A DNA stretch of 64,000 bases. Origin: Verrucomicrobiota bacterium (lineage in GTDB: Bacteria; Verrucomicrobiota; Verrucomicrobiia; Limisphaerales; UBA11358). The position numbers were made by a program, and so were the translations under genes. The notes under the pieces are model-generated. The model saw only the letters and a program-made list of their open reading frames with translations, ran no database searches and was not told the origin of the DNA. Below, in pieces: positions 1 through 64,000 of this stretch (position 1 is the first letter of the stretch; each line of letters starts with the position of its first letter). The DNA is taken from assembly GCA_049523455.1 (NCBI GenBank), contig JBEKMW010000003.1:3736-67735 (forward strand). The letters run 5' to 3'.

Positions 1-508
1 GCAATTTAAGGCCCCATAATGCCCTGATTAAGGAATCGCGCCCGGCCAGGCGGAGCCGGTTGATTGGGCGGAAACCAAAACAAAGCGGAAAGCGCAAACA
101 ACAAGGAAACGAAAACAAAGGATTTCATCCGCGAATGACCCCGAATTAACGGGAAAACGGAAGTTGGGAACCAGGCCCGCCTCGGGCGTTGCTGCATACG
201 CCCTCGCGGGCAGTTCTTGGGGGCAAGAAGCATCTCCAATGCCTTCGACGCGACACGCACTCTCCGCGCTTCAAAGAACCTCGATTACGAGGACGAGGAC
301 GCTATAGTATTTCAACAAAAACGGTGGCCGAATTGCGAAGGACTATCAAGACGCCCGCCAGGTTTTGGAGTGCGCCAGCCCTCTGGCGCTTTGATACATA
401 GTCAAAGTACGTTGGGAAAGCGGCGGAGGGCCGCCGCACTCCAGGACGCTGGCGCGTTATCCATTCGCACTTTGCGTGGTGGGCGACGGCGGATTTTCTT
501 GAATCGCT

Positions 509-1570
509 CTAATTCAATTTGAACCGCGCACCGGATTCCTCTGGTACAATTTCCAACTGCAACTTTTCCGTGTGCCGAATTACCGTCACCGGCGCACGCA
601 CGCCCACCAGCGCCCCAGTCAGTCGTTTGTGCAAATCGTCAATGCCCGCCACTACCTGGCCGTTGAATTCCACCACGATGTCGCCTTCGCGCAAACCGGC
701 CCGGCTCGCGGGACTGCCCGGTTCCACGCCGATCACCAGCATCCCGGTCTCGTTGGGCAGATGGTAAAACCGCACCACCCGCCGGTGGATTGGCGCCGTC
801 TGCCCCCCGACGCCGATGTAACTGCGCCGGATGATGCCGTCCTTGATAAGCCAGGCGGCGATATACTTGGCCGTGTTGATGCCTAAGGCAAAACACAATC
901 CTTGCGCGGGCAGAATCACGGCCGTGTTCACTCCAATGACTTCGCCGCGCGAATTGACCAGCGGCCCGCCGGAATTGCCCGGATTCAGAGCGGCGTCGGT
1001 CTGGATTATGTTGTCCATGAGCCGACCCGAAGCAGCGCGGAACGTCCGTCCCAGCGCGCTTACGACGCCCGCGGTGACGGTGTACTGGAAGCCATAGGGA
1101 TTGCCGATGGCGATGGCCAGTTGGCCGACGCGTAATTGGTTCGAATTCCCGAGCCGCACCGGTTTCAATTCCGGCGCGTAAACGCGGATGACCGCCAAGT
1201 CCGTTTCCGGGTCGGTACCCACAACGCGCGCTTCGGGCCGCCGGCCGTCGGCCAGCGTCACCGCAATGCGGTCCGCGCCATGGACGACGTGGCTGTTGGT
1301 CAGGGCGAAGCCGTCCGGCGTGATGATAAAGCCCGACCCGCTGCCGCCGCTGTCGCGGCCATCGCGGCCACCGTTCTTGCGCACGTCAATCTTCAGGACC
1401 GACGGGCTGACCGCCTCCGCCGCAGTCGTGACGGCGTCGGAATAGGCGTCGAGCAATGGGCCGTCCCACACCGCTGCCGCCGGGGTCATGGCCGGCGCAA
1501 CTTGGCCGTTCAATTCCCCGTTTTCAACTGTTGCTGGTAACACGTCAAATTCTTGTTCCGCGATTTTCAT
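509..1570 (-). CDS. HtrA/DegP-family (S1C) periplasmic serine protease with C-terminal PDZ domain
   Basis: ORF 509..1597. Trypsin-fold triad contexts TNSHVV (His), TDLAVIRV (Asp) and GNSGGPLV (Ser). PDZ-like GMLVIGVEPGSPASRAGLREGDIVVEFNG. The codon at 1597 is TTG, so the first ATG (MKIAEQ) at 1570 is used. Confidence 0.9.
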   Translation of the reverse strand: MKIAEQEFDVLPATVENGELNGQVAPAMTPAAAVWDGPLLDAYSDAVTTAAEAVSPSVLKIDVRKNGGRDGRDSGGSGSGFIITPDGFALTNSHVVHGADRIAVTLADGRRPEARVVGTDPETDLAVIRVYAPELKPVRLGNSNQLRVGQLAIAIGNPYGFQYTVTAGVVSALGRTFRAASGRLMDNIIQTDAALNPGNSGGPLVNSRGEVIGVNTAVILPAQGLCFALGINTAKYIAAWLIKDGIIRRSYIGVGGQTAPIHRRVVRFYHLPNETGMLVIGVEPGSPASRAGLREGDIVVEFNGQVVAGIDDLHKRLTGALVGVRAPVTVIRHTEKLQLEIVPEESGARFKLN

Positions 1571-1906
1571 AACCACTTCCCGCACTGCGGGATGCAATCA
1601 TGAGTACGCCAGAAAAGGAATCTGTCAAATGGAGCGCCAGCGACCGAAGACGGTTCGGAGTTCCGAGTTTAGGCGGCCAAGGCGATTAACGACCGCCGAA
1701 CCGCCTGAAGGCGGAACTCCAAACAAAGGGTCAAGCGCCCGTTTCTCGCAGCCCAACGGAGTCGCCGTCTGAGGGCACACGACACCACATACAGGCAGAT
1801 TACGCCGTCGGCCACGTTGAACGCGGCTGCCTCCTATTTCCGGTAGAAGTGGAAACAAGACGGAGCCGGTCTGAGCCAGCCCCGCCGTCGAGAATTCAAA
1901 TCGGGT

Positions 1907-2233
1907 TTAGTAACGGTCACGACCGCCGCCGCCACGAAAATCGCGGCGCGGACCGCGGCCACCACCACCACCACCGGGGCGCTCTTCGCGCGGGCGGGCG
2001 ACATTGACCGTCAGCGCGCGGCCGCCCAGTTGGGCGCCGTTGAGCGCGGCGATGGCCTTCTGCGCCTCTTCCGGCGTGCTCATGGTGACGAAACCAAAGC
2101 CACGGGGACGGCCCGAGGCCCGGTCCACCATCAGGTTGGTTTCCACCACTGTGCCGTGCGCAGCGAAGGCGTCTTGAAGGTCGTTTTCCGTGGTGTCGAA
2201 GGAAAGATTCCCGACAAACAATTTACTACTCAT
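1907..2233 (-). CDS. RRM-type RNA-binding protein with C-terminal RGG/glycine-rich tail
   Basis: RNP2 KLFVGNL and RNP1 RGFGFVTM motifs. Tail is [23 protein letters not shown]. Start chosen at [10 protein letters not shown] (ATG at 2233) inside ORF 1907..2257. Confidence 0.9.
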
Positions 2234-2471
2234 GCTATATATTTTGCTGTGAGACAAACCTCTGCTTAACCCAGACTGTTCCCGTTAATCGGATTTCAAA
2301 TCATCACTGAACCGTGTTCAACTGAAGATTCACCATGCCTCGACAAGCGTCTAGCCATCTAACAGACGGGCCTAAGATGACATATTTGCGGGAAATGGCA
2401 AGCATTATTTGCGCTGAAATTGCGCTGCAATTCCGCGTTGGGCATGGGCCGGAGTCCGGTATATTGGGCCG

Positions 2472-3023
2472 GTGCAAAAATTGCCGCGTGCCTTTTATGA
2501 CCGGGACACGGTTGTCGTGGCCAAGGAATTGCTGGGCAAGCACTTAGTCCACGTCTCGCGGGGCGTGGAACGCATCGGGCGGATTGTGGAAGTGGAAGCC
2601 TATCTGGGGCCGCACGACCTGGCCGCGCATTCGGCCCGGGGCCTGACGGAGCGGAACCGGGTCATGTTTGGCCCGCCCGGCTACGCCTACGTGTATTTCA
2701 TTTACGGCATGTATTACTGCATGAACGTGGTGACCGAGCGCCAAGGCCAGGCTTCCGCCGTGCTGCTGCGCGGCCTGCAACCGGTGAAAAACGTCGCCGA
2801 CCGATCGAGCGGCCCCGGTCTGCTCTGCCGCGCCATGCGCATTGACCGGCGGCTCAACGGCCACGATTTGTTGAGCGATGACTTGTATATTGGCGCGCTC
2901 ACCAGCGATGAAGCCTTCAAAACCGTCAAGCGCCCACGCATCGGCGTGGATTACGCGAGACATTGGGCCAAACGGCATCTGCGTTTTTACATCAAGGACA
3001 ACCCGTTTGTCTCGCGGCCGTGA
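2472..3023 (+). CDS. DNA-3-methyladenine glycosylase (MPG/AAG family)
   Basis: Family-typical stretch AYLGPHDLAAHSARGLTERNRVMFGPPGYAYVYFIYGMYYCMNVV and N-terminal LPRAFYDRDTVVVAKELLGKHLV. GTG start. Confidence 0.85.
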   Translation: MQKLPRAFYDRDTVVVAKELLGKHLVHVSRGVERIGRIVEVEAYLGPHDLAAHSARGLTERNRVMFGPPGYAYVYFIYGMYYCMNVVTERQGQASAVLLRGLQPVKNVADRSSGPGLLCRAMRIDRRLNGHDLLSDDLYIGALTSDEAFKTVKRPRIGVDYARHWAKRHLRFYIKDNPFVSRP

Positions 3024-3279
3024 GCGCGGCCATTGGCAGCCAGTCCTTAACAAATCTTAAGTAACGGCCCCGCGGTTTTGCCGATAAAGTTGCGCCCGAA
3101 AACGAACGTCCAAGCAGACCTCCCGGCGCAACGATCGGACCGTTTCCACGCTTGGATTTATCCCAGCGGCGCGGCCGCGGGAATCGCCGGCGCCCAACCA
3201 ACGGCCTTTCCCTGACCTGGCAACGGCGATTCTTGTTGACGGAACTACCTAACGTACCATAGGCTACTTTCTGTAATTA

Positions 3280-4731
3280 ATGAAACGGAACACGAAAAAA
3301 CCGGGCCAGGCCGCGGGCGCCACCACTGCGCTCGCTTGCGCCGCCACCGCGCTGACGGCGGCGGAAGCCTCCACCAATTCAGTGTCCTCCGCGCCGGTGG
3401 CCGCGACCATTTCAACCAACGCCATCGAAAAATCGGCCGAAGTCCAGTCGCAAAATTGGAACTGGCACGTGCAGAACACCGAGACCGTGCAGGGGTATCC
3501 GGCGTTTGCGGCCAAATATTCCGGCCCGAACAGCCTGCCCGATGGCGGCGAGACGCGGGAAACTGTGTCGCTGGATTTGATGGCAGGGGTCCGGTTGTGG
3601 CGCGGGGCCGAGGCGCACATTGATGGCCTCATGTGGCAGGGGTTCGGGCTGAACAAGACACTGGGCATTGAAGCCTTTCCCAACGGCGAAGCCTATCGCC
3701 TTGGCACCGCGGTTCCGAACGGTATGATCGCACGCCTGTTCATCCGGCAAACCATCGGCTTTGGCGGCGACCAGGAGGGCGTGCCCGATGACGAACTTGA
3801 CCTGGCCGGCAAACGGGATATTTCCCGGCTCACGTTTACCCTCGGGCGGTTTAGTGCTGCGGACATTTTCGACCAAAACGCTTATGCCAATGATCCGCCC
3901 AGGCAATTCATGAACTGGGCATTCGTGAACAACGAGGCGTGGGATTACCCGGCGGACGCCGTCGGATATGACACTGGACTTGCTATTGAATTGAACCAGC
4001 CAAAATGGACTTTACGTTACGGATTTTTTCAGGTGCCGCGTGTCCAGAATACTTTGACCGCAGACGATCAGTTTCTCAAATGGCCCTATGACCCTTCGGC
4101 AGACGGGCCATCTCAAGATGGGCCGTTGTTGAATGCCTGGGCAATGGTGACGGAATTGGAACGCCGTTACAGCATCAACGGTCATCCGGGGACGGTCCGT
4201 GTCCTTGCCTTTCTCAACCGAGCCGACATGGCCGAGTACTCGGAAGCAACGACCCTGCTGGACGAAGGCCAGAGCTTTTTGTCGGCACGCGCGTATCGTT
4301 ACAAGTATGGTTTTGGTTTAAACTGGGAGCAGGAAATCGCGAAAAACGTCGGCGTTTTTTCGCGCTTGGGCTGGAATGACGACCACGAAGAGGGGTGGAT
4401 GTTCGACGACGTGGGTTACACGGCTTCATTGGGTTTGAGCGTCAAAGGTGAAGCCTGGCATCGGCCTGATGACACGTTTGGTCTGGCAGGTGTGGCCAAT
4501 GGCATTTCAAAAGCGGAACAGGAATTTTTCGAAGCCGGTGGCACGGGCATCCTAGCGGGCGATGGCGCCTTGACGTACGGCTGGGAAAAGACCCTGGAAA
4601 CCTATTACGACTTCAAAATCTGGAAGACCATTCGGGCGGCGGTGGATTATCAATATGTGGTTGACCCCGCCTATAACCGGGATCGCGGCCCGGTGTCCAT
4701 TTTCGGCGCGCGATTGCACTGGGAATTTTAA
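3280..4731 (+). CDS. Outer-membrane carbohydrate-selective porin, OprB-like
   Basis: Signal-like N-terminus. Contains WNWHVQNTETVQGYPAFAAKYSGPNSLP, which I recall as typical of OprB-family porins. Aromatic C-terminal end HWEF typical of beta-barrel OMPs. Confidence 0.7.
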   Translation: MKRNTKKPGQAAGATTALACAATALTAAEASTNSVSSAPVAATISTNAIEKSAEVQSQNWNWHVQNTETVQGYPAFAAKYSGPNSLPDGGETRETVSLDLMAGVRLWRGAEAHIDGLMWQGFGLNKTLGIEAFPNGEAYRLGTAVPNGMIARLFIRQTIGFGGDQEGVPDDELDLAGKRDISRLTFTLGRFSAADIFDQNAYANDPPRQFMNWAFVNNEAWDYPADAVGYDTGLAIELNQPKWTLRYGFFQVPRVQNTLTADDQFLKWPYDPSADGPSQDGPLLNAWAMVTELERRYSINGHPGTVRVLAFLNRADMAEYSEATTLLDEGQSFLSARAYRYKYGFGLNWEQEIAKNVGVFSRLGWNDDHEEGWMFDDVGYTASLGLSVKGEAWHRPDDTFGLAGVANGISKAEQEFFEAGGTGILAGDGALTYGWEKTLETYYDFKIWKTIRAAVDYQYVVDPAYNRDRGPVSIFGARLHWEF

Positions 4732-4744
4732 CCACGACAGCGGA

Positions 4745-6283
4745 TCAATGCTCCGGCAAATCGGCGCGATGCCACCACCCGCCGCCGAGGGCTTGGAATA
4801 GCGCCACGGTATCGGCATAGCGATTAGCCTGTGCCTGCACGAGGTTGAGCAGCGCCTGTTGATAGGCCTGTTCCGCGCTCAGTAACGCGAGTTCGCCGGT
4901 GTAACCCGTCTCCAATTGTTGCCGGCTCAGGCCCAGTGTGACTTTGGCGGCGGCGGCGGCGGCGGCAGCCGATTGCAACGCGTCGGCGTCTTGTTCGAGG
5001 GCGTTCAATGTGTCAGCGACATTTTGGAAGGCGATCAGCACGGTGTTACGATATTGTTCGCCGGCCTGATCAAACGCCGCCTTGGCGGCGCGTTCCTGGT
5101 GCAACAAGGCCCCGCCGCGGAAAATGGGCTGTGTTACGCTGGCGCCCAGCGTCCAGAAACCCGCGCCGGAAGAAAATATCTGGCTGGTTTCCAGCGCCAT
5201 CGTGCCGATGTTCGCGGTGAGGGCGATGGTGGGCAGCCGGTTGGCCACCGCTATGCCAATCTGGGCGCTCGCCGCGTGGAGATTTTCCCCGGCCTGGCGC
5301 ACGTCCGGACACTGCTCGACGAGCTGTGACGGCAGGCTCACGGGCAAATCCCGCGGCAGTTGCAAATCCGACAGCTCGAATTTCTCCGGCAAATCCCGCC
5401 CCGGAAAACCTCCGGCCAGCACGGCGAGCTGGTCGCGCTGTAGCGCCAGTTGTTTCAGCAGCGGCGGCAGGGCGGCTTCGGTCTGCGCCAGTTGCGATTC
5501 CTGCGCGGCGACATCGAGCCGGCTGGCGTAGCCGCTGGCATATTGGGCGCGCAGGATTTGAACCATGTTGGAATTGATGCCGATGAGCTGGCGCGTCGCG
5601 TCAATTTGCGCGCGCAGCGACGCCTCCTGAATCGCCGCGGCCGCCACATTCGCGCTCAACGTGATGTGCGTGGCCACCAGTGCGAAGCGCGCCTGCTGTT
5701 CCTGCGCCTTGAAGGCCTCCACGGTGCGGCGGTTCAGCCCGAACACATCCGGCACATATGACACGCTGACCTCCGGCGTGTAGAGATCGAAATAAAACTG
5801 GTTGGCGTTGGGAACCGGCGCGAGCTCTTTCGACGTCCTTTGCCGGGCGGCAGAAAAACTGGCGTCCGCGCTGGGCCAAAAGGATCCTTTCTGCGCCAGC
5901 AGATTCTCCCGTGCCACCGTCAAGGCGGCTTGCGCTGCTTTGAGGCTGGGATTGTTGGTGAGCGAGCGCTCGATCAAATCGTTGAGCGGTCTGGAATGAA
6001 ACAGCGTCCACCATTCGCCGGGCAGGTCGAGTCCTGAGACAAAATGCTGCTCTTCACCCCCGGCGACGTTCGTGACACCGGTGGTTCCCGAGGGCGGCGT
6101 GGCCGTGTAACCGCTGACTTGTGGCGCGGCAGGTTTTTGGAAATTCGGCCCGACGGCGCAGCCAGCCAAGAGCAGGATGAACATCCAACATCCAACATCC
6201 AACATCCAACCCCCGATCCGGCAAGGGGCCAGCCTCGGAATATTCGATCTGGGAGATTTCAAGTTGGGGATTCGTGATTTCAT
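4745..6283 (-). CDS. RND efflux outer-membrane factor lipoprotein (NodT family)
   Basis: 512-aa ORF with lipobox LLLAGC followed by AVGPNFQKP and two OEP-type repeats. It is the last gene of the RND operon. The true start may be internal (MLDVGCW at 6205 or MFILLLAGC at 6184). The ATG at 6283 overlaps the upstream stop as ATGA. Confidence 0.9.
   Translation of the reverse strand: MKSRIPNLKSPRSNIPRLAPCRIGGWMLDVGCWMFILLLAGCAVGPNFQKPAAPQVSGYTATPPSGTTGVTNVAGGEEQHFVSGLDLPGEWWTLFHSRPLNDLIERSLTNNPSLKAAQAALTVARENLLAQKGSFWPSADASFSAARQRTSKELAPVPNANQFYFDLYTPEVSVSYVPDVFGLNRRTVEAFKAQEQQARFALVATHITLSANVAAAAIQEASLRAQIDATRQLIGINSNMVQILRAQYASGYASRLDVAAQESQLAQTEAALPPLLKQLALQRDQLAVLAGGFPGRDLPEKFELSDLQLPRDLPVSLPSQLVEQCPDVRQAGENLHAASAQIGIAVANRLPTIALTANIGTMALETSQIFSSGAGFWTLGASVTQPIFRGGALLHQERAAKAAFDQAGEQYRNTVLIAFQNVADTLNALEQDADALQSAAAAAAAAKVTLGLSRQQLETGYTGELALLSAEQAYQQALLNLVQAQANRYADTVALFQALGGGWWHRADLPEH
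6181..6210. repeat. Heptamer tandem repeat (AACATCC x about 4)
   Basis: ACATCCAACATCCAACATCCAACATCCAAC lies in the 5' end of the OMF ORF and encodes WMLDVGCWMF just before the lipobox. Confidence 0.9.
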
Positions 6284-6621
6284 GGCTTGCGCTTCATATC
6301 ACTGCCATTGACGGCCGCCGTGGTTTTTGCCGGGTTCACGACTCCGGTGAGGGCGGGCAGGGCTTTCCCCGGAGTGGCGGGGCCGCCGATGGCGGGGTTG
6401 CCCGAACCCAAGTGCCGGTCATTGGCGTTCGGCAACTTGATCTGCCCTGCAAAAACAGAACGTGAATTGCCTGGCGCTCCAATACCAGGAACGTTGCGAC
6501 CCGGCGGTGCATTTCGCAGGGGTGGCTGAACGGCGGCGACATTCGCGCTCGGAGGATCGGCGTAACCAGCCTCGTACAAGAACGCGCCCAAAATCAATGC
6601 CGCGAACAAATTCTTTTTCAT
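6280..6621 (-). CDS. Small secreted Pro/Gly/Ala-rich protein embedded in the RND operon
   Basis: 113 aa starting MKKNLFAALILGAFLYEAGYA (signal-like). Its ATG overlaps the czcA-like stop (ATGA at 6618-6621). Its TGA overlaps the OMF ATG (ATGA at 6280-6283). No recognisable domain. Confidence 0.55.
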   Translation of the reverse strand: MKKNLFAALILGAFLYEAGYADPPSANVAAVQPPLRNAPPGRNVPGIGAPGNSRSVFAGQIKLPNANDRHLGSGNPAIGGPATPGKALPALTGVVNPAKTTAAVNGSDMKRKP

Positions 6622-9600
6622 TTTGCCTCCTTCTTTGGCGGCAATCCATTTTCCCGGCTTAGAAACAGCGTTTGCAGTGCGGGCACAACGAGCAGCAGCA
6701 TGACGGAGCCGAACAACATGCCGCCGACCACGACCGTGGCAAGCGGGCGTTGCACTTCGCTGCCGATGCCGCGTGACACTGCGGCGGGAAAGAGGCCAAT
6801 GCCGGCGGACAGGCTCATCATCAGCAGCGGCCGCATCAAGATCGAGGCAGCCTGGAATATGGCCTCGGTCGGGGTGCCGGTGCGGAGCCTCGCCCGATGG
6901 TAGTACGTGACGAAGAGGATGCCGATCATCACCGACACGCCAAACAACGATATGAAACCGATGGCCGCCGAGATACTGAAATTCAGACCGGCGAAATAAA
7001 GCGCAAGCACGCCGCCGGCCGCAGTGAACGGAATGCCGGTGAGCGTCAACAGGCACTCGCGCAGCGAATTGAACAGGCTGTAAAGCAGCCCCAGAATCAG
7101 CACCAGACTGACCGGCACAATCCATTCCAAACGCTTTTTGGCGGTTTGCAGTTCACCGAATTCGCCGGACCAGACCAGATGGTAACCTTTGTCCAGCGTC
7201 ACGTGCTGGGCGATGCGCGCCTGCGCCTCGGCGACGGTGCCGCCAAGGTCCCTGCCGCGCACGCTGAATTTGACGGGGATGAACCGTTCCCCCTTTTCGT
7301 GATAAATCCAGGCCGCACCCGTGTCCAGGGTGATGGTGGCCAGTTCGCGCAAGGGGATATAGGCATTGGCGCCGGTGCTGGTGGTGTAGCCTACCTTGAG
7401 AATGCGAATTTTCTCCATGCTGTCCCGGAATTCCGCCGGGTACCGCACGGCCACGTTGAATTGCCGGTCACCTTCCAACACCGTCGTCGCCACGGTTCCG
7501 CCCAAGGCGGCTTGAATGACGGAGTTGATGTCGCCGGTATTCAGGCCATAGCGCGCGGCCTTGTCGCGGTCCACCGTGATGTTCAGGTTCGGCTGGCCGA
7601 GGACTGGGAAGATACCGAGGTCGGTAATGCCGCGGACCTGCGCCATTTGGTCCCGGACCTGCGCCGCCAGCGCGGTGAGCGTGTCCAGATTGGGACCGAC
7701 GATTTTGACCGAATTGGCGCCCTTCACTCCGGAAATTCCCTCCTCGATGTTGTCTTGAATGTATTGCGAGAAATTGAAGTTCACTCCCGGCAACGCATCG
7801 TCGAAATCGGCCTGGACATCGTTGATGAGCTGGTCCTTGGTGAGGCCCTTGGGCCATTGGTCATAAGGCTTGAGCGGCACGAACAGTTCGACATTGGAGA
7901 ACGGCGAGGCGTCACTGCCGTCATCCGGGCGGCCATGCTGCGACACGACCGTGGTCACCTCCGGATATTTCAGCAAAATCAGCCGCATCTTTCTCGTGGC
8001 CGCCTCGCCGTCTTGCAGCGAAGTGGTCATGGGCAACTCGGCGCGGATCCAGAGATTTCCTTCGTCCAGCGCCGGCAGAAATTCGCTGCCCAGCCGCGTG
8101 CCGAAGATCCCCGCCACGGCCAGGAAGAGAAACCCAATCCCGATCACCAGGCCGCGATGCCCCAAAGCAAAGCGCAGCGTGGGATCATACAACCGGTGCA
8201 GGCCCTGGACGATGATGGTCTTGGCTTCCTTCAAATGTTCCGGCAACAGGAAAGACGCCAGCACGGGGGTGACGGTGAAGGTGGCGATCAACGCTCCCGT
8301 CAAGGCGTATGCGTAAGTTCGCGCCATGGGGCCGAAGATGGCGCCCTCGACACCCTGCATCGTGAACAGCGGCACAAACGCAGCCACGATGATGAGCACC
8401 GAGAAAAACACCGCCTTATTGATCTGCATGGCGCTGACCAATATCAGCCGCAGCCGGTCAGTCCAGCCGTGGATCGGCGCGGCATGGTCTGCCGCCTTGC
8501 TGGGGTCCGCTCCCCAAACGCCCGCCGCCAGCCGGTCCAGCAAACTTTTTCTTTCTTCGACCGGCCTTTGGAAATTTCGAAAGATATTCTCCATCAAAAT
8601 CACGGCCGAATCCACGATGATGCCGAAATCCACCGCCCCCAGCGAGAGCAGGTTGGCGCTCTCGCCGCGAATCACGAGCAGGATGATGGCAAAGAACAAC
8701 GCGAACGGGAGGTTCAAGCCCACGATGATCGCGCTCCGCAAGTCACCGAGAAAAATCCACTGAACCAGGAAAATGAGGATGCAGCCGAAAATCAAATTAT
8801 GCAGCACCGTGTGCGTGGTCACGGCCACCAGCGAACCCCGGTCATAAAACTCATCCACCTGCACCCCCGCCGGCAGGCTGCCGTCGTGATTCATCCGCTC
8901 AATCTCGGCTTTGATGGCGGGCAGCGTCTGGTCGGTTTGATACGTGCGGCCCATGACCACGATGCCAAACGCAATGTCGTCATCGTTGTCCCGCCCGGCG
9001 ATGCCAAGCCTCGGCACCGCACCAACGGAAACTTTGGCGACATCCTTCAACCGCAAGGGAACGCCGTTTTGCTGGCCCAATACGACGTTCTCGATGTCGG
9101 TCACCCGGTAACCTTGGGCCAAATCATCGTTGCCGCCATCGTCAATGAGCCCGACCCCACGGATGTTGATGGATTGCTGGCCAATCGTGATTTCGCGCCC
9201 GCCCACGTTGATGTTCGCGTTACCCAACGCAGTCAGCATCTGCGGCACCGTCAGGCTGTAGGCTTCCAGCTTGTCCGGGCCCACCTCCACGTCAAATTCC
9301 TTGGTCGGCCCGCCCCAACTATTGACGGCCACCACGCCATGCACCTGCAGCAGCCGCCGCCGCACAATCCAATCCTCCACCGTGCGCAGATTGGTGATGC
9401 CAAAATGTTTTGGTCCCTTCACCTCGTAACGCAGAATCTCCCCCGTCCCGCTGTTCTGCTGGATGTTCGGGACCACCCCGCCGGGCAGCGTCACGTTTTG
9501 TTGCAACGCAATGGCGGACTGGCTGAACGCGAAATCGTAGTCCACGCCATAGTTGAAGACCACGCGGACAAAAGTGAGCCCGTAAAACGAAGTGGAACGA

Positions 9601-9845
9601 ATCACGTCAATGCCCGGCACCGTGTAGAGTCCGTTCTCAATTGGAATCGTGTAGTAACGTTCCATCTCTCCCGCGGACAGTCCCGGCGCCTGTGCCGTGA
9701 TTTCCAAAATGACCGGGGTGGGATTCGGATACGCCTCAATGTCGAGTTTTTGGAAAGCCACGAACCCCGCGCCGGAAAACAGCAGCAACCCGAACACGAC
9801 AATCGCGCGGCGGCTCAGGCAGAAGGCGATGATGGAGTTGAGCAT
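6618..9845 (-). CDS. CzcA/CusA-family heavy-metal efflux RND inner-membrane pump
   Basis: 1075 aa. N-terminus MLNSIIAFCLSRRAIVVFGLLLFSGAGFVAFQKLDIEAYPNPTPVILEI is typical of HME-RND pumps. 12-TM architecture with two large periplasmic loops. Confidence 0.95.
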   Translation of the reverse strand: MLNSIIAFCLSRRAIVVFGLLLFSGAGFVAFQKLDIEAYPNPTPVILEITAQAPGLSAGEMERYYTIPIENGLYTVPGIDVIRSTSFYGLTFVRVVFNYGVDYDFAFSQSAIALQQNVTLPGGVVPNIQQNSGTGEILRYEVKGPKHFGITNLRTVEDWIVRRRLLQVHGVVAVNSWGGPTKEFDVEVGPDKLEAYSLTVPQMLTALGNANINVGGREITIGQQSINIRGVGLIDDGGNDDLAQGYRVTDIENVVLGQQNGVPLRLKDVAKVSVGAVPRLGIAGRDNDDDIAFGIVVMGRTYQTDQTLPAIKAEIERMNHDGSLPAGVQVDEFYDRGSLVAVTTHTVLHNLIFGCILIFLVQWIFLGDLRSAIIVGLNLPFALFFAIILLVIRGESANLLSLGAVDFGIIVDSAVILMENIFRNFQRPVEERKSLLDRLAAGVWGADPSKAADHAAPIHGWTDRLRLILVSAMQINKAVFFSVLIIVAAFVPLFTMQGVEGAIFGPMARTYAYALTGALIATFTVTPVLASFLLPEHLKEAKTIIVQGLHRLYDPTLRFALGHRGLVIGIGFLFLAVAGIFGTRLGSEFLPALDEGNLWIRAELPMTTSLQDGEAATRKMRLILLKYPEVTTVVSQHGRPDDGSDASPFSNVELFVPLKPYDQWPKGLTKDQLINDVQADFDDALPGVNFNFSQYIQDNIEEGISGVKGANSVKIVGPNLDTLTALAAQVRDQMAQVRGITDLGIFPVLGQPNLNITVDRDKAARYGLNTGDINSVIQAALGGTVATTVLEGDRQFNVAVRYPAEFRDSMEKIRILKVGYTTSTGANAYIPLRELATITLDTGAAWIYHEKGERFIPVKFSVRGRDLGGTVAEAQARIAQHVTLDKGYHLVWSGEFGELQTAKKRLEWIVPVSLVLILGLLYSLFNSLRECLLTLTGIPFTAAGGVLALYFAGLNFSISAAIGFISLFGVSVMIGILFVTYYHRARLRTGTPTEAIFQAASILMRPLLMMSLSAGIGLFPAAVSRGIGSEVQRPLATVVVGGMLFGSVMLLLVVPALQTLFLSRENGLPPKKEAK

Positions 9846-9852
9846 GGCGAAG

Positions 9853-9958
9853 GGATTGGATTGTTGGATTGCTGGATTATTGGATTATTGAGACGACGTT
9901 TGTTCGTTTTCCATTCATCCACAAATCCATTAATCCATTAATCCATTGTTCCATTGTG
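9853..9958. repeat. Two octamer tandem arrays in the MFP-czcA spacer
   Basis: GGATTGGATTGTTGGATTGCTGGATTATTGGATTATTG and CCATTCATCCACAAATCCATTAATCCATTAATCCATTGTTCCATTGTGG fill most of the 133-nt intra-operon gap. Confidence 0.9.
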
Positions 9959-9978
9959 GTTGTGCATTTGACCGCCGC

Positions 9979-10971
9979 TCAGTCGTCCACCGGGGCTTGC
10001 AGCATGTTGTCGAGGAAAATTGCCCCGTCCGTCACCACCAGTTCGCCGCCCTGCAAACCATCGAGGATTTGAACCTCTCCATCTTCCCGCAGCCCCGTCT
10101 TGACCAATCTCTGCGTGAAATGCCGGCGATCGGTGGTCACCCACACCGTCATCGTGCCATCGCCTTCGCGCACCACCCCATTGGCCGGGACCGCAATCGT
10201 CTCAATCGGCTTTGCCACCTCAATGGCCACATTGGCCAACATTCCCGGCCGCAGCTCATCCCGGGAGTCGTTGACTGTACAACGAATTGCCAGGCGATGG
10301 ATATTCGGGTCAACCGTCGCGTAGATTTTGGAAACCTTGCCCTCCAGGTCGAGATTCGGGAAGGCCATGACCTTGATGTGAACGGTCTGTCCGGTGTGAA
10401 TCAGCGGGCTGTCACTCTCCAGCACGTTCGCCAGCACCCATTTAACCGGGCTTGACGAAGCCGGGGCAGAACTGATTTCGCCGGCGGTTATCATGGCATC
10501 AATTTCGGCGTCCGTCTTGCCCAAGGCGCGGAGGGCGTCGCGCACCGCTTTGAGCGCAGCGCCGGCACTTTGCTCGTCCGACGTTGCCTGCTCCAGTTCA
10601 CGCCGGGACACGCCGTTGGTTCCGTAAAGTGCCTGTGCGCGGAGCAATTCGTTGCTGTTCACTACATAAGTGGCAGCCGCGGCAACCAAGGTGGATTTAG
10701 CCTGCACAATCGCGGGATCCTCCTCAAAGCTCACACTTCCCACCGCCTCTTTTTCCACGGGAAAACGGTATGTTCCCACCGGCCCGATTTTGACGGAATT
10801 CAGTTGATTGGACGATAATTCAACTGTCGCCTCGCTGGGCGCCGAATTGGAATTCGCGGTTGCGTTGCTGTCCACCCCGGCGCCCGCGTCAGAACCTTGG
10901 CTGCGGCCGCAGCCCGACGTCAAAAGGCCCGTCGCAATTACCATAACTGCAACCGCTGCCAGCCTGCCCAT
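9979..10971 (-). CDS. RND efflux periplasmic adaptor (membrane-fusion protein, CzcB/CusB-like)
   Basis: Lipoprotein-like start MGRLAAVAVMVIATGLLTSGCG (ATG at 10971). Coiled-coil hairpin and beta-barrel regions, and a position directly upstream of the pump. The longest ORF extends to 11097 through a dispersed repeat. Confidence 0.85.
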   Translation of the reverse strand: MGRLAAVAVMVIATGLLTSGCGRSQGSDAGAGVDSNATANSNSAPSEATVELSSNQLNSVKIGPVGTYRFPVEKEAVGSVSFEEDPAIVQAKSTLVAAAATYVVNSNELLRAQALYGTNGVSRRELEQATSDEQSAGAALKAVRDALRALGKTDAEIDAMITAGEISSAPASSSPVKWVLANVLESDSPLIHTGQTVHIKVMAFPNLDLEGKVSKIYATVDPNIHRLAIRCTVNDSRDELRPGMLANVAIEVAKPIETIAVPANGVVREGDGTMTVWVTTDRRHFTQRLVKTGLREDGEVQILDGLQGGELVVTDGAIFLDNMLQAPVDD

Positions 10972-11681
10972 AGACTGAATGCTGGTGGGGAAAGTTTGGA
11001 GTCCCGCGTTTACGCGGAGCTTGGATCCAAACCGCCTGAAGGCGGAACTCCGAACGGCGGCGCGGCGCGGCGTCCTCGCCTGTTTCAGACAGTACATCTC
11101 CTCAAACTAACGGGGTGGGGATTTTTGTCTGTTAGGCTCCCCCTAAATCTTTTGTAGGGCGAAACCTGACACGCGGAATCAACGGGCTGCGCTCCTGGAC
11201 ACGGGCAAATCTACACTGGGTTCTTTCCCGAAGTGGCGCCTGGGGTTGGGAGTTCCGGCTTTAGGCGGCCAATCGCAAGCTTTCACCCGAACCGCCTGAA
11301 TCCGCAACCACTGGATCGCGGGTTGTCCCAACCCGCAGCACTCGCCAACGCGGTCAGTCATAGTACCGCCTCCGATTTGCAGTAGGGTGTACTGCGAGTT
11401 GACACTACCCGCAGCCGCGGCCACAGCGCCTTAAAATTTCGTTTGAGAGATGAAGGTTGAGAGTCCAGATTTCAGACGTGTACCAACCGCCACTGGCCGG
11501 GGCTCGGCTGGACGTTAGGCGCTTCGACATTTGCGATGAAATTAGCGTTTGCCACGCTCGCAATTTAGGGTCAGCCTCCGGTAAGCGTGGCTCGGTTTTG
11601 GGCTGCTAGGCGATCCATGAACAGCATCAATTTTATAGTTCCATATCGGCATGATGGCATGTTGTAACAGTCTCCACCTCC

Positions 11682-12230
11682 ATGCAAACTGTTACGTCAT
11701 ACGAGCAGCGCGCCCTGCAGGCATTAAAGGAGTTGGGTATTCCAGCAACATTCGTAACGCAGCGCCGCCGTCCGCTCCATTCCGAGTGCGAAGATTTGGT
11801 TTCTATTGGTCTGGACCTATTTGGGCGGGAGCAGCGGTTGGAACGGCGCGCGGCGTCACATTGGCAGGCCATGGTTGCGGCCGCCCAGTTTGACGGAGTC
11901 GTGTTGGTGGCCATTTCCGGTTTCCGTAGCTTTGATTATCAGCGGCAAATTATTGCGCGAAAGCTGGCGGCCGGATTGTCCATCGAACAGATTGTCAGCA
12001 GCAGTGCGTTGCCGGGCTTTAGCCAACACCATACCGGACGCGCCATTGACATTGGAACGCCAGGGTGCCCGCCGATCACCGAAGAGTTCGAGCGGACGCC
12101 GGCGTTTGATTGGCTGAAGCGGCGAAGTCATGCTTTTGGATTTCGCATGACGTATCCGAGGGACAATCAGTCAGGAGTGGTTTATGAGCCCTGGCATTGG
12201 GTGTTCCGCGACGATACTGCCATCCAGTGA
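11682..12230 (+). CDS. VanY-like D-alanyl-D-alanine carboxypeptidase (peptidase M15B)
   Basis: Zn-ligand and catalytic motifs SGFRS, HHTGRAIDI and EPWHW. Confidence 0.85.
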   Translation: MQTVTSYEQRALQALKELGIPATFVTQRRRPLHSECEDLVSIGLDLFGREQRLERRAASHWQAMVAAAQFDGVVLVAISGFRSFDYQRQIIARKLAAGLSIEQIVSSSALPGFSQHHTGRAIDIGTPGCPPITEEFERTPAFDWLKRRSHAFGFRMTYPRDNQSGVVYEPWHWVFRDDTAIQ

Positions 12231-12303
12231 TGGCAAATAACTCAAGCGCCCTTCTCGATTTGGCGAAGACCAATCTGTTTTGGTAAGCTGGCGGGAGGCC
12301 ATT

Positions 12304-12828
12304 ATGAGCTGGCGCTTCTGGAACAAACTTCAATCCGGTCCAAACCGGGCCGCCGTGATCAATGCGGCGCGCACGGCGACGGCGGCGGTTGCCTCTTTCC
12401 TGGTCGCGCGCGCCTGCCGGCTTCCCGAAGCCTATTGGGCGACAGTTTCAACCATGATTGTCATGCAATCGTCCTTGGGCGCCTCTCTGCCCATAGCCGG
12501 ACGACGGTTTGCGGGCGCGGCTTTGGGGGCAGCCTCGGGCGCGCTGATCGGCCTTTGCCTAAAGCCGAACGTCTGGATATTTGGCGCCGGCGTCTTTCTA
12601 CTGGGATTGATTTGCGCTCTCCTTGGCCGTGCCAACAAAAGTTTGCGGGAAAATCTCGACTCCAGCGCCTACCGTTATGCCGGCATCACGCTGGCCGTTA
12701 CGATCCTGATTCCGCGTCCCCTGCCGATTTGGATGATCGCCGCCCACCGCTTCTGCGAGGTGTCCATCGGCATCGCCGTCGCCCTGGCCATAACGGTGTT
12801 ATGGCCCGACCGCTCCGCTGACCGTTAA
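12304..12828 (+). CDS. FUSC/aromatic-acid-exporter-like integral membrane protein
   Basis: About 174 aa with 4-5 hydrophobic helices. Contains EAYWATVSTMIVMQSSLGASL, which resembles FUSC-family N-terminal domains. ATG at 12304 inside ORF 12280..12828. Confidence 0.55.
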   Translation: MSWRFWNKLQSGPNRAAVINAARTATAAVASFLVARACRLPEAYWATVSTMIVMQSSLGASLPIAGRRFAGAALGAASGALIGLCLKPNVWIFGAGVFLLGLICALLGRANKSLRENLDSSAYRYAGITLAVTILIPRPLPIWMIAAHRFCEVSIGIAVALAITVLWPDRSADR

Positions 12829-12909
12829 TCCAGTCAACCACCGCGACTTCAGTCGGATCGGCCCGCAGTTCAGCACTCGGCATTCCGCACTCTGCATTAA
12901 ATACTTCCT

Positions 12910-13575
12910 TTACCGGCCCGCCTTCGGCTCGTTCCACCGAATGGCTTCGCGCAGCAGTTGCGTGGCGCTGGTCAGATTCAGCTTTTCCTTGATCCGGGCG
13001 CAATAGGCCTGGACGGTTTTAATGTTGACGCCCAGGATCTCGGCTATCTGCCGCGTGCCGATGCCCTGGCCCAGTTTCTCAAAGACCTCCAACTCGCGGT
13101 CACTCAACAATTCCACCGGCGACTGGCTGGCCGCCGGCTTGCCGGTCGCGGCCCGAACGGTCATGGCTTCGGCAATTTTTTCGCTGACGTAAAGCCTGCC
13201 TTCCAGCACGCGCCGGATGGCCTCCACCACCTTTTGTGCCGTTTCGCTTTTGTTGATATAGCCGCGGGCGCCGGCCCGGAGCACGCGCTCGGCATAAAGC
13301 GATTCGTCGTGCATGGACAACACGAGCACGGGCACACCGGGCGACAGTTCCTTGAGATTTTTGATGAGGTCAAGACCCGAGGAACTTTTCAGGCTGATGT
13401 CCACGATGGCCAGATCGGGCCTGGCGCCGGTAATCGCCGACAGCGCGGCGGGCGCGCTCGCGCTGTCGCCGCAAACAACCAGGTCCGACTGCTGGTTGAT
13501 CAGGTTCGTAAGCCATTCGCGGACGAGCGGATGGTCGTCCACCAGAAAGATCTTCTTTTTGCCGAAGCCATTCAT
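12910..13575 (-). CDS. NarL/FixJ-type response regulator (REC + LuxR HTH)
   Basis: KKIFLVDDHPLV, phospho-acceptor context DLAIVDISL and LuxR HTH LSDRELEVFEKLGQGIGTRQIAEILGVNIKTVQAYCARIKEKL. The ATG at 13575 overlaps the kinase stop (ATGA). Confidence 0.9.
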   Translation of the reverse strand: MNGFGKKKIFLVDDHPLVREWLTNLINQQSDLVVCGDSASAPAALSAITGARPDLAIVDISLKSSSGLDLIKNLKELSPGVPVLVLSMHDESLYAERVLRAGARGYINKSETAQKVVEAIRRVLEGRLYVSEKIAEAMTVRAATGKPAASQSPVELLSDRELEVFEKLGQGIGTRQIAEILGVNIKTVQAYCARIKEKLNLTSATQLLREAIRWNEPKAGR

Positions 13576-14615
13576 GATTTCGCTGCTGCCGGCAGGTTGC
13601 AGACGACCAGCGTGCCGCCAGTTGGATTCGGTTCGACCGAGAGGGCGCCGCCGATAATCGCCGCGCGATGCGCCATAATACGGGTGCCCAGGCCACTGCC
13701 GTCCTTCCAATCGTCCGGCAAGCCCGTTCCATCATCCTCGATGCTCAAGGTAATGCCGGCCTCGTGCTCGTGGAGCCCGATAATGATATGCTGGGCTTTG
13801 CCGTGGCGGATGGCGTTGCTGACGGCTTCCTGGGCAATGCGATAAAAATTCTCCGCCACGGTCGCCCGATGCACCAACACCGGTGATTCGCATTCAAAGA
13901 CGCAGCCGACCTTCGACCATTTGCTGATGCCGGCGGCCAGTTCCTGCAGGGCCGCCATCAAGCCTTCCGCTTCCAGTTCGACCGGGGAGAGGCCGCGCGC
14001 GAGTTCGCGCGCCATGGCAATGCCTTCCTCCGCCAGCGCCACAATTTTCGCCGCGTCCTCGGATTCGGGCGCGGCATTGGCGTTGAGTTTTTCGCGCAGC
14101 ACCTGCGCCGCCATGGCGGTGCTGGTGAGATGCTGGCAGAAATTGTCGTGCAAATCGTGGCCGATGCGGCGTTGCTCGCGTTCGCTGATGTCGAGCAATT
14201 CCTTTTCCAGCCGCTCGCGCCCGGCGATTTCACGGGTGAGCGCCAGGGTGCGCTGCTGCACCCGGTTTTCCAATTCGCGGTTGAGCGAGCGCAGCCGGTC
14301 CAGCAGCCAGACGACGACGCCGTAAAAGGCCAGCAGAATGGCCGCGTTCCAGGCCGGGATAAACAGATTAGGAAACCGCGCACCCGCCGTATAATCGCCC
14401 GCCAGCCAGGAGACAATGCTCAGGACCGACATCGCCAATCCAAATCTCCGGCCGACGAACCAGACCGCAAAGCCAATCGCCAAAAGATAGAAGGCGGAAA
14501 ACGAAAGATTGAACCCGGTGAGATAATCCACCACCCCCACGACGATCAGCAATCCAAAGCTGACCGCCACCAGAAGCGGTCGCGGATATCTTTCAACATT
14601 GCGGAATGAGTTCAT
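13572..14615 (-). CDS. Membrane sensor histidine kinase (HisKA_3 / HATPase_c)
   Basis: Four N-terminal TM helices. H-box RRIGHDLHDNFCQHL, N-box NAIRHG, and G-boxes DDGTGLP and GLGTRIM. ATG at 14615 (MNSFRN); the longest ORF reaches 14657. Confidence 0.85.
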   Translation of the reverse strand: MNSFRNVERYPRPLLVAVSFGLLIVVGVVDYLTGFNLSFSAFYLLAIGFAVWFVGRRFGLAMSVLSIVSWLAGDYTAGARFPNLFIPAWNAAILLAFYGVVVWLLDRLRSLNRELENRVQQRTLALTREIAGRERLEKELLDISEREQRRIGHDLHDNFCQHLTSTAMAAQVLREKLNANAAPESEDAAKIVALAEEGIAMARELARGLSPVELEAEGLMAALQELAAGISKWSKVGCVFECESPVLVHRATVAENFYRIAQEAVSNAIRHGKAQHIIIGLHEHEAGITLSIEDDGTGLPDDWKDGSGLGTRIMAHRAAIIGGALSVEPNPTGGTLVVCNLPAAAKS

Positions 14616-14953
14616 CAGCCAGCTTTCGCATGATTGAACAGGTTGGGAAAACCGCAAGCAGAAAGGGTGGAACCCATTCGCCCGTAGCGCCCGCGTCCCG
14701 CGTGCGGGTCCGCTTGATGTCCGCTTGCTGCTAGCGCCATGCGAACCTGCTTATGCACCATCGGATGGGACTCGGGATTCCGCCGCAGCGATGCCAGACA
14801 GGCATCCACACATCGCAAAAACTCGCCGCCCAGACCGGCTTGACGCTGCTCATACCAGGAGTGGGCATCCAGCAGCTCCGCTTCGGCTGCCGGCTTGAAA
14901 ACGGCCCGCCGGATCCTTTTCTCTTGCCCAGACGGCGCTTCAGATCGTCCCAT
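14615..14953 (-). pseudogene. ParE/RelE-family toxin remnant (C-terminally replaced)
   Basis: RAVFKPAAEAELLDAHSWYEQRQAGLGGEFLRCVDACLASLRRNPESHPMVHKQVRMAL matches the N-terminal two thirds of ParE-type toxins. The expected RRFPY...Y core is missing. It is replaced by sequence containing a GACCCGCACGCGGGAC hairpin repeat. Confidence 0.45.
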
Positions 14954-15135
14954 TCCGTCCCGCTATCCGGATGAAGCCGATGATCCTCAACCCTTCGGTC
15001 CAGTTCCTCTCGCTGCGCGTCTGAAACCGGCACCGGCTCGCCTGCAGCGGCAATCGAATCCCAAATGTCCTCCGCCAATTGAATGCGTTCGGCCACGCTC
15101 ATGGCCAAAACGTCCCTCATCATAATCGCGCTCAT
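14731..15135 (-). CDS. Addiction-module antitoxin component (TIGR02574-like), apparently read through into the toxin region
   Basis: MSAIMMRDVLAMSVAERIQLAEDIWDSIAAAGEPVPVSDAQREELDRRVEDHRLHPDSGTEWDDLKRRL is the typical full antitoxin. No stop follows, and the frame continues about 65 codons over the toxin remnant. Confidence 0.5.
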   Translation of the reverse strand: MSAIMMRDVLAMSVAERIQLAEDIWDSIAAAGEPVPVSDAQREELDRRVEDHRLHPDSGTEWDDLKRRLGKRKGSGGPFSSRQPKRSCWMPTPGMSSVKPVWAASFCDVWMPVWHRCGGIPSPIRWCISRFAWR

Positions 15136-15448
15136 GTATCTGAATCCGTCATTCCATGACCGCTGATTGAAGGCCAATTCACGCGGCGCGAACTCGCGCG
15201 CATTACTTGGCATTGAGCGCCTGCTTCAAATTCTTTCGGGATTGGATGTTCGATGTTTCCACTTTCCCTGGTTATTCGCAATCGGCAATCGGCAATTCCC
15301 TTCATCCTGCCAAAAAATCCGCGCAATCCGCGGTCAAAATATCCGCAATTCGCGTCAATTCGGGAAAATCGCGGATTAAGTCCTTCCCGTTTTGTCTTGC
15401 ATTTCAGAAGGCAAAATGATATTCACAGGCAAATCTCGGAGCAACCGC

Positions 15449-18202
15449 ATGAAAACGTTCTTTTTTCTTTCGGCGCTCATTGCCGGCGCCCTCCTCTCTT
15501 TCCGCGCCTGCGCCGCGGTGTTTTACGTGAACGCGAATAACGCGAATCCAACCCCGCCCTACCTGAATTGGGCCACCGCGGCCACCAACATCCAGGACGC
15601 CGTGTCGCTCAGCGCGGCGGGCGACACCGTTTGGGTGACGAATGGCATTTATCAATTCAGCGGCGGCCCGGACTCAAGCGGGAATTCAAATCGCGTGTTC
15701 GTAGCCAGTCCAAACGTCACACTGCAAAGCGTCAATGGCCCGGCCGCGACCATCATCCAGGGCTATCAAGTTCCGGGCACCACCAATGGCAGCGCGGCCG
15801 TTCGCTGCGTTTACCTCTCGCGCGGCTCGACACTCTGCGGCTTCACCCTGACCAACGGCGCCACGGGCTGGAACGCCTCCTCCTCCGGCGGGGGCGTATG
15901 CGGCCAGGATTGGACCTGCTCGGCAGCCAATTGTGTTATCACCGGCAATGCCGCTTTAAACCTCGCCGGAGGCGCCGAAAACTGCACTTTGATCAATTGC
16001 CTGCTTACCAGCAACATCACCTTCAGCGCGGTGGGCGGCGCCGCAGACGACTGCCAGTTATTCAACTGCACGGTTGCCAACAATTTCAGTCCGGTTTCCG
16101 GAAGTGGATCCTTCGCGGCAAACTCGATCCTATACGACAATAACGATAACCTGTACGCACAAAACATTCCTGTCACCAATTGTTGTGTCGATTATTCCTA
16201 TGTCGCATATGCTGGCACAAACGCGATGTTCGGCCCGCCCCCCTGGGTCAATGAGTCTGTCGGCGATTATCATCTCGCCCTCGGCTCACGCTGCATTGGC
16301 GCGGGCAACACCAACTTCGTTTATACGGCCACGGATTTGGACGGCAACCCGCGCATCGTCGGCGGCGCGGTGGACCTAGGCGCCTACCAGAGCGACTACA
16401 CCAACGTCGTCCACTACGTGAGCTTGAGAAGTCCGGGTCCCGTGCCGCCCTACACCAACTGGAGTACTGCGGCCGCCACCATCCAGCAGGCCATCAGCGT
16501 GGCTCAAAGCGGCGAAGTGGTGGTAGCAGACTGGACCGATTACCGAGGGTACTACAATTCCAGCAACACGGTCATCTATGGACAAGAGGGCAACCGCATA
16601 GCCATCACCAATGCCATCACGGTGGTGGGTCTGTATGGGCCGGCCTCCACCACTGTCACCGGGGCCGGCGGGACGCGCTGCGCTTACGTGGGCAGCAACG
16701 CCGTATTAATCGGATTCACCCTGGCGAATGGCCAGGGTAGGCAGACTGGGGGCGATCTCATCAAGGAACAGAGTGGTGGGGGTGCCTGGTGTGAGGTGGG
16801 CGGGGTGATTTCCAATTGTATCGTCGGTGGCGAATTTGGATATTACAACAACAACGTCTATGGCGGCTATGGAGCCGGAGTATATGGAGGAACGATTTAC
16901 AACAGCACGATAACTGGTAATTATGCGCAATCTGGAGGAGGCGCCGCAGCCTCGGCAACACTTTACAACTGCACACTTTCATACAATGAAACCGGCACCG
17001 GGGCGTATCAGTGCGCCCTTTATGACTGCACCATCGCTAACAACTCGCCCACCGGCGCCGGGGCCACCCAATGCACGCTTTCCAATTGCACGGTGAGCGC
17101 CAGTTCCGGCAATGGGGTCAGCCAAAGCGTACTATACAATTGCACCGTGACCGGGAGTACCAGCGCCGGGGCCAGTCAATGCACATTGTATGACTGCACC
17201 TTGATCGGGAATACCAACACCGGGGCCAGTCAAAGCACATTGCACAATTGCACCGCGACCGGCAACCTCGGAGGCGGGGCTTCCGGCTGCACCAATTATA
17301 ACTGCACATTTGCGTTCAATTCCGGAGGCGGTGGGGCTTCGGGGGGCATTTCGTATAATTGTATCCTGTCAACCAACACACGTAGCTTTGGAGGCGGCGG
17401 CGCCATTGACGGCACCCTCTACAATTGTCTCATCAAAAATAACTCAGGAGTAAATGGCGGCGACGCGTACGGATGCACGCTCTACAACTGCACCATTACC
17501 GGCAACTCCGCCGGCACGGGGGGCGGAGTGGTTAGCGGCACCCTTTACAACTGCATTATTTACTCCAACTCTTCCCCGAACGGCGCCAATTACGCTAACT
17601 CCACCTTGAATTATTGTGACACGACGCCGCTTCCTACCAACGGCGTCGGCAATATCTCCAGCGACCCCGCGTTCGTAAATCCCGCCGGCGGCAATTTCCA
17701 TGTTTCATCCAACTCCCCCTGCATCAACTCCGGCGACAACGCTTACGTCACCGTCACCAATGATTTGGACGGCAACGCGCGCATCGTCGGCGGTACCGTG
17801 GACATGGGCGCCTACGAGTACCAAACCCCCTCCTCCGTCATCTCCTACGCCTACCTTCAGCAATACGGCCTGCCCACCGACGGCTCGGTGGATTTCGCCG
17901 ACTTGGACGGCACACCCTTTACCGTCTATCAGGATTGGATCGCCGGGTTGAATCCCACCAACCCCGCTTCGGTTCTGGTCATGTTGCCGCCCGCCGCCAG
18001 CAACAACACCGCCGGCATCACCGTGACCTGGCAGAGCGTCAGCGGCATCACCTACTTCCTGCAAAGCAGCACCAACCTGACCGCCCAGCCCGCCTTTTCG
18101 ACCATTCAAACCAACCTCCTGGGCCAGCCCGGCACGACCAGCTACACCGACACCACCGCCACCAACCCCGTCCCCTACTTCTACCGCGTCGGAGTCCAGT
18201 GA
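15449..18202 (+). CDS. Secreted right-handed beta-helix repeat protein with C-terminal FYRV module
   Basis: Signal peptide MKTFFFLSALIAGALLSFRACAA. Dozens of short repeats of the form C(T/A)LYNCT..N.. and two DLDGN(P/A)RIVGG.VD.GAY(E/Q) motifs typical of choice-of-anchor/beta-helix proteins. C-terminus ends ITVTWQSVSGITYFLQSSTNL...YFYRVGVQ. Confidence 0.8.
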   Translation: MKTFFFLSALIAGALLSFRACAAVFYVNANNANPTPPYLNWATAATNIQDAVSLSAAGDTVWVTNGIYQFSGGPDSSGNSNRVFVASPNVTLQSVNGPAATIIQGYQVPGTTNGSAAVRCVYLSRGSTLCGFTLTNGATGWNASSSGGGVCGQDWTCSAANCVITGNAALNLAGGAENCTLINCLLTSNITFSAVGGAADDCQLFNCTVANNFSPVSGSGSFAANSILYDNNDNLYAQNIPVTNCCVDYSYVAYAGTNAMFGPPPWVNESVGDYHLALGSRCIGAGNTNFVYTATDLDGNPRIVGGAVDLGAYQSDYTNVVHYVSLRSPGPVPPYTNWSTAAATIQQAISVAQSGEVVVADWTDYRGYYNSSNTVIYGQEGNRIAITNAITVVGLYGPASTTVTGAGGTRCAYVGSNAVLIGFTLANGQGRQTGGDLIKEQSGGGAWCEVGGVISNCIVGGEFGYYNNNVYGGYGAGVYGGTIYNSTITGNYAQSGGGAAASATLYNCTLSYNETGTGAYQCALYDCTIANNSPTGAGATQCTLSNCTVSASSGNGVSQSVLYNCTVTGSTSAGASQCTLYDCTLIGNTNTGASQSTLHNCTATGNLGGGASGCTNYNCTFAFNSGGGGASGGISYNCILSTNTRSFGGGGAIDGTLYNCLIKNNSGVNGGDAYGCTLYNCTITGNSAGTGGGVVSGTLYNCIIYSNSSPNGANYANSTLNYCDTTPLPTNGVGNISSDPAFVNPAGGNFHVSSNSPCINSGDNAYVTVTNDLDGNARIVGGTVDMGAYEYQTPSSVISYAYLQQYGLPTDGSVDFADLDGTPFTVYQDWIAGLNPTNPASVLVMLPPAASNNTAGITVTWQSVSGITYFLQSSTNLTAQPAFSTIQTNLLGQPGTTSYTDTTATNPVPYFYRVGVQ

Positions 18203-18629
18203 TTAACGATTTACGCCAACGCGTGGCCTCACGGGCTGCAAAATAATCTTCTCGCCCCAGGCGATTGCGGACCTGGAGGAGCGAAGCAGTTCCTCCTGAT
18301 CCAAACTTCGCACTCCGCAATCGGTAATCGGCATTCGGAAAACGGCAATCCCTCGACGGTATCTGCGGCCAGATACGGCCTTCCCATGGACCGGGGGAAC
18401 ATCCAATGCTTTGGCCGATGAACCGGCATAAATGCCGCGCGCCGGAAATTAGGACAGCGGCGCGCACGGAGTGACGCGCCCTACCGAGGGGGAGGCAGCG
18501 TCTAATTTGGGCACTCGCGGTCGGGACGACCGCGGCCATCCGCGAGACGCGGGTGCTACATTATGAAATTCGGACACTACCCAGCCCTGCGGCGGCTTGA
18601 CGATTCGCGTGAAACGTCCTAATTTTGAG

Positions 18630-18740
18630 GATGTTCGGGGAGCCAACCTGGCCGTAAGGCGGCCCAAGGCTGAGAGTTTCGCGCGGAACGCGGAAGACCC
18701 GTTGAACCTGATCCGGGTAATGCCGGCGTAGGAATATGTT
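18630..18740 (+). promoter_or_regulatory. TPP (THI-box) riboswitch
   Basis: GGGGAGCC...GGCTGAGAG...GACCCGTTGAACCTGATCCGGGTAATGCCGGCGTAGGAA contains the CUGAGA and ACCUGAUC.GG.UAAUGCC.GCGUAGG signature. It sits about 100 nt upstream of thiC. Confidence 0.85.
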
Positions 18741-18785
18741 CCATCCTTTGGCCGTATTCCCCTTCAGGCAAAACGTGATGCGTGA

Positions 18786-20780
<1,995 letters not shown>

Positions 20781-20782
20781 AT

Positions 20783-20960
20783 CCCAACGGGATTCCATCA
20801 TTCAGCCCAGGGTTGGTGCGCAGCGCCTACCCTGGGTCTTTGATTCAACCCTTTCAGGGTTGATGATTTTGTTGTTCGCTTACCCAGCGTAGCCGTTCCT
20901 CGCCTAGCCGGCTCGGACCGGCAACGCTGGGCTGAGTGATTGAATCCCATTGGGATTCAT
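20783..20960. repeat. Inverted pair of a dispersed palindromic repeat family flanking a terminator-like hairpin
   Basis: The left copy TCCCAACGGGATTCCATCATTCAGCCCAGGGT... matches the reverse complement of the right copy ...ACGCTGGGCTGAGTGATTGAATCCCATTGGGATTC. Each copy contains its own small hairpins. Confidence 0.7.
20845..20876 (+). terminator. Candidate intrinsic terminator downstream of thiC
   Basis: Hairpin TCAACCCTTTCAGGGTTGA followed by TGATTTTGTTGTT. Confidence 0.35.
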
Positions 20961-21097
20961 TTGGTACGGCTAGCCGTTGCTTGTTGCCGCCTTGCCCTGA
21001 AAAACCTTCGCGTTAATGCCGGTCTCCAGTATCCTCTCAGTTCAGCGACGCGTAGAGCTTGGATTGCCTGCCGCTGCATTGACTAAAGAGGAAGCGG

Positions 21098-22309
21098 ATG
21101 CTCTCGAATCAAAAAGCTAATAATGCGACCGAATCATTAACGTCCTCGTCTGCCTTCGCCTTCGTATTCACGCTGGGCATAGTCAATCTGTTCGCCGACA
21201 TGACCTACGAGGGCGGCGGCAGCATCCACGGACCGTTTCTGGGAGCGCTCGGAGCCAGCGCCGCCGCCATTGGATTCGTCGCCGGTGCCGGCGAGTTTCT
21301 GGGTTATGCCGTCCGGCTGCCCGCCGGATATGTCAGCGATAAAACCGGCCGGGTCTGGTCGCTTGCGTTCATCGGCTACGCCATCAATTTATTTGCCATT
21401 CCCGCGCTGGCTCTGGCCGGCAGTTGGCCAGCGGCTGCCGTATTGATGATCGCCGAGCGCGTCGGCCGCGGCATCCGCAAGCCGACCGTGGAATCCATGC
21501 TGTCCCACACGACCGGCCATTTGGGGAAAGCCTGGGTGTATGCGCTGAACAATGCGCTCGATGAAATCGGCGCCATGCTGGGGCCGCTGGTCGTTGCGCT
21601 GGTCCTGTTCGTGCGCGGCAAGGACAGCTACCGGACGGCTTACGCCACGCTTCTGGTGTCCACCCTGCTTGCGTTAGTGGCACTCACGATTGCCCGGCGG
21701 GCGTTTCCTCATCCGTCCCAACTGGAGTCCAGCAACAGTCGAGCGGCTACCACTGCGGGCTTCACCAGATCCTATTGGCTGCACATGGTGGCGGCGGCGT
21801 TTTTTGCCGCCGGGCTCACGAGTTTTGAACTGATTTCCTACCACCTCTCGAGCAAAGGAATCGTCAGCACCTACGCTATTCCGGTGCTCATGACCCTGGC
21901 GTCCGGGTTTGGAATTCTCGCATCTTTGGTATTTGGGAAGATGTTTGACCGCATTGGCCTGCGCGTCGTGTTGATCGCCGTGTCTTGTTCTGCGCTGTTT
22001 GCGCCGTTGGTTTTTCTGGGGCGATTGCCATTGGTGATCGTAGGGATGCTCCTGTGGGGGGTGGGATTCGCTACCCAGGATACCCTGCTGAAGGCCGTCG
22101 TCGCCGGGCTCATGCCCACCGGCCGGCGCAGCCTGGCCTTTGGGCTGTTTTACACCGGCTACGGAGTTGGTTGGCTGATCGGCAGCACGACTACCGGCTT
22201 GCTTTACAATTATTCAATTCCTGCCGTGATTGCCTTCTCGGTGGCCACGCAACTCCTTGCTCTGCCGCTCTTCATTCTGGCGGAGCGCTCCGGCCGGCCG
22301 TCACGGTGA
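21098..22309 (+). CDS. MFS transporter
   Basis: 403 aa with about 12 predicted TM helices. Loop motif GRGIRKP resembles the MFS D-R/K-x-G-R-R/K motif. AAAGAGGAAG lies upstream of the ATG. Confidence 0.85.
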   Translation: MLSNQKANNATESLTSSSAFAFVFTLGIVNLFADMTYEGGGSIHGPFLGALGASAAAIGFVAGAGEFLGYAVRLPAGYVSDKTGRVWSLAFIGYAINLFAIPALALAGSWPAAAVLMIAERVGRGIRKPTVESMLSHTTGHLGKAWVYALNNALDEIGAMLGPLVVALVLFVRGKDSYRTAYATLLVSTLLALVALTIARRAFPHPSQLESSNSRAATTAGFTRSYWLHMVAAAFFAAGLTSFELISYHLSSKGIVSTYAIPVLMTLASGFGILASLVFGKMFDRIGLRVVLIAVSCSALFAPLVFLGRLPLVIVGMLLWGVGFATQDTLLKAVVAGLMPTGRRSLAFGLFYTGYGVGWLIGSTTTGLLYNYSIPAVIAFSVATQLLALPLFILAERSGRPSR

Positions 22310-22316
22310 CCCACGC

Positions 22317-22484
22317 TCAATGATGGCGTTTGATGGAAGGCCGTTCCTTCTTCCGCTTTCTTCGGTGCCGGTACGTGTCAATGACCAGGAGCACAAAAAT
22401 AATAAACCCGCCGGCCAACAGCACGACCAGAATCGGCTGATGGTGCCAGATTTCACTCACAAAATCGGAGACATCCGAAGACAC
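22317..22484 (-). CDS. Possible 55-aa single-pass membrane micro-protein (GTG start)
   Basis: Own translation: VSSDVSDFVSEIWHHQPILVVLLAGGFIIFVLLVIDTYRHRRKRKKERPSIKRHH. It has one clear TM helix plus a strongly basic tail. It is below the ORF-track size cut-off, and no homology was recognised. Confidence 0.25.
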   Translation of the reverse strand: MSSDVSDFVSEIWHHQPILVVLLAGGFIIFVLLVIDTYRHRRKRKKERPSIKRHH

Positions 22485-22638
22485 TCTTCAATCTACTCCC
22501 TTGCCGGCAAAAGCCAAGTGGCGCGTGGTGGCTCAATTAGCTTAACCGCGGCCCCCGGTTTGCCGGACAATCTTCTCTTTTTGCCCTGAATATTTTTGAC
22601 ATTGCGGACGGTTGCGGAAGATTAGGGCAAAGGATTTT

Positions 22639-23076
22639 ATGAAATACCAAATCATTTTATCTTCCTTGGTTCTTGGCTTGGCTGCCTCCGCCGCGGACAC
22701 GAATCAAGTGGCCCAGCCGGCGGCCGACACCGCGGTGATCCAGCGCGGCAAATACCTGGTCGAACGCGTGGCCATGTGCGGGGAATGCCACACGCCGCGC
22801 GACGAGCAAGGCCATCTCGACCACGCTCACTGGCTGCAGGGTAACGTGCTGGATTACAAGCCGACGAACTCAAGGCCGTTTACCCCCATTGCGCCGCCTA
22901 TCGCCAGCCTGCCCAGCTATGCCACCGACGACCTGGCCGTGCGCTTCCTGGAAACCGGCCAGACCGCAAACGGCAAGCCCGCCCAGCCGCCGATGCCCCA
23001 ATTTCGTCTCACCCATGACGACGCCATAGCCGTGGTGGCCTATCTCCGTTCCCTCAAACTCATCACCGACGAGTAG
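22639..23076 (+). CDS. Secreted mono-haem c-type cytochrome
   Basis: Signal peptide [19 protein letters not shown] and haem-binding CGECH in the context [19 protein letters not shown]. Confidence 0.8.
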
Positions 23077-23087
23077 CCAGCGGCGCC

Positions 23088-23264
23088 ATGCCTGACGATT
23101 CGTTCAAAGAATTTGTGCTGGACCAGTTGAGCACGCTGCCCGACGTGCGCGCGCGGGCGATGTTCGGCGCGCACGGTTTGTATCAAGGCGGCCATTTCTT
23201 CGCCATTCTCGACGAGGGACGGCTGTTTTTTAAAACCGACGAAACTCCCATTGAACCCCGGTAG
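23088..23264 (+). pseudogene. Truncated TfoX N-terminal-domain gene fragment
   Basis: Own translation: [58 protein letters not shown]. This is the first half of a TfoX_N domain. It ends where a dispersed repeat (GGGCCGACCTGCCGGTCGGCC hairpin) begins. Confidence 0.5.
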
Positions 23265-23368
23265 GGCCGACCTGCCGGTCGGCCTCGGACGCGCGGCGGC
23301 ACCCCCCACCGGGTTCAGGAGTTCAATGTGCGAAGTTTTCGGGGGAATCTATCCCGGCACACGATCCC

Positions 23369-24616
23369 TTGACCCTCATCCCCGCACGCCATAAGCTCGC
23401 TGAATCTACGAAGATTACCTTTTATTCTCTCGCCATCATCGCACTGGTCGCAACCAATCAACTCAGTTTTGCCGCCGACACTGACTTGTCCAAATTGGCC
23501 GCCGCCAACAACGATTTCGCCTTCAACTTGCTCAAGCAACTCACCGCGGAACAAGCCGGCGCAACTGTCTTTATCTCGCCGTACAGCGCGGCGACTGCGT
23601 TGCAAATGGCGGGCAACGGTGCCGGCGGCCAAACCAGGACAGAGATGCTCCATGTTCTGGGGCTATCCGATCTCCCGACCGACGCCTTGAACGCGGCAAG
23701 CAAGGCCGCCGCCGACTTGCTCGACTCAAACGACACCAATCTCGTCCTCACCACGGCCAATGCCCTGTGGTATCGGCAGGGCGTCGCCATAAAACCCGGT
23801 TTCACTAACGCCAACCAGAAATTCTTTGCCGCAACCATCCGGGCACTGGATTTCAGGAATGCGCCCGCCGCGGAAGCGGAAATCAACCAGTGGGCCAGTG
23901 ATAAAACTCACGGGCGTATCACTGGCATCGCCAACGGCATGATTGATCCGGTCTACACTGATTTGGTCCTCGCCAATGCGATTTACTTCAAAGGCAAATG
24001 GGAAGACCCATTTGATGCCAATCTAACGAAAGACCGTCCCTTCCATCCCGCCACGGGAAGTCCCAAAGACCATCCCATGATGGAGATGTCGAAATCATTT
24101 ATGTATCGGAAAGGCACGGGCTATCAAGCCGTGCGTCTGCCCTACATGGGCGAAGATCTGGCGATGTACGTTTTCCTGCCCGATCCTGGATCCAGTCCCG
24201 AAAAGCTGTTGCAAATCATGAACGGCGACCGATGGCGGCGCGTAACGGTGCCCGGATTCAGCGACCGCCCGGGAAGAGTGGTCTTGCCGAAATTCCGGCT
24301 CGAATACGCCGCGGAGTTGAACCAGCCGCTCACGGCGCTTGGCATGAAAGCGGCCTTCAACCAGGACAAAGCCGATTTCTCCGGAATATTCAGCGACCAG
24401 CATCATATCTCCGAGGTCACGCAAATGGCCTTTGCCGAGGTGAACGAAGAAGGTACCGAAGCAGCAGCGGTGACGGCGATCGGTGTCCTGAGCGAGGGAC
24501 CTGAACCACCGCCGCCACCGCCCTTTGAAATGATCGTGGACCGGCCATTTCTCTTTGCCATTGTGGATGCGCGCAGCGAAATAATCTTGTTTATGGGCCT
24601 GGTGAACGACCTCTGA
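23369..24616 (+). CDS. Secreted serpin (serine protease inhibitor)
   Basis: NNDFAFNLLKQL, FISPYSAATALQM, NAIYFKGKWEDPF, hinge VNEEGTEAAAVTA and DRPFLFAIVD. Signal-like N-terminus. TTG start in the ORF track, with no nearby ATG. Confidence 0.92.
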   Translation: MTLIPARHKLAESTKITFYSLAIIALVATNQLSFAADTDLSKLAAANNDFAFNLLKQLTAEQAGATVFISPYSAATALQMAGNGAGGQTRTEMLHVLGLSDLPTDALNAASKAAADLLDSNDTNLVLTTANALWYRQGVAIKPGFTNANQKFFAATIRALDFRNAPAAEAEINQWASDKTHGRITGIANGMIDPVYTDLVLANAIYFKGKWEDPFDANLTKDRPFHPATGSPKDHPMMEMSKSFMYRKGTGYQAVRLPYMGEDLAMYVFLPDPGSSPEKLLQIMNGDRWRRVTVPGFSDRPGRVVLPKFRLEYAAELNQPLTALGMKAAFNQDKADFSGIFSDQHHISEVTQMAFAEVNEEGTEAAAVTAIGVLSEGPEPPPPPPFEMIVDRPFLFAIVDARSEIILFMGLVNDL

Positions 24617-24949
24617 CATTCCGCAATCGGAAATGACGCGTCTGATTTGCCAATAACGACAGCCAAAGTAGATGAGCGAGTCGGCAGACAATTCTCCCTC
24701 TCCTGGGGGAGAGGGCCGGGGTGAGGGCGGGATAAAGAAACCAACATCATTTCCACAAAATATCGCCTCCAAATAAGGACCTTTCAGGCGAGGCACCGTA
24801 TTTTCCCGCCAAGGCGGGTTGCACAAAGATTTCGCCCGCAGACAAGCAAAAGCTTGCAGAACCGCAGTCCGCAAGGAAAAATGAGGCGAACGAACTAAGG
24901 CAAACAATCACCGTTGCGCCGCCCCGATGATGCGTGAGAAAAATCGTCT

Positions 24950-27604
24950 ATGCCCGCTGTGAAACCCGCCAACGGCCAGCGCAATGCTGATTTGCTGCGC
25001 GACGCGGCGAACGGCGATGCGGCGGCGATGCTGCAACGGCTCAATTCCACCCCCGCCGGCCTGACGGAAGCCGAAGCCGCGGAGCGGCTCGAGGTCTTCG
25101 GCCCGAATGAAGTCGGCCAGGAACGGCACCATGAATGGCTGCACCGATTGTGGGTCGCCGTCCGCAATCCGTTGGTGGTTTTGCTCACAATCCTGGCCAT
25201 CGTCACGTTTGCCACGGCGGAGGACAAAAGCGACTACGCGGGCGGCATCGTCATGCTGGTCATGGTTTTCCTCGGCGTGTCGCTGCGGTTTGTGCAGGAA
25301 TCGCGCGCGGACAAGGCGGCGGCCAAGCTCAAAGCCATGATCAAGGTGACCGCCGCGGTAGTGCGCAACGGCCAGCCCCAGGAGATTCCCCTGCAACAAC
25401 TCGTTCCCGGCGACGTGGTCAAATTGTCCGCCGGCGACATGATCCCCGGCGACGTGCGCCTGCTCGCGGCCAAGGACCTCTTCATCATCCAGGCTACGCT
25501 CACCGGCGAGTCGCTGCCCGTCGAAAAGACCGACGCCCGAGACCCGCGCACCAACGTCTCAGTCATCGAGCACAACAATCTTTGCTTTCTAGGCACCAGC
25601 GTGGAAAGCGGTTCGGCCACGGCCCTCATTGTCACCACTGGCAAGCAGACCTATTTCGGCAAACTGGCCACCACCCTGGCGGGCCAGCAGATCGAGACGG
25701 CCTTTGACCGCGGCGTAAAAAAATTCGTTTGGCTCATGCTCACCTTCATGGCCTTCATGGTGCCGATGGTCTTCCTCATCAATGGGATGACCAAACACGT
25801 TTGGTGGGAGGCGCTCAAATTCGCCCTGGCGGTGGCGGTGGGCCTCACGCCCGAAATGCTGCCGATGATCGTGTCCGTCTGCCTGTCCAAAGGCGCCCTG
25901 GCCATGTCCCGCAAGAAGGTCATCGTCAAGCGACTCAACTCCATCCAGAACTTCGGCGCCATGGACGTGCTCTGCACCGACAAGACCGGCACGCTGACCA
26001 TTGACCGTGTCATCCTCGAACTGCACTGCGACGTCTTCAAAAATGAGAGCGAGGCCGTGCTGCGCGATGCCTATCTCATCAGCCATTTCCAGACCGGCTT
26101 GAAGAACCTGCTGGACCGCGCCGTGTTGCAGTACAAGGAACTCCACCGCGAGTTGTCCATCGAGCAATACAAAATGGTGGATGAAATCCCGTTCGATTTC
26201 TCCCGCCGCATGATGTCGGTGGCGGTGGAGGGACCCGAGGGCGAACGGCAGTTGCTCACCAAGGGCGCACCGGAGGCGGTTTTTGCCAAATGCACCCATT
26301 TCGAGAGTGACGGCGAGATTTTCCCCATGGAACCGATCCTCGCCGGGGACCTGGTGCAGCAGGTGAACGAATTGAGCGAGGACGGTTTCCGCGTATTGGC
26401 GGTGGCCACCAAGAAATTGGGACAGCAAACCACCTTTTCCAAGGCCGACGAGTGCGACCTGGTCCTAACCGGTTATCTCGCCTTTCTCGATCCGCCCAAG
26501 GATACCGCGCCCAAGGCGATTGAGGCCCTGCGCCAGCACGGCATCGCCGTCAAAGTCCTCACCGGCGACAACGACCTCGTCGCCCGCAAGGTCTGCACCG
26601 AAGTCGGTATTCATGCCGAGAAAATTCTGCTCGGCAGCCAGGTGGAAAGCCTGTCCGACGAACAGCTCGCTAAGGAAATCGAGACCACCGACGTTTTCGC
26701 GCGCCTTTCGCCGGCGCACAAAAAGCGTGTCGTACAGGCGCTCCAACGCAATAAACACGTTGTCGGCTTCATGGGCGACGGCATCAACGACGCGCCCGCC
26801 CTGCGGGCCGCCGACGTGGGTATTTCCGTGGACAACGCCGTGGACATTGCCAAGGAATCGGCCGATATGATCCTCTTGGAGAAGAACCTCATGGTGTTGG
26901 AGGAAGGCGTGCTCGAAGGCCGCAAGGTGTTCGTGAACATCTTGAAATACATCCGCATGGGCGCCAGCTCGAACTTCGGCAACATGTTCAGCGTGTTGGG
27001 CGCGAGCGCCTGGCTGCCCTATCTGCCCATGCAATCGCTGCAAGTCCTCACCAACAACCTGCTCTACGACTTTTCCCAGGTCCCCATTCCCACCGACAAC
27101 GTCGGCGCCCAGCAAATCGCCAAGCCGCGCCCCTGGGCGATGGGTGAGATTGCCAAGTTCATTATCTTCATCGGCCCCATCAGCTCGATTTTCGACTACA
27201 CGACCTTCTGCCTGATGTGGTTCTACTTTAAATGCGGCCATGTCGTGGTGACGCCGGACTTGGTGGCGCGCTTTCACGACGACGCCGTGAATCACAGTTC
27301 CGCCGCGGCCCTGTTCAACACGGCCTGGTTTGTCGAATCCATCATGACCCAGACGCTCATCGTCCACGTCATCCGCACCAACCTCATTCCCTTCATCCAG
27401 TCGCGGGCCAGTTGGCAGTTGACGATGACCACGATTGCCATCATGGCCATTGGGGCGTGGCTGCCGTTTTCGCCGCTGGGGAACATTCTGGGATTTGTGC
27501 CGCTGCCGTGGCAGTTCTGGCCCTTCCTGGCCCTGACCTTGCTCTGCTACGTCGCCCTGACGCAAGTGATCAAGAGCTGGCTCATCCGCAAGGCCTGGGT
27601 GTGA
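24950..27604 (+). CDS. mgtA: Mg2+-importing P-type ATPase
   Basis: 884 aa. Phosphorylation site CTDKTGTLT, hinge MGDGINDAPAL, and overall MgtA/MgtB-like sequence and length. Confidence 0.93.
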   Translation: MPAVKPANGQRNADLLRDAANGDAAAMLQRLNSTPAGLTEAEAAERLEVFGPNEVGQERHHEWLHRLWVAVRNPLVVLLTILAIVTFATAEDKSDYAGGIVMLVMVFLGVSLRFVQESRADKAAAKLKAMIKVTAAVVRNGQPQEIPLQQLVPGDVVKLSAGDMIPGDVRLLAAKDLFIIQATLTGESLPVEKTDARDPRTNVSVIEHNNLCFLGTSVESGSATALIVTTGKQTYFGKLATTLAGQQIETAFDRGVKKFVWLMLTFMAFMVPMVFLINGMTKHVWWEALKFALAVAVGLTPEMLPMIVSVCLSKGALAMSRKKVIVKRLNSIQNFGAMDVLCTDKTGTLTIDRVILELHCDVFKNESEAVLRDAYLISHFQTGLKNLLDRAVLQYKELHRELSIEQYKMVDEIPFDFSRRMMSVAVEGPEGERQLLTKGAPEAVFAKCTHFESDGEIFPMEPILAGDLVQQVNELSEDGFRVLAVATKKLGQQTTFSKADECDLVLTGYLAFLDPPKDTAPKAIEALRQHGIAVKVLTGDNDLVARKVCTEVGIHAEKILLGSQVESLSDEQLAKEIETTDVFARLSPAHKKRVVQALQRNKHVVGFMGDGINDAPALRAADVGISVDNAVDIAKESADMILLEKNLMVLEEGVLEGRKVFVNILKYIRMGASSNFGNMFSVLGASAWLPYLPMQSLQVLTNNLLYDFSQVPIPTDNVGAQQIAKPRPWAMGEIAKFIIFIGPISSIFDYTTFCLMWFYFKCGHVVVTPDLVARFHDDAVNHSSAAALFNTAWFVESIMTQTLIVHVIRTNLIPFIQSRASWQLTMTTIAIMAIGAWLPFSPLGNILGFVPLPWQFWPFLALTLLCYVALTQVIKSWLIRKAWV

Positions 27605-27610
27605 GGAAAG

Positions 27611-27644
27611 TAACAAAAAGCCGTTCCGCATCTCACGGAACGGC
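27611..27644 (-). terminator. Intrinsic terminator for the iscA-like gene (between convergent genes)
   Basis: On the minus strand, GCCGTTCCG-TGAGATG-CGGAACGGC is followed by TTTTTGTT. Confidence 0.55.
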
Positions 27645-27677
27645 GTTATCAGGCTTGCGCGGGTTGATCGCTTCCGC

Positions 27678-28025
27678 TCAGGCCTCAAATGATTTCCCGC
27701 AGCCGCAACTCTGTCGGGCATTCGGGTTGGAGATTTTGAAACCGCCCCCGGTCAACTCGTCGCTGAAGTCCACCACCGTCCCCTTCAAGTACTGCGCGCT
27801 GATACCGTCCACCAGCGCTTCCACGCCGTGCTCCGCCACGGCCACATCACCCTCGCGCTGCTCATCGAATACCATGCCGTATTGCATCCCGGAACAGCCG
27901 CCCTGCTCCACGAAAATGCGCAGCCTTTTGCCCCTGTTATCGGGCTTGGCGAGCAGCGATTTTACCTCCGCCGCCGCCGCGAGTGTCAACCGTATAACCG
28001 GCTCATTAACAACAACTTCAGTCAT
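27678..28025 (-). CDS. Fe-S cluster insertion/assembly protein, HesB/IscA/ErpA family
   Basis: 115 aa with GGCSGMQYGM and the C-terminal SCGCGKSF cysteine signature. Confidence 0.9.
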   Translation of the reverse strand: MTEVVVNEPVIRLTLAAAAEVKSLLAKPDNRGKRLRIFVEQGGCSGMQYGMVFDEQREGDVAVAEHGVEALVDGISAQYLKGTVVDFSDELTGGGFKISNPNARQSCGCGKSFEA

Positions 28026-28077
28026 ATTTCCTCTATCGCAAGCTAAGCTTCGGGCGCGGCTCTGTCAAACCGTGGCT

Positions 28078-30690
28078 TCACTTTTTTACGGACCAGGCCG
28101 CTGCCTGTTGCTCGAGCGAAGCCGTTAATTGCGGAAAGCGTTCCTCCAACCGCTTGAGAAAATCCGCCGGCGGCGATTCCTGGAGGGTTCGGATCAACGC
28201 CAGCGCCTGCAAGCCGGCTTTTTTCATCCAGAACTCGTCCGGCTGTTCCCCGTCGCGCAAATTTCTTTCGTAAAACACGTCGAGGTAATTTCCCAGCGCC
28301 TGCTCGCGCAAATGCTTTTGGCTGCCGGCCACCGCCACGGCGGCCATTTTTTCCAGGACAATGCCCACGCCGATTTGCGCCTGGCTGCGCAAAGCCACAC
28401 TCGCCTGCACATTCGTGTTCAACACCTGCCCATACGCTTTGATCGCCGCGCCATAGTTGGTCAGTTGCAGGTTGCAATCGCCGATGAAGAGCGACGCCCG
28501 CGCACCTTGTTCAGTGGTCGGATACAACTGGCAGATCGGGCCGAATTTGTTGGTGGCCAATAGAAAATTCGCCAGCGGATTGTTTGGATCGGAGGAATCC
28601 ATGTGCATTAGTGCGTCGCCATCCTTAAGCGTGGCTTGCACCCGCAAGGGCATGGGACAATTGGTGTCAACCTCCAGATCATTGAAATAGCCGCTGGCGC
28701 CTTGCTCATCCTCCCGCGCCATCGCCGCCTGGCCGGCCATCATCTTCGCCTGATAGCTAAGCGGGCTGAGGGGAAAGTTTTGAAAGACAAATTCGTAATT
28801 CTTCTCCGCGTCCGTGTAATCTCCGGCCCGGTAAAAATGGTCGCCTACCCACATTTGGGCCAGTTGCGCCAGTTGCGCCAGGCTGCTGTTCGTGAACACC
28901 GCGACGAAATTCGTGAACAGGAGAAACGCATTGGTCTCATTGCCTGCCTGATAATTTGCCCATGCCAGCGAATAATCCGCCTGGGACCGCAACCGCAAGT
29001 CGTTGGTCGGAAAATCGGCCAGCCATGTTTCGTAGCGGCCAATCGCGGCCGTCCAATTTGTCTCCTGCTCAAAGGTCCGCGCGACGGCCAGCATCACTTG
29101 TGGGCGCAACGGGGATAACGGCCGTTGGGCCAAAAAGTCCTCGAATACTTTGCGCGCCTCCTCCGGCTTGGTCAGCCCCTCGCCATAAAGCAACGTCATC
29201 CTCGGCGCCAGATCGCTCGCCGGGTATTGTTTCACAATTTGGGCCAGTGCGTTGCTCGCACCGGCCTCGTCTTTCAGTTCCAGGCAGACCCGCAGATACT
29301 GATACCACGTGCACTCACCGAGTTCTTGTGCCGCGGGATTCTCCGCGATGGTGGCCAAGGCTGCCTGATAATTCTCCAGCGCGTTCGTCAAATCCCCCAA
29401 GAAGAACTGCGCGTCGCCCGTTTTCAATTGCGCCACCGCCAGGTCCTCCGAGGACCCTAAAACTCCCGCCGCCTTTTCGAACGCCGCCAGACTCTTATTG
29501 GTCTGCCCCGCCAGCCACAAGGCCCACCCTTGATCCAGCCAGGCTTTGCCCAGCAATGGGCTGCTCGCAAATCGGGATGGAAACTGGTTGAGGTTGGTCG
29601 CCGCCTTCGCCAAAAGGTCGGTCGCGGCCAGGGTGTTGGAAGACAAGACGGAATCCAACATCTCCAGTTCGCCGAGCGACAGCAACGCCGTGTCTGCGGC
29701 CGGGGAATTCGAAAATTGCGCGACGAAATCTTGAAGTTCGTTTTCCGCCTCGGAAAGCTGGTTCAGTTTCCCGGCCAGATTGGCAATTTCCAAAATGGCG
29801 TCAGGCTGCTCCTCCACCGGCGCGTTGGTCAGGTTTTCCCGGTACGCGTCCAGCGCTTCGTTCGTGCGCCCCATCTGCACGAGCAAGCCCGCGTGCAACG
29901 CGACTCCTTCCGCCAGCAGCTTGCGATCCTGCCCGAGCCGCGCGTTTCGCAGCAGATTGGTGGTCTCGGCCAGCGCCGCATTCGTGTCACCCTCTTTGAG
30001 CTTGTTGGTATAAGACTGATAGGCGCAGTCCCAACCCAAGTCCGGCATAAGCGCCTGCGAGTGCACCGCGACGAGTATCGCGTCGGAACCGGGCAGATCG
30101 TTCAATTCGGACTTGCTCTGCGCCAGCAACAGCCGTCCCCGCACGACCAAATCGTTGGTCGGGTCCAGTTGTTCCTCGCGCTGAAACACACCGTTGGTTT
30201 CATCCAACACCGACACGACGCCCTTCCAGTCGCCCAGTTCCGCGCGCGCCGCCGCCGCCTCCACCACCGCCTGCAAACGCAGGGGCGACGCTGTAAAATG
30301 CCGCGCCAGAAAGAGGAAGGTGTTCGCTGCGTTCGTCAAGTCCACGCTTTGAAACTGCGCCTCGCCGAGCCAATAGGCGTATTGATCGGCCAGGTCGCCG
30401 GCCCGCGCCAGACGATTGGTGTTGCTTAACAGTTCGATGGCCCGCGCCCGGTCACCCTGATGGAGCTCCGCCTGCGCCTGCAATAACACCGCCTCCGGCG
30501 CGTTGGTGGATTTCGGATAATTTTGAAGAAACTCGGCAAAATTCGTCTCGGCCAGGCTCCACATTTTGTCCTGAAACTCCCACACGGCGGCGGCGTAGGC
30601 GCGCTGCTCTTTCGTGCTGGCGGCGAATAACGGCGCCCCGCTCAAAATGAGCGCGCACAAAAACAGAAGCCATTGCCGCCAATGCGCCAT
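28078..30690 (-). CDS. Large secreted tetratricopeptide-repeat (TPR) protein
   Basis: 870 aa. Signal peptide MAHWRQWLLFLCALILSGAPLFA. Repeated A/Y/L-rich 34-aa helical patterns throughout. Confidence 0.8.
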   Translation of the reverse strand: MAHWRQWLLFLCALILSGAPLFAASTKEQRAYAAAVWEFQDKMWSLAETNFAEFLQNYPKSTNAPEAVLLQAQAELHQGDRARAIELLSNTNRLARAGDLADQYAYWLGEAQFQSVDLTNAANTFLFLARHFTASPLRLQAVVEAAAARAELGDWKGVVSVLDETNGVFQREEQLDPTNDLVVRGRLLLAQSKSELNDLPGSDAILVAVHSQALMPDLGWDCAYQSYTNKLKEGDTNAALAETTNLLRNARLGQDRKLLAEGVALHAGLLVQMGRTNEALDAYRENLTNAPVEEQPDAILEIANLAGKLNQLSEAENELQDFVAQFSNSPAADTALLSLGELEMLDSVLSSNTLAATDLLAKAATNLNQFPSRFASSPLLGKAWLDQGWALWLAGQTNKSLAAFEKAAGVLGSSEDLAVAQLKTGDAQFFLGDLTNALENYQAALATIAENPAAQELGECTWYQYLRVCLELKDEAGASNALAQIVKQYPASDLAPRMTLLYGEGLTKPEEARKVFEDFLAQRPLSPLRPQVMLAVARTFEQETNWTAAIGRYETWLADFPTNDLRLRSQADYSLAWANYQAGNETNAFLLFTNFVAVFTNSSLAQLAQLAQMWVGDHFYRAGDYTDAEKNYEFVFQNFPLSPLSYQAKMMAGQAAMAREDEQGASGYFNDLEVDTNCPMPLRVQATLKDGDALMHMDSSDPNNPLANFLLATNKFGPICQLYPTTEQGARASLFIGDCNLQLTNYGAAIKAYGQVLNTNVQASVALRSQAQIGVGIVLEKMAAVAVAGSQKHLREQALGNYLDVFYERNLRDGEQPDEFWMKKAGLQALALIRTLQESPPADFLKRLEERFPQLTASLEQQAAAWSVKK

Positions 30691-30751
30691 GCGAAGCGAT
30701 TGTAAATCAGCCGCCGCAACCGCGGAAAGCGAAACCTGCCAGCCGGATTGC

Positions 30752-31453
30752 CTATTTGTTGAACCGGAAGTTCGTCACGTCGTAGTCCTGCATTACGTAT
30801 TGCTTGGTCTCCAGGCGCATTTTGCCGGCGCGCTTGGCCTGCGTTTCGCCGCCCGCCGCCACAAAATCCGCATAGCTGATGATTTCGGCCCGGATGAATC
30901 CCTTCTGGATGTCCGTGTGGATCGTCCCGCCCGCCTCCCAGGCCGTGATGCCCTTGCGAATCGGCCAGGCGCGGTTCTCCTTGCCGCCGACGGTCAAAAA
31001 GCAGATGTAGCCGGCCTCGCCAAACGCGCGCAGCAGCAGCGCATCGGGATTCTCCGCGTCCGCCAGCCCGGCCACGGTAACGGGTTTGGCCGTAAAAAAG
31101 TTGTGCGCCGCGACCGCCTGCAAATCCTCCGGCGCCAGGCCGGAGTTGAAAACGAATTTTTCCTGTTCGAGCAACCCCTTGATTTTCTCCAGGGCCTGCC
31201 GCTCGGCCGGCTGCGGGTCGCGCCCCAGGCGCGTTTCCACAAATTCCAGGTCTTTCAAAATCAGATCCGCCCTGCCCTCCACCGAAGCCAGAATGGCGTC
31301 GGCGTCCTGCAACTCGTCCTGGCCCACCACGTCCACCTGGGCCTGGCTTTTCTTGTCCGCCTCCACCAGTTTGTGCGCTTCATCCAGGCGCGGGTCTTTG
31401 AGGTTATGCTTGCCGGTTTTGATTCCGGTCACGCCAAATAATGCGATTTTCAT
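30752..31453 (-). CDS. YchF-like protein retaining the C-terminal DUF933/TGS-like domain but lacking a P-loop
   Basis: C-terminus FLTVGGKENRAWPIRKGITAWEAGGTIHTDIQKGFIRAEIISYADFVAAGGETQAKRAGKMRLETKQYVMQDYDVTNFRFN aligns with YchF. N-terminus MKIALFGVTGIKTGKHNL replaces G.PNVGKST. Length is 233 aa versus about 363. Confidence 0.75.
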   Translation of the reverse strand: MKIALFGVTGIKTGKHNLKDPRLDEAHKLVEADKKSQAQVDVVGQDELQDADAILASVEGRADLILKDLEFVETRLGRDPQPAERQALEKIKGLLEQEKFVFNSGLAPEDLQAVAAHNFFTAKPVTVAGLADAENPDALLLRAFGEAGYICFLTVGGKENRAWPIRKGITAWEAGGTIHTDIQKGFIRAEIISYADFVAAGGETQAKRAGKMRLETKQYVMQDYDVTNFRFNK

Positions 31454-31490
31454 GGTTATTCATGGTTATTCACCGTTATTCATGGTTATT

Positions 31491-34400
31491 TCAGGCCGGG
31501 CGCAAAATATGGGTCAAATACTGCCCGGTAAAGCTTTCGGCGCAGCGGGCTACCGTCTCCGGCGACCCTTGCGAAACGATTCGGCCGCCAGCGTCGCCGC
31601 CTTCCGGGCCCAGGTCAATGATCCAGTCCGCCGTCTTGATCACATCCAGATTGTGCTCGATCACGACAAGTGTGTTGCCCGCGTCACGCAGTTTGAACAG
31701 GACTTCGAGCAGCTTGGCCACGTCGTGAAAATGCAGGCCAGTCGTCGGCTCGTCCAAAATATAGAGCGTGCGGCCCGTGGCTTTGCGGCTCAACTCGGCC
31801 GCCAGCTTGACGCGTTGCGCTTCGCCGCCGCTCAAGGTCGTCGCCGCCTGTCCCAATCCGATGTAACCCAATCCCACCTCGGCCAGCGTCAGCAGCGGAT
31901 CGTAAATCTGCGGCACGGCGCGGAAAAAACCCACCGCCTCGTCCACCGTCATCGCCAGCACGTCGGCGATGTTTTTGCCTTTGTAGGTGATTTCCAGCGT
32001 CTCCCGGTTGTACCGCCTGCCGCCGCACGTTTCGCAGGTCACATAAACCGCCGGGAGAAAATTCATCTCAATCTTCAGCACGCCGTCGCCCTCGCATTTC
32101 TCGCAGCGGCCGCCCTTCACATTGAAACTGAACCGGCCGGGCGCGTATCCGCGGATTTTGGCCGCCGGCAGTTTGGCGAACAAATCGCGGATGTGATTGA
32201 ACATGCCGGTGTAGGTGGCCGGATTCGAGCGCGGCGTCCGGCCAATCGGCGTCTGGTCAATCACAATCACCTTGTCCACCAGCTCGAACCCGCGCAAGGC
32301 ACGGTGCGCCCCCGGCGTTTCCTTGGAACCGTAAAATTTGCGGAACAGCGCCCGGCGCAAAATGTCGTCCACCAGCGTGCTCTTGCCGGACCCGCTTACC
32401 CCGGTGATGCACGTGAACAGCCCCAACGGTATCCGCGCGTCAATGTTCCGCAGATTGTTCTCCCTGGCGCCGAGCACTTCCAGCCAGCCGCGCGTTTCCG
32501 ACGGATTCAGCCGGTTTCTGGGAATTGGAATCGTCAGTTCGCCGTTGAGATACTTGGCCGTCAGCGAATGCGGATTCTTCAAGATTTCCGCCAACGGCCC
32601 CGCCGCCACCAGTTCGCCGCCGTGAACGCCCGCGCCCGGCCCCAAATCCACGATGTAATCCGCCTGCCGGATGGTCTCGGCGTCGTGCTCGACCACCAGC
32701 ACCGTGTTGCCGAGGTCGCGCAAGCCTTTGAGCGTGGCCAGCAGCCGGTTGTTGTCGCGCTGATGCAGGCCGATGCTCGGTTCATCCAGGATGTAGAGCA
32801 CCCCCACCAGGCCGGCGCCGATCTGCGTGGCCAGCCGGATGCGTTGCGCCTCGCCACCGCTGAGCGTGCCGCTTTCGCGGTCCAACGTGAGATAGCCCAG
32901 GCCGACGTTCTTCAAAAAGCCGAGCCGGGCGCGGATCTCCTTGATCACCTCGTGCGCAATTTTTTCCTCGAACTCAGTCAGCCTAAGCCCGGCAAAAAAT
33001 TCATCGGCCTTGTCCACGGACAGGGCGCAGACGTCCATGATGGAAAAACCGGGAATCTTGGGTGGCACAGGTCTCCGGCTTGTCGCTTTCGGCGAAGTCT
33101 TGGGGGAGCCGTTTGCAAACGCAGGAGGAGTTTCGGGCGGGGCGCCCGAAACGGCAGGCGGGGCGCCTGCGCTCCCCAAAGTCACCGCCAGGATCTCCGG
33201 CTTGAGCCGTTTGCCTTTGCACACGTCGCAGAATTGCGGACTCATGTACGGCTTGAGCCGGTTGCGCACGAATTCGCTTTCGCTTTCAGTGAAGAGCCGC
33301 CCCAGATTCGGCAGCACGCCTTCGAACGGCCGGCTTACCGTGTGCAGGCTGCCCGCCCGCCAGAAGCGAAAATCCACGTTGTCCTCCCCCGAACCGTGCA
33401 ACAGCGTTTTCTTGAAGTCCTCCGGCAGGTTTTTCCACGGAGTTTCCAGGCTCACCTGAAAATGCGCGGCCACGGAACGCAGCATGGCCTTGTAATAAAT
33501 ATTCATCCGCTTGCCGGAGCGCCGCCACGGTTGGATCGCGGCCTCCAACGGCACTTCCGGGTCGGGCGCCACCAGGTTTTCGTCGAATATCATCTTCTGA
33601 CCGAGCCCGTGGCAGACGGGACAGGCGCCCGCCGGCGCGTTGAACGAGAAATGTTTCGGTGTCGGCGGATCAAAACTCTTGCCCGTGGCCGGTGAACACA
33701 TTTTGTTTGAATGCAGTGTTTCGATCCAGTCTTCGTGGCGGCGGGCATCCGTGCCCGCCGTAGAGGGCGGCATCTTGCCGCCTGGGATTGGCGATGAAGT
33801 CTTGGAGACCATGCGGCTTGCCAGAGCCTTTCCACCGGGCAGGATGCCCGGCTCCACGGCAGGCACGGATGCCTGCCGCCACTGCTCCGGCAACTGGTGC
33901 AGCGTGAACATGACCCCTTCGCCCCAGCGCAAGGCGGTCTCCACCGAATCGCCCAGCCGCACTCGAATCTTGTCGTCCACCACCAGCCGGTCCACCACCG
34001 CTTCAATGCTGTGGAATTTCTTCTTGTCCAGCTTCACGCGCACATTGGGATTGCCCAGTTCGATGAATTCGCCGTCCACTCTGGCCCGGACAAACCCCTC
34101 GCGCGCGAGGCGTTCGAGCACGTCGCGAAATTCGCCCTTTTGCCGCCGCACCACGGGCGCCAGCAACATCACCTTGGTCTTGGGTGGCAGCGCCAGAATC
34201 TTGTCCACAATGTCGCTGGTGGTTTGCGCCACAATCGGCACGCCCGTGTCCGGACAATGCGGGTGGCCGATGTGCGCGTAGAGCAGGCGGAGGTAATCGT
34301 AAATTTCGGTGGTGGTGGCGATGATCGAGCGCGGGCTGCTGCCGGAACTTCGTTGTTCAATCGCAATCGCCGGCGAAAGGCCCTCGATGAAGTCCACCTC

Positions 34401-34619
34401 CGGCTTCTGCATCTGGTCCAGGAACTGGCGGGCATAGGCTGAGAGGCTCTCGACGTATTTCCGCTGGCCCTCGGCGTAGATGGTGTCGAACGCCAGCGAC
34501 GACTTGCCGCTCCCGCTCAGGCCGGTGATCACCACCAGCCGGTCGCGCGGGATTTGCAGCGTGAGATCTTTGAGATTGTGCTCACGCGCGCCGCCAATGC
34601 GGATGAATTCCTTGCTCAT
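31491..34619 (-). CDS. uvrA: Excinuclease ABC subunit UvrA
   Basis: Starts MSKEFIRIGGAREHNLK (ATG at 34619). Walker A motifs GLSGSGKSS and GVSGSGKST, two LSGGEAQR signatures, and zinc-finger CPVCHGLG and CETCGGRRY. Length is 1042 aa versus about 940 typical. The longest ORF reaches 34772. Confidence 0.97.
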   Translation of the reverse strand: MSKEFIRIGGAREHNLKDLTLQIPRDRLVVITGLSGSGKSSLAFDTIYAEGQRKYVESLSAYARQFLDQMQKPEVDFIEGLSPAIAIEQRSSGSSPRSIIATTTEIYDYLRLLYAHIGHPHCPDTGVPIVAQTTSDIVDKILALPPKTKVMLLAPVVRRQKGEFRDVLERLAREGFVRARVDGEFIELGNPNVRVKLDKKKFHSIEAVVDRLVVDDKIRVRLGDSVETALRWGEGVMFTLHQLPEQWRQASVPAVEPGILPGGKALASRMVSKTSSPIPGGKMPPSTAGTDARRHEDWIETLHSNKMCSPATGKSFDPPTPKHFSFNAPAGACPVCHGLGQKMIFDENLVAPDPEVPLEAAIQPWRRSGKRMNIYYKAMLRSVAAHFQVSLETPWKNLPEDFKKTLLHGSGEDNVDFRFWRAGSLHTVSRPFEGVLPNLGRLFTESESEFVRNRLKPYMSPQFCDVCKGKRLKPEILAVTLGSAGAPPAVSGAPPETPPAFANGSPKTSPKATSRRPVPPKIPGFSIMDVCALSVDKADEFFAGLRLTEFEEKIAHEVIKEIRARLGFLKNVGLGYLTLDRESGTLSGGEAQRIRLATQIGAGLVGVLYILDEPSIGLHQRDNNRLLATLKGLRDLGNTVLVVEHDAETIRQADYIVDLGPGAGVHGGELVAAGPLAEILKNPHSLTAKYLNGELTIPIPRNRLNPSETRGWLEVLGARENNLRNIDARIPLGLFTCITGVSGSGKSTLVDDILRRALFRKFYGSKETPGAHRALRGFELVDKVIVIDQTPIGRTPRSNPATYTGMFNHIRDLFAKLPAAKIRGYAPGRFSFNVKGGRCEKCEGDGVLKIEMNFLPAVYVTCETCGGRRYNRETLEITYKGKNIADVLAMTVDEAVGFFRAVPQIYDPLLTLAEVGLGYIGLGQAATTLSGGEAQRVKLAAELSRKATGRTLYILDEPTTGLHFHDVAKLLEVLFKLRDAGNTLVVIEHNLDVIKTADWIIDLGPEGGDAGGRIVSQGSPETVARCAESFTGQYLTHILRPA
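33050..33176. repeat. Second in-frame repeat-derived insertion in uvrA
   Basis: Encodes GSAGAPPAVSGAPPETPPAFANGSPKTSPKATSRRPVPPKIPGF, inserted between ILAVTL and SIMDVCALS. Contains two adjacent perfect hairpins: GTTTCGGGCG-GGG-CGCCCGAAAC (33130-33152) and GCAGGCG-GGG-CGCCTGC (33154-33170). Confidence 0.65.
33738..33880. repeat. About 143-bp imperfect palindromic (MITE-like) element inserted in frame in uvrA
   Basis: The left arm GCGGGCATCCGTGCCCGCCGTAGAGGGCGGCATCTTGCCGCCTGGGA matches the reverse complement of the right arm TCCACCGGGCAGGATGCCCGGCTCCACGGCAGGCACGGATGCCTGCCGC. It encodes ASVPAVEPGILPGGKALASRMVSKTSSPIPGGKMPPSTAGTDARRH. Confidence 0.75.
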
Positions 34620-34786
34620 ACACGCGAATTCCGCGTTCAAATCAAATGGTGAGTTTAACCCAAACCGCGCTGAAAGCAAAGAATTTGCCGGCGGGCGAAC
34701 TCGAAACAGTGCGAAGTGGCCGGAACAAAGGAAGAAGGTAGAATGCAGAAGGCAGAAATGCTTTGTGGTCATGGAGCGAAAAAAAG

Positions 34787-34866
34787 TGGTGTTACCTGGT
34801 GTTACCCGGTGTTACCGGGTCTGGGGTCTGGGGTCTGGGGTTTGGGGGTCTGGGGTCTGGGGGGGA
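34787..34866. repeat. Tandem microrepeat block (10-mer GGTGTTACC(N) x3, then 8-mer GTCTGGGG x about 6)
   Basis: Read directly from TGGTGTTACCTGGTGTTACCCGGTGTTACCGGGTCTGGGGTCTGGGGTCTGGGGTTTGGGGGTCTGGGGTCTGGGGGGG, which lies upstream of uvrA. Confidence 0.9.
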
Positions 34867-35574
34867 GTGGGTTGGGGGCTCGCGTAGCTCGTCCCTCCGA
34901 GATGATTCTTCCGGCGGTAGCGGCGGAAGACCGTAGATTTCGCGGATGGCGCGTTCCCGCTCAGCGGGGCTGTTTCCGTCGGTGGCAGCAGCCAATTCCT
35001 GGGCATCGGTGGCGAGTTCACGGGTTTGGGTTCGTTTCTCCATCCGACAGGTGTCCAAACACAGGGGATCGGGCCGGATTTGTTGGTGAAATCGAATTTC
35101 ACATTTGGGTTCGTTTGGTAATTTTCATGTCTCTTTGCGATCTTTGGGTTCTCTGCGGTAAATAAAGAATTCGTTTCCATCGTTTGCTTCTGTTCTTTTG
35201 CGTTTATCTGCGTTCATCTGCGTTCATCTGCGGTTAAATCTTCACGATTTTTGCCCCGGCGCCTTCGCCATTGCTTCGACGTTGGTGCCCGTCCGCCGGC
35301 ATTGGTTTCTGTGACTGGTCGCCGTCATTTGCCGCGAGTAAATCACAAGTCAGCCGTTCGGAATAGGCGACGGTCGCGCATTCGGGCGGATTTCCGCCAA
35401 GGCAGAAGGAAGAAGGAAGACGTCGAAGAAGCAAATTTTGCTTGTATTCGTTGGCAGGAAGGCTCAGAAAAGGAGAAGTAGAAAAAGTCAGTGCGGTTGC
35501 CGGGGACGGCGGTCCAATCCCAGTCGGCTGGGGTGCTTGCCGGGTGGAAATGGACAGGTTGTATTCCCGACGAA

Positions 35575-37068
35575 ATGGAAACGTCTATGAAAACAACAAA
35601 ATCATCATTATTCGGAACTCTCACTATCACGGCGGCTCTTTTGATCGGCTGGTCCGCCAATGCACAACCCACCCCGCCCTTCAGTTCGTCGCTGGTTTTG
35701 AACATACCTTTCGATGGCAGCGTGGTGGACACCGGGCCAAACGACTTCACGGTCAATACCAATGGAGGGGGAACCTGGGTGACGAACAGATTTTTGCAGA
35801 CGAATTCAGCCTGGTCCTTGAACGGGGTGAATCAGAACATTGAGATTCCCTACGATGCCCGATTGTATCCAGAACAGATGACGTTAAGTTTATGGGTCAA
35901 CGTCCAATCAATCTCGAGTATTCAAATGATGATCTGGCGCGCGGGGAACGGATCCTCCGATGGGTGGCGCGGGTTTGATCTTTTTAACTCATCAGGAAGT
36001 TACTGGTATCAGGATTATACCGGCAGTTCGGGTAACGCAAACCTCTCCTTTGCCCAGACCAACATCGCCCTTGGAACCTGGTATCAAATCGTTGTTACCA
36101 GGACGACCAACTCGGCAGCCGTTTACGTGGACGGCGTCCAACTAGCTTCTCAGACCGGTTTGACTCCTTACACAAAGCCTCAAACCACCCCCATGAGCAT
36201 TGGCGCTAATAATGCCGATCCCAGCGGTTTTAATTGGTTCACCCCGGCCGTTTTCGATACAGTTCACATCTACAATCGCGCCTTGTCCACAAATGAAGTC
36301 GCGGAGTTGTATGCTTACGAGTCAGTCCCTCAAACCACAAACCCGCCGTCAATCACCGGTCAACCGCAGTCCCTGGTGGTCAATGCCCACGACATGGCCT
36401 CATTCAGTGTGACGGCCAGCGGCTCATCGCCATTGTATTATCAGTGGACACTTAACGAGACAAATATTTTGGATGCCACGGACAGCACTTTGACGGTTAC
36501 CAATGTGACACAGGAGGATTTGGGGGCCTATGCGGTGGTGGTCACCGACGCTTCTGGTTCGACCACCAGTTCCAATGCCATGCTGTCCATGTACCCATTT
36601 TTGGCCGTGCCGTTTGGCGGCGAGGTGACGGATTGGGGCCAGAACGCCATTCTCAGTGTGCAGGCGTGGGGAACCGGGCCGTTGAGCTACCAGTGGTATG
36701 ACGATGGTGACGCCGTTTTGAACGCGACCAATGAAACCCTGGACTTGTCGAGCATTCAATTCACGAACGCCGGCCTTTACTCGGTGGTGGTCAGCAGTCC
36801 ATTGGGCAGTGTGACGAACACACCGGAGCAGGTGGTGGTGAACACCGCGGGGGTTTCCCTCGGGATGTATGCCGGCGTCACGATTACCGGAACAGTTGGT
36901 TCCACCTATGTTATTCAAGCCACGTCGAATTTAAGCGACATCAACTCCTGGGTTTCGGTGGCCACTCTGACGCTGGAGCAACCGGTTGAACTCTGGGTGG
37001 ACATCAGCGCCAATGTCTCGGTGCCCGGAACTACGCAGCGGTTCTATCGGGTTTTACCGGGTCAATAA
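35575..37068 (+). CDS. Secreted LamG (concanavalin-like lectin) + Ig-like repeat protein with C-terminal FYRV module
   Basis: Signal peptide (METS)MKTTKSSLFGTLTITAALLIGWSANA. LamG-type region ends FDTVHIYNRALSTNEVAELY. Two Ig-like units (PPSITGQPQSLVVNAHDMASFSVTASGSSPLYYQW...). Tail is GSTYVIQATSNLSDINSW...TQRFYRVLPGQ. Confidence 0.8.
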   Translation: METSMKTTKSSLFGTLTITAALLIGWSANAQPTPPFSSSLVLNIPFDGSVVDTGPNDFTVNTNGGGTWVTNRFLQTNSAWSLNGVNQNIEIPYDARLYPEQMTLSLWVNVQSISSIQMMIWRAGNGSSDGWRGFDLFNSSGSYWYQDYTGSSGNANLSFAQTNIALGTWYQIVVTRTTNSAAVYVDGVQLASQTGLTPYTKPQTTPMSIGANNADPSGFNWFTPAVFDTVHIYNRALSTNEVAELYAYESVPQTTNPPSITGQPQSLVVNAHDMASFSVTASGSSPLYYQWTLNETNILDATDSTLTVTNVTQEDLGAYAVVVTDASGSTTSSNAMLSMYPFLAVPFGGEVTDWGQNAILSVQAWGTGPLSYQWYDDGDAVLNATNETLDLSSIQFTNAGLYSVVVSSPLGSVTNTPEQVVVNTAGVSLGMYAGVTITGTVGSTYVIQATSNLSDINSWVSVATLTLEQPVELWVDISANVSVPGTTQRFYRVLPGQ

Positions 37069-37654
37069 AACATCGGCACGGCCCCGTGAAAACTCCGGAG
37101 GCCACAAAAGCCGCAACGCCTATGGGTAGTAAATTTGTCAAACCAAAATTAAAATCGATTTTGGGAAAACGGGTAGTGCCCTGATTTCAAAATTCGGGCA
37201 GGGCGGGTTCCGACTTTTCGGGACCCGCCGCAACTGCGGGACCATGGTGCGCACGGAGTGACGCGCCCTACCGAAGTTCGGACACCACTCTAAAAAGCTG
37301 AAGGATTTAACCGCAGAGAACGCAAAGATCGCAGAGAGGGACCCAAACAATTCTTTGTGTTCTCTGCGTTCTTTGCGGTTAGATCCGGTATTTCTGATTC
37401 TGACCTTCCCTGTTTTCCTCGTCTCCGTGGTCGCCGGTCGCTGTAAGGCGTGGATTTGGATGACGGCAAGTTCATTTTGCTGCCCCCATTTTTCTGCCTT
37501 TGTCTGTTGTCATTTTGTCAGGGATATTCAGGCAGAAGCGGGAAACTGCGCCTCAAGGCGGACATTTAAGAGTCAGAGACAGGCGCGACGCCTGTCCTAC
37601 TGCTACAGCGTGGCGGGCCTCGTCTCCTACGGGTGAGCAGTTTCCGGGGGTCAG

Positions 37655-38503
37655 TCAGAGACTCGTTACCTCGTCTCCTACGGAATCAGATTTTGTGGCC
37701 AAGTTTCGCGAGAAGAAAGCCGTCCCCATGTTCCCGGATTCCTCAACGGTCTTGATGTAGCTGAAACCGCCCTCCGTCAGGAACTTCCTGATTTCCTCGA
37801 ACGTCGCGCCCCACGCGTGCCATTCGATCAGCACTGAATCCACCAACCTCAGAAAGGACTGCTCGGCTCTGAGAAAATTCATCTCGGATCCTTCCACGTC
37901 AATTTTGAGCAGATGGCAGCGGGTTTCGCCGAAGTGCTGCCGCCAGTTGGCCTCAATGCTGACGCACGGCACGGAGATTTTCGTCCATTTGCCCTTGAGT
38001 TCGCGCTTCATCGCTTCAGTAAGACGACTCGTGGAGCAAATATTGGACTCGTACAGGAAAAATTCGGCGGAGCCGCCGGTCGAGCCTTCACCAACGATCC
38101 CATTAATGGCGAAAACCTCCGTCATCTGGTTGGCTTCCGCATGCCATTGAGCTTCACGAACCGTGTCCGGATTGGCGTCGAGCATCAGTCCCCGCAGTTT
38201 GCGTCCCCGAGCCAGGTGGGCCAGCCAGCAGGTGAAGTAGCCGACGTTGCAGCCGAGATCGGCGAAGGTCGTGAAATTTTCCGGCAGCAGGGCGGCATCG
38301 TAAAGATTGCCTTTCTCAAACATCTCGTTCGCCAACGGTATGCTTTCCAGCCGGGTGGCACGGTAAACCACGCCGCTGCCGGGCAGCCGTTTCACGAGTG
38401 GGAAGCGGCGCAACCACCAGTTGGCCAGCTTGTGCAGTCGAAAAATTTGCGCTCCACGCCGTGCCGCGGCGGAACGCGAGAGTGTCGTAATAAGACGTCG
38501 CAT
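37655..38503 (-). CDS. FkbM-family SAM-dependent methyltransferase
   Basis: FADLGCNVGYFT (SAM-binding loop) and HLLKIDVEGSEMNFL (FkbM signature KIDVEG.E). Confidence 0.85.
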   Translation of the reverse strand: MRRLITTLSRSAAARRGAQIFRLHKLANWWLRRFPLVKRLPGSGVVYRATRLESIPLANEMFEKGNLYDAALLPENFTTFADLGCNVGYFTCWLAHLARGRKLRGLMLDANPDTVREAQWHAEANQMTEVFAINGIVGEGSTGGSAEFFLYESNICSTSRLTEAMKRELKGKWTKISVPCVSIEANWRQHFGETRCHLLKIDVEGSEMNFLRAEQSFLRLVDSVLIEWHAWGATFEEIRKFLTEGGFSYIKTVEESGNMGTAFFSRNLATKSDSVGDEVTSL

Positions 38504-38615
38504 AAAGGCATGTGGCCCGATTCTTTGCCGGCGCTCAGACTAGAAGTTTGCCAAGGCATGAACGAGCCGAAACTTCATTGGGGTGCATCTGACAAGTTCC
38601 CCCGGCGCGCGGCCT

Positions 38616-38637
38616 TCAGGCCGCTTCGGCGCACGAA
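38616..38637 (-). repeat. Hairpin box copy 1 (CGCGGCCTTCAGGCCGCTTC core)
   Basis: Exact 20-nt core, 113 nt upstream of the FkbM ATG, in sense orientation on the minus strand (GAAGCGGCCUGAAGGCCGCG). Confidence 0.9.
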
Positions 38638-38743
38638 AGCAGTTGGATCAAACGATGGAGGTATCAGCGGGCGGTGCGGAAGCGGCGTAAACGCCGCGCG
38701 CCGCGAGGCTTTGCGTTTGAGGGAATTTCCCAGATGCACACCT

Positions 38744-41700
38744 TCATTGCACAATCAGGCGGTAGAAGCGTTTCGTGCCCAGCGGCGCGGTTAGCGAACC
38801 ATTGTCCACAAATTGGAACACCCCGGTGGCGGACGTGATGAGTCCGGGCACGGTGGTCCAGCTTGTGGCGGGCAAGGCCGGCGTCCATTGCACCTGGAAT
38901 GACTCATAGGTCGGCGCCGTCCACTGCAGGGTAATGCTGTTGTTCGCCCACGTGACGTTCTTGAGATTGGGTATGACCAGCGGCGTGGTCACGGCGGCCT
39001 GCAAGGCCAGACCGAAGTAACCACCGCCCGCCACCATCACCACGTTGCTCAATCCGGACGGCACATTCGTGTCACCCCCCGTTCCGTCACCCCACGCGAT
39101 CACGGTGCCGTCGCTCCGCAACGCCAGATTATGATAATCGCCGGCCGCTATCGCTTGCACACTGTTCAGGCCCGCGGGAATGCTGGTTTCCCCAAAGAAA
39201 TCGTCACCCCATGCTTTCACCGTCCCGTCACTCCTCAGCGCCAGGCTGTCCTCCGCTCCGCCGGCCACGGCGACAGCGTTGGTCAGGTTCGCCGGAACGT
39301 TCGTCTCGCCGTCAAAGCCATAACCCCAGGCCACCACCGTGCCATTGTTTTCCACCGCCAGGGTGTGGGACCACCCGGCCGCGATCGTCACCACGTTGCC
39401 CAGTCCCGGCGGAATGTTGGTCTGGCCATACGTGTTGTCGCCCCACACAGTCACCGTGCCATTGCTCTGCAACGCCACGCTATGATCGTACCCCGCCGCA
39501 ATCGCCACCACGTTGCTCAACCCCGTCGGCACATTCAGTTGGCCGAAGGTGTTGTCGCCCCAGCCGACGACGGTGCCATCGCCCGCCAACGCCAGGCTGT
39601 AGTAAACCCCCGCCGACACCGCCACCACGTTGCTCAGTCCGGGCGGAATGTTCGTCTGTTCATACGAGTCGTCGCCCCAGACGGCCACCGTGCCGTCATG
39701 GTTCAGCGCCAGGGTGTGATATTCGCCCGCCGCAATCGCCACCAGGTTGGTCAAACCGGCCGGCGTGATGAGTTGTTCGCTGCTGTTATCGCCCCAGCCC
39801 ACGATGCTGCCGTCAGAGAATTCCTGGTCCGCGCCGTAAGCCGCCCCAACCGCGTTGCTGACCACCAGCCGGAAGTAATAGCCGTGGCCGTCAAGCAGAT
39901 TGGCGATGGTGTTGGTCACCCACACCACGCCGTAGCCGTTCCCCACGTTTACCGGCGCGGTTTGATTGGTGAACAGCGGGTTGGGACCCCATTGGAACCA
40001 GGCCAGCGAAGGCGTTCCATTCGGCGACGCAAACCCGTTGAGCTCGGCGTTGGTGCCCGTCACCCAGGTCGCCGGGGCGGTGAACGCGGCGGGCCCCGGT
40101 ATCGGCAGCACGATGACCTGGAACGTATTGGTTGCGCCCAGTGGCGGCAGTCCGTTGTTGAACACCACGGTCGTGATGAGATTGGTCGTGCTCTCCTGCG
40201 CCGCCGTCGGCGTCCAGGTAATGACGCCGGCGGGCGAAATCGTCATGCCCGCTGGCGCGCCCGGCAGAGTGTAGGTCAACACCTGCGGCGGCGAATACAC
40301 GTCCGTGGCGTTGTTCGTCACCGTGAGCGCAGACAACGCGAAAATGGTTTGATTGGGCGGCGTGGCCACAAACACCGGCGGAAGGTTGGTGGCCAGACCC
40401 AGCAGCTCCAGCCGATACAGGCGCGCAGACCCAAACCCGCCGGTCTGGGAACCGTCGTCGAAGAACTGGAACAGGCTGTTGCTGGGGGTGATATAGGTCG
40501 TATAGGCAATGATATTGCTGAAGGCGTTCCACGCCACCGGCGGCGTCAGGCTGGCCGCCCACTGCAACTGGAATAGATCGTTGGTCGCTCCATACCAGCT
40601 TAACAGGAACCCCGGCTTGCCGCCGATAACCGTGTTGGTGATATACAGCGTGTCAATCGGCGGCGGCGGAATTACCAAATGGAAATTCACCGCGATGGCA
40701 TAATTGACCGTGGCGCTGCCGGTGTTTTGCACGCCCAGCCAGTAGGTTGCGCCCGCCGGCAGCAAGGGCGTTCCGTTGTTGGTGGCGATCACCGCCTGCC
40801 CGCCAGTTGTGCTGGACAGCAGGGTGAGGTCGCCCGGATTGGAAATGCTCGGCGGCAGGTTCGTGCTGAACCAGACGTTTACCGGCTGCGGATTGGCATA
40901 TAATAGAATATTGGTGGCGTAATCGGCGTTGACCGGCACGCTGACCTCATACCACGTCAGGCCGCCCGGCGTCAGCGAGTTGGTCTGTGGCCGGCTGCTC
41001 TGGGTCTGGCCGGTGCCGAGCGTGTAGGGCGGAAGCACGGTGAGGCTGAAGCTGTTGGTCGCGCTCAGACTCTGGTTGACCTGCACGTAAGGATTGGTGT
41101 CCGTCACCACCGTCGTGATGGTGTAAACATGGTTGGTCTGTGCCAGCGTCGGCATCCAGAGGATGACGCCGTTGCTGGAAATGCTCATGCCCGCCGGCGG
41201 GGCGATCAAGGCATAGGTCAGCGGATTGGGCAGGTCCGGATTGGTCGCCGCGTTGGTTATGGCCACCGTGCTCAGGGCATAGACGTTCTGGTTGGGCGGC
41301 GTGGCCAGGAATACCGGCGGCGAGTTGGTGAATACCCCCAGCACCTCCAACCGATAGAAGCGCGTCAGCCCGAATCCGCCTGTCTGCGAACCGTCGTCGA
41401 AGAACTGGAACAGGCTGTTGTTGGGCGTGAGGTACGTCGTGTAGGTGATGACGTTGGTAAACGCGTTCCACGCCACCGGCGGGGCCAGGCTGCCCGCCCA
41501 TTGCACCTGGAACAGATCGTTCGTCGGCCCGTACCAGCTCAGCAGGTAGCCGATCTTGCCGGCGATGTTGGTGTAAACGATGGCCACCAGGTTGGTCGGC
41601 GGTGGCGGCGGCACCAGGTGGAATTTAACCGCGATGTTGTACGTCGTAATGCCGTTGGTTTGCACGCCCAGATAGTAAGTTCCGCCAGGCACAATAAAGG

Positions 41701-44700
41701 GCGGCGGGGGATTGGTACCCAACACGACGAAACCATTGGTGCCAGTCGGATATGTCCCATCCGGCAGGAGTAACACCGCAGTACCATTGGTGGTCGGCGG
41801 AACGTTGGTACTCCACCACAGATCCACCGGCGCGGTGGACGAAATCAGGAAATTCGTTGCCAGATCCGCGTTCGTCGGCACGGCGATGGTTGTCCAGGCA
41901 ATGCCGTTGGTCACCGGGGGCGGCGGCGGCACGAGGTGGAAATAGACCTGCACATTGTAGGTGGTGAGGCCATTGGTCTCCACGCCCAGCCAGTAACTCC
42001 CGCCCGGCACAATGAACGCCGGCGTGGTGTTCGTGCCCAATACATACAAACCATTGGTGCCGGTCGGATACGTCGCGTCCGGCAGGAGTAATACCGCATT
42101 ATTATTGGTGGTCGGTGGTGTGTTGGTGGTCCACCACAAATCCACCGGCGCAGTCGCCGAAATCAAATCGTTCGTGGCCCAATCCGCATTCGTCGGCACA
42201 TTAACTTGTATCCACGCGACGCCGTTGGACGGAGGTAGCACCAGATGGAAATTCACCTCGATCGCGTAGGTGACATTGGCCGCGTTGGTGTTTTGCACCG
42301 CCAGATAGTAGGTTTGGCCCGGCACCAGCGGCGGCGTGCCGTTCGTGCTCAGCACCACGGCTCCGCCGGTGGAACTCGAGAACAACGCGTCATCCGGCGG
42401 GTGGCCACCTGCCGGAAGGGTTGCCTGGTTGAACCACACGTTGACCGGACCGGTCGCAAACAGCAGCAGGTTTGTGGCGAAATCCGCGTTGGGCGGCACC
42501 GTGATCGCGTAATAATCCATGTCGCCGCCGGTGAAGCTGTTGGTCCCGCCGTTGATGGTATTCGTCACCGGCTGCCCGCCGCTGATGGGCGCCGGTTGCA
42601 GCGACGACGCGAAGTTCACCTCGATGGTGTAGTTCACGCTGGGACCGTTCGTGTTCTGCACGCCCAGGTAATAAACCCCGGCCGGCACCAGCGGCGGATA
42701 ATTCGTCGGCGTCAAGGTGCTCACCCCGTTGGTGGCGCTCCCAATCAGCAGCGCGTCACCCGGAAAGCCCGTGGTGGGCGGATTATTGGTGCTGTACACC
42801 AGATTCACCGATCCGCTGGCCGAGAGCAGCAGGTTGAAGGCGGCGGCGGCGCCCGCCGGCACGTTGACCTGATACCAACTGATGGGGTCTCCGCCGGTAG
42901 TGCCCGCCACCGTGCCACTGGTCGGCTGGCCCGGATTGAGAATCGGCAGGCTGGTCAGATTGGTGTTGGCAAACGTGAACTGCAGTTGCCAGCTCAGAAG
43001 TTCGGGCGGCGGATTCGTCGCGCCCACCCGGTCGTCCTGAATCTCCAACTGCCAAAGCCCCTGCGCGCTCGTGTTGTCGAGGCTGCTGATGTCCTGATCG
43101 GGCTGGTAGTACAGATTATTGGCCACGCTGGTCACCGTGAAATTGTCCAGCAACATCCCCGGTTCCAAGCCCGTGATTTCCAAAGGCGTTCCACTCTGCG
43201 TGGCGGTGAAGGTGGTGGTATAGACCTGCCAAGTCATATTGTTGCCGTTAATGACAGCGGGAGTGCCGCCGTTCAAACTGATTCCCGCTTCCGAAAGACT
43301 CAGCGCCGGCGAACTGGCGAATAAGGCATGATCAAATTTGCCTTCGCCGCCTTTTTGATAAATAGCTTTGATTTCGGACGCGCTAAGAGTGCGGTTGTAA
43401 ACGCTCATTTCGTCCAATCCGTTCCATTGGCTGGGTTCACTTGCATTAACGACACGCCATCCTATGTTTACATTATAACCGGGCGTGGTTTGAGGCGTAA
43501 ATTTGCCGCTCCAATTATAGTAATTCACTGGCACAATGGCCGCGCCATTGTAATAGAGCTTCCCTTGCACCAAATACTGGTTGTAAGTCGTGGCGACATG
43601 CTGATAAGAGCCGGCTTGGACCAGGTTGGCCGCACTGGAAAGCCAATGGTCGCCGCCACCGGTGTCTATGTAATTGGCATACAGACAACCCGCGCCTGTG
43701 CCGTAAGGACCTGTTCCTGGCCCCGTCGAAATATTCAAATGAGGGCCATAGGCGGAACCGTTATCCCACTCCAAACCAAACCGCTCTGTATTCAGGACCG
43801 ACGGATTGATCCAACCTTCGATGGTCATACCGGGCCCGGTTCCAACATTCAAGGTGGAATTGCCGGGCGCCCCGACATACATGTCGGTGCCCAAAAGCGA
43901 AAAGGCCGAGCCAACTTCACCATTGGTATAACTTCCCCCGTTATACATTGTGCCATTATTGTTAAATCCCGAACTATCGAGCGTATTGCTCTCCCCGCGC
44001 CACCAGCCAACAATTCCCGGCCCGCGATAGGCAAACGACAGCGTGTAAGTCTGGCCGGCCACCGTCGGCAGGTTGTTGGAAATCACGCCGCTGGCCAGCG
44101 CCAGGAAATTGCTTCCGGCATAGGCATTGGTGGGATCGGTTACCACGCTGACCTCGTTGCTGATAACGGTCCAGCGGTTGCCAAAAGTCTGTCCATTCGT
44201 ATAGTCGCCGGCGGCCGTTGTCTCAAACCCGTCAAAGAACACGTTGCTCACGGCGCCACTCGGCACAAACGGCGTGGGCGCAAACTTGATGGGCGTGGTC
44301 GTCAGGTTCGTATTTTCAGTGAACGTGAGATACAGGAAATTCGTGGTCACGTTGGTCACGGAGAGCGTGGCGAACACGTTGCTGACGGTTACCGTGAAAT
44401 TGCTGACGATCAGGCTGTCCAGCAACATGCCGGGTTCCGTGCCCGTGATAATCAACTGGTTATTGCCGTTCGTAGGCAGGTTGCCGGAGGCGGTAAAGGT
44501 CTGCCACGTGGTATTGTTGCCATTGATGACTACCGTTCTACCGTTCGTATTCACAGACGCTTCCGCCAGGCTGAGCGCCGGCGAATTGGAGAATACGCCA
44601 GCGTCAAATTTCCCTCGCGTGCCCAGGTTATTAATGGCTGCAATTTCAGCGTCCGAAAGCGCACGCCCATAGACACTGAGTTCATCGGTCAATCCCTGAT

Positions 44701-47700
44701 ATGTCTCTCCCAGGGCAACCGTCTGGCTGATGCGTTGCCCAATACTTACGAAGGGATAAGCCGTTTCCGGCGTAAAATAGCCGAAATTATTCGATGCCAC
44801 CATCGTCCCATCCACATAAAGGCGGGCAGCACCGGACACTTTATCGTAGGTTACGGCCGCATGTTGAAAACGGCTCGTCACAAACAATCCATTCGGACTG
44901 GTGATGGTATGGCCATTCCCCGATGTGTCTCTGAGATTTGAGAATAAATTAATTCCCGACCACAGTTCCGGGCCGTCCCCAATGGGAGAGGGGCTGGCCA
45001 TCGAGTATTCTATCATCGGCCCATTTGCAGCATTGACATAGGCATCTTTTATCCAGCATTCCAGAGTGATGCCGCTGCCGTATGCGCCCACATTCAAACT
45101 TGGCGAGTTGGAAACCAGGACATAACCGCTGTTGTCGCCATAAAATTGAAAGGCTTCGCCCACTTCACCGCCCGAATAGCCAACCTCTCCGGATATGGTT
45201 CCATTATTTCCATTGATACTTTCCACGGTGTTACTCTCCGCCCGCCACCAGGCGGCAATCGCCGGCCCGCGATACGCAAACGTAAACGTGTAAGCCCCGT
45301 TGGTTATTGTGGAAGGGAAAGTATAAGACAGCCCGCCGTTGGCAAGGGCCAGAAGATTCGTGCCCTGATAGGCATTGGTCGGGTCGGTGACCACACTGAC
45401 CTCATTCGTGGTCACCGTCCAACCGCCTATGGTCGCGCCGGCGGCAAAATCCGCCGCCATCATGCCTTCAAAGTTGTTGGTTACCACCACCGTGTTCGTC
45501 ACCAACACCGTATAATTCGTCACCACCGTCGTTATATTGGTCTCCACGATGGATATCCCCGCGCCGCTCGTGCTCATGCCCCCCTCGTTTTCCATCAGCA
45601 AATACCGCGTGCCGTTCGGGCTGATCAACTGGAACACCAGGTCCGAAATCCGCGTGTCCGCCACCGCAATGCCCACGCTCAGCGACTGGATCAAACTCGG
45701 GTTCGCCACCAGAATGGAACTGTAAGACACCGCGTCATCCGGAATCACCGTTGGCCCGCCCTCGTAATCCACATTGGTAATCGCCGACTGCGAAAAAGCC
45801 AGCGTGGCGTAGATATGAACGTTCGCCGCGACCAGGCTGGGATTGTAGATGCCGACATAATAAGTTCCCGGCGCCAGCGGCGGGCCCACCGAAACATAAT
45901 TGGTATAAAAGTCAACGGGCCCGCCGGAAACGGGGAAGTCGTTAGTCAACCAGGCTTCCTCATTGGTGTCCGCGAACGTCGGGTCCGAGCCGTAATTGAC
46001 ATAAAGTTGCAACGGCGGTGACGATTCAGGCGGATACTCCTCGGCCACCACCGTCAGGTTCGTGTACCCCACCGGCACGTCTTGGAAGGTATAGACCCAA
46101 CTGCCGGGCTCAACGGTCACGTTAATGCCGTGGGTGAGCGGCGTATAAGGCACGAGCGTCATGGTCAAGGCCGCCACATAACCGGTATGCGTCAGCGCCG
46201 TGTCCGCCTCGGTCATCATCCATACCCCGATGCCCTGGCTGCCGAAGAAGCTCTGCAAGCTGCCCGGCCCATCGGACAATATCGCGCCCTGCACATTCGT
46301 AATCCCGCCGTCACTGTAGGCAAGATTGTACGGTCCCGGCGGGTTGCCCAGATCATCATGGTTGTTGAGCACCACGCTCGTGCCGTTATGATTGAGCGTG
46401 CCAATCAGATCGCCGTAATTCTGATGCCAAATCGAATCATCCACAATTACCTGTCCCACCTCCATCGGATACAGCGCCAAGCCGAAAGTGTAGGCGTAGC
46501 CCGGATTTTTCAGGTCGCCGTCGGGAATGTTATTGGGCAGCGGGATGCCGTTGACTATCTGATTGCCATTGTTCATCTCGCTGAATGGCGTCGAAGTAAA
46601 CACCGACAGGAAATCGTACTCCGCCGCCATCTGCCGCTCCGAATACACGCCAATGTAATACACCTGGCTATGCGTCGAATTCGTGTCCACCACGAATTGC
46701 GTCCCGCTCAGGCTCAACGACGCCCCGTTGAACACCGGCGGCGTCCCCGCCGACGCGCCGATTTGCGTCCCGTTGATGCAGTTCGAAATCGTCACCGGCG
46801 ACAGCGTCAGCAAATTCGAATCCGTCGTCACATACAGGTCAATGTCCGCCCCCGGCGTGGTTGCGTTGTCCACGTTCGGCTGGTACACGCCGATCCGCGG
46901 AATCGAAAGTGTGTTCGGCAGGAACGTGATGAACGCCGCGTTGGACAGGCTCAATCCGTTGGTGGTCAACTGCGAATTCGTCACCACGTAGAAATGCCAC
47001 TGGTTGGTCATGCCCAGTGTATCCACCGCATCGGCCGCGTAAGGCGAACCCGGCGCGAAGTCTGCCTGGTTGGTCCCCAGCAACGGCGTGCTCGCCCCGG
47101 CAAACTGGTCCATCAGCGGCGCATTGGTGGTAACGATGTAGGTGATGTCCTGGTCACCCGTCGGATTGTAAAGCTGCCCGCCATCCGCGACCGTCATGGC
47201 GTTGGTCACCTCGCCTTCCCCGCTGGAAATCACCAGCGCGAAATCCTGCACCACGTTGTTCGAGTTCGCCGTCACCGCGTTTACATTCACGTCGCGCGCC
47301 AGCACCGTGATCGAATAATTCGTCCCCACCGGCTGCGAAATATAGACGTTCTTGACGTTGTTCACGTAATCGTAAGCCACCACATCGTTCGTCCCGTGCG
47401 GGTTGTTGAAATCTCCCGACGAAATGTCATTGCCATAATAAACGATCGGCGGATTGGCGCCGTAATTGGTCACCACCAGGTCCAGGTTGTTCACCAGCTT
47501 GATCGCCGCCGCCGGGTCGCCGGGCGGGTCCGTCCAAGCCAGCGTCACCCGCAACGGCAGCAGCGTCTGCGCCGTGGCGCTGGTTATGTTCACCAGATAC
47601 GTGTGGCTCCCGCCCGTCGCCAGCGCGTTCGTCGGATTCTGGTCCAGGATAAACTCCGAACACCCCGCCCCGATCTGATTCGTCAATCCCGCCGGCACCG

Positions 47701-50032
47701 AGTTTGTCAAGTTCGCCAGGCCCCACCCTTCGTAGTTGATGCTGTTGGCCACCTGCAACCCGTATTCCCCCGTCGGCCGCGCCCCGTTGATCAACATCGC
47801 CTTCAGCAGCGCCGGGCTGGGCGTCAGCCGCAGCGTGTTGGTGAAATAATCCGCCATGTCCGCCAGCACGCCCGACACGTTCGCCGCCGACATGCTCGTC
47901 CCTGTCTCGTACCGGTAATACGGCCCGGCCCCCGTGCTCGCCGGATTCGGCGCGCCGATGCCCAGGTCCAGATTGCTCAACACCAATTCATAATTCCCCG
48001 GATTGTTCGTCGTCACCGTGTCTTCGATGATGTCGAACTCGATCGGCTGGGGCGTGCTGTTGCTGATGGCAAACGGGAATGCCGAAATGTAAGTCTGCTC
48101 GTCCACTAGAATCTGGCTCAACGTCGGATTGTCCGGCGGAATCGTAACCTCATTGGTGTACATGTTCTGCAAGGGCGTCCCGCCGAACCGCCACGTGTAA
48201 ATCGGCAGCGCCGGAAACGGCGTGGGCGAATTCGCGTCCGGCACCGCGTCAATCGTCACCTCCACCGTGTTCGTCGGTATCGTCGGAAAATCGTTCTCGC
48301 TCAGCGTGTTCCCCGGCACCTCCACCGTCAAATCCACCACGGCGTTGTTGGTGTCCGAGCTGGCGAAATACGAATTGATGTCCCACTGCTCCGAGCGCGT
48401 GGAGATGATAAACGTCCCCGGCGCCACCACGTCCGGCTTAAACCGCCCATTGACGCCCTCCGTGTTGATGCCCACGTTGCCGCGGCTCGAAAATCCCGCT
48501 ATCCGGTAGCCCGTGCTCGTCTCCGCCTGCCACGGCTCGCTCACCGTCCCCACGGCGTTGGTCACCTGGTTGGTGATGTTCCGGTCCTCCTGGATCGCCC
48601 CCACCGTGATCACGTTCTTGGCCGTGCCCGGCGAATCAACTGTGTCCGCCGTCCCCGCCCCCGGATCGCTCGAGTCATCGCCGTTCCCCTCGTCGCCCGC
48701 CGCAAACACAAACAACACCGGCTGCGACCCGGTCGTCAGCGGCAACGCGTCCCGCACCGCCGCGTCGTAGCTCGCCGCCGCCAAATCATACGCTTCGTCC
48801 CCGCCATAGACCCAACTGTTGTTCGATATCAGCGCGTTCGTCAGCGCCGGCGCCTCCTGCAAATACATGTCGCTGATCGGATTGGTGTCCCCGCCCCCGT
48901 ACACCCCGCCCACCGAATACAACGTCGCGTTCGGCGCCATGCCCCGAAACTGCCCGTTCGTCGCCGGCAATATCGAACCCTGCGCATTCGACACCGTCAT
49001 GGACTCAAACCCGTCCCCGGCGATGATGCCTGCCACGTGCGTGCCGTGGCCGTCGGTATCCACCAGGCTTTGCGCCGCATCGCCTATCACGCGGATCGGC
49101 GCGTTCCCCCACGTCTTAAAATCCGGATGCTTCGCGTCAATGCCCGAATCGTTCACCTCCACCAATACGTTTGACCCGGATAGCCCCATGTAGTTGCTTG
49201 TCGTCTGTGAATTCGGCGCCACCGACACCGTCGCGCGCGCCAAATCGTTCGCCGGCACGCGCCGGCTCGAGGGCTCCACTATGTGCAGATACGGCAAGTC
49301 CGCCACCGCCGTCCAATCCGCCGGCGGCAGCACGTTCAATATCGTCCCGTTTTGCGACGGCGTCTGCGACAACACCGTTCCGCCGCTCGCCTGTATCGCC
49401 GCCACCGCGTCTTGTCCCGTACCCGGAAACACCTCCACGTTTAGAGTCGCGCCGCTGGGCAACGGCTGGTTCATCCACGGCAGCAACGACGACGCCACCT
49501 TGTAATACGGCTCGTACGGCACCACCGCGAATCCCAGGCCTTGGATTCCCTCCGCCGCCGCCTGGTCCATCATCACCAGGTAGGCGTTGTTCGGTATGTA
49601 CGAAACCACCTGCCCGCCCGAGGACGCCAGCATCGCGCGGAACGTCGGGCTGATCGGCCCGTGGGCCTGCACGATGTAGGCCTTCGGATCGCCCTTGGCC
49701 CGCAATTTATCCGGTATGGCCAGGCCCAATCCCGCCCGCGTGTCAATCAACGCATTCGCCAGCAGGATGGCGTGCGGGTCGCGCCCCAGCTCGGCGAGCG
49801 TGCGGGTAGTGTTGCTCAGACGCCACAGCCGATTCGTCCGCGCTTCCACCGCCAGTGTCGCCGGCGTGTTGGTGGATAGAATTTTGAACGGCGCAATTTT
49901 CGCCGCCCCCGCCACCGGCCCGCCGCCCCCGGCGCGGTGCGTTTGCAACACCAATTGATGACGCGTGAAGAGCACGAAGCCCGCTGCCACCAGCAAGCCC
50001 AAAAGTATCCAAGTCCATCGGCGTGAGTTCAT
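38744..50032 (-). CDS. Giant (3762-aa) secreted/anchored multidomain protein with an S8 subtilase and multiple binding-type modules
   Basis: Domain order:
- N-terminal TM/signal RRWTWILLGLLVAAGFVLF.
- S8 triad VNDSGID (about 49150), HGTHVAG (about 49040), GTSMSAANVSG (about 47893).
- Convertase P-domain-like segments (LISPNGTRYLLMENEGG).
- Two LamG modules (DELSVYGRALSDAEI, MSVYNRTLSASEI).
- At least 5 PPC-like units ending (Y)(T/A)IEVNF or similar.
- Two cadherin-like units (PPVF.ATPPNQ).
- Seven RCC1-like blades (38999-39811).
- C-terminal FYRL module (38744-38998).
The ORF-track start at 50041 is TTG; the first ATG is at 50032. Confidence 0.9.
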   Translation of the reverse strand: MNSRRWTWILLGLLVAAGFVLFTRHQLVLQTHRAGGGGPVAGAAKIAPFKILSTNTPATLAVEARTNRLWRLSNTTRTLAELGRDPHAILLANALIDTRAGLGLAIPDKLRAKGDPKAYIVQAHGPISPTFRAMLASSGGQVVSYIPNNAYLVMMDQAAAEGIQGLGFAVVPYEPYYKVASSLLPWMNQPLPSGATLNVEVFPGTGQDAVAAIQASGGTVLSQTPSQNGTILNVLPPADWTAVADLPYLHIVEPSSRRVPANDLARATVSVAPNSQTTSNYMGLSGSNVLVEVNDSGIDAKHPDFKTWGNAPIRVIGDAAQSLVDTDGHGTHVAGIIAGDGFESMTVSNAQGSILPATNGQFRGMAPNATLYSVGGVYGGGDTNPISDMYLQEAPALTNALISNNSWVYGGDEAYDLAAASYDAAVRDALPLTTGSQPVLFVFAAGDEGNGDDSSDPGAGTADTVDSPGTAKNVITVGAIQEDRNITNQVTNAVGTVSEPWQAETSTGYRIAGFSSRGNVGINTEGVNGRFKPDVVAPGTFIISTRSEQWDINSYFASSDTNNAVVDLTVEVPGNTLSENDFPTIPTNTVEVTIDAVPDANSPTPFPALPIYTWRFGGTPLQNMYTNEVTIPPDNPTLSQILVDEQTYISAFPFAISNSTPQPIEFDIIEDTVTTNNPGNYELVLSNLDLGIGAPNPASTGAGPYYRYETGTSMSAANVSGVLADMADYFTNTLRLTPSPALLKAMLINGARPTGEYGLQVANSINYEGWGLANLTNSVPAGLTNQIGAGCSEFILDQNPTNALATGGSHTYLVNITSATAQTLLPLRVTLAWTDPPGDPAAAIKLVNNLDLVVTNYGANPPIVYYGNDISSGDFNNPHGTNDVVAYDYVNNVKNVYISQPVGTNYSITVLARDVNVNAVTANSNNVVQDFALVISSGEGEVTNAMTVADGGQLYNPTGDQDITYIVTTNAPLMDQFAGASTPLLGTNQADFAPGSPYAADAVDTLGMTNQWHFYVVTNSQLTTNGLSLSNAAFITFLPNTLSIPRIGVYQPNVDNATTPGADIDLYVTTDSNLLTLSPVTISNCINGTQIGASAGTPPVFNGASLSLSGTQFVVDTNSTHSQVYYIGVYSERQMAAEYDFLSVFTSTPFSEMNNGNQIVNGIPLPNNIPDGDLKNPGYAYTFGLALYPMEVGQVIVDDSIWHQNYGDLIGTLNHNGTSVVLNNHDDLGNPPGPYNLAYSDGGITNVQGAILSDGPGSLQSFFGSQGIGVWMMTEADTALTHTGYVAALTMTLVPYTPLTHGINVTVEPGSWVYTFQDVPVGYTNLTVVAEEYPPESSPPLQLYVNYGSDPTFADTNEEAWLTNDFPVSGGPVDFYTNYVSVGPPLAPGTYYVGIYNPSLVAANVHIYATLAFSQSAITNVDYEGGPTVIPDDAVSYSSILVANPSLIQSLSVGIAVADTRISDLVFQLISPNGTRYLLMENEGGMSTSGAGISIVETNITTVVTNYTVLVTNTVVVTNNFEGMMAADFAAGATIGGWTVTTNEVSVVTDPTNAYQGTNLLALANGGLSYTFPSTITNGAYTFTFAYRGPAIAAWWRAESNTVESINGNNGTISGEVGYSGGEVGEAFQFYGDNSGYVLVSNSPSLNVGAYGSGITLECWIKDAYVNAANGPMIEYSMASPSPIGDGPELWSGINLFSNLRDTSGNGHTITSPNGLFVTSRFQHAAVTYDKVSGAARLYVDGTMVASNNFGYFTPETAYPFVSIGQRISQTVALGETYQGLTDELSVYGRALSDAEIAAINNLGTRGKFDAGVFSNSPALSLAEASVNTNGRTVVINGNNTTWQTFTASGNLPTNGNNQLIITGTEPGMLLDSLIVSNFTVTVSNVFATLSVTNVTTNFLYLTFTENTNLTTTPIKFAPTPFVPSGAVSNVFFDGFETTAAGDYTNGQTFGNRWTVISNEVSVVTDPTNAYAGSNFLALASGVISNNLPTVAGQTYTLSFAYRGPGIVGWWRGESNTLDSSGFNNNGTMYNGGSYTNGEVGSAFSLLGTDMYVGAPGNSTLNVGTGPGMTIEGWINPSVLNTERFGLEWDNGSAYGPHLNISTGPGTGPYGTGAGCLYANYIDTGGGDHWLSSAANLVQAGSYQHVATTYNQYLVQGKLYYNGAAIVPVNYYNWSGKFTPQTTPGYNVNIGWRVVNASEPSQWNGLDEMSVYNRTLSASEIKAIYQKGGEGKFDHALFASSPALSLSEAGISLNGGTPAVINGNNMTWQVYTTTFTATQSGTPLEITGLEPGMLLDNFTVTSVANNLYYQPDQDISSLDNTSAQGLWQLEIQDDRVGATNPPPELLSWQLQFTFANTNLTSLPILNPGQPTSGTVAGTTGGDPISWYQVNVPAGAAAAFNLLLSASGSVNLVYSTNNPPTTGFPGDALLIGSATNGVSTLTPTNYPPLVPAGVYYLGVQNTNGPSVNYTIEVNFASSLQPAPISGGQPVTNTINGGTNSFTGGDMDYYAITVPPNADFATNLLLFATGPVNVWFNQATLPAGGHPPDDALFSSSTGGAVVLSTNGTPPLVPGQTYYLAVQNTNAANVTYAIEVNFHLVLPPSNGVAWIQVNVPTNADWATNDLISATAPVDLWWTTNTPPTTNNNAVLLLPDATYPTGTNGLYVLGTNTTPAFIVPGGSYWLGVETNGLTTYNVQVYFHLVPPPPPVTNGIAWTTIAVPTNADLATNFLISSTAPVDLWWSTNVPPTTNGTAVLLLPDGTYPTGTNGFVVLGTNPPPPFIVPGGTYYLGVQTNGITTYNIAVKFHLVPPPPPTNLVAIVYTNIAGKIGYLLSWYGPTNDLFQVQWAGSLAPPVAWNAFTNVITYTTYLTPNNSLFQFFDDGSQTGGFGLTRFYRLEVLGVFTNSPPVFLATPPNQNVYALSTVAITNAATNPDLPNPLTYALIAPPAGMSISSNGVILWMPTLAQTNHVYTITTVVTDTNPYVQVNQSLSATNSFSLTVLPPYTLGTGQTQSSRPQTNSLTPGGLTWYEVSVPVNADYATNILLYANPQPVNVWFSTNLPPSISNPGDLTLLSSTTGGQAVIATNNGTPLLPAGATYWLGVQNTGSATVNYAIAVNFHLVIPPPPIDTLYITNTVIGGKPGFLLSWYGATNDLFQLQWAASLTPPVAWNAFSNIIAYTTYITPSNSLFQFFDDGSQTGGFGSARLYRLELLGLATNLPPVFVATPPNQTIFALSALTVTNNATDVYSPPQVLTYTLPGAPAGMTISPAGVITWTPTAAQESTTNLITTVVFNNGLPPLGATNTFQVIVLPIPGPAAFTAPATWVTGTNAELNGFASPNGTPSLAWFQWGPNPLFTNQTAPVNVGNGYGVVWVTNTIANLLDGHGYYFRLVVSNAVGAAYGADQEFSDGSIVGWGDNSSEQLITPAGLTNLVAIAAGEYHTLALNHDGTVAVWGDDSYEQTNIPPGLSNVVAVSAGVYYSLALAGDGTVVGWGDNTFGQLNVPTGLSNVVAIAAGYDHSVALQSNGTVTVWGDNTYGQTNIPPGLGNVVTIAAGWSHTLAVENNGTVVAWGYGFDGETNVPANLTNAVAVAGGAEDSLALRSDGTVKAWGDDFFGETSIPAGLNSVQAIAAGDYHNLALRSDGTVIAWGDGTGGDTNVPSGLSNVVMVAGGGYFGLALQAAVTTPLVIPNLKNVTWANNSITLQWTAPTYESFQVQWTPALPATSWTTVPGLITSATGVFQFVDNGSLTAPLGTKRFYRLIVQ

Positions 50033-50103
50033 AGGAATCAAGGGTTAATGTTTCATAATTCAACCGCTAACAAAAGTAAAGCCAAACCGCCCAAATCCTC
50101 GCC

Positions 50104-50184
50104 TAAAAAACTATTTAAACCGCGAAATACGCAAAATACGCGAAAGAAAACGCTTTTTTCGCGTGGTTGGCGTATTTCGCGGTT
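50104..50184 (-). terminator. Long hairpin with T-tract between the pseudopilin operon and the giant gene (terminator/attenuator candidate)
   Basis: Perfect 15-bp arms AACCGCGAAATACGC (50118-50132) and GCGTATTTCGCGGTT (50170-50184). On the minus strand these are followed by TAAATAGTTTTTTAGG. It may equally be a dispersed repeat. Confidence 0.35.
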
Positions 50185-50390
50185 CTCTCCACTCCCTATA
50201 TTGGGCAGTCGCGAGACGACGGCGCGCACGGACCCCGACATCCGATGTCGGGGGGGGTGACGCGCCCTACCGAACGCGACCACCGGACTTCTCCGGGACG
50301 CGCGAAGCGTTTGGACTGCGGCGCGTTCACCGCCGCTTTCGCCACCCAAGTTCCGTGTTCCATCTTCCATCTTCGGTCTTCCGTTTCCGG

Positions 50391-50415
50391 CGCGCGGCCT
50401 TCAGGCCGCTTCAAC
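50391..50415 (-). repeat. Hairpin box copy 2
   Basis: Exact 20-nt core, about 360 nt upstream of the giant-gene ATG, in the same orientation. Confidence 0.9.
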
Positions 50416-50529
50416 GCCCGTACGTTTCGACGCGCGGATCCGCCTGATACCCGTCCGCCACCCAAATTCCATCCCCCATCTTCCATCATCTGCCTCCTCC
50501 TCCGCTCTCCGCTCTCCTCTCTCCCTTCC

Positions 50530-53500
50530 TCAATCCGGCGGCAGCGGCGTCGCGCTCTCCACCACCACGTGCGGGTTGGCCGTCCCCGCGCCGTCCACCC
50601 GCAGCACCACCCGCTGCGCACTCTCCGCCACCACCTCGTAATTCGTGCACATCCCGAAATAGGCTGTGCTCGTCACCAGCGAATTGTCCGCCGGCTTCAG
50701 CGCCTGGCCATAACAATAAACCACGTACCGCGGCGTCCCCACCCGCACCAGCCCCATCACCTGCTGCGGCAGCCATTCATACATCTCATCGCTGATCCCC
50801 TGCTGCTGTTGCGCCGTGTCATTCTGCCCGTTGTTTTGCCAATGCAAGAATGGCGACGCCACCGTCAGTTGCGGCACCGACAGCAGGTATCCCGGATGCT
50901 CGAAAACCCCTCTGGTTCCATCCGGATTCGTAAAATTGGTGCGGATGTTGTAAATGCCCTCCACGAGCTGGCCCAGCGGTGAATAGGCGCCCGCCGGCCC
51001 CGCCGGCGAAATCGGATAGGCGGTATAATTTGTCATGGTGCTGGCGGTCTGGCCTGACACGGCGTTGTCCGGCGCATCATTGGAAAGCACCATCACGCCG
51101 CTGAACAGCGCCGACCACGCCGCCAGGCTCCCCAGCGGATCGGGATTGTCCGCGCCCACGTTCACCGAAAGCTGGCCCCGCGTCGCGTCGTCGTCTATCG
51201 TCGAGCTGAATAAATCGAACAGCAGCCAGTCCTTCTTCGGCGCCGAATTCACCGCGTCATACGCATTCTCATCGCTCGTCCAGTTCACCCACAGGTTCGT
51301 GCCAATCAGTCCATTGCCGCCGATCACATCCGACGATTTCAGATAAACCGTCTGCCACGGCGTGCCCCGGTGGACCCGGCCCAGCCAACCAACCGTCGGG
51401 AACTTGTTCGTCGGAAAATTCCAGTCATCCGAACAAGTCACTAGCGGATCTTTCACCTGAAGATTGTATTGATTAATGTCTGCGCCAAAGGCTGGATTGC
51501 CGCCCCACGGCGTGTAACGCTGATTCAGCAGGCCCAAATTGCCCGGGAAATGCAATTGCAGAAAATCACCGGTGCCATTGGTGTAAAGCAAATCGCTCGG
51601 CGTATAATGCACCAGCGGATCGTTCGCCTGCCAATCAATGTCCTGCACCACCAGCGCCGACGGCGTATACGGCATCTGCATCTGGTTGGTCGTCGCGTAG
51701 ATGCCGACTTGGCCGGGATGTGGTACATAGCCCTGAAAAGTGAGGTCGGCAGCGCCTACTCCATTCAGGAAGGCGGCAAAGTCGTTCAACTGATCATAGA
51801 CCATTTGCTCCGTTTGGTTGCCCCAGTCGCTGGCAATGTAACCGGCCTGGCCCGACGAAACGATGAATTGATTTCGCATTCCCGTAGGCATCGCGTGACC
51901 GACCGGAACGTTCGTATCCCATTGATCATCGTAATAAGGATGAACCAGTGTGTCGTATCCCGCCTGAATTTCCGCAGTCAGGTCCCGTATGCTGTAGGGG
52001 CCCCCCAATTGCACGTAGTCAATCACGTGATACGGACCACCCGTAGCATCCGGGCTGGGGTCCAGCATGACCAGTCTCACATTGTTCGTCATCACCAATC
52101 CCCAGTGCGGGCTTGGATACGGCCCAAATCCCGCCAGCGCGATGTTCGTTTCATACGGCAAATTTAAATCCGTGCTCAGGTACGGACCCACATATCCCGG
52201 AAGCTCCGCGTCAGGTGGGGTATTAAAGCGGTACGTGGCGGGCGGGATGGCGCCAAAATTCGTCGGAAAGGCTCCAAAGCCAAATGCATCGGGAAAATTG
52301 GTAATGAATGAATACGGCGCCATGAGTGGGTTGCCGGCCGGATTGTATCCCGGCCAATAATTCCCGGAGTTCGGGTTGAGCGGCGTGGCCACTGTGTTGG
52401 TCATCCCGGTACTCGCACTGAATCCCAAATTATTGGTCAGCGTCATCGTCAGGGCATCGGTAATATAGACGGTGAGCGAATCGGTAAAATTGGACCGGTA
52501 CGAATTCCAGCATTCCATCCCAAACGAGTTCGTCAGCATCATGTCGTACATCGGATAAAAGCTGAAGTCGTTGGGATTGTTGTTGTAGAGGGCATTGGTG
52601 CTGGTGCGGGTCACCAACATCGTGCGCTCTAGCTGGTAGGCGCTCTCCATGAAAAATTCGTTGAAGTTCGGAAATCCCTTCTTGGCCCCGATGATCCACG
52701 GCACCCCATAGACATTTACCCCCGCGTTGAGAATCTGGCCGCCCTGGTTGGCCAAATCCCAAACATTCACCGGCGTGGAAAGCCGCAAATCGCCCGGTCC
52801 TGAGACGTTCGTTACCTCCACGTAGCCGCTGATGAAGAGATCGGCGCCATATCCGTTTGTGTCGCGCGAAAACAGCGGCCGGAAAACGTGCGGGTAATAA
52901 TAGTTCGTCGTTGCGTCATACATGTTGGCGGCGAGCTGCAAGAGCCGGTTCACCGCCGGCGTATAGCAAAACTGTCCGTTCACCCACACCGGTATGTTCG
53001 TCACCCCAAACGCCGGCACCTGGTTGGTCAACCCCAGAAACGGCAGCGTCAGCCCCACGCCCGTGGGCGAATTCGATATGTAATTTCCCTGTGCATCAAT
53101 ATACGAAAAATAATTCGTCTGGAGGCCGTAATAGGTCGCCAGGTAATTGGACGGATCTCTGTAAATCAGGCTCGTCACCGTCGAGTAATTGGTGAAATAG
53201 TCGGACGACAGCCCCTGGAACCAGTTGCTCGTGTACAGCCGCAGCATCCCGTTGGCCGCCGCCGAAAAGAAATCTATCGGCCTCCAGGGGGCAAAGTTCG
53301 TTTCCGCGTTCGGAACAATGGTAAAGCTCGTCGGCGACGGCAACGCAGTAAATATCCCCGCACCCGAGGAACTGGGAACCGCATACGTGACCACGGCGTT
53401 GGAATAATTCACGTTCAGCTTGCCCGCCTCCGGCGTCGTGTCCGAGCCCAGCTCGTCAGCCAATCGCGAGAACGTATAACGGTCATACGTGGCCACCGTG

Positions 53501-54843
53501 TTGCTCCCCGTGGCCAGCAGCCGTTCAACAAAACCTGGATAACTCACACCGACCTCGGTCTTCATCGGATCATACATATCCGAAGGCTGGCTGAAAAACC
53601 GGTTGGTGTTGTACGCGCCCACCCACGGCGCCCGCTGGATATACAAACGGTTGAAGGTGTTGTTCACGGGTATCTGAAAACCCTCCATCATCGGAACGCC
53701 GTACGTGAAAATGTCAATCCCGCTCCCTTGATACGCCGGCACCACCGTCAGCGGAAAAATGTCCTGCATCGAGCTGAGCGAATCAAAATTATTGTTATAC
53801 CGATACGCCAGCAGCGCCCGCGCATCGTTAAACGCCACTCCTTGATTGGCTTCCTCCGCCCAGGTGCCGAAAGGCGCCGTGTTGTACTGATAATAATTCG
53901 CCGCCATCGGCGGTTCGCCGCCCGAACCGACCTCTTCCCCCCATTGGTTCGTGTTTAAATCCGCCAGAAATGCCGCCAGGTTCAACTCCCACGTCCCCAC
54001 CCCCTCATTGCGCACGTAACTATCCCCGGGCCCCGGATTCACCGCCGCATTGCCCGGCGGAGGCACCGTCGGCAGCCCGCGTTGCGCCTGGTTATGAATG
54101 TAATTCACGTCCAGCGTGTTCCCCGCCGGCACGGCAAAAAAGGCGTAGCGCGACACGAACTTGTTGTTCGGCCCATGCGTCGTGTCCGGCCGCTCCAGCA
54201 TGCCCACCCACTCCGGGTCACCCACCGCAAAATTGGTGATTTCATTGCCGGAACTGTCCAGAATCGGCTTTCCCGTGTTGTCCACACTCACCACCCAGCC
54301 GTTGGCGTCGGGTTGGCCATTGCGGTTCAGGTCCAGGTAATAGCGGTTCTCATTGGTGTGATAGACCAGGTTGGTCAAATAGACCGGCACGCGCGGAGCG
54401 TAAAAGAGGTTGGCCACCGCCTGAATGAAGTCGTTCATCGAGAGCGGACCGCTGCCATTGGCATAATAATTGAAGTTCACGTTGGCCGGATTTGCCAGGC
54501 CCGAAACAAATCCGTTCGCGTTGATGTAATTGGTGGACACCAGCAGCCCAAAGTTCCACGCCCCGGCGTTGGTCGCTGTCGGTATGATGTCGTTGGTGGG
54601 ATTGGCGATGTTGGCGATGATCTGCGCCTCCGCGGCCGACAGCGCGCTGTCCGCCGCCAGCCGGGCCGTTATCGCGTCCGTGTCCGTCGTCACCGCGTTC
54701 CGTTCCCGCTGGCTCAGCGCCAGAAACGCCACCGCCATGAGCAGGGTCACGGACAACAAAATCAGAGTAATAATCAGCGCCACGCCTTCGGAATGACGCC
54801 CGCTGCTCGCCCGCAACGCGCGGCCTTCAGGCCGCTTCAACAT
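50530..54843 (-). CDS. Giant GspK-like minor pseudopilin candidate (1437 aa)
   Basis: N-terminus MLKRPEGRALRASSGRHSEG-VALIITLILLSVTLLMAVAFLALSQRERNA is a GspK-style pilin-like helix without Glu5. An EAGKLNVNYSN motif resembles the GspK GK(L/I)N(L/V)N box. It is the last gene of the pseudopilin series. The longest ORF starts at 54978, where its ATG overlaps the upstream stop as ATGA. Confidence 0.6.
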   Translation of the reverse strand: MLKRPEGRALRASSGRHSEGVALIITLILLSVTLLMAVAFLALSQRERNAVTTDTDAITARLAADSALSAAEAQIIANIANPTNDIIPTATNAGAWNFGLLVSTNYINANGFVSGLANPANVNFNYYANGSGPLSMNDFIQAVANLFYAPRVPVYLTNLVYHTNENRYYLDLNRNGQPDANGWVVSVDNTGKPILDSSGNEITNFAVGDPEWVGMLERPDTTHGPNNKFVSRYAFFAVPAGNTLDVNYIHNQAQRGLPTVPPPGNAAVNPGPGDSYVRNEGVGTWELNLAAFLADLNTNQWGEEVGSGGEPPMAANYYQYNTAPFGTWAEEANQGVAFNDARALLAYRYNNNFDSLSSMQDIFPLTVVPAYQGSGIDIFTYGVPMMEGFQIPVNNTFNRLYIQRAPWVGAYNTNRFFSQPSDMYDPMKTEVGVSYPGFVERLLATGSNTVATYDRYTFSRLADELGSDTTPEAGKLNVNYSNAVVTYAVPSSSGAGIFTALPSPTSFTIVPNAETNFAPWRPIDFFSAAANGMLRLYTSNWFQGLSSDYFTNYSTVTSLIYRDPSNYLATYYGLQTNYFSYIDAQGNYISNSPTGVGLTLPFLGLTNQVPAFGVTNIPVWVNGQFCYTPAVNRLLQLAANMYDATTNYYYPHVFRPLFSRDTNGYGADLFISGYVEVTNVSGPGDLRLSTPVNVWDLANQGGQILNAGVNVYGVPWIIGAKKGFPNFNEFFMESAYQLERTMLVTRTSTNALYNNNPNDFSFYPMYDMMLTNSFGMECWNSYRSNFTDSLTVYITDALTMTLTNNLGFSASTGMTNTVATPLNPNSGNYWPGYNPAGNPLMAPYSFITNFPDAFGFGAFPTNFGAIPPATYRFNTPPDAELPGYVGPYLSTDLNLPYETNIALAGFGPYPSPHWGLVMTNNVRLVMLDPSPDATGGPYHVIDYVQLGGPYSIRDLTAEIQAGYDTLVHPYYDDQWDTNVPVGHAMPTGMRNQFIVSSGQAGYIASDWGNQTEQMVYDQLNDFAAFLNGVGAADLTFQGYVPHPGQVGIYATTNQMQMPYTPSALVVQDIDWQANDPLVHYTPSDLLYTNGTGDFLQLHFPGNLGLLNQRYTPWGGNPAFGADINQYNLQVKDPLVTCSDDWNFPTNKFPTVGWLGRVHRGTPWQTVYLKSSDVIGGNGLIGTNLWVNWTSDENAYDAVNSAPKKDWLLFDLFSSTIDDDATRGQLSVNVGADNPDPLGSLAAWSALFSGVMVLSNDAPDNAVSGQTASTMTNYTAYPISPAGPAGAYSPLGQLVEGIYNIRTNFTNPDGTRGVFEHPGYLLSVPQLTVASPFLHWQNNGQNDTAQQQQGISDEMYEWLPQQVMGLVRVGTPRYVVYCYGQALKPADNSLVTSTAYFGMCTNYEVVAESAQRVVLRVDGAGTANPHVVVESATPLPPD
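54817..54840 (-). repeat. Hairpin box copy 3
   Basis: Exact 20-nt core immediately after the ATG at 54843 of the GspK-like gene (ATG TTG AAG CGG CCT GAA GGC CGC). Confidence 0.9.
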
Positions 54844-54974
54844 CGGGCCGGCAAGCGGTAAAACACTTGATTTACGGGCTTGCGAACCTCGAAGCGGCAT
54901 AAATGCCGCGCCCCGCCGCCCGATCGGCGGCGCGCCATTCGTCATTCGTAATTCGTCATTCGTAATTCGAAATT

Positions 54975-55925
54975 TCATGGGTACGCCGTAAGATCAACAT
55001 TGGGTATCATCACCCGCTGCCGGAATATGTGCAATCCGCCCGCCTGGCCGGACAGGTAATTGTTTTGCGCCGCCGTCCCGTTCGGCCACGTGCCCGCCCG
55101 CTGGATCACGTTGTCCTCCAGCAGCCCCATTTGCACCTCCACCGACGCCGGCAGCGCGTTGCTGAACAGGTAAAACCCCGCCTCGCCCCAGGCTGGCGGC
55201 ATAAACGTCGCCCCGTTCGTCAGAATCAGTATGTTCGTGTAGGGATACGTATAGTAGTTGGTCATCCAGTAACCCTGGTGGTTGTAAATCCGCGCCTGCA
55301 AATCCACCACCCCGTCGAGCAGGTGGCTCCAATTGACGTTGGTGTAGCCCAGCGGCGTTTCCACATTCGCCAGAAACGTGTTGAACAGCACCACCGGGTT
55401 CGGCGTCTCCTCCACGTTCGTCGTCACGTAATACCGGTACAGCGGATAAAAATCGTTCGTGGCTCCCGGGAAAACCGCGTAGCCCGTGCCCACCCACACG
55501 GGATGCCCGTTCAAGTTGTTCTGGGCCAATATGAATATATTCTCCAGCAGGTTCGTCCGCGTGGCCCCGCTGCCCGGCAGCGTGTTCGCCAGCGGCTGCC
55601 CGCAATCGAAATTCGTGTACGCGTAAAAATTCACCGCGTTGGCCATCGAATAAGCGAAAAGGTTGGAAAAACTGTTCCAGCTCCCCCCGCCCTCCGACGC
55701 CGTCATCTGCCGCAGGTCGGCCGCCATCATGTCCATCGTCGCCCGTCCGCCTTCCAGCACGTCGGTCTGGGTGACGCTCGCGCGAAATGCCCTCTGCGTG
55801 AAGTCGAACACCGCCATCAGCGCCAGCACGATCAGCGCCAGCAGGCTCACCACCAGCATCACCTCAATCAGCGAAAATCCGGTGCGAGCATTTACGATTT
55901 CCGATTTACGATTTTCGATTGCCAC
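54975..55925 (-). CDS. Minor pseudopilin (prepilin-type N-terminal methylation domain; GspJ-like by position)
   Basis: Contains ARTG-FSLIEVMLVVSLLALIVLALMAVFDFTQRAF. An in-frame GTG at 55925 gives a 16-aa leader. The ORF-track start (GTG at 56429) would add about 170 aa made only of dispersed repeats. Confidence 0.7.
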   Translation of the reverse strand: MAIENRKSEIVNARTGFSLIEVMLVVSLLALIVLALMAVFDFTQRAFRASVTQTDVLEGGRATMDMMAADLRQMTASEGGGSWNSFSNLFAYSMANAVNFYAYTNFDCGQPLANTLPGSGATRTNLLENIFILAQNNLNGHPVWVGTGYAVFPGATNDFYPLYRYYVTTNVEETPNPVVLFNTFLANVETPLGYTNVNWSHLLDGVVDLQARIYNHQGYWMTNYYTYPYTNILILTNGATFMPPAWGEAGFYLFSNALPASVEVQMGLLEDNVIQRAGTWPNGTAAQNNYLSGQAGGLHIFRQRVMIPNVDLTAYP

Positions 55926-56029
55926 CGGTGCGCGGCGTTCACGCCGCTTCAGCGTGCCCAGCGGTGCCTGGCCGGAAAATTCCTGAATCTCCAGCCGGCG
56001 CCACGATGAAGCGGCATAAATGCCGCGCG

Positions 56030-56235
56030 CCCCATGAACCGGGGAAACATCGAACATCGAACATCGAACGCCGAACATCGAATGAAAGCAACGAGTCCTC
56101 ACCTCATCGGCCTTCGCCTGGAGGCTACGGCCCGATAGGCCCTGACCCTCTCCCCTCCCATCCGAGTTAATACCCTCACCCTGTCCCTCTCCCATCAGAA
56201 TGGGCGAGGGAATAGGAGAGGGAACAGCCAGCGGG
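56030..56235 (+). repeat. Composite dispersed repeat, copy A
   Basis: CCCCATGAACCGGGGAAACATCGAAC(heptamers)...CTCACCTCA...CCCTGACCCTCTCCCCTCCCATCCGA...GGGAACAGCCAGCGGGG. It aligns with the reverse complement of 59291..59419, with two extra internal segments. Confidence 0.8.
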
Positions 56236-56425
56236 GCCGAATGGTGGCCCGGGAGACTGGCAGCTTGCGACAGGTTCAGGGGTTCTATGGGCGAACTTGT
56301 TGGGGGAAATCTCTTCCCTCTCCTCTCTCCCCACTCCCCTCTTCCCTCTTCCCTGCCGGTGCTGCGCGACCGCCGGGCTTCTCCGCCCCGCGCATCGGCT
56401 GCAGTAAATTTTTGCAAATTGAGTT

Positions 56426-57367
56426 TCACGGCGTCGTGACCACGTTGTTAAAGGATTGCGGCTGGTAAAAATACAGCCATTGGTTGTCCACATTCGTCTG
56501 AAAAATCATTCCGCCCACCATCGTCCGGCACGTCCACCGGCCCGGGCCCACCCCGCCGGCGGGATATAGCGGCCACAGAAACGTGAGCCGCAATTCATGC
56601 AGGCTGGCGGCCAGTTGCTGGTTGTACGGCGGCACGCCGCTGTAATTAATCGCCGTGTCCAACAGGTTCGTGTCCATCGCCATCGGCGCATTCACGCAAA
56701 ACACCAGGTAACTGAACGCGCCCGCCAGCACGTCCGCGTTGGCCTGCGGCGGCTTCTCCGTCGCCGGCCCGCTCATGGACCGCACGTACGCCACCACGTG
56801 ATTGCTGTAGCCCCCGCTCAACAAATTGTTCGTCGGGTTGTACTCCAGGTCCAGATATTCGGGCATGCTCATCAGCCCGATGATGCGCAGGCCGTTGGTC
56901 AGCGGGAAAAACGTCGAAGTCGGTATTCCCGGTTTCGGCCGGATCTGCGAGCCTGAGTAGGTGTAACCATCCACCTGCGCCGGACCGGGCGCCGCCCGGC
57001 CGTTCCGAAACTCCACCCAGTAGTTCGTGATGGCATAGACGTAATTGGTCAGGTCATCCAGCCCTTGCGCCCCGCCGCGCATCGCTTCCATCAGCATGGT
57101 CGCGTCCTGGTTGATCACCGTCTGCTCCCGATTGTCGCCCTGCGTCCGCATCCCAAACGGCAGCACCGCGATGATGGACACCAGCGCGAACCCGATGATC
57201 GCCAGGCAGATCGCAATCTCAATCATGGTGAAGGCGCGGACATTGCCAATTGCCGATTGCCAATTGACGAATGAGGGACGCGGACCAGCAGCAGCACGCC
57301 GGTCGCGGTTGCTTCGATCGGGTTCAATCGGCACTTGGCAATCGAAAATCGAAAATCCCAGTCTCAT
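56426..57367 (-). CDS. Minor pseudopilin (prepilin-type N-terminus; GspI-like by position)
   Basis: Contains GNVRA-FTMIEIAICLAIIGFALVSIIAVLPFG. The ATG at 57367 overlaps the upstream stop (ATGA). The only other in-frame canonical start is a GTG 34 codons before the Phe. Confidence 0.7.
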   Translation of the reverse strand: MRLGFSIFDCQVPIEPDRSNRDRRAAAGPRPSFVNWQSAIGNVRAFTMIEIAICLAIIGFALVSIIAVLPFGMRTQGDNREQTVINQDATMLMEAMRGGAQGLDDLTNYVYAITNYWVEFRNGRAAPGPAQVDGYTYSGSQIRPKPGIPTSTFFPLTNGLRIIGLMSMPEYLDLEYNPTNNLLSGGYSNHVVAYVRSMSGPATEKPPQANADVLAGAFSYLVFCVNAPMAMDTNLLDTAINYSGVPPYNQQLAASLHELRLTFLWPLYPAGGVGPGRWTCRTMVGGMIFQTNVDNQWLYFYQPQSFNNVVTTP

Positions 57368-58314
57368 GGTGTCATCTTGTGGTATTCCAGCACCGCCCGT
57401 CCCGTCAGCCAGTCTATATGCACAATGTTATACGCCATGTTGGTGCTGTTCCCCGGCGGCGTGTCCAGGATCTGCACGTTGCCGAACTGCAGCGCCTTCG
57501 TGTTCACGTTGATCTGCGGCGCCACGTTCCCCTGCGCCAGCGGGATGTATTCATCCCGCCCCGACACCAGTTGCCCCAGGTAATTGAACGCAATGTAAGG
57601 CAGCCAGATCGCATTGGCCGGCGGCGGCACCGCGCTGTCCTGCGTTGGAAACGGTATGTCGTTGGTGTATTCGAACGGCGCAATCGGATAGGCTATCCCG
57701 GATACCGGGTCCGTTATCGTATTGGTGCCCACAAATTTCTGAAGCTGGATATAGTCCCCCTCCGGCAGGTTTTGCCAGGGCGCCAGATAATGCCAGGCGT
57801 GCTCTCCGGGCTGGTCGCCCATCGCCCCGTACGCCACAAACGTGTAACCGGTCAACTGCTTGTCCACGATATTGGTGGCCGCCGTTTGTTGCGCCGGCGT
57901 CAGGTAGTGGGTCCACCATTGATTGTTGGGCGCCGCGCTCCCCGACACGTCCACCCAGAAATTCGTCGGCACAAATACCATATAGACCGTCGTCCGCTGG
58001 CTCATGGCCAACTGGCGCGCCCGCCCCACGTCGTCCAGCAACTGCCGCGCCGCCCCGGCATTCACGTTCGATTTCCCTATGTTCTTCAGCGCCGGCACCG
58101 CCAGCCCCGCCAGGATCCCCAGGATGGCGATCACCACCAGCAACTCCGCAATCGTAAACCCGCGGCGATTGAAGGTTGCAGGTTGCGCCGTTCGCTCTTT
58201 TTCGTCCCCTGCGTCCTTTCCGCTTAGAGGCTGGCCGTTGAAGCCTTTGCGATCCGTCCCGTTTCGGCCGGAAACCTTCAACTTGCAACTTGCAATCTGC
58301 AACCCGGTTTTCAT
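57364..58314 (-). CDS. GspH/FimT-like minor pseudopilin
   Basis: Contains FNRRG-FTIAELLVVIAILGILAGLAVPALKNIGKSNVNAGAARQLLDDVGRARQLAMSQRTTVYMVF, the GspH-type pattern. ATG at 58314. The closest alternative start is a TTG 41 codons before the Phe. Confidence 0.75.
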   Translation of the reverse strand: MKTGLQIASCKLKVSGRNGTDRKGFNGQPLSGKDAGDEKERTAQPATFNRRGFTIAELLVVIAILGILAGLAVPALKNIGKSNVNAGAARQLLDDVGRARQLAMSQRTTVYMVFVPTNFWVDVSGSAAPNNQWWTHYLTPAQQTAATNIVDKQLTGYTFVAYGAMGDQPGEHAWHYLAPWQNLPEGDYIQLQKFVGTNTITDPVSGIAYPIAPFEYTNDIPFPTQDSAVPPPANAIWLPYIAFNYLGQLVSGRDEYIPLAQGNVAPQINVNTKALQFGNVQILDTPPGNSTNMAYNIVHIDWLTGRAVLEYHKMTP

Positions 58315-58315
58315 T

Positions 58316-59122
58316 CTACTGCCAGCTCAAAACGTTGTCTTTGTTGTAACTGGTAGTCACAGGATTATTGGCATCAAGCCTCCCGTCAAACCCCGCCGAC
58401 CACACCATCGCCTTGGCGTGAAGTTGGAAATGGTTGCCGTTGCCGTTCGGATCGGTTTGGTTGACCAAGCCGTTGTAACCCGATTGGCCGCCCGACGGCT
58501 GCTGCGAAACTTTTTGCATACAATAAAAGGCGTCAAAACAAAACCCGTCATAATTCAAATCCATCGTGATCACGTACGGATTGCCCCACGGATCGCGATA
58601 GACGCCATTGATGTCCACGCCACCCAGCGCGGCACCCGGCACCGACGGGTTGTAGCCGGACTGTTTGGCGTTCAAAAAAATGGTTTGGTTGGGGTTCTTG
58701 ACATACCCCGCATTCACCCCGCTGGCCCAATTGGTGTTGTTCATCAAAATGGCCACCACCTCCGCATTGCTCGTGGTAAACACGGAGTCACCCGCCGGCA
58801 GCCCGCCCAACGCAATGTTCGTGGCAAACGTGCTGCCCCCGTAAGTGAAATCTCCGTCGTTGTTAGGCAGGATCCCGGATGCGGCTATGGCCTGTGTATT
58901 CGAAGAAACCGGAAACCGGCTGTACGACGCATCGTAGCTCTCAATGGCTTGCAGTATCCCCTGCTCGTCCACCGACGCCTGCCGCTTCTGCGCGGAGCGC
59001 CTGGCCGCGGCGAGCGTCGGCAACAGCATCGCCGCCAGAATCGCAATGATGGCGATGACGGTAAGCAGTTCAATTAGCGTGAAGGCGCGCGGTCGGCGTG
59101 ATCGGTTCGCAACGTTTTTCAT
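58316..59122 (-). CDS. GspG-like major pseudopilin paralogue 2 (268 aa, enlarged)
   Basis: MKNVANRSRRPRA-FTLIELLTVIAIIAILAAMLLPTLAAARRSAQKRQ gives a normal 13-aa leader. GspG hallmarks DPWGNPY and VWSAGFDG are present. ATG at 59122. The ORF-track ORF extends to 59758 through repeats. Confidence 0.8.
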   Translation of the reverse strand: MKNVANRSRRPRAFTLIELLTVIAIIAILAAMLLPTLAAARRSAQKRQASVDEQGILQAIESYDASYSRFPVSSNTQAIAASGILPNNDGDFTYGGSTFATNIALGGLPAGDSVFTTSNAEVVAILMNNTNWASGVNAGYVKNPNQTIFLNAKQSGYNPSVPGAALGGVDINGVYRDPWGNPYVITMDLNYDGFCFDAFYCMQKVSQQPSGGQSGYNGLVNQTDPNGNGNHFQLHAKAMVWSAGFDGRLDANNPVTTSYNKDNVLSWQ

Positions 59123-59290
59123 AGGTTTGAAGGATGCGGAGTTTCGGCGCAAAGCAGGCAACGGCAGCGGCCCGGCGAATGGCGGCGTTGGCACAATCCG
59201 TATGGCTGGCGCCTGGCCCGTGCGCCCCTGGTCTTCCTCTCCCTCCCCCTGAATCTGCCGATGCCCGGCGAGCCTCCGAATACGAATGTT

Positions 59291-59419
59291 GCCCGCTTGC
59301 TGTTCCCTCTCCGCTCCCATCGGATGGGAGGGGAGAGGGTCAGGGTGAGGTGAGGGTTTTGCTTTCGTTGGATGTTGGGCGTTGAATGTTGAATGTTGAA
59401 TGTTCCCCGGTTCATGGGG
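59291..59419 (-). repeat. Composite dispersed repeat, copy B (inverted relative to copy A)
   Basis: The reverse complement reads CCCCATGAACCGGGGAACATTCAACATTCAACATTCAACGCCCAACATCCAACGAAAGCAAAACCCTCACCTCACCCTGACCCTCTCCCCTCCCATCCGATGGGAGCGGAGAGGGAACAGCAAGCGGGC. Confidence 0.8.
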
Positions 59420-59712
59420 AGGGCCAGGGTGAAGGGTTTGATCCTGATCATTCACCGCCCCGTCGCCGAAACCGGCCGGCGGCAGTTCCACGCCGCTCAA
59501 CGACCCCGGAATCGCCGCCACTATCAGCGGATACCACCCACACTCCTGCCAGGTGATCTCCAGCAGCCGCTGGCCGGAAGTTTGGAGTCCCGCCTTCAGG
59601 CGCTTCGCGCGAAAACCTCCCGCCGCCGCCGCGCGGTAGGGCGGCGCTGCCGCGCCGCCATTCGCGCTTTCCGCGCGGCTCGTCTCATTTTTCCGGTTGC
59701 GGCTCATAAAAT

Positions 59713-60536
<824 letters not shown>

Positions 60537-60540
<4 letters not shown>

Positions 60541-60836
60541 CGCTCGCGCAGTTCGTTCTCCATCCGCTCGCTCAGCCACTGTTTGATCATGCTCTGGTAA
60601 TTCAAATACCGCGACCGCGCCAGCCGTTTGATGCGCGCCAGCATCCGCGGGTCCATCCGCAGCGTGATGGTCACCGATTCCGACGCTTCCGACCCGCCCG
60701 CGGTGGCCGCTTCCATCATCCGCAAGTCCGGCCGGTTCTCCGCCCAGAAACTCGCCTCCGCTCCTTCGCTGTCGAAGAGCGGCACGTCTTCCCAGTTGGC
60801 AAACGTTCGCATAACTGCCAGACACCACTTAACCAT
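60537..60836 (-). CDS. BrnA-like antitoxin (CopG/RHH-type C-terminus)
   Basis: FDSEGAEASFWAENRPD and SVTITLRMDPRMLARIKRLARSRYLNYQSMIKQWLSERM match the BrnA pattern. It lies immediately downstream of the BrnT-like gene, as in known brnTA operons. Confidence 0.7.
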
Positions 60837-60851
60837 TCACCGCTTCCGGCC

Positions 60852-61148
60852 TCACTTCTCCCCCAGGTTCAACGTCTGTTCCATCTTCCGCTGGTAAAAA
60901 AATCGCTCTTCCGGTTCAAACTCCCGCGCGTGCAGCACCCGCACCGTCCGGCCATTCGTGCGATACACACTGATAATTCCCACGCCGCCCGCCGAAATGC
61001 CCATGTTAAAAAACCGGGCCTGGGCACTGAAGCGCTTGGAATCCGGCAACAGCCGTACCGCAAACGGGTCCTCAAATGATTCCTCGATTTCCCGCTGAGT
61101 GAAGGCGCCACCCAGGTCAAATGGCGGACTATTCCAATCGAACTCCAT
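60852..61148 (-). CDS. BrnT-like toxin (DUF497 family)
   Basis: MEFDWN..., FEDPFAVRLLPD, and GIISVYRTNGRTVRVLHAREFEPEE resemble the BrnT/DUF497 consensus (M.FEWD, F.DP.A....D, .RIISAR.A...E). Confidence 0.65.
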   Translation of the reverse strand: MEFDWNSPPFDLGGAFTQREIEESFEDPFAVRLLPDSKRFSAQARFFNMGISAGGVGIISVYRTNGRTVRVLHAREFEPEERFFYQRKMEQTLNLGEK

Positions 61149-61178
61149 ATCGGCTCAGTTGTAAATAATGCGCACATG

Positions 61179-61223
61179 CAATGTGTTTACATTGTATTTA
61201 CGCATTGCCCCGACTTTTGTCAA
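61179..61223 (-). promoter_or_regulatory. Sigma70-like promoter plus palindromic operator candidate upstream of brnT
   Basis: On the minus strand: TTGACA (61223-61218), a 17-nt spacer, TAAATA (61200-61195), then the palindrome CAATGTAAACACATTG (61194-61179). It lies about 30 nt before the brnT ATG, in a locally AT-rich patch. Confidence 0.4.
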
Positions 61224-61393
61224 CACTTTTTTGCGCGCTTTTTGACGAAGTTCCGCGCCCCGCCGCCCCGCCAGCCCGCCGCCCACACCTCAAAAGCCTC
61301 TAAACCACGTCACCCCAATTGGATGCCAAACCCACCCCCATTCCAGGTTAATCCAGGTTAATCCAGGTCTTTTCAGCGTCCCACCGTTGGGAA

Positions 61394-62701
61394 TTACACT
61401 CCGCCACCTGCACCACCGCCGCCGTTTCCGCTCAGGTTATTGATCATGGCGATCAGCGGCAGAAACATCGCAATCACAATGCTGCCCACGACCACCGCAA
61501 GAAAAATAATCATGATCGGCTCCAACAACGAAGTCATCGAAGCCACGGCATTGTCCACCTCTTCCTCGTAATTGTCGGCAATGCGCAAAAGCATTTCCGG
61601 CAGTGCGCCGGTTTGTTCACCCACGTCCACCATGCTCACGACCATGGGAGGAAAAACCCCCGAGCTTTCCAGCGGCGCGGTGATGGTTTCACCCTCCTTG
61701 ACGCTTTCATGCACCTTGCCTACGGCGTTGGCGATGACCACGTTGCCGGCTGTTTCTTTCACAATGGTCAGCGCCTGCAAAATCGGCACGCCGCTGCTGA
61801 CCAGGGTGCCCAGGGTCCGGGTGAAACGGGAAATGGCCACTTTGCTGACGACCGGCCCAAACGCCGGCACCTTGAGCTTGAATTTGTCCCACAACAACCG
61901 GCCCAGTTTGGTTTTGACGGCCAGCAGAAACAGCACCCACACGACCGCCACGCACGAGAGCGTGGTTATAATGTGCAGCCGCACGGCGTCGCTGACCGCG
62001 AGCACAAAAAGAGTGAATCCGGGCATCTGCACTCCCATGCCATGGAAGACGTCTTTGAAGCGGGGCACCACGAACGTCAACAACAAGGTCAAAATGCAGG
62101 TGGCCACGACCAGGACGGCAATGGGATAAAACAGCGCGGCCTTGATCTTGCCGCGAATCTTCTGCGCCTTCTCGGAAAACTCCGCCAGGCGCTTCAACAC
62201 CACTTCCAGCACACCGCCCAGTTCGCCGGCCTTGACCATGTTCACGAACAACCGGTTAAAGACCCTGGGATGCTGCGCGAGCGCCTCCGAGAAGGTGCTG
62301 CCGCCTTCAATCGCCAGCGCCAGATCACCGAGGATTTCCTTGAGCGTCCCGTTGCGCTCCTGCTTCTCCAGCACCCGCAGTCCGCGCAGCAGCGGCAGCC
62401 CGGCGTCCACCAGCGTCGCCAATTGCCGCGTAAACGTCGTCAACACCTTCGGCTTCACCCGTCCGCTCAGGAAGGGGATCTTGATGTTGAGGTTCACGTT
62501 CATCCCGCCGCCCTTTTTGCCGCTGGCTTTCGCCTTTTTGGCGGACGGTTTGCCGGTCACCCGTTCGGCCTCCGTAATGCGGGTGGGGAACAGTCCCATT
62601 TCTTTCACGCGGCCAATGGCCTCATTTTGGCTGGTCACTTCCAGCGTCCCTTTGGTTTCCTTGCCGCGCGCATCCAGCGCCACGTAATTGTATTTGGCCA
62701 T
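61394..62701 (-). CDS. gspF: Type II secretion / type IV pilus platform protein GspF/PilC family
   Basis: 435 aa. N-terminus MAKYNYVALDARGKETKGTLEVTSQNEAIGRVKEMGLFP. Two T2SSF-type repeats with 3 TM helices. Starts 5 nt after the gspE stop. Confidence 0.9.
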   Translation of the reverse strand: MAKYNYVALDARGKETKGTLEVTSQNEAIGRVKEMGLFPTRITEAERVTGKPSAKKAKASGKKGGGMNVNLNIKIPFLSGRVKPKVLTTFTRQLATLVDAGLPLLRGLRVLEKQERNGTLKEILGDLALAIEGGSTFSEALAQHPRVFNRLFVNMVKAGELGGVLEVVLKRLAEFSEKAQKIRGKIKAALFYPIAVLVVATCILTLLLTFVVPRFKDVFHGMGVQMPGFTLFVLAVSDAVRLHIITTLSCVAVVWVLFLLAVKTKLGRLLWDKFKLKVPAFGPVVSKVAISRFTRTLGTLVSSGVPILQALTIVKETAGNVVIANAVGKVHESVKEGETITAPLESSGVFPPMVVSMVDVGEQTGALPEMLLRIADNYEEEVDNAVASMTSLLEPIMIIFLAVVVGSIVIAMFLPLIAMINNLSGNGGGGAGGGV

Positions 62702-62706
62702 AACGA

Positions 62707-64000
62707 TCAGGTGTATTTGACTATTTCTTCGATGGTTGTATCACCCTCAAAAATGCTCCGCAAGCCGTCTTCACGCAACGTCACCATGCCCAACTCCACC
62801 GCTTTTTGCCGCAACACCACCGTCGGAGCGCGTTCGTTGATCAATCCCCGGATCGCTTCGGCGATGACCAACAACTCAAAAATCCCCTTCCGCCCCTTGT
62901 ACCCGGTATCATTGCAGCTCGAACAGCCGCGGCCATAATGAAACACCTTGTCGCCCAGGTCATGCGGCGAAAGATTCAGCAAGGTCAATTGCTCTTCCGT
63001 CGGTTCGAACGGCGTCCGGCAGTTCTTGCAAATGGTCCGCACCAGCCGTTGCGCCAGCACCGCCATGAGGGTGGACGAAATCAAAAATGGTTCCACGCCC
63101 ATGTCAATCATACGGGTAATCGCCCCGGGCGCGTCGTTGGTGTGCAGTGTGCTTAATACCAGGTGCCCCGTGAGCGACGCCTGAATGGAGATCTGCGCCG
63201 TCTCCAGGTCGCGCATTTCACCCACCATGATGATGTCCGGGTCCTGGCGCAAAAAGGATCGCAGCGCCTTGCCGAACGTCATGCCCACGGCTTCGTGGAT
63301 GGCCACCTGCATGATGCCCTCGATATCATATTCGACCGGGTCCTCGGCGGTCAGCAGCTTGGAGTCAATGGCGTTGACGCGGCGCAGGCACGAGTACAAT
63401 GTCGTCGTCTTGCCGCAGCCCGTCGGGCCCGTGACAATGAAGATGCCGTTGGGCCGCTGGATCACCTCGGTTACGAAATCATGAATGTACTTGGGAAAGC
63501 CCAGCATTTCGAGGTCCAGATTCACCGCCGCGCGATCCAGTACCCGCAACACCACCGATTCGCCAAACTGCGTCGGCAGGGTGGAGACGCGCAAGTCAAT
63601 CTGACGGTTGTTGATATTCAGATTGATGCGGCCGTCTTGCGGCAGGCGCCGTTCCGAGATGTTCAGGCTCGACATGACCTTCAGGCGCGAAATCACCGGC
63701 AGCGCCAGGTGTTTGGGCGGCGGCGACATTTCGTACAGCGCGCCGTCCACGCGATAGCGGATGCGAAACTCGGTTTCGAATGGCTCAAAGTGAATGTCGC
63801 TCGCACGGTCCTGGATGGCCTGCTGTAACACGAGATTGACGAACTTTACGATCGGCGCTCCGTTGGCCAATTCGGCCAGGCGCTTCTCGTCTTCGCTGTC
63901 GGCTTCGCTTAACTCGCGCGCCACGTCGTCGGCGCCCAGTTCCTTGAGAATATCCGAAAACGACTCGCTCTCTTCATGCCCGTAAAGGCGGTCGAGCACG
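62707..64000 (-). CDS. gspE: GspE/PilB-family secretion ATPase (5' end outside the window)
   Basis: Walker [11 protein letters not shown] (Cys where Ser is usual), Asp box [11 protein letters not shown], Walker [13 protein letters not shown], His box [12 protein letters not shown] and tetracysteine CKNC...CSSC. The ORF runs off the window end. Confidence 0.92.

Follow-up and report, generated by a model that had tools for sequence, protein, structure and literature searches.

Three otherwise unrelated secreted proteins encoded in the window (the whole 64-kb stretch of soil Verrucomicrobiota DNA analysed here) end in a homologous C-terminal module of about 75 aa, here called the FYR module, and have their stop 3-4 residues past (F/Y)YR(V/L). 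The first carrier is a secreted beta-helix protein of 917 aa (15449..18202, + strand), which carries the signal peptide MKTFFFLSALIAGALLSFRACAA and a pair of choice-of-anchor Q domains, with a TSP3-like motif preceding the tail; three contigs on record encode exactly this protein. Its module (VLVMLPP...PYFYRVGVQ; 17972..18199, + strand; stop codon 18200-18202) was recognised by profile match and modelled by AF2. The second carrier is a secreted protein of 493 aa (35587..37068, + strand), composed of signal peptide MKTTKSSLFGTLTITAALLIGWSANA, LamG, two Ig domains and the module (VNTAGVSLG...QRFYRVLPGQ; 36838..37065, + strand; stop codon 37066-37068; profiles and AF2). A start at 35575 had been assigned to this gene by the sequence-only reading of the same DNA, while the gene call on record begins at 35587, from where the exact protein is also on record.

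The third carrier is a giant subtilase of ~3760 aa on the opposite strand (38744..50041, - strand), for which ATG at 50032 is the likely start. It has a hydrophobic anchor or signal at the N-terminus and contains Peptidase_S8, a P-domain, two LamG domains, PPC-like repeats, RCC1 repeats and three modules. One is terminal (LVIPNLKN...KRFYRLIVQ; 38747..38980, - strand; stop codon 38744-38746), and the two internal copies, already noted in the sequence-only reading, are confirmed at 41339-41596 (- strand; ending in ...TRFYRLEVL) and at 40400-40654 (- strand; ending in ...ARLYRLELL, followed by an Ig-like domain). Homologues of like architecture are P0134, P0202, P0121 and P0205. Within this giant family the tail has ~43% identity against 41-57% for the passenger, so that conservation of the tail does not exceed that of the passenger.

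The beta-helix and LamG carriers lie among housekeeping genes, thiC with a TPP riboswitch, and uvrA/ychF. Directly upstream of the giant subtilase, and as context for this carrier only, a T2SS-like cluster was identified (50530..63999, - strand), which is composed of GspE (62707-63999, running off the window edge), GspF (61394-62701), five pseudopilin-like genes (54975-60828) and a GspK/Verru_Chthon_A-like protein of 1482 aa (50530-54978). The cluster and the giant subtilase are collinear gene for gene with a related locus (L088) at 30-35% identity, and also with L087 and L086; the operon that joins the giant subtilase to the GspE/F-pseudopilin cluster is deeply conserved.

When a profile built from the five copies was run against the six-frame translation of the window, the same five matches were returned and no others. 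In a model-free test, [FY]YR[VL] occurred four times in window ORFs of >=100 aa against 0.84 expected, and three of the four occurrences lay 2-5 residues before the stop against 0.014 expected. Direct pairwise comparison of the three window tails gave only weak similarity that was not significant, which would suit chance or convergence, with a short FYRV-like motif having arisen on C-termini that are unrelated and share no domain. Against this, the motif position alone gives a Poisson P of ~5e-7, the secondary-structure pattern is common to the tails, and the family has thousands of members. Moreover, the homology of the tails is secured because independent subfamily profiles built from external sequences only could cross-match the other window tails (E 2e-4 to 3e-3), in agreement with hhalign between the subfamilies (probability 93-95%, E 4e-7 to 2e-8). 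Chance is therefore a vanishingly improbable explanation and effectively refuted; the tails of the three proteins are homologous, and the claim of the sequence-only reading that one module ends all three is upheld by endings, profiles, hhalign and motif statistics alike. Its conserved Trp was found in part of the tails only: at the C' position the beta-helix tail carries Phe instead, the B-strand Trp is absent from the LamG/Ig tail, and an alignment of 18 module sequences has no invariant residues other than D, Y and R.

The module family comprises 10,374 clusters at 50% identity, with the named sources being mostly Verrucomicrobiota/Limisphaerales MAGs, and is absent from Pfam and NCBIfam. 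No Pfam or NCBIfam model matched the three window tails at its family cut-off, and a literature search for a described verrucomicrobial C-terminal sorting domain returned none. A word-indexed search with the beta-helix tail alone found no relatives, and with the five-copy alignment it found short fragments only. Round 3 of a local HMM iteration, filtered for coverage of the FYR end, was used; round 4 was discarded because of drift into the N-terminal 'SWATAATNIQDAVDAA' unit of choice-of-anchor Q proteins. In 79 related loci (1.34 Mb), which were seeded on the bh-type alignment and so represent one subfamily, ~29 non-seeded carriers were detected by HMM and 10 more divergent tails by terminal-motif regex only, compared with three carriers in the 64-kb window.

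A strong bias to the extreme C-terminus was observed, as had been proposed. Altogether 115 of 123 module matches end <=3 aa from the protein end, and the motif was seen 111 times among the final 12 residues, where 4.9 occurrences would be expected. In the two biased samples, namely the seeded loci and the top-150 list, 108 of 113 modules in the 79 loci end 1-6 aa before the stop, and 132 of the 148 best-scoring proteins on which position statistics were made (89%) have the module at the end. The stop follows the motif by 3-5 aa in 93% of the terminal copies, with Pro (64%) or Gln (13%) as the last residue. The best match of a terminal copy in another protein was again terminal in 79 of 100 cases (~40% expected), and that of an internal copy was internal in 142 of 153; the terminal copies form a sub-lineage of their own. 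Internal copies are nevertheless numerous in the 148 top proteins (292 of 424), a tandem pair was present in three bh-type proteins, and some multi-copy matches (P0128, P0238) are true Pfam fn3 arrays. Its occurrence internally and in arrays sets the module apart from purely terminal tags such as a T9SS CTD or PEP-CTERM.

Clear Sec signal peptides could be recognised on carriers by eye. By a signal-peptide heuristic, 99 of the 108 carriers scored positive, compared with 266 of the 546 other ORFs, an enrichment that the sequence-only reading had proposed to check; as the heuristic is permissive, with 49% of controls positive, the conclusion was drawn from how carriers differ from controls and from the visual inspection only. 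The passengers are unrelated to each other (S8, astacin, sedolisin, GH16, Kelch, NHL, WD40, RCC1, LamG, BspA-LRR, MBG/YDG, esterase and choice-of-anchor Q), which supports the view of a module shared by many different secreted proteins. Each tail subfamily keeps its own passenger family: bh tails occur with bh passengers, VLPGQ tails with Ig passengers and giant tails with subtilases.

The module is placed behind choice-of-anchor Q/C passengers, and choice-of-anchor domains are defined by their alternative C-terminal anchors. Paralogues of an NHL propeller carry either PEP-CTERM or the module at the equivalent position. In addition, a paralogue of the 1482-aa pseudopilin-like protein has a signal peptide and the module in place of the N-terminal pilin-type anchor. 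The module sits where known sorting signals sit.

For the fold, the module profile matched 3MPC (E=2.2e-5) and the Fn3 domain of CtXyl5A (5G56, E=1.4e-3) in PDB. Pfam fn3 (PF00041) matched only the terminal tail of the giant subtilase, at 16.3 bits (cut-off 25, E=0.012), with no match to the beta-helix and LamG tails. The AF2 model of the beta-helix tail (79-aa query, pLDDT 82) has strands at 19-25, 30-36, 46-53, 57-63 and 73-78, which match the Fn3 spacing of B, C, C', E and F, with no strand beyond 73-78; its best Foldseek matches were Fn3 domains with TM 0.57-0.59, all at E > 0.1. The LamG tail was modelled from a five-sequence alignment with low confidence (pLDDT 60) but an identical strand order, and was left out of the fold search. 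The profile aligned to residues 17-73 of the 103 of 3MPC and then ended, stopping 5 positions past the F motif while 3MPC runs 30 residues further, and internal copies lead straight into the next domain. Because the module ends with the F strand, no FG loop or G strand is encoded, so that a complete seven-strand Fn3 is not formed. The module is nevertheless homologous to solved Fn3 domains and Fn3-like in fold. By profiles and models it is a divergent, lineage-specific, truncated Fn3-like beta-sandwich with strands A-B-C-C'-E-F. According to the sequence and DSSP, the edge of the F strand would be open and exposed, though the N-terminal A strand might cover it.

It had been suggested that the module marks the cargo of the neighbouring secretion system, that is, that it is a recognition tag for the GspE/F-pseudopilin (T2SS-like) machine and that the carriers are its substrates. 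The giant subtilase with three modules does lie directly downstream of the cluster in an arrangement kept in all three loci named above, and the carriers resemble T2SS substrates in possessing Sec signal peptides. In the related phylum Omnitrophota, too, giant genes with T2SS-like loci upstream have been reported (bioRxiv 10.1101/2023.11.21.568195). However, within ~10 kb of bh-type carriers in the 79 loci, GspF was found at only 2/79 and GspE at 0/79, and the other two window carriers stand among housekeeping genes. The conserved synteny belongs to the subtilase gene family and not to the module, and L087 has kept the cluster and the giant gene while the LamG/Ig carrier is absent. Classical T2SS substrates are not known to carry a linear or single-domain signal. 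Association with the gsp cluster by co-location therefore holds for the giant subtilase family and fails for carriers in general, and as only the giant subtilase is tied to the cluster, a module marking the cargo set is not supported and we consider it improbable. A neighbourhood search for a partner gene conserved beside the carriers returned only syntenic, housekeeping-looking genes, and no partner or processing enzyme for the module was found among the carrier neighbours. Three of these neighbour sequences were read as RNase D-like, acyl-CoA synthetase-like and methyltransferase-like, with no match in the window.

That the module has no sorting role and is an ordinary Fn3-like domain of structural or ligand-binding use, serving as spacer, stabiliser or substrate-/surface-binding unit, is a real possibility that we place clearly below even. 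Its terminal position would then have arisen because these multidomain genes gained domains at the 3' end and passed them on within their protein families. This would agree with the PDB profile matches, the Fn3 domains at the top of the Foldseek search, the weak Pfam fn3 match, the true fn3 arrays among multi-copy matches, the common internal and tandem copies, the tail subfamilies travelling with their own passenger families and the partner gene that was not found. But a spacer at the very end of a protein has nothing to space, 89-95% of carriers end in the module, tail length and terminal Pro/Gln are fixed, terminal copies group as a separate sub-lineage, PEP-CTERM occupies the same position in paralogues, and the whole family is without the G strand of canonical Fn3. 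The prospect of a generic Fn3/Ig domain, which had been named beforehand as fatal to a sorting role, came out half true: the module is Fn3-like and also internal, and yet its C-terminal bias and its association with secreted proteins are strong.

Our own reading, held tentatively and at slightly less than even confidence, is that the module, from its place at the C-terminus, may target Sec-exported proteins of Limisphaerales-type Verrucomicrobiota to the cell envelope or retain them there. The carrier would cross the inner membrane by its N-terminal signal peptide; a conserved envelope partner would then recognise the last domain, whose C-terminus is free and whose F-strand edge would be exposed, plausibly by beta-strand augmentation, and this recognition would keep or route the carrier at the cell surface. 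Internal copies would be ordinary structural repeats of the module family. Terminal position, fixed end, sub-lineage, signal peptides, passenger diversity, anchor equivalence, abundance and truncated fold are in favour of such a tag. Points on the other side are the internal and tandem copies, known sorting signals being essentially single and terminal, the partner or processing enzyme that was looked for beside the carriers and not found, the lack of linkage to secretion genes save for the giant subtilase, the tail of the giant family being conserved no better than its passenger, the A strand that might cover the F-strand edge, the bias of the top-150 list and the seeded loci, and the nearest solved relatives, which are structural Fn3 domains of clostridial glycoside hydrolases.

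A bolder form of the targeting reading, which we regard as rather doubtful, is that the truncated Fn3 tail represents a previously unrecognised class of C-terminal sorting or surface-anchoring domain, one that in each genome of Limisphaerales-type Verrucomicrobiota would define a secretome of tens to >100 proteins. In this case an outer-envelope component would read the tail by completing the missing G strand in a donor-strand-like docking, and the internal copies on giant proteins would perhaps be docking sites or scaffolds.

Should the module prove to be a sorting or anchoring tag, Verrucomicrobiota, which are abundant polymer degraders of soil and peat, would have a recognisable marker of their surface secretome, in the role that T9SS CTDs and PEP-CTERM play elsewhere. 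Exoproteomes could then be predicted from MAGs, receptor or processing machinery could be searched for by phylogenetic profiling, and a sorting domain would have been derived from the Fn3 fold without its last strand. Even if it is merely structural, a family of >10,000 clusters is not covered by Pfam/NCBIfam, and a curated model is worthwhile because the module closes many large hypothetical proteins.

Among known systems, the nearest solved relatives by profile are the bacterial Fn3-like modules of extracellular glycoside hydrolases (3MPC; CtXyl5A, 5G56), with which the module shares the strand order and the motifs of strands B, C and F (W; YxV/LxR/Q; YYYV/FYRV). The solved domains differ in having ~30 residues after the F-strand motif, where the FG loop and G strand would lie according to canonical Fn3 topology, and in being structural hubs between modules, whereas the module here is overwhelmingly the last element. 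Pilin subunits of the chaperone-usher pathway are likewise Ig-like sandwiches without the last (G) strand, whose edge or groove can be filled by a foreign strand; unlike in these, neither usher/chaperone context nor an N-terminal extension motif accompanies the module, for which complementation would be purely conjectural.

The context of the giant subtilase is like that of the Verru_Chthon cassette (TIGR02596-02600) and the Omnitrophota loci, with a pseudopilin cassette, a very large A-like protein and GspE/F directly upstream of a giant secreted protein with N-terminal S8. The Verru_Chthon models matched the window cluster only in N-terminal parts and far below their cut-offs. The giant proteins of Omnitrophota are far larger and have other domain sets, and the FYR module is not described in that work (bioRxiv 10.1101/2023.11.21.568195).

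Resemblance to T9SS CTDs and PEP-CTERM had been pointed out by the sequence-only reading, and it stands for position, signal peptides and passengers and fails for sequence models and for a strictly terminal occurrence. PEP-CTERM/exosortase substrates also bear an extreme C-terminal element on many verrucomicrobial secreted proteins, at the same NHL-propeller position; PEP-CTERM consists of a short motif, a transmembrane helix and a basic cluster, in contrast to the folded beta domain of the module. The two coexist in the same MAG loci on different ORFs and were never seen together on one protein. Membership in PEP-CTERM was rejected, as the tails end in a beta strand with no hydrophobic helix and had no NCBIfam match. 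Dockerins, too, are small C-terminal modules on many unrelated secreted enzymes that dock to a partner, and repeat-bearing giants could by analogy act as scaffolds. The Ca-binding, duplicated EF-hand-like helical fold of dockerins differs from the all-beta structure predicted here; dockerin membership was rejected on this structure and the absence of a Pfam match (PF00404), and no cohesin-like partner for the module was identified.

Membership in the T9SS CTDs was rejected as well, with no match of the three tails to the models of type A (TIGR04183/PF18962) or type B (TIGR04131/PF13585) at E<=0.1. The only trace of T9SS machinery in the window was a TPR region that matched PorW below threshold, with 54.9 bits where 250 are required, and Verrucomicrobiota are not known to possess a T9SS. 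T9SS CTDs appear neither in the sequence matches nor in the top 50 Foldseek matches of the module, which differs from them in being an Fn3 without the last strand and in occurring also internally and in arrays; of the features of a single terminal domain, the terminal position and signal peptides are present here beside common internal and tandem copies. The likeness lies in the type A and type B CTDs of Bacteroidota being Ig-like beta-sandwiches of 70-100 aa at the extreme C-terminus, with dozens of carriers in a genome, among them Sec-dependent secreted enzymes and adhesins, and with very diverse passengers, highly divergent sequence and choice-of-anchor passengers ahead. By analogy, the logic of the FYR module may run parallel to that of T9SS CTDs, PEP-CTERM and dockerins, in a different fold and a different phylum.

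Three proteins encoded in the window close with the same module of about 75 residues, which ends shortly after (F/Y)YR(V/L). The beta-helix protein (15449-18202, + strand) ends with TTATNPVPYFYRVGVQ, the LamG/Ig protein, as translated from its ORF, with VPGTTQRFYRVLPGQ, and the giant subtilase (38744-50041, - strand) with LGTKRFYRLIVQ, each directly before the stop codon. The terminal modules were placed by translation at 17972-18199 (+), 36838-37065 (+) and 38747-38980 (-), respectively; the recorded gene call of the LamG/Ig protein begins at 35587, not at 35575 as first read. Two internal copies proposed for the giant subtilase were found by translation and profile at 41339-41596 and 40400-40654 (-), with the endings RFYRLEVLG and RLYRLELLG, respectively, and a five-copy profile detected exactly five modules in the six-frame translation. 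A Sec-type signal is present at the N-terminus of all three carriers. Counted without any model, [FY]YR[VL] occurred four times across the window ORFs of at least 100 aa, three times at 2-5 residues before a stop codon, where 0.014 would be expected (P ~5e-7). Direct pairwise similarity among the three tails was weak, so homology had to rest on outside evidence. Three subfamily profiles (beta-helix, LamG/Ig and giant types), made solely from external sequences, cross-detected window tails of the other types (E 2e-4 to 3e-3), and hhalign of subfamily against subfamily gave a probability of 93-95% with E 4e-7 to 2e-8. The common ending noticed in the sequence-only reading is thereby confirmed, while the conserved Trp ascribed to it is not universal.

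None of the three tails matched a Pfam or NCBIfam family, with a sub-threshold fn3 match (E=0.012) for the giant subtilase tail only. The AlphaFold2 model of the beta-helix tail was all-beta (pLDDT 82, core >90), with strands predicted at 19-25, 30-36, 46-53, 57-63 and 73-78 of 79 residues; the low-confidence model of the LamG tail (pLDDT 60) had the same strand order. Foldseek against the PDB gave weak matches only (every E >0.1), the best being Fn3 domains (TM 0.57-0.59). The sequence profile of the module matched two solved bacterial Fn3 modules, at E=2.2e-5 for 3MPC ('Fn3-like protein') and at E=1.4e-3 for the one in 5G56. In 3MPC, a chain of 103 residues, residues 17-73 aligned with profile positions 12-76 of 81, FYR(V) lined up with YYYV, and the ~30 residues after the motif in the solved domain had no counterpart in the module. 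The stretch after the F strand in canonical Fn3 topology is the FG loop and G strand; by this comparison the motif may be read as the F strand, and the missing residues would correspond to that stretch. The internal copies pass directly from FYRLxLL into the next domain. Since the profile matched both solved domains and the alignment ended at the motif, the module is a divergent Fn3-like domain ending with strand F.

Searched exhaustively with HMMER, 1.84 billion representative sequences yielded 10,374 proteins at E<=1e-3, of which 1,380 reached E<=1e-10. The module lay no more than 8 residues from the C-terminus in 132 of the 148 best-scoring proteins (89%), a list biased by the summed-score ranking, which favours multi-copy proteins; yet 292 of their 424 modules were internal. 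Two non-terminal multi-copy matches on this list were genuine Pfam fn3 arrays. A second sample, 79 genome loci (1.34 Mb), was retrieved with the beta-helix-type tail, and there 108 of 113 modules ended 1-6 residues ahead of the stop, so that the suspected bias to the extreme C-terminus was upheld in both samples. About 29 further non-seed carriers were detected by HMM in the flanks, 19 on unrelated proteins and the rest as additional beta-helix-family copies, often tandem; 10 more divergent tails (FFRLSQ, FFRLKQ, FYRLHKP and others, directly before the stop) were caught solely by a terminal-motif regex. The pattern [FYL][FY][RQ][VLIA] was seen 111 times in the last 12 residues, against 4.9 expected. 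In terminal copies the stop followed 3-5 residues past the motif in 93%, and Pro was the last residue of 64%, Gln that of 13%. The best match of a terminal copy was a terminal copy of another protein in 79/100, and that of an internal copy was internal in 142/153; the terminal copies form a separate sub-lineage.

As for their labels, 61 of the 79 loci were assigned to Verrucomicrobiota, Verrucomicrobiia or Limisphaerales, four only to 'bacterium', and 14 (L010, L011, L015, L020, L023, L037, L043, L057, L062, L067, L069, L072, L074 and L084) to groups of other phyla, namely Limnocylindrales, Pseudomonadales, Bifidobacteriaceae or Acidoferrum. These 14 were probably mis-binned or mislabelled, since their carriers resemble those of Verrucomicrobiia loci. 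Beta-helix-type carriers often stood in tandem paralogue arrays (L010 5903-10231, L044 8777-15312, L052 2011-7828, L055 7481-14646 and others) and held 1-6 units of the type SWATAATNIQDAVDAAxxGDxILVTNGVYQTGGR, one opening each beta-helix block; this unit drew the iterated HMM off target.

The passengers, that is, the remainder of each carrier, included proteases (S8 subtilase with P-domain, astacin, pro-kumamolisin with BACON), glycan-related domains (GH16, DUF5060), propellers (Kelch, NHL/SBBP, WD40, RCC1), binding or adhesin-type domains (LamG, Ig arrays, BspA-type LRR, MBG/YDG/PKD), an esterase and choice-of-anchor Q beta-helices. Enrichment for signal peptides was also borne out: a permissive heuristic was positive for 99/108 carriers and 266/546 of the remaining ORFs in these loci; on carriers, typical signal peptides could be recognised by eye. 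Source annotations called the carriers 'hypothetical', 'LamG-like' or 'proprotein convertase P-domain', and none of them named a sorting domain. Just ahead of the beta-helix tail stands a calcium-binding motif of the bacterial TSP3-like kind, DFADLDGTPFTVYQDWIAGLNPTNPAS (17893-17964, +); PF18884 occupied the same place in many homologous fragments, so a TSP3 repeat followed by the module is a conserved end-piece of the beta-helix subfamily.

An operon-like run of genes on the minus strand (38744-63999) comprised, in this order, GspE, GspF, five pseudopilin-like genes, a 1482-aa protein whose N-terminus weakly matched Verru_Chthon cassette protein A, and the giant S8 subtilase. Collinear runs were found in three related loci: L088 (1-18985, on a 10.5-Mb contig), the same gene for gene at only 30-35% identity, L087 (40-14938) and, for its visible part, L086 (1-17795). 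The GspK/Verru_Chthon_A-like protein of the conserved run has ~1400 aa. This conserved order makes the giant subtilase a conserved member or client of the T2SS-like system, an ancient one to which a giant protease is dedicated. The arrangement recalls Omnitrophota, where T2SS-like loci likewise lie upstream of giant genes (bioRxiv 10.1101/2023.11.21.568195). The next gene downstream of the giant subtilase, on its strand, encodes an FkbM-family methyltransferase (37655-38503, -), and a functional link to the giant protein is possible; L087 has a 298-aa gene at a comparable position, on the opposite strand.

In the sequence-only reading the module was taken as a possible tag for the cargo of this neighbouring gsp cluster, an account which now looks improbable. 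Co-location holds only for the giant subtilase, and of the 79 loci around beta-helix-type carriers GspF was found in 2 and GspE in 0. The other two carriers have thiC, uvrA/ychF and genes of the histidine kinase/response regulator type around them; genes conserved next to carriers, as read from three of the sequences, were syntenic and housekeeping-like, and L087 kept the cluster while the LamG/Ig carrier was absent. The gsp linkage belongs to the giant subtilase gene family, not to the module. A TPP riboswitch (RF00059, +; 62.3 bits, gathering score 54.3) occupies 18626-18751, after the stop of the beta-helix carrier and before thiC (18789/18840-20780), so thiC and the carrier form separate units. 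Chance or convergence of the endings is effectively excluded, given the three motifs near a stop codon and the cross-detection by external profiles.

The module is an Fn3-like domain that lacks the G strand, is restricted to a lineage and has not been catalogued. It nearly always comes last in proteins that are exported by Sec and unrelated in function, and its C-terminal end is fixed. Its most likely function, put forward tentatively, would be to target proteins by their C-terminus to the cell envelope, or to retain them there, through a putative partner, which may bind at the exposed F-strand edge. The terminal bias, the signal peptides and a position equivalent to that of PEP-CTERM favour such a sorting or anchoring tag; the internal copies speak against it. 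These copies are many, no partner gene was found among the conserved neighbours of carriers, and the solved relatives have a structural role, so that a serious competitor to envelope retention is an Fn3-like domain that only serves structure or binding, with a terminal bias that stems from gene architecture.

In the 1482-aa protein (50530-54978, -) no Pfam domain was found; its N-terminal helix, GVALIITLILLSVTLLMAVAF, is pseudopilin-like, and it has a C-terminal tail of its own, VVVESATPLPPD. Its C-terminal 750 residues have paralogues at 44% identity (L006 15999-18794 and L065 16001-18763); in these, a signal peptide and the module (QFYRSVLLN before the stop) replace the pilin-type N-terminus, which looks like an anchor swap.

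Among known C-terminal anchors, membership was ruled out for T9SS CTDs (no Pfam or NCBIfam match, none in the Foldseek top 50 against the PDB), PEP-CTERM (no NCBIfam match of the tails) and dockerins (no Pfam match, all-beta model); Pfam and NCBIfam hold no curated model of the tail, and no description of it was found in the literature. The 'choice-of-anchor' families are named for surface proteins with alternative ends, LPXTG, PEP-CTERM or T9SS CTD (bioRxiv 10.1101/2023.03.06.531300); choice-of-anchor passengers here have the module at that end. PEP-CTERM proteins and module carriers coexist in the genomes of the related loci, where the two were never found on one protein. In NHL-propeller paralogues of related MAGs they take the same position, the end being a classical PEP-CTERM in L027 (10249-11163), L044 (7567-8553) and L066 (13060-14031) and the module in L048 (14449-16410) and L067 (6199-8496). 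A C-terminal beta-sandwich on a diverse secretome is of a known kind; new here are its truncated-Fn3 anatomy and its phylum.

Follow-up and report, generated by a model that had tools for sequence, protein, structure and literature searches.

REPIN-like inverted REP pairs lie in frame at two sites of a verrucomicrobial uvrA gene

The uvrA gene and its two inserts

The 64-kb stretch of DNA analyzed here (the window) carries on its minus strand an open reading frame, 31491..34619, that encodes a class I UvrA protein of 1042 amino acids beginning with MSKEF. Two inserts are located within this gene. The start motif (M/V)(SK/AQ/AH)(E/N)FI(R/K)IGGAR was found to be common to all 11 orthologous uvrA genes that were read from DNA. 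A protein with 100% identity to the window UvrA (P0001) is named excinuclease ABC subunit A, and its precomputed Pfam families are UvrA_inter and UvrA_DNA-bind. The window UvrA matched the solved UvrA chains 2r6f, 9gxk, 3zqj, and 3pih with E = 0 and aligned over its full length to the first three, except at the two inserts. [quoted passage not shown] As the initial annotation of this DNA had stated, the translation retains the Walker A, signature, and Walker B motifs of both modules as well as the C-terminal CxxC pairs. That annotation also called the gene essential, a label that is not justified: uvrA is normally non-essential, and E. coli uvrA mutants are viable.

The alignment to the Bacillus UvrA chain 2r6f falls into three blocks and skips query residues 238-299 and 484-523. 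Canonical UvrA proteins (960-1000 amino acids; nine diverse single-length sequences were compared, the representative list consisting mostly of double-length UvrA paralogues) have short loops here: site 1 spans about 4-10 residues and site 2 about 2-3. The excess over canonical UvrA is about 47 plus 40 amino acids, and an earlier estimate of about 100 extra residues is therefore roughly right. Site 1 is located in the UvrB-binding domain, close to its C-terminal end, and site 2 comes after zinc module 2's second CxxC pair. Judged from the sequence alignment to solved UvrA structures, both sites would be surface loops. An AlphaFold2 model of the window UvrA, built with 30 close homologues, had a mean pLDDT of 34 and was uninformative on loop exposure.

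The insert at site 1, denoted E1, is a REPIN-like REP doublet of 148 nt (33735..33882, minus strand) that encodes WRQASVPAVEPG...STAGTDARRH. It was delimited by its inverted repeat, its fold, and the alignment of copies. This segment had been described as a 143-bp palindrome at 33738-33880; the palindrome was upheld and its limits were refined. The left REP unit (33829..33882, minus strand) consists of the tag GTGG followed by the hairpins GGCAGGCA-tccg-TGCCTGCC and CCGGGCA-tcc-TGCCCGG. The right unit (33735..33788, minus strand) is an inverted copy of the left unit and ends in CCGCCAC. Between them lies a variable centre (33789..33828, minus strand), which is shorter than in other copies and cannot be aligned between orthologues. 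The inverted-repeat arms (33735-33779 and 33838-33882) are 45 nt long, 84% complementary, and separated by a 58-nt spacer, and the RNA fold has an energy of -104 kcal/mol (z = -8.3), with none of 200 shuffles being as good.

Some 30 full-length copies from elsewhere could be aligned with E1 along its entire length, with the termini GT[A/G]GCGG...CCGC[T/C]AC. The family consensus begins with GTAG-CGGCGGGCAtccgTGCCTGCCG..., whereas the tag of the window copy is GTGG. In the uvrA frame this tag contains TGG (Trp), as opposed to the TAG stop of the consensus. TGG was also found in the other uvrA copies and in an in-frame copy within a biotin-ligase-family gene (L049). Both end tags of the window E1 read GTGG/CCAC, which probably cripples cleavage by the transposase. 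Two E1 copies in uvrA were measured, that of the window (148 nt) and that of L052 (166 nt). Both lengths are 1 mod 3, so that an extra indel or a particular junction is needed to keep the frame.

The insert at site 2, denoted E2, is a REP doublet of about 117 nt (33060..33176, minus strand) that encodes GSAGAPPAVSGAPPET...TSRRPVPP. The fold and the copy alignments placed its limits slightly inside the interval 33050-33176 of the initial annotation, whose two adjacent perfect hairpins were found again. These are GCAGGCG-CCC-CGCCTGC (7 bp, 33170-33154) and GTTTCGGGCG-CCC-CGCCCGAAAC (10 bp, 33152-33130). Together with the tag G-GGAG-C they form the intact left REP unit (33130..33176, minus strand). 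The remainder (33060..33129, minus strand) comprises the centre and a decayed right unit, the reverse complement of which reads G-GTGG-C-ACAGGTCTCCGGCTTGT.... The two hairpins and an outer stem give a fold z of -4.0. Compared across its entire length, the insert shares 68% identity with its site-2 counterpart in the orthologue L058, and its last 21 nt in the window, AGCCGGAGACCTGTGCCACCC, match the site-1 terminus of L057 at 18 of 21 positions when read by eye.

In the window translation both inserts are in frame and stop-free, in agreement with the initial annotation, and the ribosome would read through them as loops of about 49 and 39 residues rich in Pro, Gly, Ala, Ser, and Arg. Strong hairpins (-104 kcal/mol) could in principle stall or redirect ribosomes, and the inserts could be absent from the mature protein, as an intron, an intein, or a translational hop, or uvrA could be a pseudogene. 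We regard this as highly improbable. All inserts read as DNA are a multiple of three in length and stop-free, including those of L052 and L055, which were found by DNA pattern and not by gene calls. The tag is changed from TAG to TGG exactly where it lies in frame. Outside the inserts, purifying selection on uvrA is strong: the core UvrA of 120 orthologues has 86-100% amino-acid identity, compared with 46-78% identity at four-fold sites (pairs measured). No intein family was found in the precomputed Pfam lists. A search of Rfam gave no intron and no RNA family over threshold, only hairpin matches far below it.

Dispersed copies and associated transposases

A 22-nt pattern from the E1 arms was found at 56 loci in genome contigs, nearly all of them from Verrucomicrobiota or Limisphaerales MAGs. 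Twenty-two of these loci are within one MAG, JANNAO01, whose uvrA (L052) holds the same insert. Full E1 copies are 165-172 nt long and have arms of about 55 nt in common, while the centre and the flanks differ. The E2 hairpin pattern was found at no fewer than 120 metagenome loci, of which only two among the loci listed are uvrA; among the matches listed, 111 of 118 matched places are outside uvrA. Full-length E2 copies outside uvrA include L138 (654-776) and L090 (6773-6895). Elsewhere the E2 unit consists of G-GTAG-C plus two hairpins, and its flanks are unrelated and AT-rich (GC 0.39 vs 0.72 in the element). Several further insert types were also found to match non-uvrA loci.

Most E1 copies are outside genes, with no long ORF spanning them. 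The long ORFs over the repeat copies L021, L043, L084, and L028 match no Pfam family and look spurious, and in L022 and L035 the repeat is upstream of real domains, not within them. Nucleotide-level similarity to repeats outside uvrA proved to be extended for both inserts, with most copies outside long ORFs. The initial description of the inserts as dispersed repeats was borne out in related genomes and metagenomes but not inside the 64-kb window, where no second copy of E1 or E2 was found and sensitive blastn gave chance-level matches only.

The left unit of E2 lines up position by position with 87 units found at other loci. Among these 88 units the tag is GTAG in 47, GTGG in 20, and GGAG in 17, the last being that of the window copy. 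The first hairpin occurs in 16 stem variants, and four of its seven stem pairs covary, with both sides changed; only units with 6 or more of the 7 positions complementary had been admitted, a filter that raises the paired share but leaves the number of pair types unaffected.

These data bear on the possibility that the inserts are low-complexity, lineage-specific linkers produced by replication slippage, with a likeness to intergenic repeats that is a compositional coincidence. The insert peptides are rich in Pro, Gly, Ala, and Ser, and simple tandem repeats do occur in some orthologues, such as GGAAATC heptamers at site 2 of L055 and GTCCAAG-like repeats at site 1 of L063 (fold z = +0.8). However, the alignments with non-uvrA copies extend over 117-148 nt and include the termini, with unrelated flanks, and the outside copies are not fragments of uvrA pseudogenes. 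The 22-nt pattern is almost wholly restricted to one phylum, and the hairpins covary. We give slippage and coincidence very little credence.

At locus L008, a Y1_Tnp ORF (E = 5.7e-8) is located between E1 copies at 1927-2102 and 2805-2972. Likewise, E2 units flank Y1_Tnp ORFs in L122, L141, L112, L111, L151, L078, and L083. The transposases were found by tblastn with an approximate E. coli RayT query and then confirmed with Pfam; a strict regular expression for the RAYT motif WQxRF gave zero matches. Both the association with transposases and the dispersal are seen in related genomes and metagenomes, and no RAYT gene was found in the 64-kb window. In both families, GTAG-tagged hairpin units occur as inverted pairs and flank IS200-like tyrosine transposase genes. 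The architecture of E1 and E2 is that of REP/REPIN/RAYT systems.

The segments had been called MITE/REP-like. The REP part of this description is correct, since each segment combines two inversely oriented GTAG-type REP units; the MITE part was not confirmed. MITEs such as ERIC, BOX, and Coxiella QMITE1 are, in the accessible sections of two reports (PMC10969869, PMC5896051), likewise small and non-autonomous, have inverted ends, and can lengthen or break into ORFs while keeping the frame. However, their origin lies in DDE-type insertion sequences and they produce target-site duplications, whereas the only associated enzyme found here is a Y1 HUH transposase. We found no DDE-type parent insertion sequence for E1 or E2, and the alignment of about 30 E1 copies with their flanks contained no flanking direct repeat that would indicate a target-site duplication.

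Whole transposase units were also found in frame inside genes for ThrRS, AlaRS, PriA, and MetH. One could imagine that REP/RAYT elements of these bacteria have an in-frame lifestyle within housekeeping proteins, in which permissive loops such as those of UvrA are recurrent landing pads for elements with arms kept constant in nucleotide sequence, REP-transposase-REP units persist as stop-free segments of ThrRS, AlaRS, PriA, and MetH, and the uvrA inserts are the non-autonomous tip of this phenomenon, maybe under functional constraint and not neutral. We put this forward tentatively and consider it rather doubtful. The in-frame units would presumably be expressed through the host gene and, if this is true, would resemble an intein without splicing.

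Turnover and conservation at the two sites

Inserts were found at both sites in all of 120 homologues (83-100% identity to the query), and the flanks are nearly invariant. None of these 120 orthologues has an empty site. The inserts occupy the same two codon positions in all 120 and belong to many unrelated palindromic families. An alignment of orthologues, which the initial annotation had proposed, revealed that the segments are not conserved lineage-specific domains, as unrelated sequences are present there in orthologues; together with the similarity to repeats outside uvrA, the check that the annotation had named as refuting thus turned out in favour of its interpretation. The orthologue inserts read as DNA are palindromic, and for 17 of 22 the fold z lies between -2.6 and -9.2. 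E2-type elements were found at site 1 in P0008, P0009, P0013, and P0107, and many further proteins have them at site 2.

Single-linkage clustering of the insert peptides over-merged them into 7 types per site. On the core tree, at least 30 changes of type are needed per site, a figure that is conservative and depends on a rough tree; much of this change may be due to recombination. Outside the inserts, most 60-nt windows of the L060 and L187 uvrA genes show 97-100% identity. Over some 400 nt leading to the site-1 junction the identity is 100%, and there unrelated inserts follow with abrupt junctions.

Because repeats are involved and the DNA probably comes from a MAG, repeat-induced chimeras in metagenome assembly could in principle produce such patterns. 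Of all the explanations weighed here we hold this to be the least probable, with almost no chance of being correct: P0001 and close variants with the same inserts were present in independent JGI, ENA, and NCBI assemblies, among them contigs of 58 kb to 4.6 Mb, with the frame intact in all.

We consider it likely that both segments are REPIN-like inverted pairs of GTAG-type REPs which lie in permissive loops of UvrA, are read through, and are replaced by unrelated families. Such pairs would be of the kind mobilised by RAYTs, which are IS200/IS605-like HUH enzymes acting on single-stranded DNA hairpins. Selection for a working uvrA would let only in-frame, stop-free versions persist, and in insert 1 the GTGG/CCAC tags would turn an in-frame TAG stop into Trp. 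The two UvrA positions may be landing pads across the clade, at which unrelated REP families swap by new insertion, deletion, or allelic recombination.

The inserts may, as initially suggested, be simply tolerated or else exapted. The E1 arms in uvrA are far more conserved than synonymous sites of the same genes, which would not be expected of a purely neutral passenger. The uvrA E1 copies of five genomes are most closely related to one another. For their 54-nt arms, identity is 93-100% in the pairs that were measured and 86-98% over all five copies, whereas it is 46-62% at the four-fold sites of the E1-bearing uvrA genes, and the centre of the element cannot be aligned. Paired A.T to G.C stem changes in L186 alter residues and keep the pairing. 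Shared site-2 inserts are 86-92% alike, compared with 72-78% at four-fold sites. These observations are consistent with REP hairpins in uvrA being kept by selection for a function, which could be the control of uvrA mRNA translation or stability, a DNA-level role, for instance as a site bound or cleaved by the RAYT or by gyrase/IHF-like factors, or a modified UvrA-UvrB interaction. In the portions available, Di Nocera et al. (PMC3733652) also regard the enrichment of REPs in repair genes as unlikely to be fortuitous. However, near-identical cores were found with unrelated families or simple tandem repeats at these sites, which argues that no particular sequence is required. The arm conservation belongs to the whole repeat family across genomes, and it could stem from gene conversion or arm-to-arm correction. 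Retention for a function is unlikely in our judgement.

Relation to known elements and significance

The closest precedent is in Opitutus terrae, where REP dimers were reported inside uvrA and other repair genes (Di Nocera et al. 2013, PMC3733652). As far as the accessible text of that paper goes, Oter_3168 (999 aa) has REP dimers at amino acids 224-239 and 440-462, the latter starting with GTGVPPVDSG. The phylum and the gene are the same as here, and there are likewise two in-frame REP inserts, mostly dimers, in which GTAG is often mutated to GTGG. GTGVPPVDSG opens both the second O. terrae insert and the E2-type site-2 inserts described here. A comparison based on residue numbers and this shared motif suggests that site 2 is likely the same in both. 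O. terrae differs in belonging to the Opitutales as opposed to the Limisphaerales-like lineage here, in its repeat sequences, and in insert length (16 and 23 codons vs 49 and 39 here). A 43-aa chimera of both published O. terrae REP peptides, used as a query, retrieved no candidate protein. Given this precedent, the uvrA inserts extend a known phenomenon and are not a new category. The rapid turnover of families at two fixed sites and the nucleotide-level conservation of the arms are reported here and are not described in the portions of PMC3733652 consulted; together with the in-frame transposase units, they go beyond the literature searched.

REPINs and RAYTs (Bertels and Rainey 2011, PMC3116915; Quentin et al. 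2018, PMC6006769) are alike in that an inverted REP pair with a spacer forms one long hairpin, in that the copies are dispersed and mostly extragenic (here in related genomes and metagenomes), and in that units flank a single IS200-like Y1 transposase gene. In contrast, the elements described here have two hairpins per unit instead of one, the copies of interest lie within a coding sequence, and their mobilisation is predicted. Rickettsia palindromic elements (Ogata et al. 2000, 2002, reviewed in PMC10969869) are similar in behaviour only. The review, in its accessible sections, describes palindromes of about 100-150 bp in frame in unrelated housekeeping genes; their translated segments are believed to occupy surface loops that leave the protein functional. 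They differ in that they occur in Alphaproteobacteria and that RPE-1 is without a known dedicated transposase, and the recurrent use of one codon position by different families is not mentioned in those sections.

Far from being peculiar to a single species, in-frame REP insertion in uvrA is evidently the rule in this whole verrucomicrobial clade, and it invariably affects the same two codon positions. A conserved repair enzyme here clearly hosts selfish DNA. The inserts provide a natural experiment on which UvrA loops can take 20-90 extra residues, as well as a marker that changes much faster than the surrounding gene. If the constraint on the arms is real, it bears on whether REPs and their transposases serve the host, and the in-frame transposase units in housekeeping genes, if real, bear on the same question.

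Two extra segments in the uvrA gene

The uvrA gene occupies 31491-34619 on the minus strand of the window and its product is a 1042-aa class I UvrA. The initial annotation held that this protein is longer than usual, owing to two in-frame insertions of palindromic dispersed repeats. Solved UvrA structures aligned to the window protein over its full length save two gaps. In the alignment to the Bacillus chain (2r6f), residues 238-299 fell between positions 252 and 261 of the chain, and residues 484-523 fell at its position 443. Six of nine diverse UvrA representatives had ~4-10 residues at the first of these codon positions (site 1) and 2-3 at the second (site 2); three of the nine also had something at the insert position. 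The excess of ~85-90 residues was found exactly at both places named, and the ORF translation showed that both inserts are in frame, free of stop codons, and leave the ATPase and zinc motifs intact.

Insert 1 (33735-33882, minus strand) is a 148-nt imperfect palindrome with 45-nt arms that are 84% complementary and a fold of -104 kcal/mol (z = -8.3). Insert 2 (33060-33176, minus strand) begins with a 7-bp and a 10-bp perfect hairpin, both within an outer stem (fold z = -4.0). The palindrome and the adjacent hairpins described earlier were both present, with coordinates slightly refined. We mapped the sites by sequence alignment to 2r6f and by the domain boundaries of the M. tuberculosis protein (UvrB-binding domain 129-255, insertion domain 290-411). 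On this mapping, site 1 would fall near the C-terminal end of the UvrB-binding domain, before the stem bearing the zinc modules, and site 2 would fall ~15 residues past the second CxxC of zinc module 2. Tandem repeats were also observed around the gene: the decamer TTCATGGTTA (4.2 copies, 31449-31490) fills the short gap that separates uvrA from a ychF-like gene downstream, and two further repeats precede the uvrA start, the decamer TGGTGTTACC (3.4 copies, 34787-34820) and the heptamer GGGTCTG (6.4 copies, 34817-34862, with an alternative scoring as a 22-mer that reaches 34877).

Repeat families and their transposases

No second copy of insert 1 was detected within the 64-kb window. We searched for its family, denoted E1, in one-genome-per-species contigs using the 22-nt arm pattern GGCATCCGTGCCYGCCGTRGAG. 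This search uncovered 56 loci, nearly all from Verrucomicrobiota or Limisphaerales MAGs, including 22 from the related MAG JANNAO01. Full E1 elements are 165-172 nt long, with common termini (GTAGCGG...CCGCTAC) and arms of ~55 nt, and their centres and flanks vary. Most copies have no long ORF spanning them. The uvrA orthologue of JANNAO01 (L052) carries the same element as insert 1 at the same codon, so one genome contains a uvrA copy together with ~20 non-uvrA copies, most without a spanning long ORF. The claim that insert 1 is dispersed was thereby borne out in related genomes, not in the window. In JANNAO01 (L001, L002, L004, L022, L025, L026, L029, L032, and others), the sequence adjoining the E1 termini was conserved between copies, with …AACCCGACTTCCGAA preceding and AATCGCGCCGCACCGCCAGTTCTAT following the element, and E1 is thus embedded in a larger repeat there. 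Full copies also turned up in co-assembly bins, on contigs whose MAGs bear the label Bifidobacterium or Bifidobacteriaceae (L010, L016, L037, and L056); these contigs are probably verrucomicrobial ones that were mis-binned or mislabelled.

The long hairpin of insert 2 (family E2, pattern GTTTCSGGCGYNNCGCCSGAAAC) matched at least 120 loci in metagenome contigs; among the matches listed, 111 of 118 E2 places were outside uvrA, and insert 2 is likewise dispersed. Full-length doublets with the same ends were found outside uvrA, for example in L138 (654-776) and L090 (6773-6895). The 88 units in register follow one plan (G, tag, C, 7-bp hairpin, one base, 10-bp hairpin), with the tag being GTAG in 47, GTGG in 20, and GGAG in 17. 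The first hairpin had 16 stem variants, with four of its seven pairs changing on both sides, and the upstream flanks were AT-rich and mutually unrelated. In the window, the left unit of insert 2 fits the plan exactly with a GGAG tag, and the right unit is a decayed copy of the GTGG type.

Both families were associated with IS200-like Y1 transposases. In L008, two E1 copies enclose such an ORF (Pfam Y1_Tnp, E = 5.7e-8), and in many E2 loci Y1_Tnp ORFs are flanked by E2 units. REPs, REPINs, and RAYTs are defined by GTAG-tagged hairpins, their arrangement as inverted doublets, dispersal, and an adjacent tyrosine transposase (PMC3733652, PMC3116915, PMC6006769). We file both inserts under REP/REPIN, with copy number and transposase known from related genomes rather than the window's own, and they can be named REP doublets, from two families that are both linked to RAYT-like transposases. 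The alternative that they are classical MITEs was rejected, because no target-site duplication was visible in E1 copies aligned with their flanks and no DDE-type parent was found. REP doublet is a more exact name than the earlier label "MITE/REP-like". Rickettsia palindromic elements behave similarly, but their likeness to these inserts is in behaviour alone.

Among the loci fetched by the E2 hairpin, long housekeeping ORFs were found to contain whole units of E2 REP, Y1 transposase, and E2 REP, in frame and without stop codons. The hosts were ThrRS, at the same position in all three cases (L141 8823-10796, L066 1946-4513, L112 5463-7364), AlaRS (L078 11876-14912, L083 4029-7124), PriA (L151 188-3457, L108 1109-2269, and a third, frameshifted case in L147), and MetH (L111 1136-5827). 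Pfam detected host domains and Y1_Tnp in one translation in all five scanned ORFs (L141, L112, L078, L151, and L111), and the HUH and catalytic tyrosine motifs were visible in the unit translations. No description of such units inside housekeeping ORFs was found in the literature searched.

Probable recurrent insertion and turnover at two sites

All of the 120 closest homologues (83-100% overall identity to the query, 86-100% core identity among themselves) had both sites filled by inserts, with flanks that hardly vary. The inserts were of many unrelated kinds, with lengths of 22-67 and 17-89 residues between anchors. Of 22 inserts examined at the DNA level in 11 orthologues, 17 were palindromic (fold z -2.6 to -9.2) and two were simple tandem repeats. 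Several other insert types matched non-uvrA loci, including intergenic positions of the window (18434-18485, 24670-24744, 37241-37272, and 37568-37600) and a leader region upstream of a pilin-like gene (56173-56233). E2-type elements occupied site 1 or site 2, depending on the orthologue. A conserved lineage-specific domain would be the alternative reading; the occurrence of many unrelated insert kinds, several of which match non-uvrA loci, and of E2 at either site, indicates instead that the loops are recurrent landing sites.

On a tree of the insert-free core, a rough parsimony count required insert type to change at least 30 times at each site. Outside the inserts, most 60-nt windows of the L060 and L187 uvrA genes were 97-100% identical, with 85-93% at the 5' end and in a few more windows. 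Identity was 100% over ~400 nt up to ...CAGTTGCCGG, and the two genes had unrelated inserts with abrupt junctions at both sites. This patchy identity suggests that allelic recombination, besides fresh transposition, carries inserts between lineages.

In L052, site 2 (2094-2369) is filled by a tandem pair of different palindromic elements, which together make an insert of 92 residues; judged by eye, the second resembles the kind of repeat seen at window 366-443. Beyond uvrA, the window also contains palindromic REP-like elements and short tandem repeats that belong to several unrelated kinds. They lie between genes (366-443, 1653-1724, 20780-20957, and 50118-50184), inside an unannotated stop-to-stop ORF (38580-38742), and in a dense cluster (55816-56354, 57242-57356) in leader regions upstream of type IV pilin-like genes at ~55.8-57.4 kb. 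A giant minus-strand ORF (38744-50044, ~3766 aa) contains long tandem repeats of 117/234 and 318 nt (39335-39811 and 41597-42199).

Reading frame, arm conservation, and precedents

Read in the frame of uvrA, the E1 consensus would open with TAG, which is part of its GTAG tag. In uvrA itself, the E1 copies end in GTGG and CCAC, placing Trp instead of TAG. The same tags were found in a full in-frame E1 element in L049 (4989-5163; ORF 4805-5914, minus strand), located after the catalytic domain of a biotin/lipoate protein ligase family gene (Pfam BPL_LplA_LipB), BirA-like by our own reading. Such ends are what translation through the element predicts, which argues against splicing or bypass. Many site-2 E2 copies keep an intact GTAG, because the tag there is read G-GTA-GCx.

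Five genomes carry uvrA copies of E1 whose nearest relatives are one another, and common tags, common junctions, and a common loop variant make these copies look orthologous. Their 54-nt arms were 93-100% identical in one set of pairs and 86-98% across all five copies; four-fold sites of the same genes were 46-62% identical and the E1 centre was unalignable. Shared site-2 inserts, too, exceeded four-fold sites in identity. Such conservation of the arms is not what a neutral passenger predicts. It could come from selection on the hairpins, from gene conversion, or from re-insertion. In the L186 copy, paired A.T to G.C changes keep the stems and alter the peptide. The literature searched did not describe the arm conservation, the way in which many families use two fixed codon positions across the clade, or the fast turnover of inserts at these sites.

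REP insertion in uvrA is already known in this phylum. A survey of GTAG and CGTC REPs (Di Nocera et al. 2013, PMC3733652) reports REPs inside genes, many of them replication and repair genes, with the highest number of intragenic REPs in the verrucomicrobium Opitutus terrae. According to the survey, each of the two O. terrae uvrA genes contains a double REP insertion, in which mutation of GTAG to GTGG is frequent. The survey's table places REP dimers of Oter_3168 (999 aa) at 224-239, which would be close to site 1 here, and at 440-462. The second dimer starts GTGVPPVDSG, the opening motif of E2-type site-2 inserts such as that of homologue P0021, and on this shared motif 440-462 is very probably the same site as site 2. 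The initial annotation read the inserts correctly in substance, and their interest would rise if the arm constraint and the in-frame transposase units hold up.

Follow-up and report, generated by a model that had tools for sequence, protein, structure and literature searches.

The pilin-like genes of a verrucomicrobial operon probably begin with class III leaders that are truly long, derived from repeat DNA and translated by coupling to the preceding gene; such leaders would be tolerated since they are cleaved off. They have been kept as open reading frames in about 80 related genomes, and so are most likely really translated. An earlier note on this DNA had left two options, leaders of unprecedented length made from repeats or translation that starts non-canonically. 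The first is favoured by the openness of the pilin frame among orthologues described below, and on the best reading a non-canonical start would not be needed.

The operon and its pilin-like genes

The host belongs to the Verrucomicrobia (Limisphaerales), and the locus is a secretion or pilus operon with six pilin-like genes, contained in the 64-kb stretch of DNA that was analysed (the window; Table 1). Genes for GspE-like and GspF-like proteins lie on the same strand directly upstream of the pilin genes, which is the genomic association sought for pilins of this class. The labels “H-like” and “I-like” denote gene position only.

Table 1. Positions in the window of the operon genes, their predicted leaders and the sequence elements within them
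Feature	Position	Strand	Description
GspE-like gene	62707 to window end (63999)	-	PF00437 5e-137 (T2SSE); operon head
GspF-like gene	61394-62701	-	PF00482 3e-69 (T2SSF); operon head
G1-like pseudopilin ORF	59713-60540	-	55-codon leader; F+1 at 60375
G2-like (major pseudopilin-like) ORF	58316-59707	-	208-codon leader 59084-59707
Conserved peptide motif in G2 leader	59522-59560	-	EITWQECGWYPLI; present in 37 loci
H-like pseudopilin ORF	57364-58314	-	52-codon leader 58159-58314; F+1 (TTT) 58158-58156
H leader, 5' heptamer array	58279-58303	-	GTTGCAGATTGCAAGTTGCAAGTTG, encodes LQIASCKLK; TRF, 3.6 copies
H leader, 3' complementary arm	58169-58186	-	GCAACCTGCAACCTTCAA; inverted repeats I14, I15
I-like pseudopilin ORF	56426-57367	-	45-codon leader 57233-57367; F+1 57232-57230
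I leader, 5' array and arm	57324-57357	-	TTCGATT units, then CGATTGCCAAGTGCCGATTG; inverted repeats I2, I5
I leader, 3' array and arm	57242-57274	-	TGGCAAT units; TRF, inverted repeats I2/I5
J-like pseudopilin ORF	54975-56429	-	184-codon leader 55878-56429; F+1 55877
K-like large minor pseudopilin ORF	50530-54978	-	65-codon repeat-derived leader 54784-54978

A class III signal was taken to be Gly (rarely Ala or Ser) at -1, Phe or Met at +1, Glu at +5 and about 20 hydrophobic residues thereafter. These residues are present in H at RRG↓FTIAELLVVIAILGILAGLAVPAL (the arrow marks the cleavage site) and in I at VRA↓FTMIEIAICLAIIGFALVSIIAVL, where Ala stands at -1; in the I orthologues this residue is Gly or Ala. 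The same pattern is found in G1, G2 and J, and in K the leader is followed by G↓VALIITLILLSV. What departs from the usual picture is the length, since the leaders counted from the only ATGs of H and I exceed the customary 6-30 or so residues. The leader has a hydrophilic, net basic character, with a Kyte-Doolittle value of -0.58 and a charge of +0.11 per residue.

The H-like protein passes the cutoffs of PF07963 (29.3 bits vs 21.2) and TIGR02532 (28.0 vs 16.3), the latter being passed by G1, G2 and J as well. The I-like protein stays under the PF07963 cutoff with 16.7 bits, and TIGR02532 is not listed for it. The more specific families are not reached: H scores 30.9 against the 80 required by the GspH equivalog TIGR01708, and over its N-terminal 60 residues only; the GspI equivalog TIGR01707 has no match to I, for which ComGE and PilV appear at E ~1e-3; and G2 matches TIGR01710 under the cutoff, in its N-terminal part only. 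The H-like protein has 3325 homologues, which come from Verrucomicrobiota wherever the source record gives a name, and the mature pilin part is strongly conserved, with 90 invariant columns across 12 sequences. No gene for a peptidase of family A24 was found among the subset of window ORFs that was scanned.

Start codons of the H and I leaders

Walking through the H leader from its ATG (codon 0, 58314-58312), one meets TTG at codons 4 and 11 and ATT at codon 6, and from codon 12 to codon 51 there is neither an NTG nor an ATH codon up to G↓FTIAELL. This start-free run of 40 codons is longer than the 29 codons that the earlier note had counted before the H site (FNRRG↓FTIAELL). Its nearest in-frame starts for H, a TTG at -41 and the ATG at -52, agree with the codon walk, and it was correct in placing the nearest canonical starts of I at -34 (GTG) and -45 (ATG, 57367-57365) before GNVRA↓FTMIEI. 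The I leader further holds in-frame ATT codons, absent from that note, at -6 (57250-57248), -32 and -39, the first of which falls within the 3' array. Such distances are typical of the clade, because many orthologues share them: the nearest canonical start lies at least 26 codons upstream of the site in 24 of the 63 H loci identified by regular expression (window included) and in about 16 I loci.

It had also been claimed that both ATGs form ATGA overlaps with the preceding stop codon, and that this favours them as real starts. The I gene does overlap the H stop in this way (CCATGAGA), but the G2-like gene ends in TGG CAG TAG, and a single A separates this stop from the H ATG. The argument from coupling nevertheless holds apart from this detail of H, for the coupling starts are conserved among the sequences compared. 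In most loci the H start, mostly ATG, sits between -4 and +5 nt relative to the end of G2 at its stop codon; the orthologous I and K genes overlap by ATGA, and the J genes by GTGA or ATGA. The ATGA of the I gene has been kept in about 40 orthologous loci.

Maintenance of the pilin frame among orthologues

In untranslated spacers one would expect stops to be equally common in the three frames; a deficit in the pilin frame therefore favours translated leaders. The comparison set consisted of 80 orthologous Limisphaerales loci and one locus of a sister species, with a spacer defined as the DNA from the previous stop to the cleavage site and spacers of at least 60 nt being counted. Taking the six genes together, 229 of 250 spacers are free of stops in the pilin frame, as compared with 45 and 71 in the other two. 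For the pilin, +1 and +2 frames respectively, the stop-free spacers number 45, 6 and 19 in H (n=52), 39, 12 and 11 in I (n=45), 42, 13 and 17 in J (n=42), 37, 9 and 8 in K (n=39), 45, 4 and 12 in G2 (n=49), and 21, 1 and 4 in G1 (n=23). Of 12 extra H loci positioned by tblastn match coordinates, 11 are open, and in its other five frames the leader DNA carries a background of 2.7-3.6 stops per 100 codons. The loci are phylogenetically related, so that fewer independent events lie behind these counts than the figures suggest; leaders that differ in length and sequence, however, would argue for many independent indels. The comparison points overwhelmingly to more openness than chance would give.

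Conservation among orthologues, to which the earlier note had looked for an answer, is thus found for the frame but not for the length of the leader, which runs from 9 to at least 114 codons. The start codon of H floats 0-5 nt from the preceding stop, and because of this a start-aware frame test is needed; the H loci split into 26, 28 and 9 by spacer length modulo 3, a figure that tells nothing by itself. Repeats by themselves do not keep a frame open, as two control spacers in the window, both laden with repeats, have stops in every frame (7/2/4 between K and the giant S8 gene, 3/1/1 between MFP and AcrB). Taken singly, the window spacers of H and I, with 0/3/0 and 0/0/1 stops per frame, are not significant. 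Frame +2 of the window H spacer is open too.

One array family allows the selection to be seen at the level of a single nucleotide. Among AGTG[A/G]CA units whose TGN falls in the pilin frame, the variable position is G in 23 and A in none; out of frame it is A in 39 and G in 8. The counts show a specific replacement of in-frame TGA by TGG, and with it purifying selection acting on the nucleotide. A single orthologue, the I gene of locus L013, has an in-frame TGA in its leader, within an array.

These results bear directly on the alternative that the repeats are untranslated 5' leader RNA, with a non-canonical or near-cognate start close to the cleavage site and with arrays that recruit the ribosome or bind a regulator, a role suggested earlier for the TAACTGA repeats of Beggiatoaceae. 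Such a leader would be under no frame constraint, contrary to the counts above, and the change from TGA to TGG would not be confined to the pilin frame. The ATT at -6 in I is a candidate for a start of this kind, but the long start-free run of the window H leader offers none, and by eye no near-cognate codon recurs at one set distance before F+1 in the ends of the H leaders. It is true that the arrays stop 3-5 codons before F+1, just as the cassette before the AcrB ATG does in the window; that heptamers of the TAACTGA type lie a few nucleotides upstream of start codons in Beggiatoaceae (PMC4679880); and that the coupled ATGs lack a visible Shine-Dalgarno-like sequence, as judged by eye and unquantified. 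On balance, we regard an untranslated leader as improbable. Translational bypassing, a gene 60-like hop of the ribosome over the hairpin, was considered as well and rejected, as the skipped segment would need neither a frame nor freedom from stops.

On a more trivial explanation, GC-rich DNA would leave long frames open by chance or mislead the annotation, or the genes would be decaying pseudogenes. The GC content is 59% and the window abounds in long spurious ORFs, and the gene callers do disagree on the starts, predicting leaders of 5 to 64 aa and in some cases beginning inside the mature part. However, stops are depleted in one frame only, and this in six genes and about 80 genomes, the mature parts are conserved as described above, and the loci whose calls are mature-internal still have open leaders with starts, which makes this explanation exceedingly improbable. 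For the same reason such calls (P0012, P0045 and others) were rejected as closed leaders or OFF alleles. Long variable leaders would themselves explain why automated starts scatter from -64 to the inside of the mature protein.

The leaders of J, K, G1 and G2

The GTG of J at 56429 overlaps the I stop (GTGA), and the leader that follows passes through heptamer arrays and GC-rich palindromes. Its 548-nt spacer has no stop in the pilin frame and 6 in each of the others, where the open runs are 5 and 10 codons compared with 190 in the pilin frame. The ATG of K overlaps the J stop (ATGA), that of G1 overlaps the stop of a CopG-antitoxin-like gene (ATGA), and that of G2 lies 5 nt past the G1 stop; the G1 leader includes an array of (GATTGCC)x5 at 60493-60526. 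The earlier note had already pointed out the open frames that precede the other four genes; in K, J, G1 and G2 they extend for 70, 190, 151 and 239 codons in the pilin frame, with only 5-86 codons open in the other frames. With the J and G2 leaders taken into account, the earlier note is an understatement.

The G2 leader holds more than repeats. An internal ATG yields a short form, MKNVANRSRRPRA↓F, and 5' of this ATG lies a conserved peptide motif (Table 1) with the family pattern V-[DE]-W-[HQ]-[DE]-C-x-W-x-P-x-I; this pro-region is known from 37 loci only. The motif wobbles at the third codon position in these loci, and 5' of the internal ATG the entropies at the three codon positions come to 1.19/1.02/1.33, position 3 exceeding position 2 (p=0.001), which is a coding signature. 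A sigma-54 or sigma-70 promoter was also considered for the motif; the GG/GC spacing is unlike that of sigma-54, and the third-position wobble fits coding better.

It is worth adding that closer in-frame starts exist in many loci and in the window G2, as GTG codons in the arrays or as a conserved MKT/MKN. Shorter leader isoforms may coexist with the long ones, and which start dominates lies beyond the reach of the frame test.

Repeat composition of the leaders

Period-7 arrays occur inside all six leaders. In the H and I leaders TRF places them at 58279-58303, 57340-57357 and 57242-57266, and similar arrays are found at 54937, 55890, 56046, 59381 and 60493. Others lie beyond the operon, at 6180, 15278, 18317, 34728, 34817, 50358 and 50500, which bears out the view that the leaders are translations of heptamer repeats also present in intergenic DNA. 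The enrichment is particular to this period; a stringent scan of the 64 kb gave 10 period-7 arrays vs 0-4 for periods 5, 6 and 8-11. The units are diverse (TTGCAAC, TGGCAAT, TTCGATT, CGATGTT, CGTAAAT, TACGAAT, ATTCAAC, GATTGCC, and further GTGACAA/TGTCACG and others), and the tracts are short and imperfect, with 2.6-5.4 copies by TRF. Often the arrays are paired into hairpins and accompanied by GC-rich palindromes. The 3' arm of the H leader pairs with the 5' array and ends 3 codons short of the cleavage site. In the orthologous H spacers (n=52) the identity at lag 7 is 0.46, vs about 0.25 at other lags.

The pilin frame of the leader does not differ from the other frames in hydropathy, charge or TM-like windows. 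No difference is to be expected here, since the three frames of a heptamer array all spell out one and the same peptide of 7 residues.

Could the hairpin cassettes be functional RNA elements that tune the stoichiometry of the pilins, by slowing or gating the ribosome, or as sites where RNase III/E processing or RNA stability is set? This would be compatible with translated leaders. In H, I and K the leader is bordered by complementary arms at its two ends, the arms vary by species and yet the arrays appear complementary in the leaders inspected by eye, and the orthologous H spacers are far more structured than shuffled sequences (median z -2.0, with 50% below -2). Against this, no significant structure is seen in the window H spacer, some alleles over conserved genes possess only one array or lack repeats altogether (the 9-aa leaders, locus L084), and cassettes also precede unrelated genes. 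The folds of the window leaders have z of -0.75 for H (-0.27 in a second run) and -1.7 for I; the RNA structure is clear only across orthologues. The Rfam scan of 50000-64000, with E up to 0.1, gave no family above threshold and only a sub-threshold Antizyme_FSE on the opposite strand, so the leaders are explained by no known RNA family. We consider a regulatory role of the cassettes possible but rather unlikely.

Turnover between strains and species

The leaders change between close relatives. In the sister-species locus L081, whose H is 89% identical, the leaders are wholly different; the H and I spacers measure 517 and 464 nt, and their pilin frames are open for 170 codons (vs 87/31) and 176 codons (vs 12/80), respectively. 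Within clusters of at least 90% identity over the whole protein, leaders of 9, 28, 30, 34, 43 and 64 aa occur. Loci L083 and L084 illustrate this well: their flanks are near-identical up to the G2 stop and again from the F+1 codon, and the segments in between, of 49 and 88 nt, are unrelated. Alleles differ by the replacement of whole segments or by in-frame indels of 36 and 72 nt, with none of ±7 nt. Comparisons of this kind show the leader sequence turning over at the strain level.

In Neisseria opa, CTCTT tracts are long and homogeneous, and their copy number toggles the frame. Heptamer arrays might be phase-variation tracts of the same sort, a change of ±7 nt shifting the frame and switching the pseudopilins on and off. 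The arrays do sit in the 5' coding region between the start and the gene body, a 7-nt unit cannot be divided by 3, leaders differ among near-identical strains, and the stop in the L013 array could be one OFF allele. But it would be the only one, as the roughly 300 orthologous leaders are essentially all ON. The indels just described are not of the expected size, the tracts are too short and imperfect to be the long homogeneous ones of a switch, and the arrays occur in ordinary intergenic DNA too, so that we judge phase variation quite improbable.

A model for repeat-derived leaders

Long translated leaders, the reading that we prefer, can be put together as follows. The six pilin-like genes of this type II secretion or type IV filament operon would be translated as a coupled chain, each ORF having a start (ATG or GTG) that overlaps the preceding stop or is only a few nucleotides away from it. 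From there the ribosome would read the whole of a long, hypervariable leader before it reaches the class III site, G/A↓F-T-x-x-E. The extra length would have arisen by insertion and turnover of dispersed intergenic repeats (period-7 arrays, hairpin pairs and GC-rich palindromes) in short ancestral leaders of about 9 codons in H, 14 in I and 12 in K. Presumably the leader remains cytoplasmic and the prepilin peptidase cuts it off, so that its sequence and length should be nearly neutral. The sole constraint on an insertion would be that it keeps the frame and carries no stop, and the leader-coding stretch may thus serve as a safe harbour for repeat DNA in an operon that is tightly packed elsewhere. 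What we infer in this model is that the ribosome does begin at the coupled start, that the peptidase can cut leaders of this length and that the leader peptide is neutral.

There is a bolder version, to which we would give only a small chance. In it, heptamer-array hairpin cassettes and REP-like palindromes are translated order-wide in leaders of 50 to >200 residues and swapped between strains, and the cassettes, together with the W-x-[DE]-C-x-W-x-P pro-region, set the stoichiometry or timing of the pilins. The effect could work by hairpin-gated coupling or by the leader holding the prepilin until the peptidase acts. If true, the assembly of type IV filaments would have a new layer of regulation, and selfish DNA would have gained a new niche within coding sequence.

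The simpler model has implications of its own. Pilin finders and gene callers assume the textbook leader of 6-30 residues, and in this clade leaders appear to be several-fold to tenfold longer, which would mean that prepilin peptidases and membrane targeting accept a wider range of substrates than is known so far. The operon would also be a clean natural case of selfish or neutral repeat DNA colonising a coding sequence whose peptide is discarded, where selection acts only on frame and stops, down to the repair of TGA to TGG. The one-frame stop deficit in an “intergenic” spacer makes a simple comparative test usable for further N-terminal peptides that are cleaved off, such as lipoprotein and Sec signal peptides, and the conserved pro-region of the major pseudopilin is without a described counterpart.

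Comparison with known systems

The class III leaders described so far have 6-26 aa, or about 30 in type IVb pilins, and even the “very long” leader of S. sanguinis (PMC10191384) has 18 residues (PMC4471445); calling the present ones unprecedented was therefore fair. The pilin leader is cytoplasmic and is cut on the cytoplasmic face of the membrane, with the -1 residue alone being critical (PMC4471445). Our pilins resemble class III pilins and T2SS pseudopilins in their basic hydrophilic leader, in the G/A, F+1, E+5 and the some 20 hydrophobic residues, in sharing an operon with GspE-like and GspF-like genes, and in the expected cytoplasmic location and cleavage of the leader. They differ from the known ones in that dispersed repeat DNA encodes the leaders, which are hypervariable from strain to strain. 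The nearest systems in length are the type IVb “long-leader” pilins (TcpA, BfpA, CofA) and Flp1, where type IVb leaders have about 15-30 aa as compared with 45-208 aa here.

The Verru_Chthon cassette proteins A-D (TIGR02596, TIGR02599) are similar in being verrucomicrobial pilin-like GFxxxE proteins of multi-gene cassettes. Membership in these families was considered and rejected, the matches covering the N-terminal ~60 residues only, at 34.7 and 19.5 against cutoffs of 70 and 256.5.

With Neisseria opa the leaders share the principle that repeats encode a cleaved N-terminal peptide and leave the mature protein unaffected. Unlike those of opa, the tracts here are heterogeneous, nested with other repeat families and almost always in frame.

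The STRR of cyanobacteria are heptamer repeats, and TAACTGA repeats are found in Beggiatoaceae, cyanobacteria and Bacteroidetes (PMC4679880). Like these, our arrays are dispersed 7-nt tandem units in 2-6 copies, often directly upstream of a coding sequence. TAACTGA/STRR repeats have a single characteristic unit and lie in the 5' UTR, whereas there are many units here, none of them TAACTGA, the arrays often form complementary hairpin pairs, and those of the pilin genes lie within a maintained ORF. Finally, the dispersed short palindromes in operon spacers and their fast gain and loss between strains recall REP, BIME and REPIN elements. In contrast to untranslated REPs, however, the elements described here lie inside ORFs, have arms made of tandem heptamers and are filtered for frame and stops.

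Long open leaders in the pilin operon

A codon-by-codon walk upstream of the cleavage sites places the in-frame starts of the H gene at ATG -52, TTG -48 and -41 and ATT -46, and those of the I gene at ATG -45 and GTG -34, matching the positions that the earlier note had claimed (TTG -41 and ATG -52 for H, both codons for I). The 40 codons preceding the H cleavage point, G/F, contain no NTG or ATH codon. The list for I left out an in-frame ATT six codons 5' of the cleavage site, within a heptamer array. ATGA overlaps with the preceding stop codon had been proposed for both ATGs; the ATG of I does overlap the H stop, but the 3' end of G2 reads TGG CAG TAG, followed by a single A and then the ATG of H. 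Open frames had been reported to run through repeats before K, J, G1 and G2; in all six genes the pilin frame is open back to the previous gene, and the other two frames of the same genes have open runs of 5-86 codons. Predicted tryptic peptides of the leaders include TGLQIASCK in H and LGFSIFDCQVPIEPDR in I.

The operon lies on the minus strand of a genome of 59% GC, in the order GspE-like gene, GspF-like gene, CopG-antitoxin-like pair, six pilin-like genes and the gene of a 3765-aa protein. Class III cleavage sites are present in six of six pilin-like genes. H is above the cutoffs of Pfam N_methyl and TIGR02532 and I slightly under cutoff; none of the six reached the equivalog cutoffs of GspH, GspI, GspJ or the Verru_Chthon cassette proteins, so the letters G1 to K mark gene position only. 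Their best homologues, where the source was named, and most fetched locus titles are from Verrucomicrobiota (Limisphaerales or 'subdivision 3'). The ATG of G1 overlaps the stop of the CopG-antitoxin-like gene, and this gene and its partner (60537-61148) are also found in L081, the locus of a sister species. The 3765-aa protein has a signal anchor at the N-terminus and RCC1 repeats at the C-terminus, besides a subtilase domain, a P-domain and two LamG-type domains. It is a candidate for the cargo or tip adhesin of this system; a homologue of its gene also lies 3' of the operon in L081.

Features of the window, with positions, strand and supporting match or remark
Feature	Position	Strand	Match or remark
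GspE-like ATPase	62707 to window end	-	T2SSE, 5e-137
GspF-like platform protein	61394-62701	-	T2SSF, 3e-69
98-aa partner ORF of CopG-antitoxin-like gene	60852-61148	-	without Pfam match
CopG-antitoxin-like gene	60537-60836	-	PF12441, 4e-9; between GspF and G1
Block in G2 leader, V-[DE]-W-[HQ]-[DE]-C-x-W-x-P-x-I	59522-59560	-	window sequence EITWQECGWYPLI
H leader period-7 array	58279-58303		Tandem Repeats Finder
I leader period-7 arrays	57340-57357, 57242-57266		Tandem Repeats Finder
GC-rich double-palindrome family	54818-54911, 55927-56031, 50200-50330	-	GCGGCATTTATGCCGC ... GCGGCCTGAAGGCCGC
Second palindrome family	56146-56222, 59305-59339	-	CCCTCTCCC...GGGAGAGGG
3765-aa protein	38744-50041	-	subtilase / LamG / RCC1-repeat; directly 3' of pseudopilin genes
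UvrA ORF	31491-34772	-	open 51 codons 5' of conserved MSKEFIRIGGAREHNLK start
8-nt-period hairpin cassette	9846-9978 (arrays 9855-9890, 9910-9955)	-	fills spacer from membrane-fusion gene to AcrB-like gene
Outer-membrane efflux lipoprotein (OEP) ORF	4745-6283	-	ATG overlaps stop of small upstream ORF (ATGA)

Frame maintenance across orthologous loci

If the spacers were untranslated, their three frames would be expected to be alike. Stops were therefore counted in three frames, for each pilin gene, from the previous gene's stop to the first mature codon, in 80 orthologous loci from species-representative genomes (the best of at least 220 matches) and in L081; the evidence base is the sequence comparison of metagenome-assembled genomes. 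The pilin frame is strongly favored in every gene.

Pilin-like genes: cleavage context (slash, cleavage point), open pilin-frame run in the window, and orthologous spacers (tabulated when at least 60 nt) without a stop in each frame
Gene	Cleavage context	Open run (codons)	Pilin frame	+1	+2	n	Leader length across loci (codons)
G1	SGRA/FTLIELL	151	21	1	4	23	
G2	RPRA/FTLIELL	239	45	4	12	49	
H	NRRG/FTIAELL	56	45	6	19	52	9 to 80
I	NVRA/FTMIEI	65	39	12	11	45	13 to 99
J	ARTG/FSLIEV	190	42	13	17	42	up to 184
K	HSEG/VALIITL	70	37	9	8	39	12 to 114
Pooled			229	45	71	250	

The exceptions are few: the seven in H have one stop and then an ATG about 20 nt past the upstream gene, and those in I come mostly from a gene passed over by the counting script. 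Among extra H loci positioned from tblastn match coordinates, 11 of 12 were open. Outside the pilin frame, the five remaining frames of the leader DNA have a background rate of about 3 stops per 100 codons. Two non-pilin spacers of the window serve as controls: the 488-nt spacer between K and the giant gene holds the same repeat types and has 7/2/4 stops, and the spacer from the membrane-fusion gene to AcrB, filled by the 8-nt-period cassette, has stops in every frame (3/1/1), in contrast to the pilin spacers. Chance ORFs or pseudogenes are excluded by this frame specificity together with the conserved mature parts.

The junction starts are also kept. The H start is usually an ATG at -4 to +5 nt relative to the G2 stop, and the C-terminus of the G2-like protein (...NKDNVLSWQ, then stop) is conserved as well; I and K start at ATGA overlaps, J at GTGA or ATGA overlaps. 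The ancestral leaders were probably like those of the short-spacer loci, with VKxARRQSG/F (9 aa) in H, about 14 aa in I and 12 aa in K. In 24 of 63 regex-identified H loci, the window included, and in about 16 of the I loci, a canonical start is reached only at 26 codons upstream or more, so the arrangement in the window is typical of the clade. The proposal of very long, repeat-derived leaders is supported by these counts, with a wider scope than was first claimed.

For G2, there is a further line of evidence. The conserved block of its leader occurs in 37 loci (the window and 36 others, e.g., L010 at ~4910 and L034 at ~4961), about 58 codons 5' of the first mature residue, and in many of them KPLP and RRKNLFK-MKT blocks come next; protein family and protein sequence searches found no family or homologue for it. 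Variation in the block falls mostly in third codon positions among the 37 loci. A nucleotide-level alignment of the leader 5' of the internal ATG (MKT/MKN) gives entropies of 1.19, 1.02 and 1.33 for the three codon positions, with position 3 above position 2 (p=0.001). This pattern of variation indicates that the G2 leader is translated well upstream of the 'canonical' short start at MKT/MKN.

Repeat composition and turnover of the leaders

That the leaders are translations of repeats also found in intergenic DNA was confirmed with Tandem Repeats Finder, which reported period-7 arrays in the H and I leaders, in those of the other four pilin-like genes, and at ordinary intergenic sites elsewhere in the window; a stringent scan of the window gave 10 period-7 arrays, against 0-4 at neighboring periods. 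In each leader, the 5' array, which directly follows the ATG, shows partial complementarity to the 3' array, which stops three to five codons short of the cleavage site. GC-rich palindromes, from families that recur in the window, are present as well in the leaders of J, K and G2; the double-palindrome family, which reads as ...FMPLRGSQ...LKRPEGRA..., is shared by the K and J leaders and the untranslated spacer between K and the giant gene. An H protein search gave 3325 homologues, and in the best 120 of these the predicted leaders have 5 to 64 residues, nearly all of them translated heptamer arrays up to the cleavage site (e.g., ...VTRHPSG/FTL, ...IENRKSKIENG/FTL and ...FNLQPSTFNLRGG/FTL). 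The unit families are few and are reused across species and across genes of one genome; by encoded peptide they are VTCHVSR, IENRKSK, GDCGLRT, FNLQPST, SAFSLQP, IRNSQFA and QSSIINH, and often a single family makes up the 5' array and, as its own reverse complement, the 3' array. An Rfam scan gave no match above threshold, and none of the papers in the collection searched deals with verrucomicrobial heptamer repeats or pilin leaders.

The 52 orthologous H spacers have an identity of 0.46 at lag 7 and of about 0.25 at all other lags from 3 to 12, and their RNA-folding z-score relative to dinucleotide shuffles has a median of -2.0, with half of the spacers below -2. Such hairpins could be regulatory, by gating the coupling or by mRNA processing, a role compatible with translated leaders; repeat-free and single-array alleles argue against its being essential.

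Since 7 and 3 share no common factor, a perfect heptamer array is read as one and the same 7-residue peptide whichever frame is used. It therefore lacks stops in all frames or in none, and frame-specific tests of amino-acid composition told nothing. In the GTGACAA array family, the base at the variable position of the unit AGTG[A/G]CA depends on the frame: with TGN in the pilin frame, the variable base is G in 23 of 23 cases, and with TGN out of frame it is A in 39 of 47. This excess of TGG in one phase does not follow from the way the ORFs were defined. The earlier note had offered, as the alternative, non-canonical initiation; if placed beside the cleavage site, it would make the repeats a 5'-UTR element. 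Such an arrangement would resemble that of the repeats in Beggiatoa. It expects no frame constraint, and both the stop counts and the replacement of TGA by TGG speak against it and contradict it.

The leaders also turn over between close relatives. The H protein of L081 is 89% identical to that of the window, and its leaders are entirely different and full of other repeat families; its spacers measure 517 nt (H) and 464 nt (I), with open runs in the pilin frame of 170 codons against 87/31 for H and 176 against 12/80 for I. Where the proteins cluster at 90% identity or more, near-identical mature parts carry leaders of 9, 28, 30, 34, 43 and 64 residues, with nested in-frame insertions of 36 and 72 nt among them. 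In one pair of loci (L083 and L084), the flanks, one ending at the upstream stop and the other beginning with the first mature codon, are nearly identical, and the leader segments between, of 49 nt and 88 nt, are unrelated. At the level of the DNA, these comparisons establish the maintenance of frame, the coupling starts, the repeat nature of the leaders and their turnover.

Phase variation through slippage by 7 nt in either direction is mechanistically possible, and one I-like leader does hold a stop: in L013 (~6800-6937), an in-frame TGA lies inside a GTGGCAAGTGGCAGGTGACAAGT array between the ATG and the cleavage site. This is the only clear interruption among the leaders compared; an OFF allele, a sequencing error and readthrough are all conceivable explanations. 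Against phase variation, the tracts are short and imperfect, nearly all alleles are ON, and the differences between strains are replacements or in-frame indels.

A model of leader growth

We propose that the pilin genes would be translated as a coupled chain, each starting at the previous gene's stop, with the ribosome reading from the coupled start through a leader enlarged by insertion and turnover of dispersed genome repeats. Class III leaders are cytoplasmic; the prepilin peptidase cleaves them off on the cytoplasmic face, and the -1 residue alone is critical (PMC4471445). A leader of this kind would thus be nearly neutral sequence space, in which insertions persist if in frame and stop-free. 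From the sequence patterns we infer that translation begins at the coupled start, that leaders of 45-208 residues are cleaved and that they are neutral. Shorter isoforms from internal starts (GTG codons of the arrays; MKT/MKN in G2) may be made alongside the long leaders.

Similar repeats elsewhere in the window

In the cassette before AcrB, AATGGATT arrays stand opposite AATCCAAT arrays, and the cassette ends some 10 nt short of the AcrB ATG. The OEP ORF (region 6150-6290) has a 33-codon extension with a (GGATGTT)x4 heptamer array before its MFILLLAGC lipobox; prepilins may thus not be the only proteins whose cleaved N-terminal peptides take up repeats. The upstream open stretch of UvrA runs through a heptamer array at 34728-34757; this N-terminal extension is probably spurious, made by the repeats.

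Comparison with known systems

Cyanobacterial STRR repeats are among the closest known analogues of the heptamer arrays. So are the TAACTGA heptamer repeats that precede start codons in Beggiatoaceae, in cyanobacteria and in Bacteroidetes (PMC4679880). Class III leaders in the literature range from 6 to 26 residues, those of type IVb reaching about 30 (PMC4471445), and the 'very long' leader of S. sanguinis has 18 (PMC4471445; PMC10191384), whereas the six pilin-like genes of the window have predicted leaders of 45-208, all in one operon. What the comparison supports as new is a class of predicted leaders of this length that are built from repeats, swapped between strains and kept across an order-level clade.
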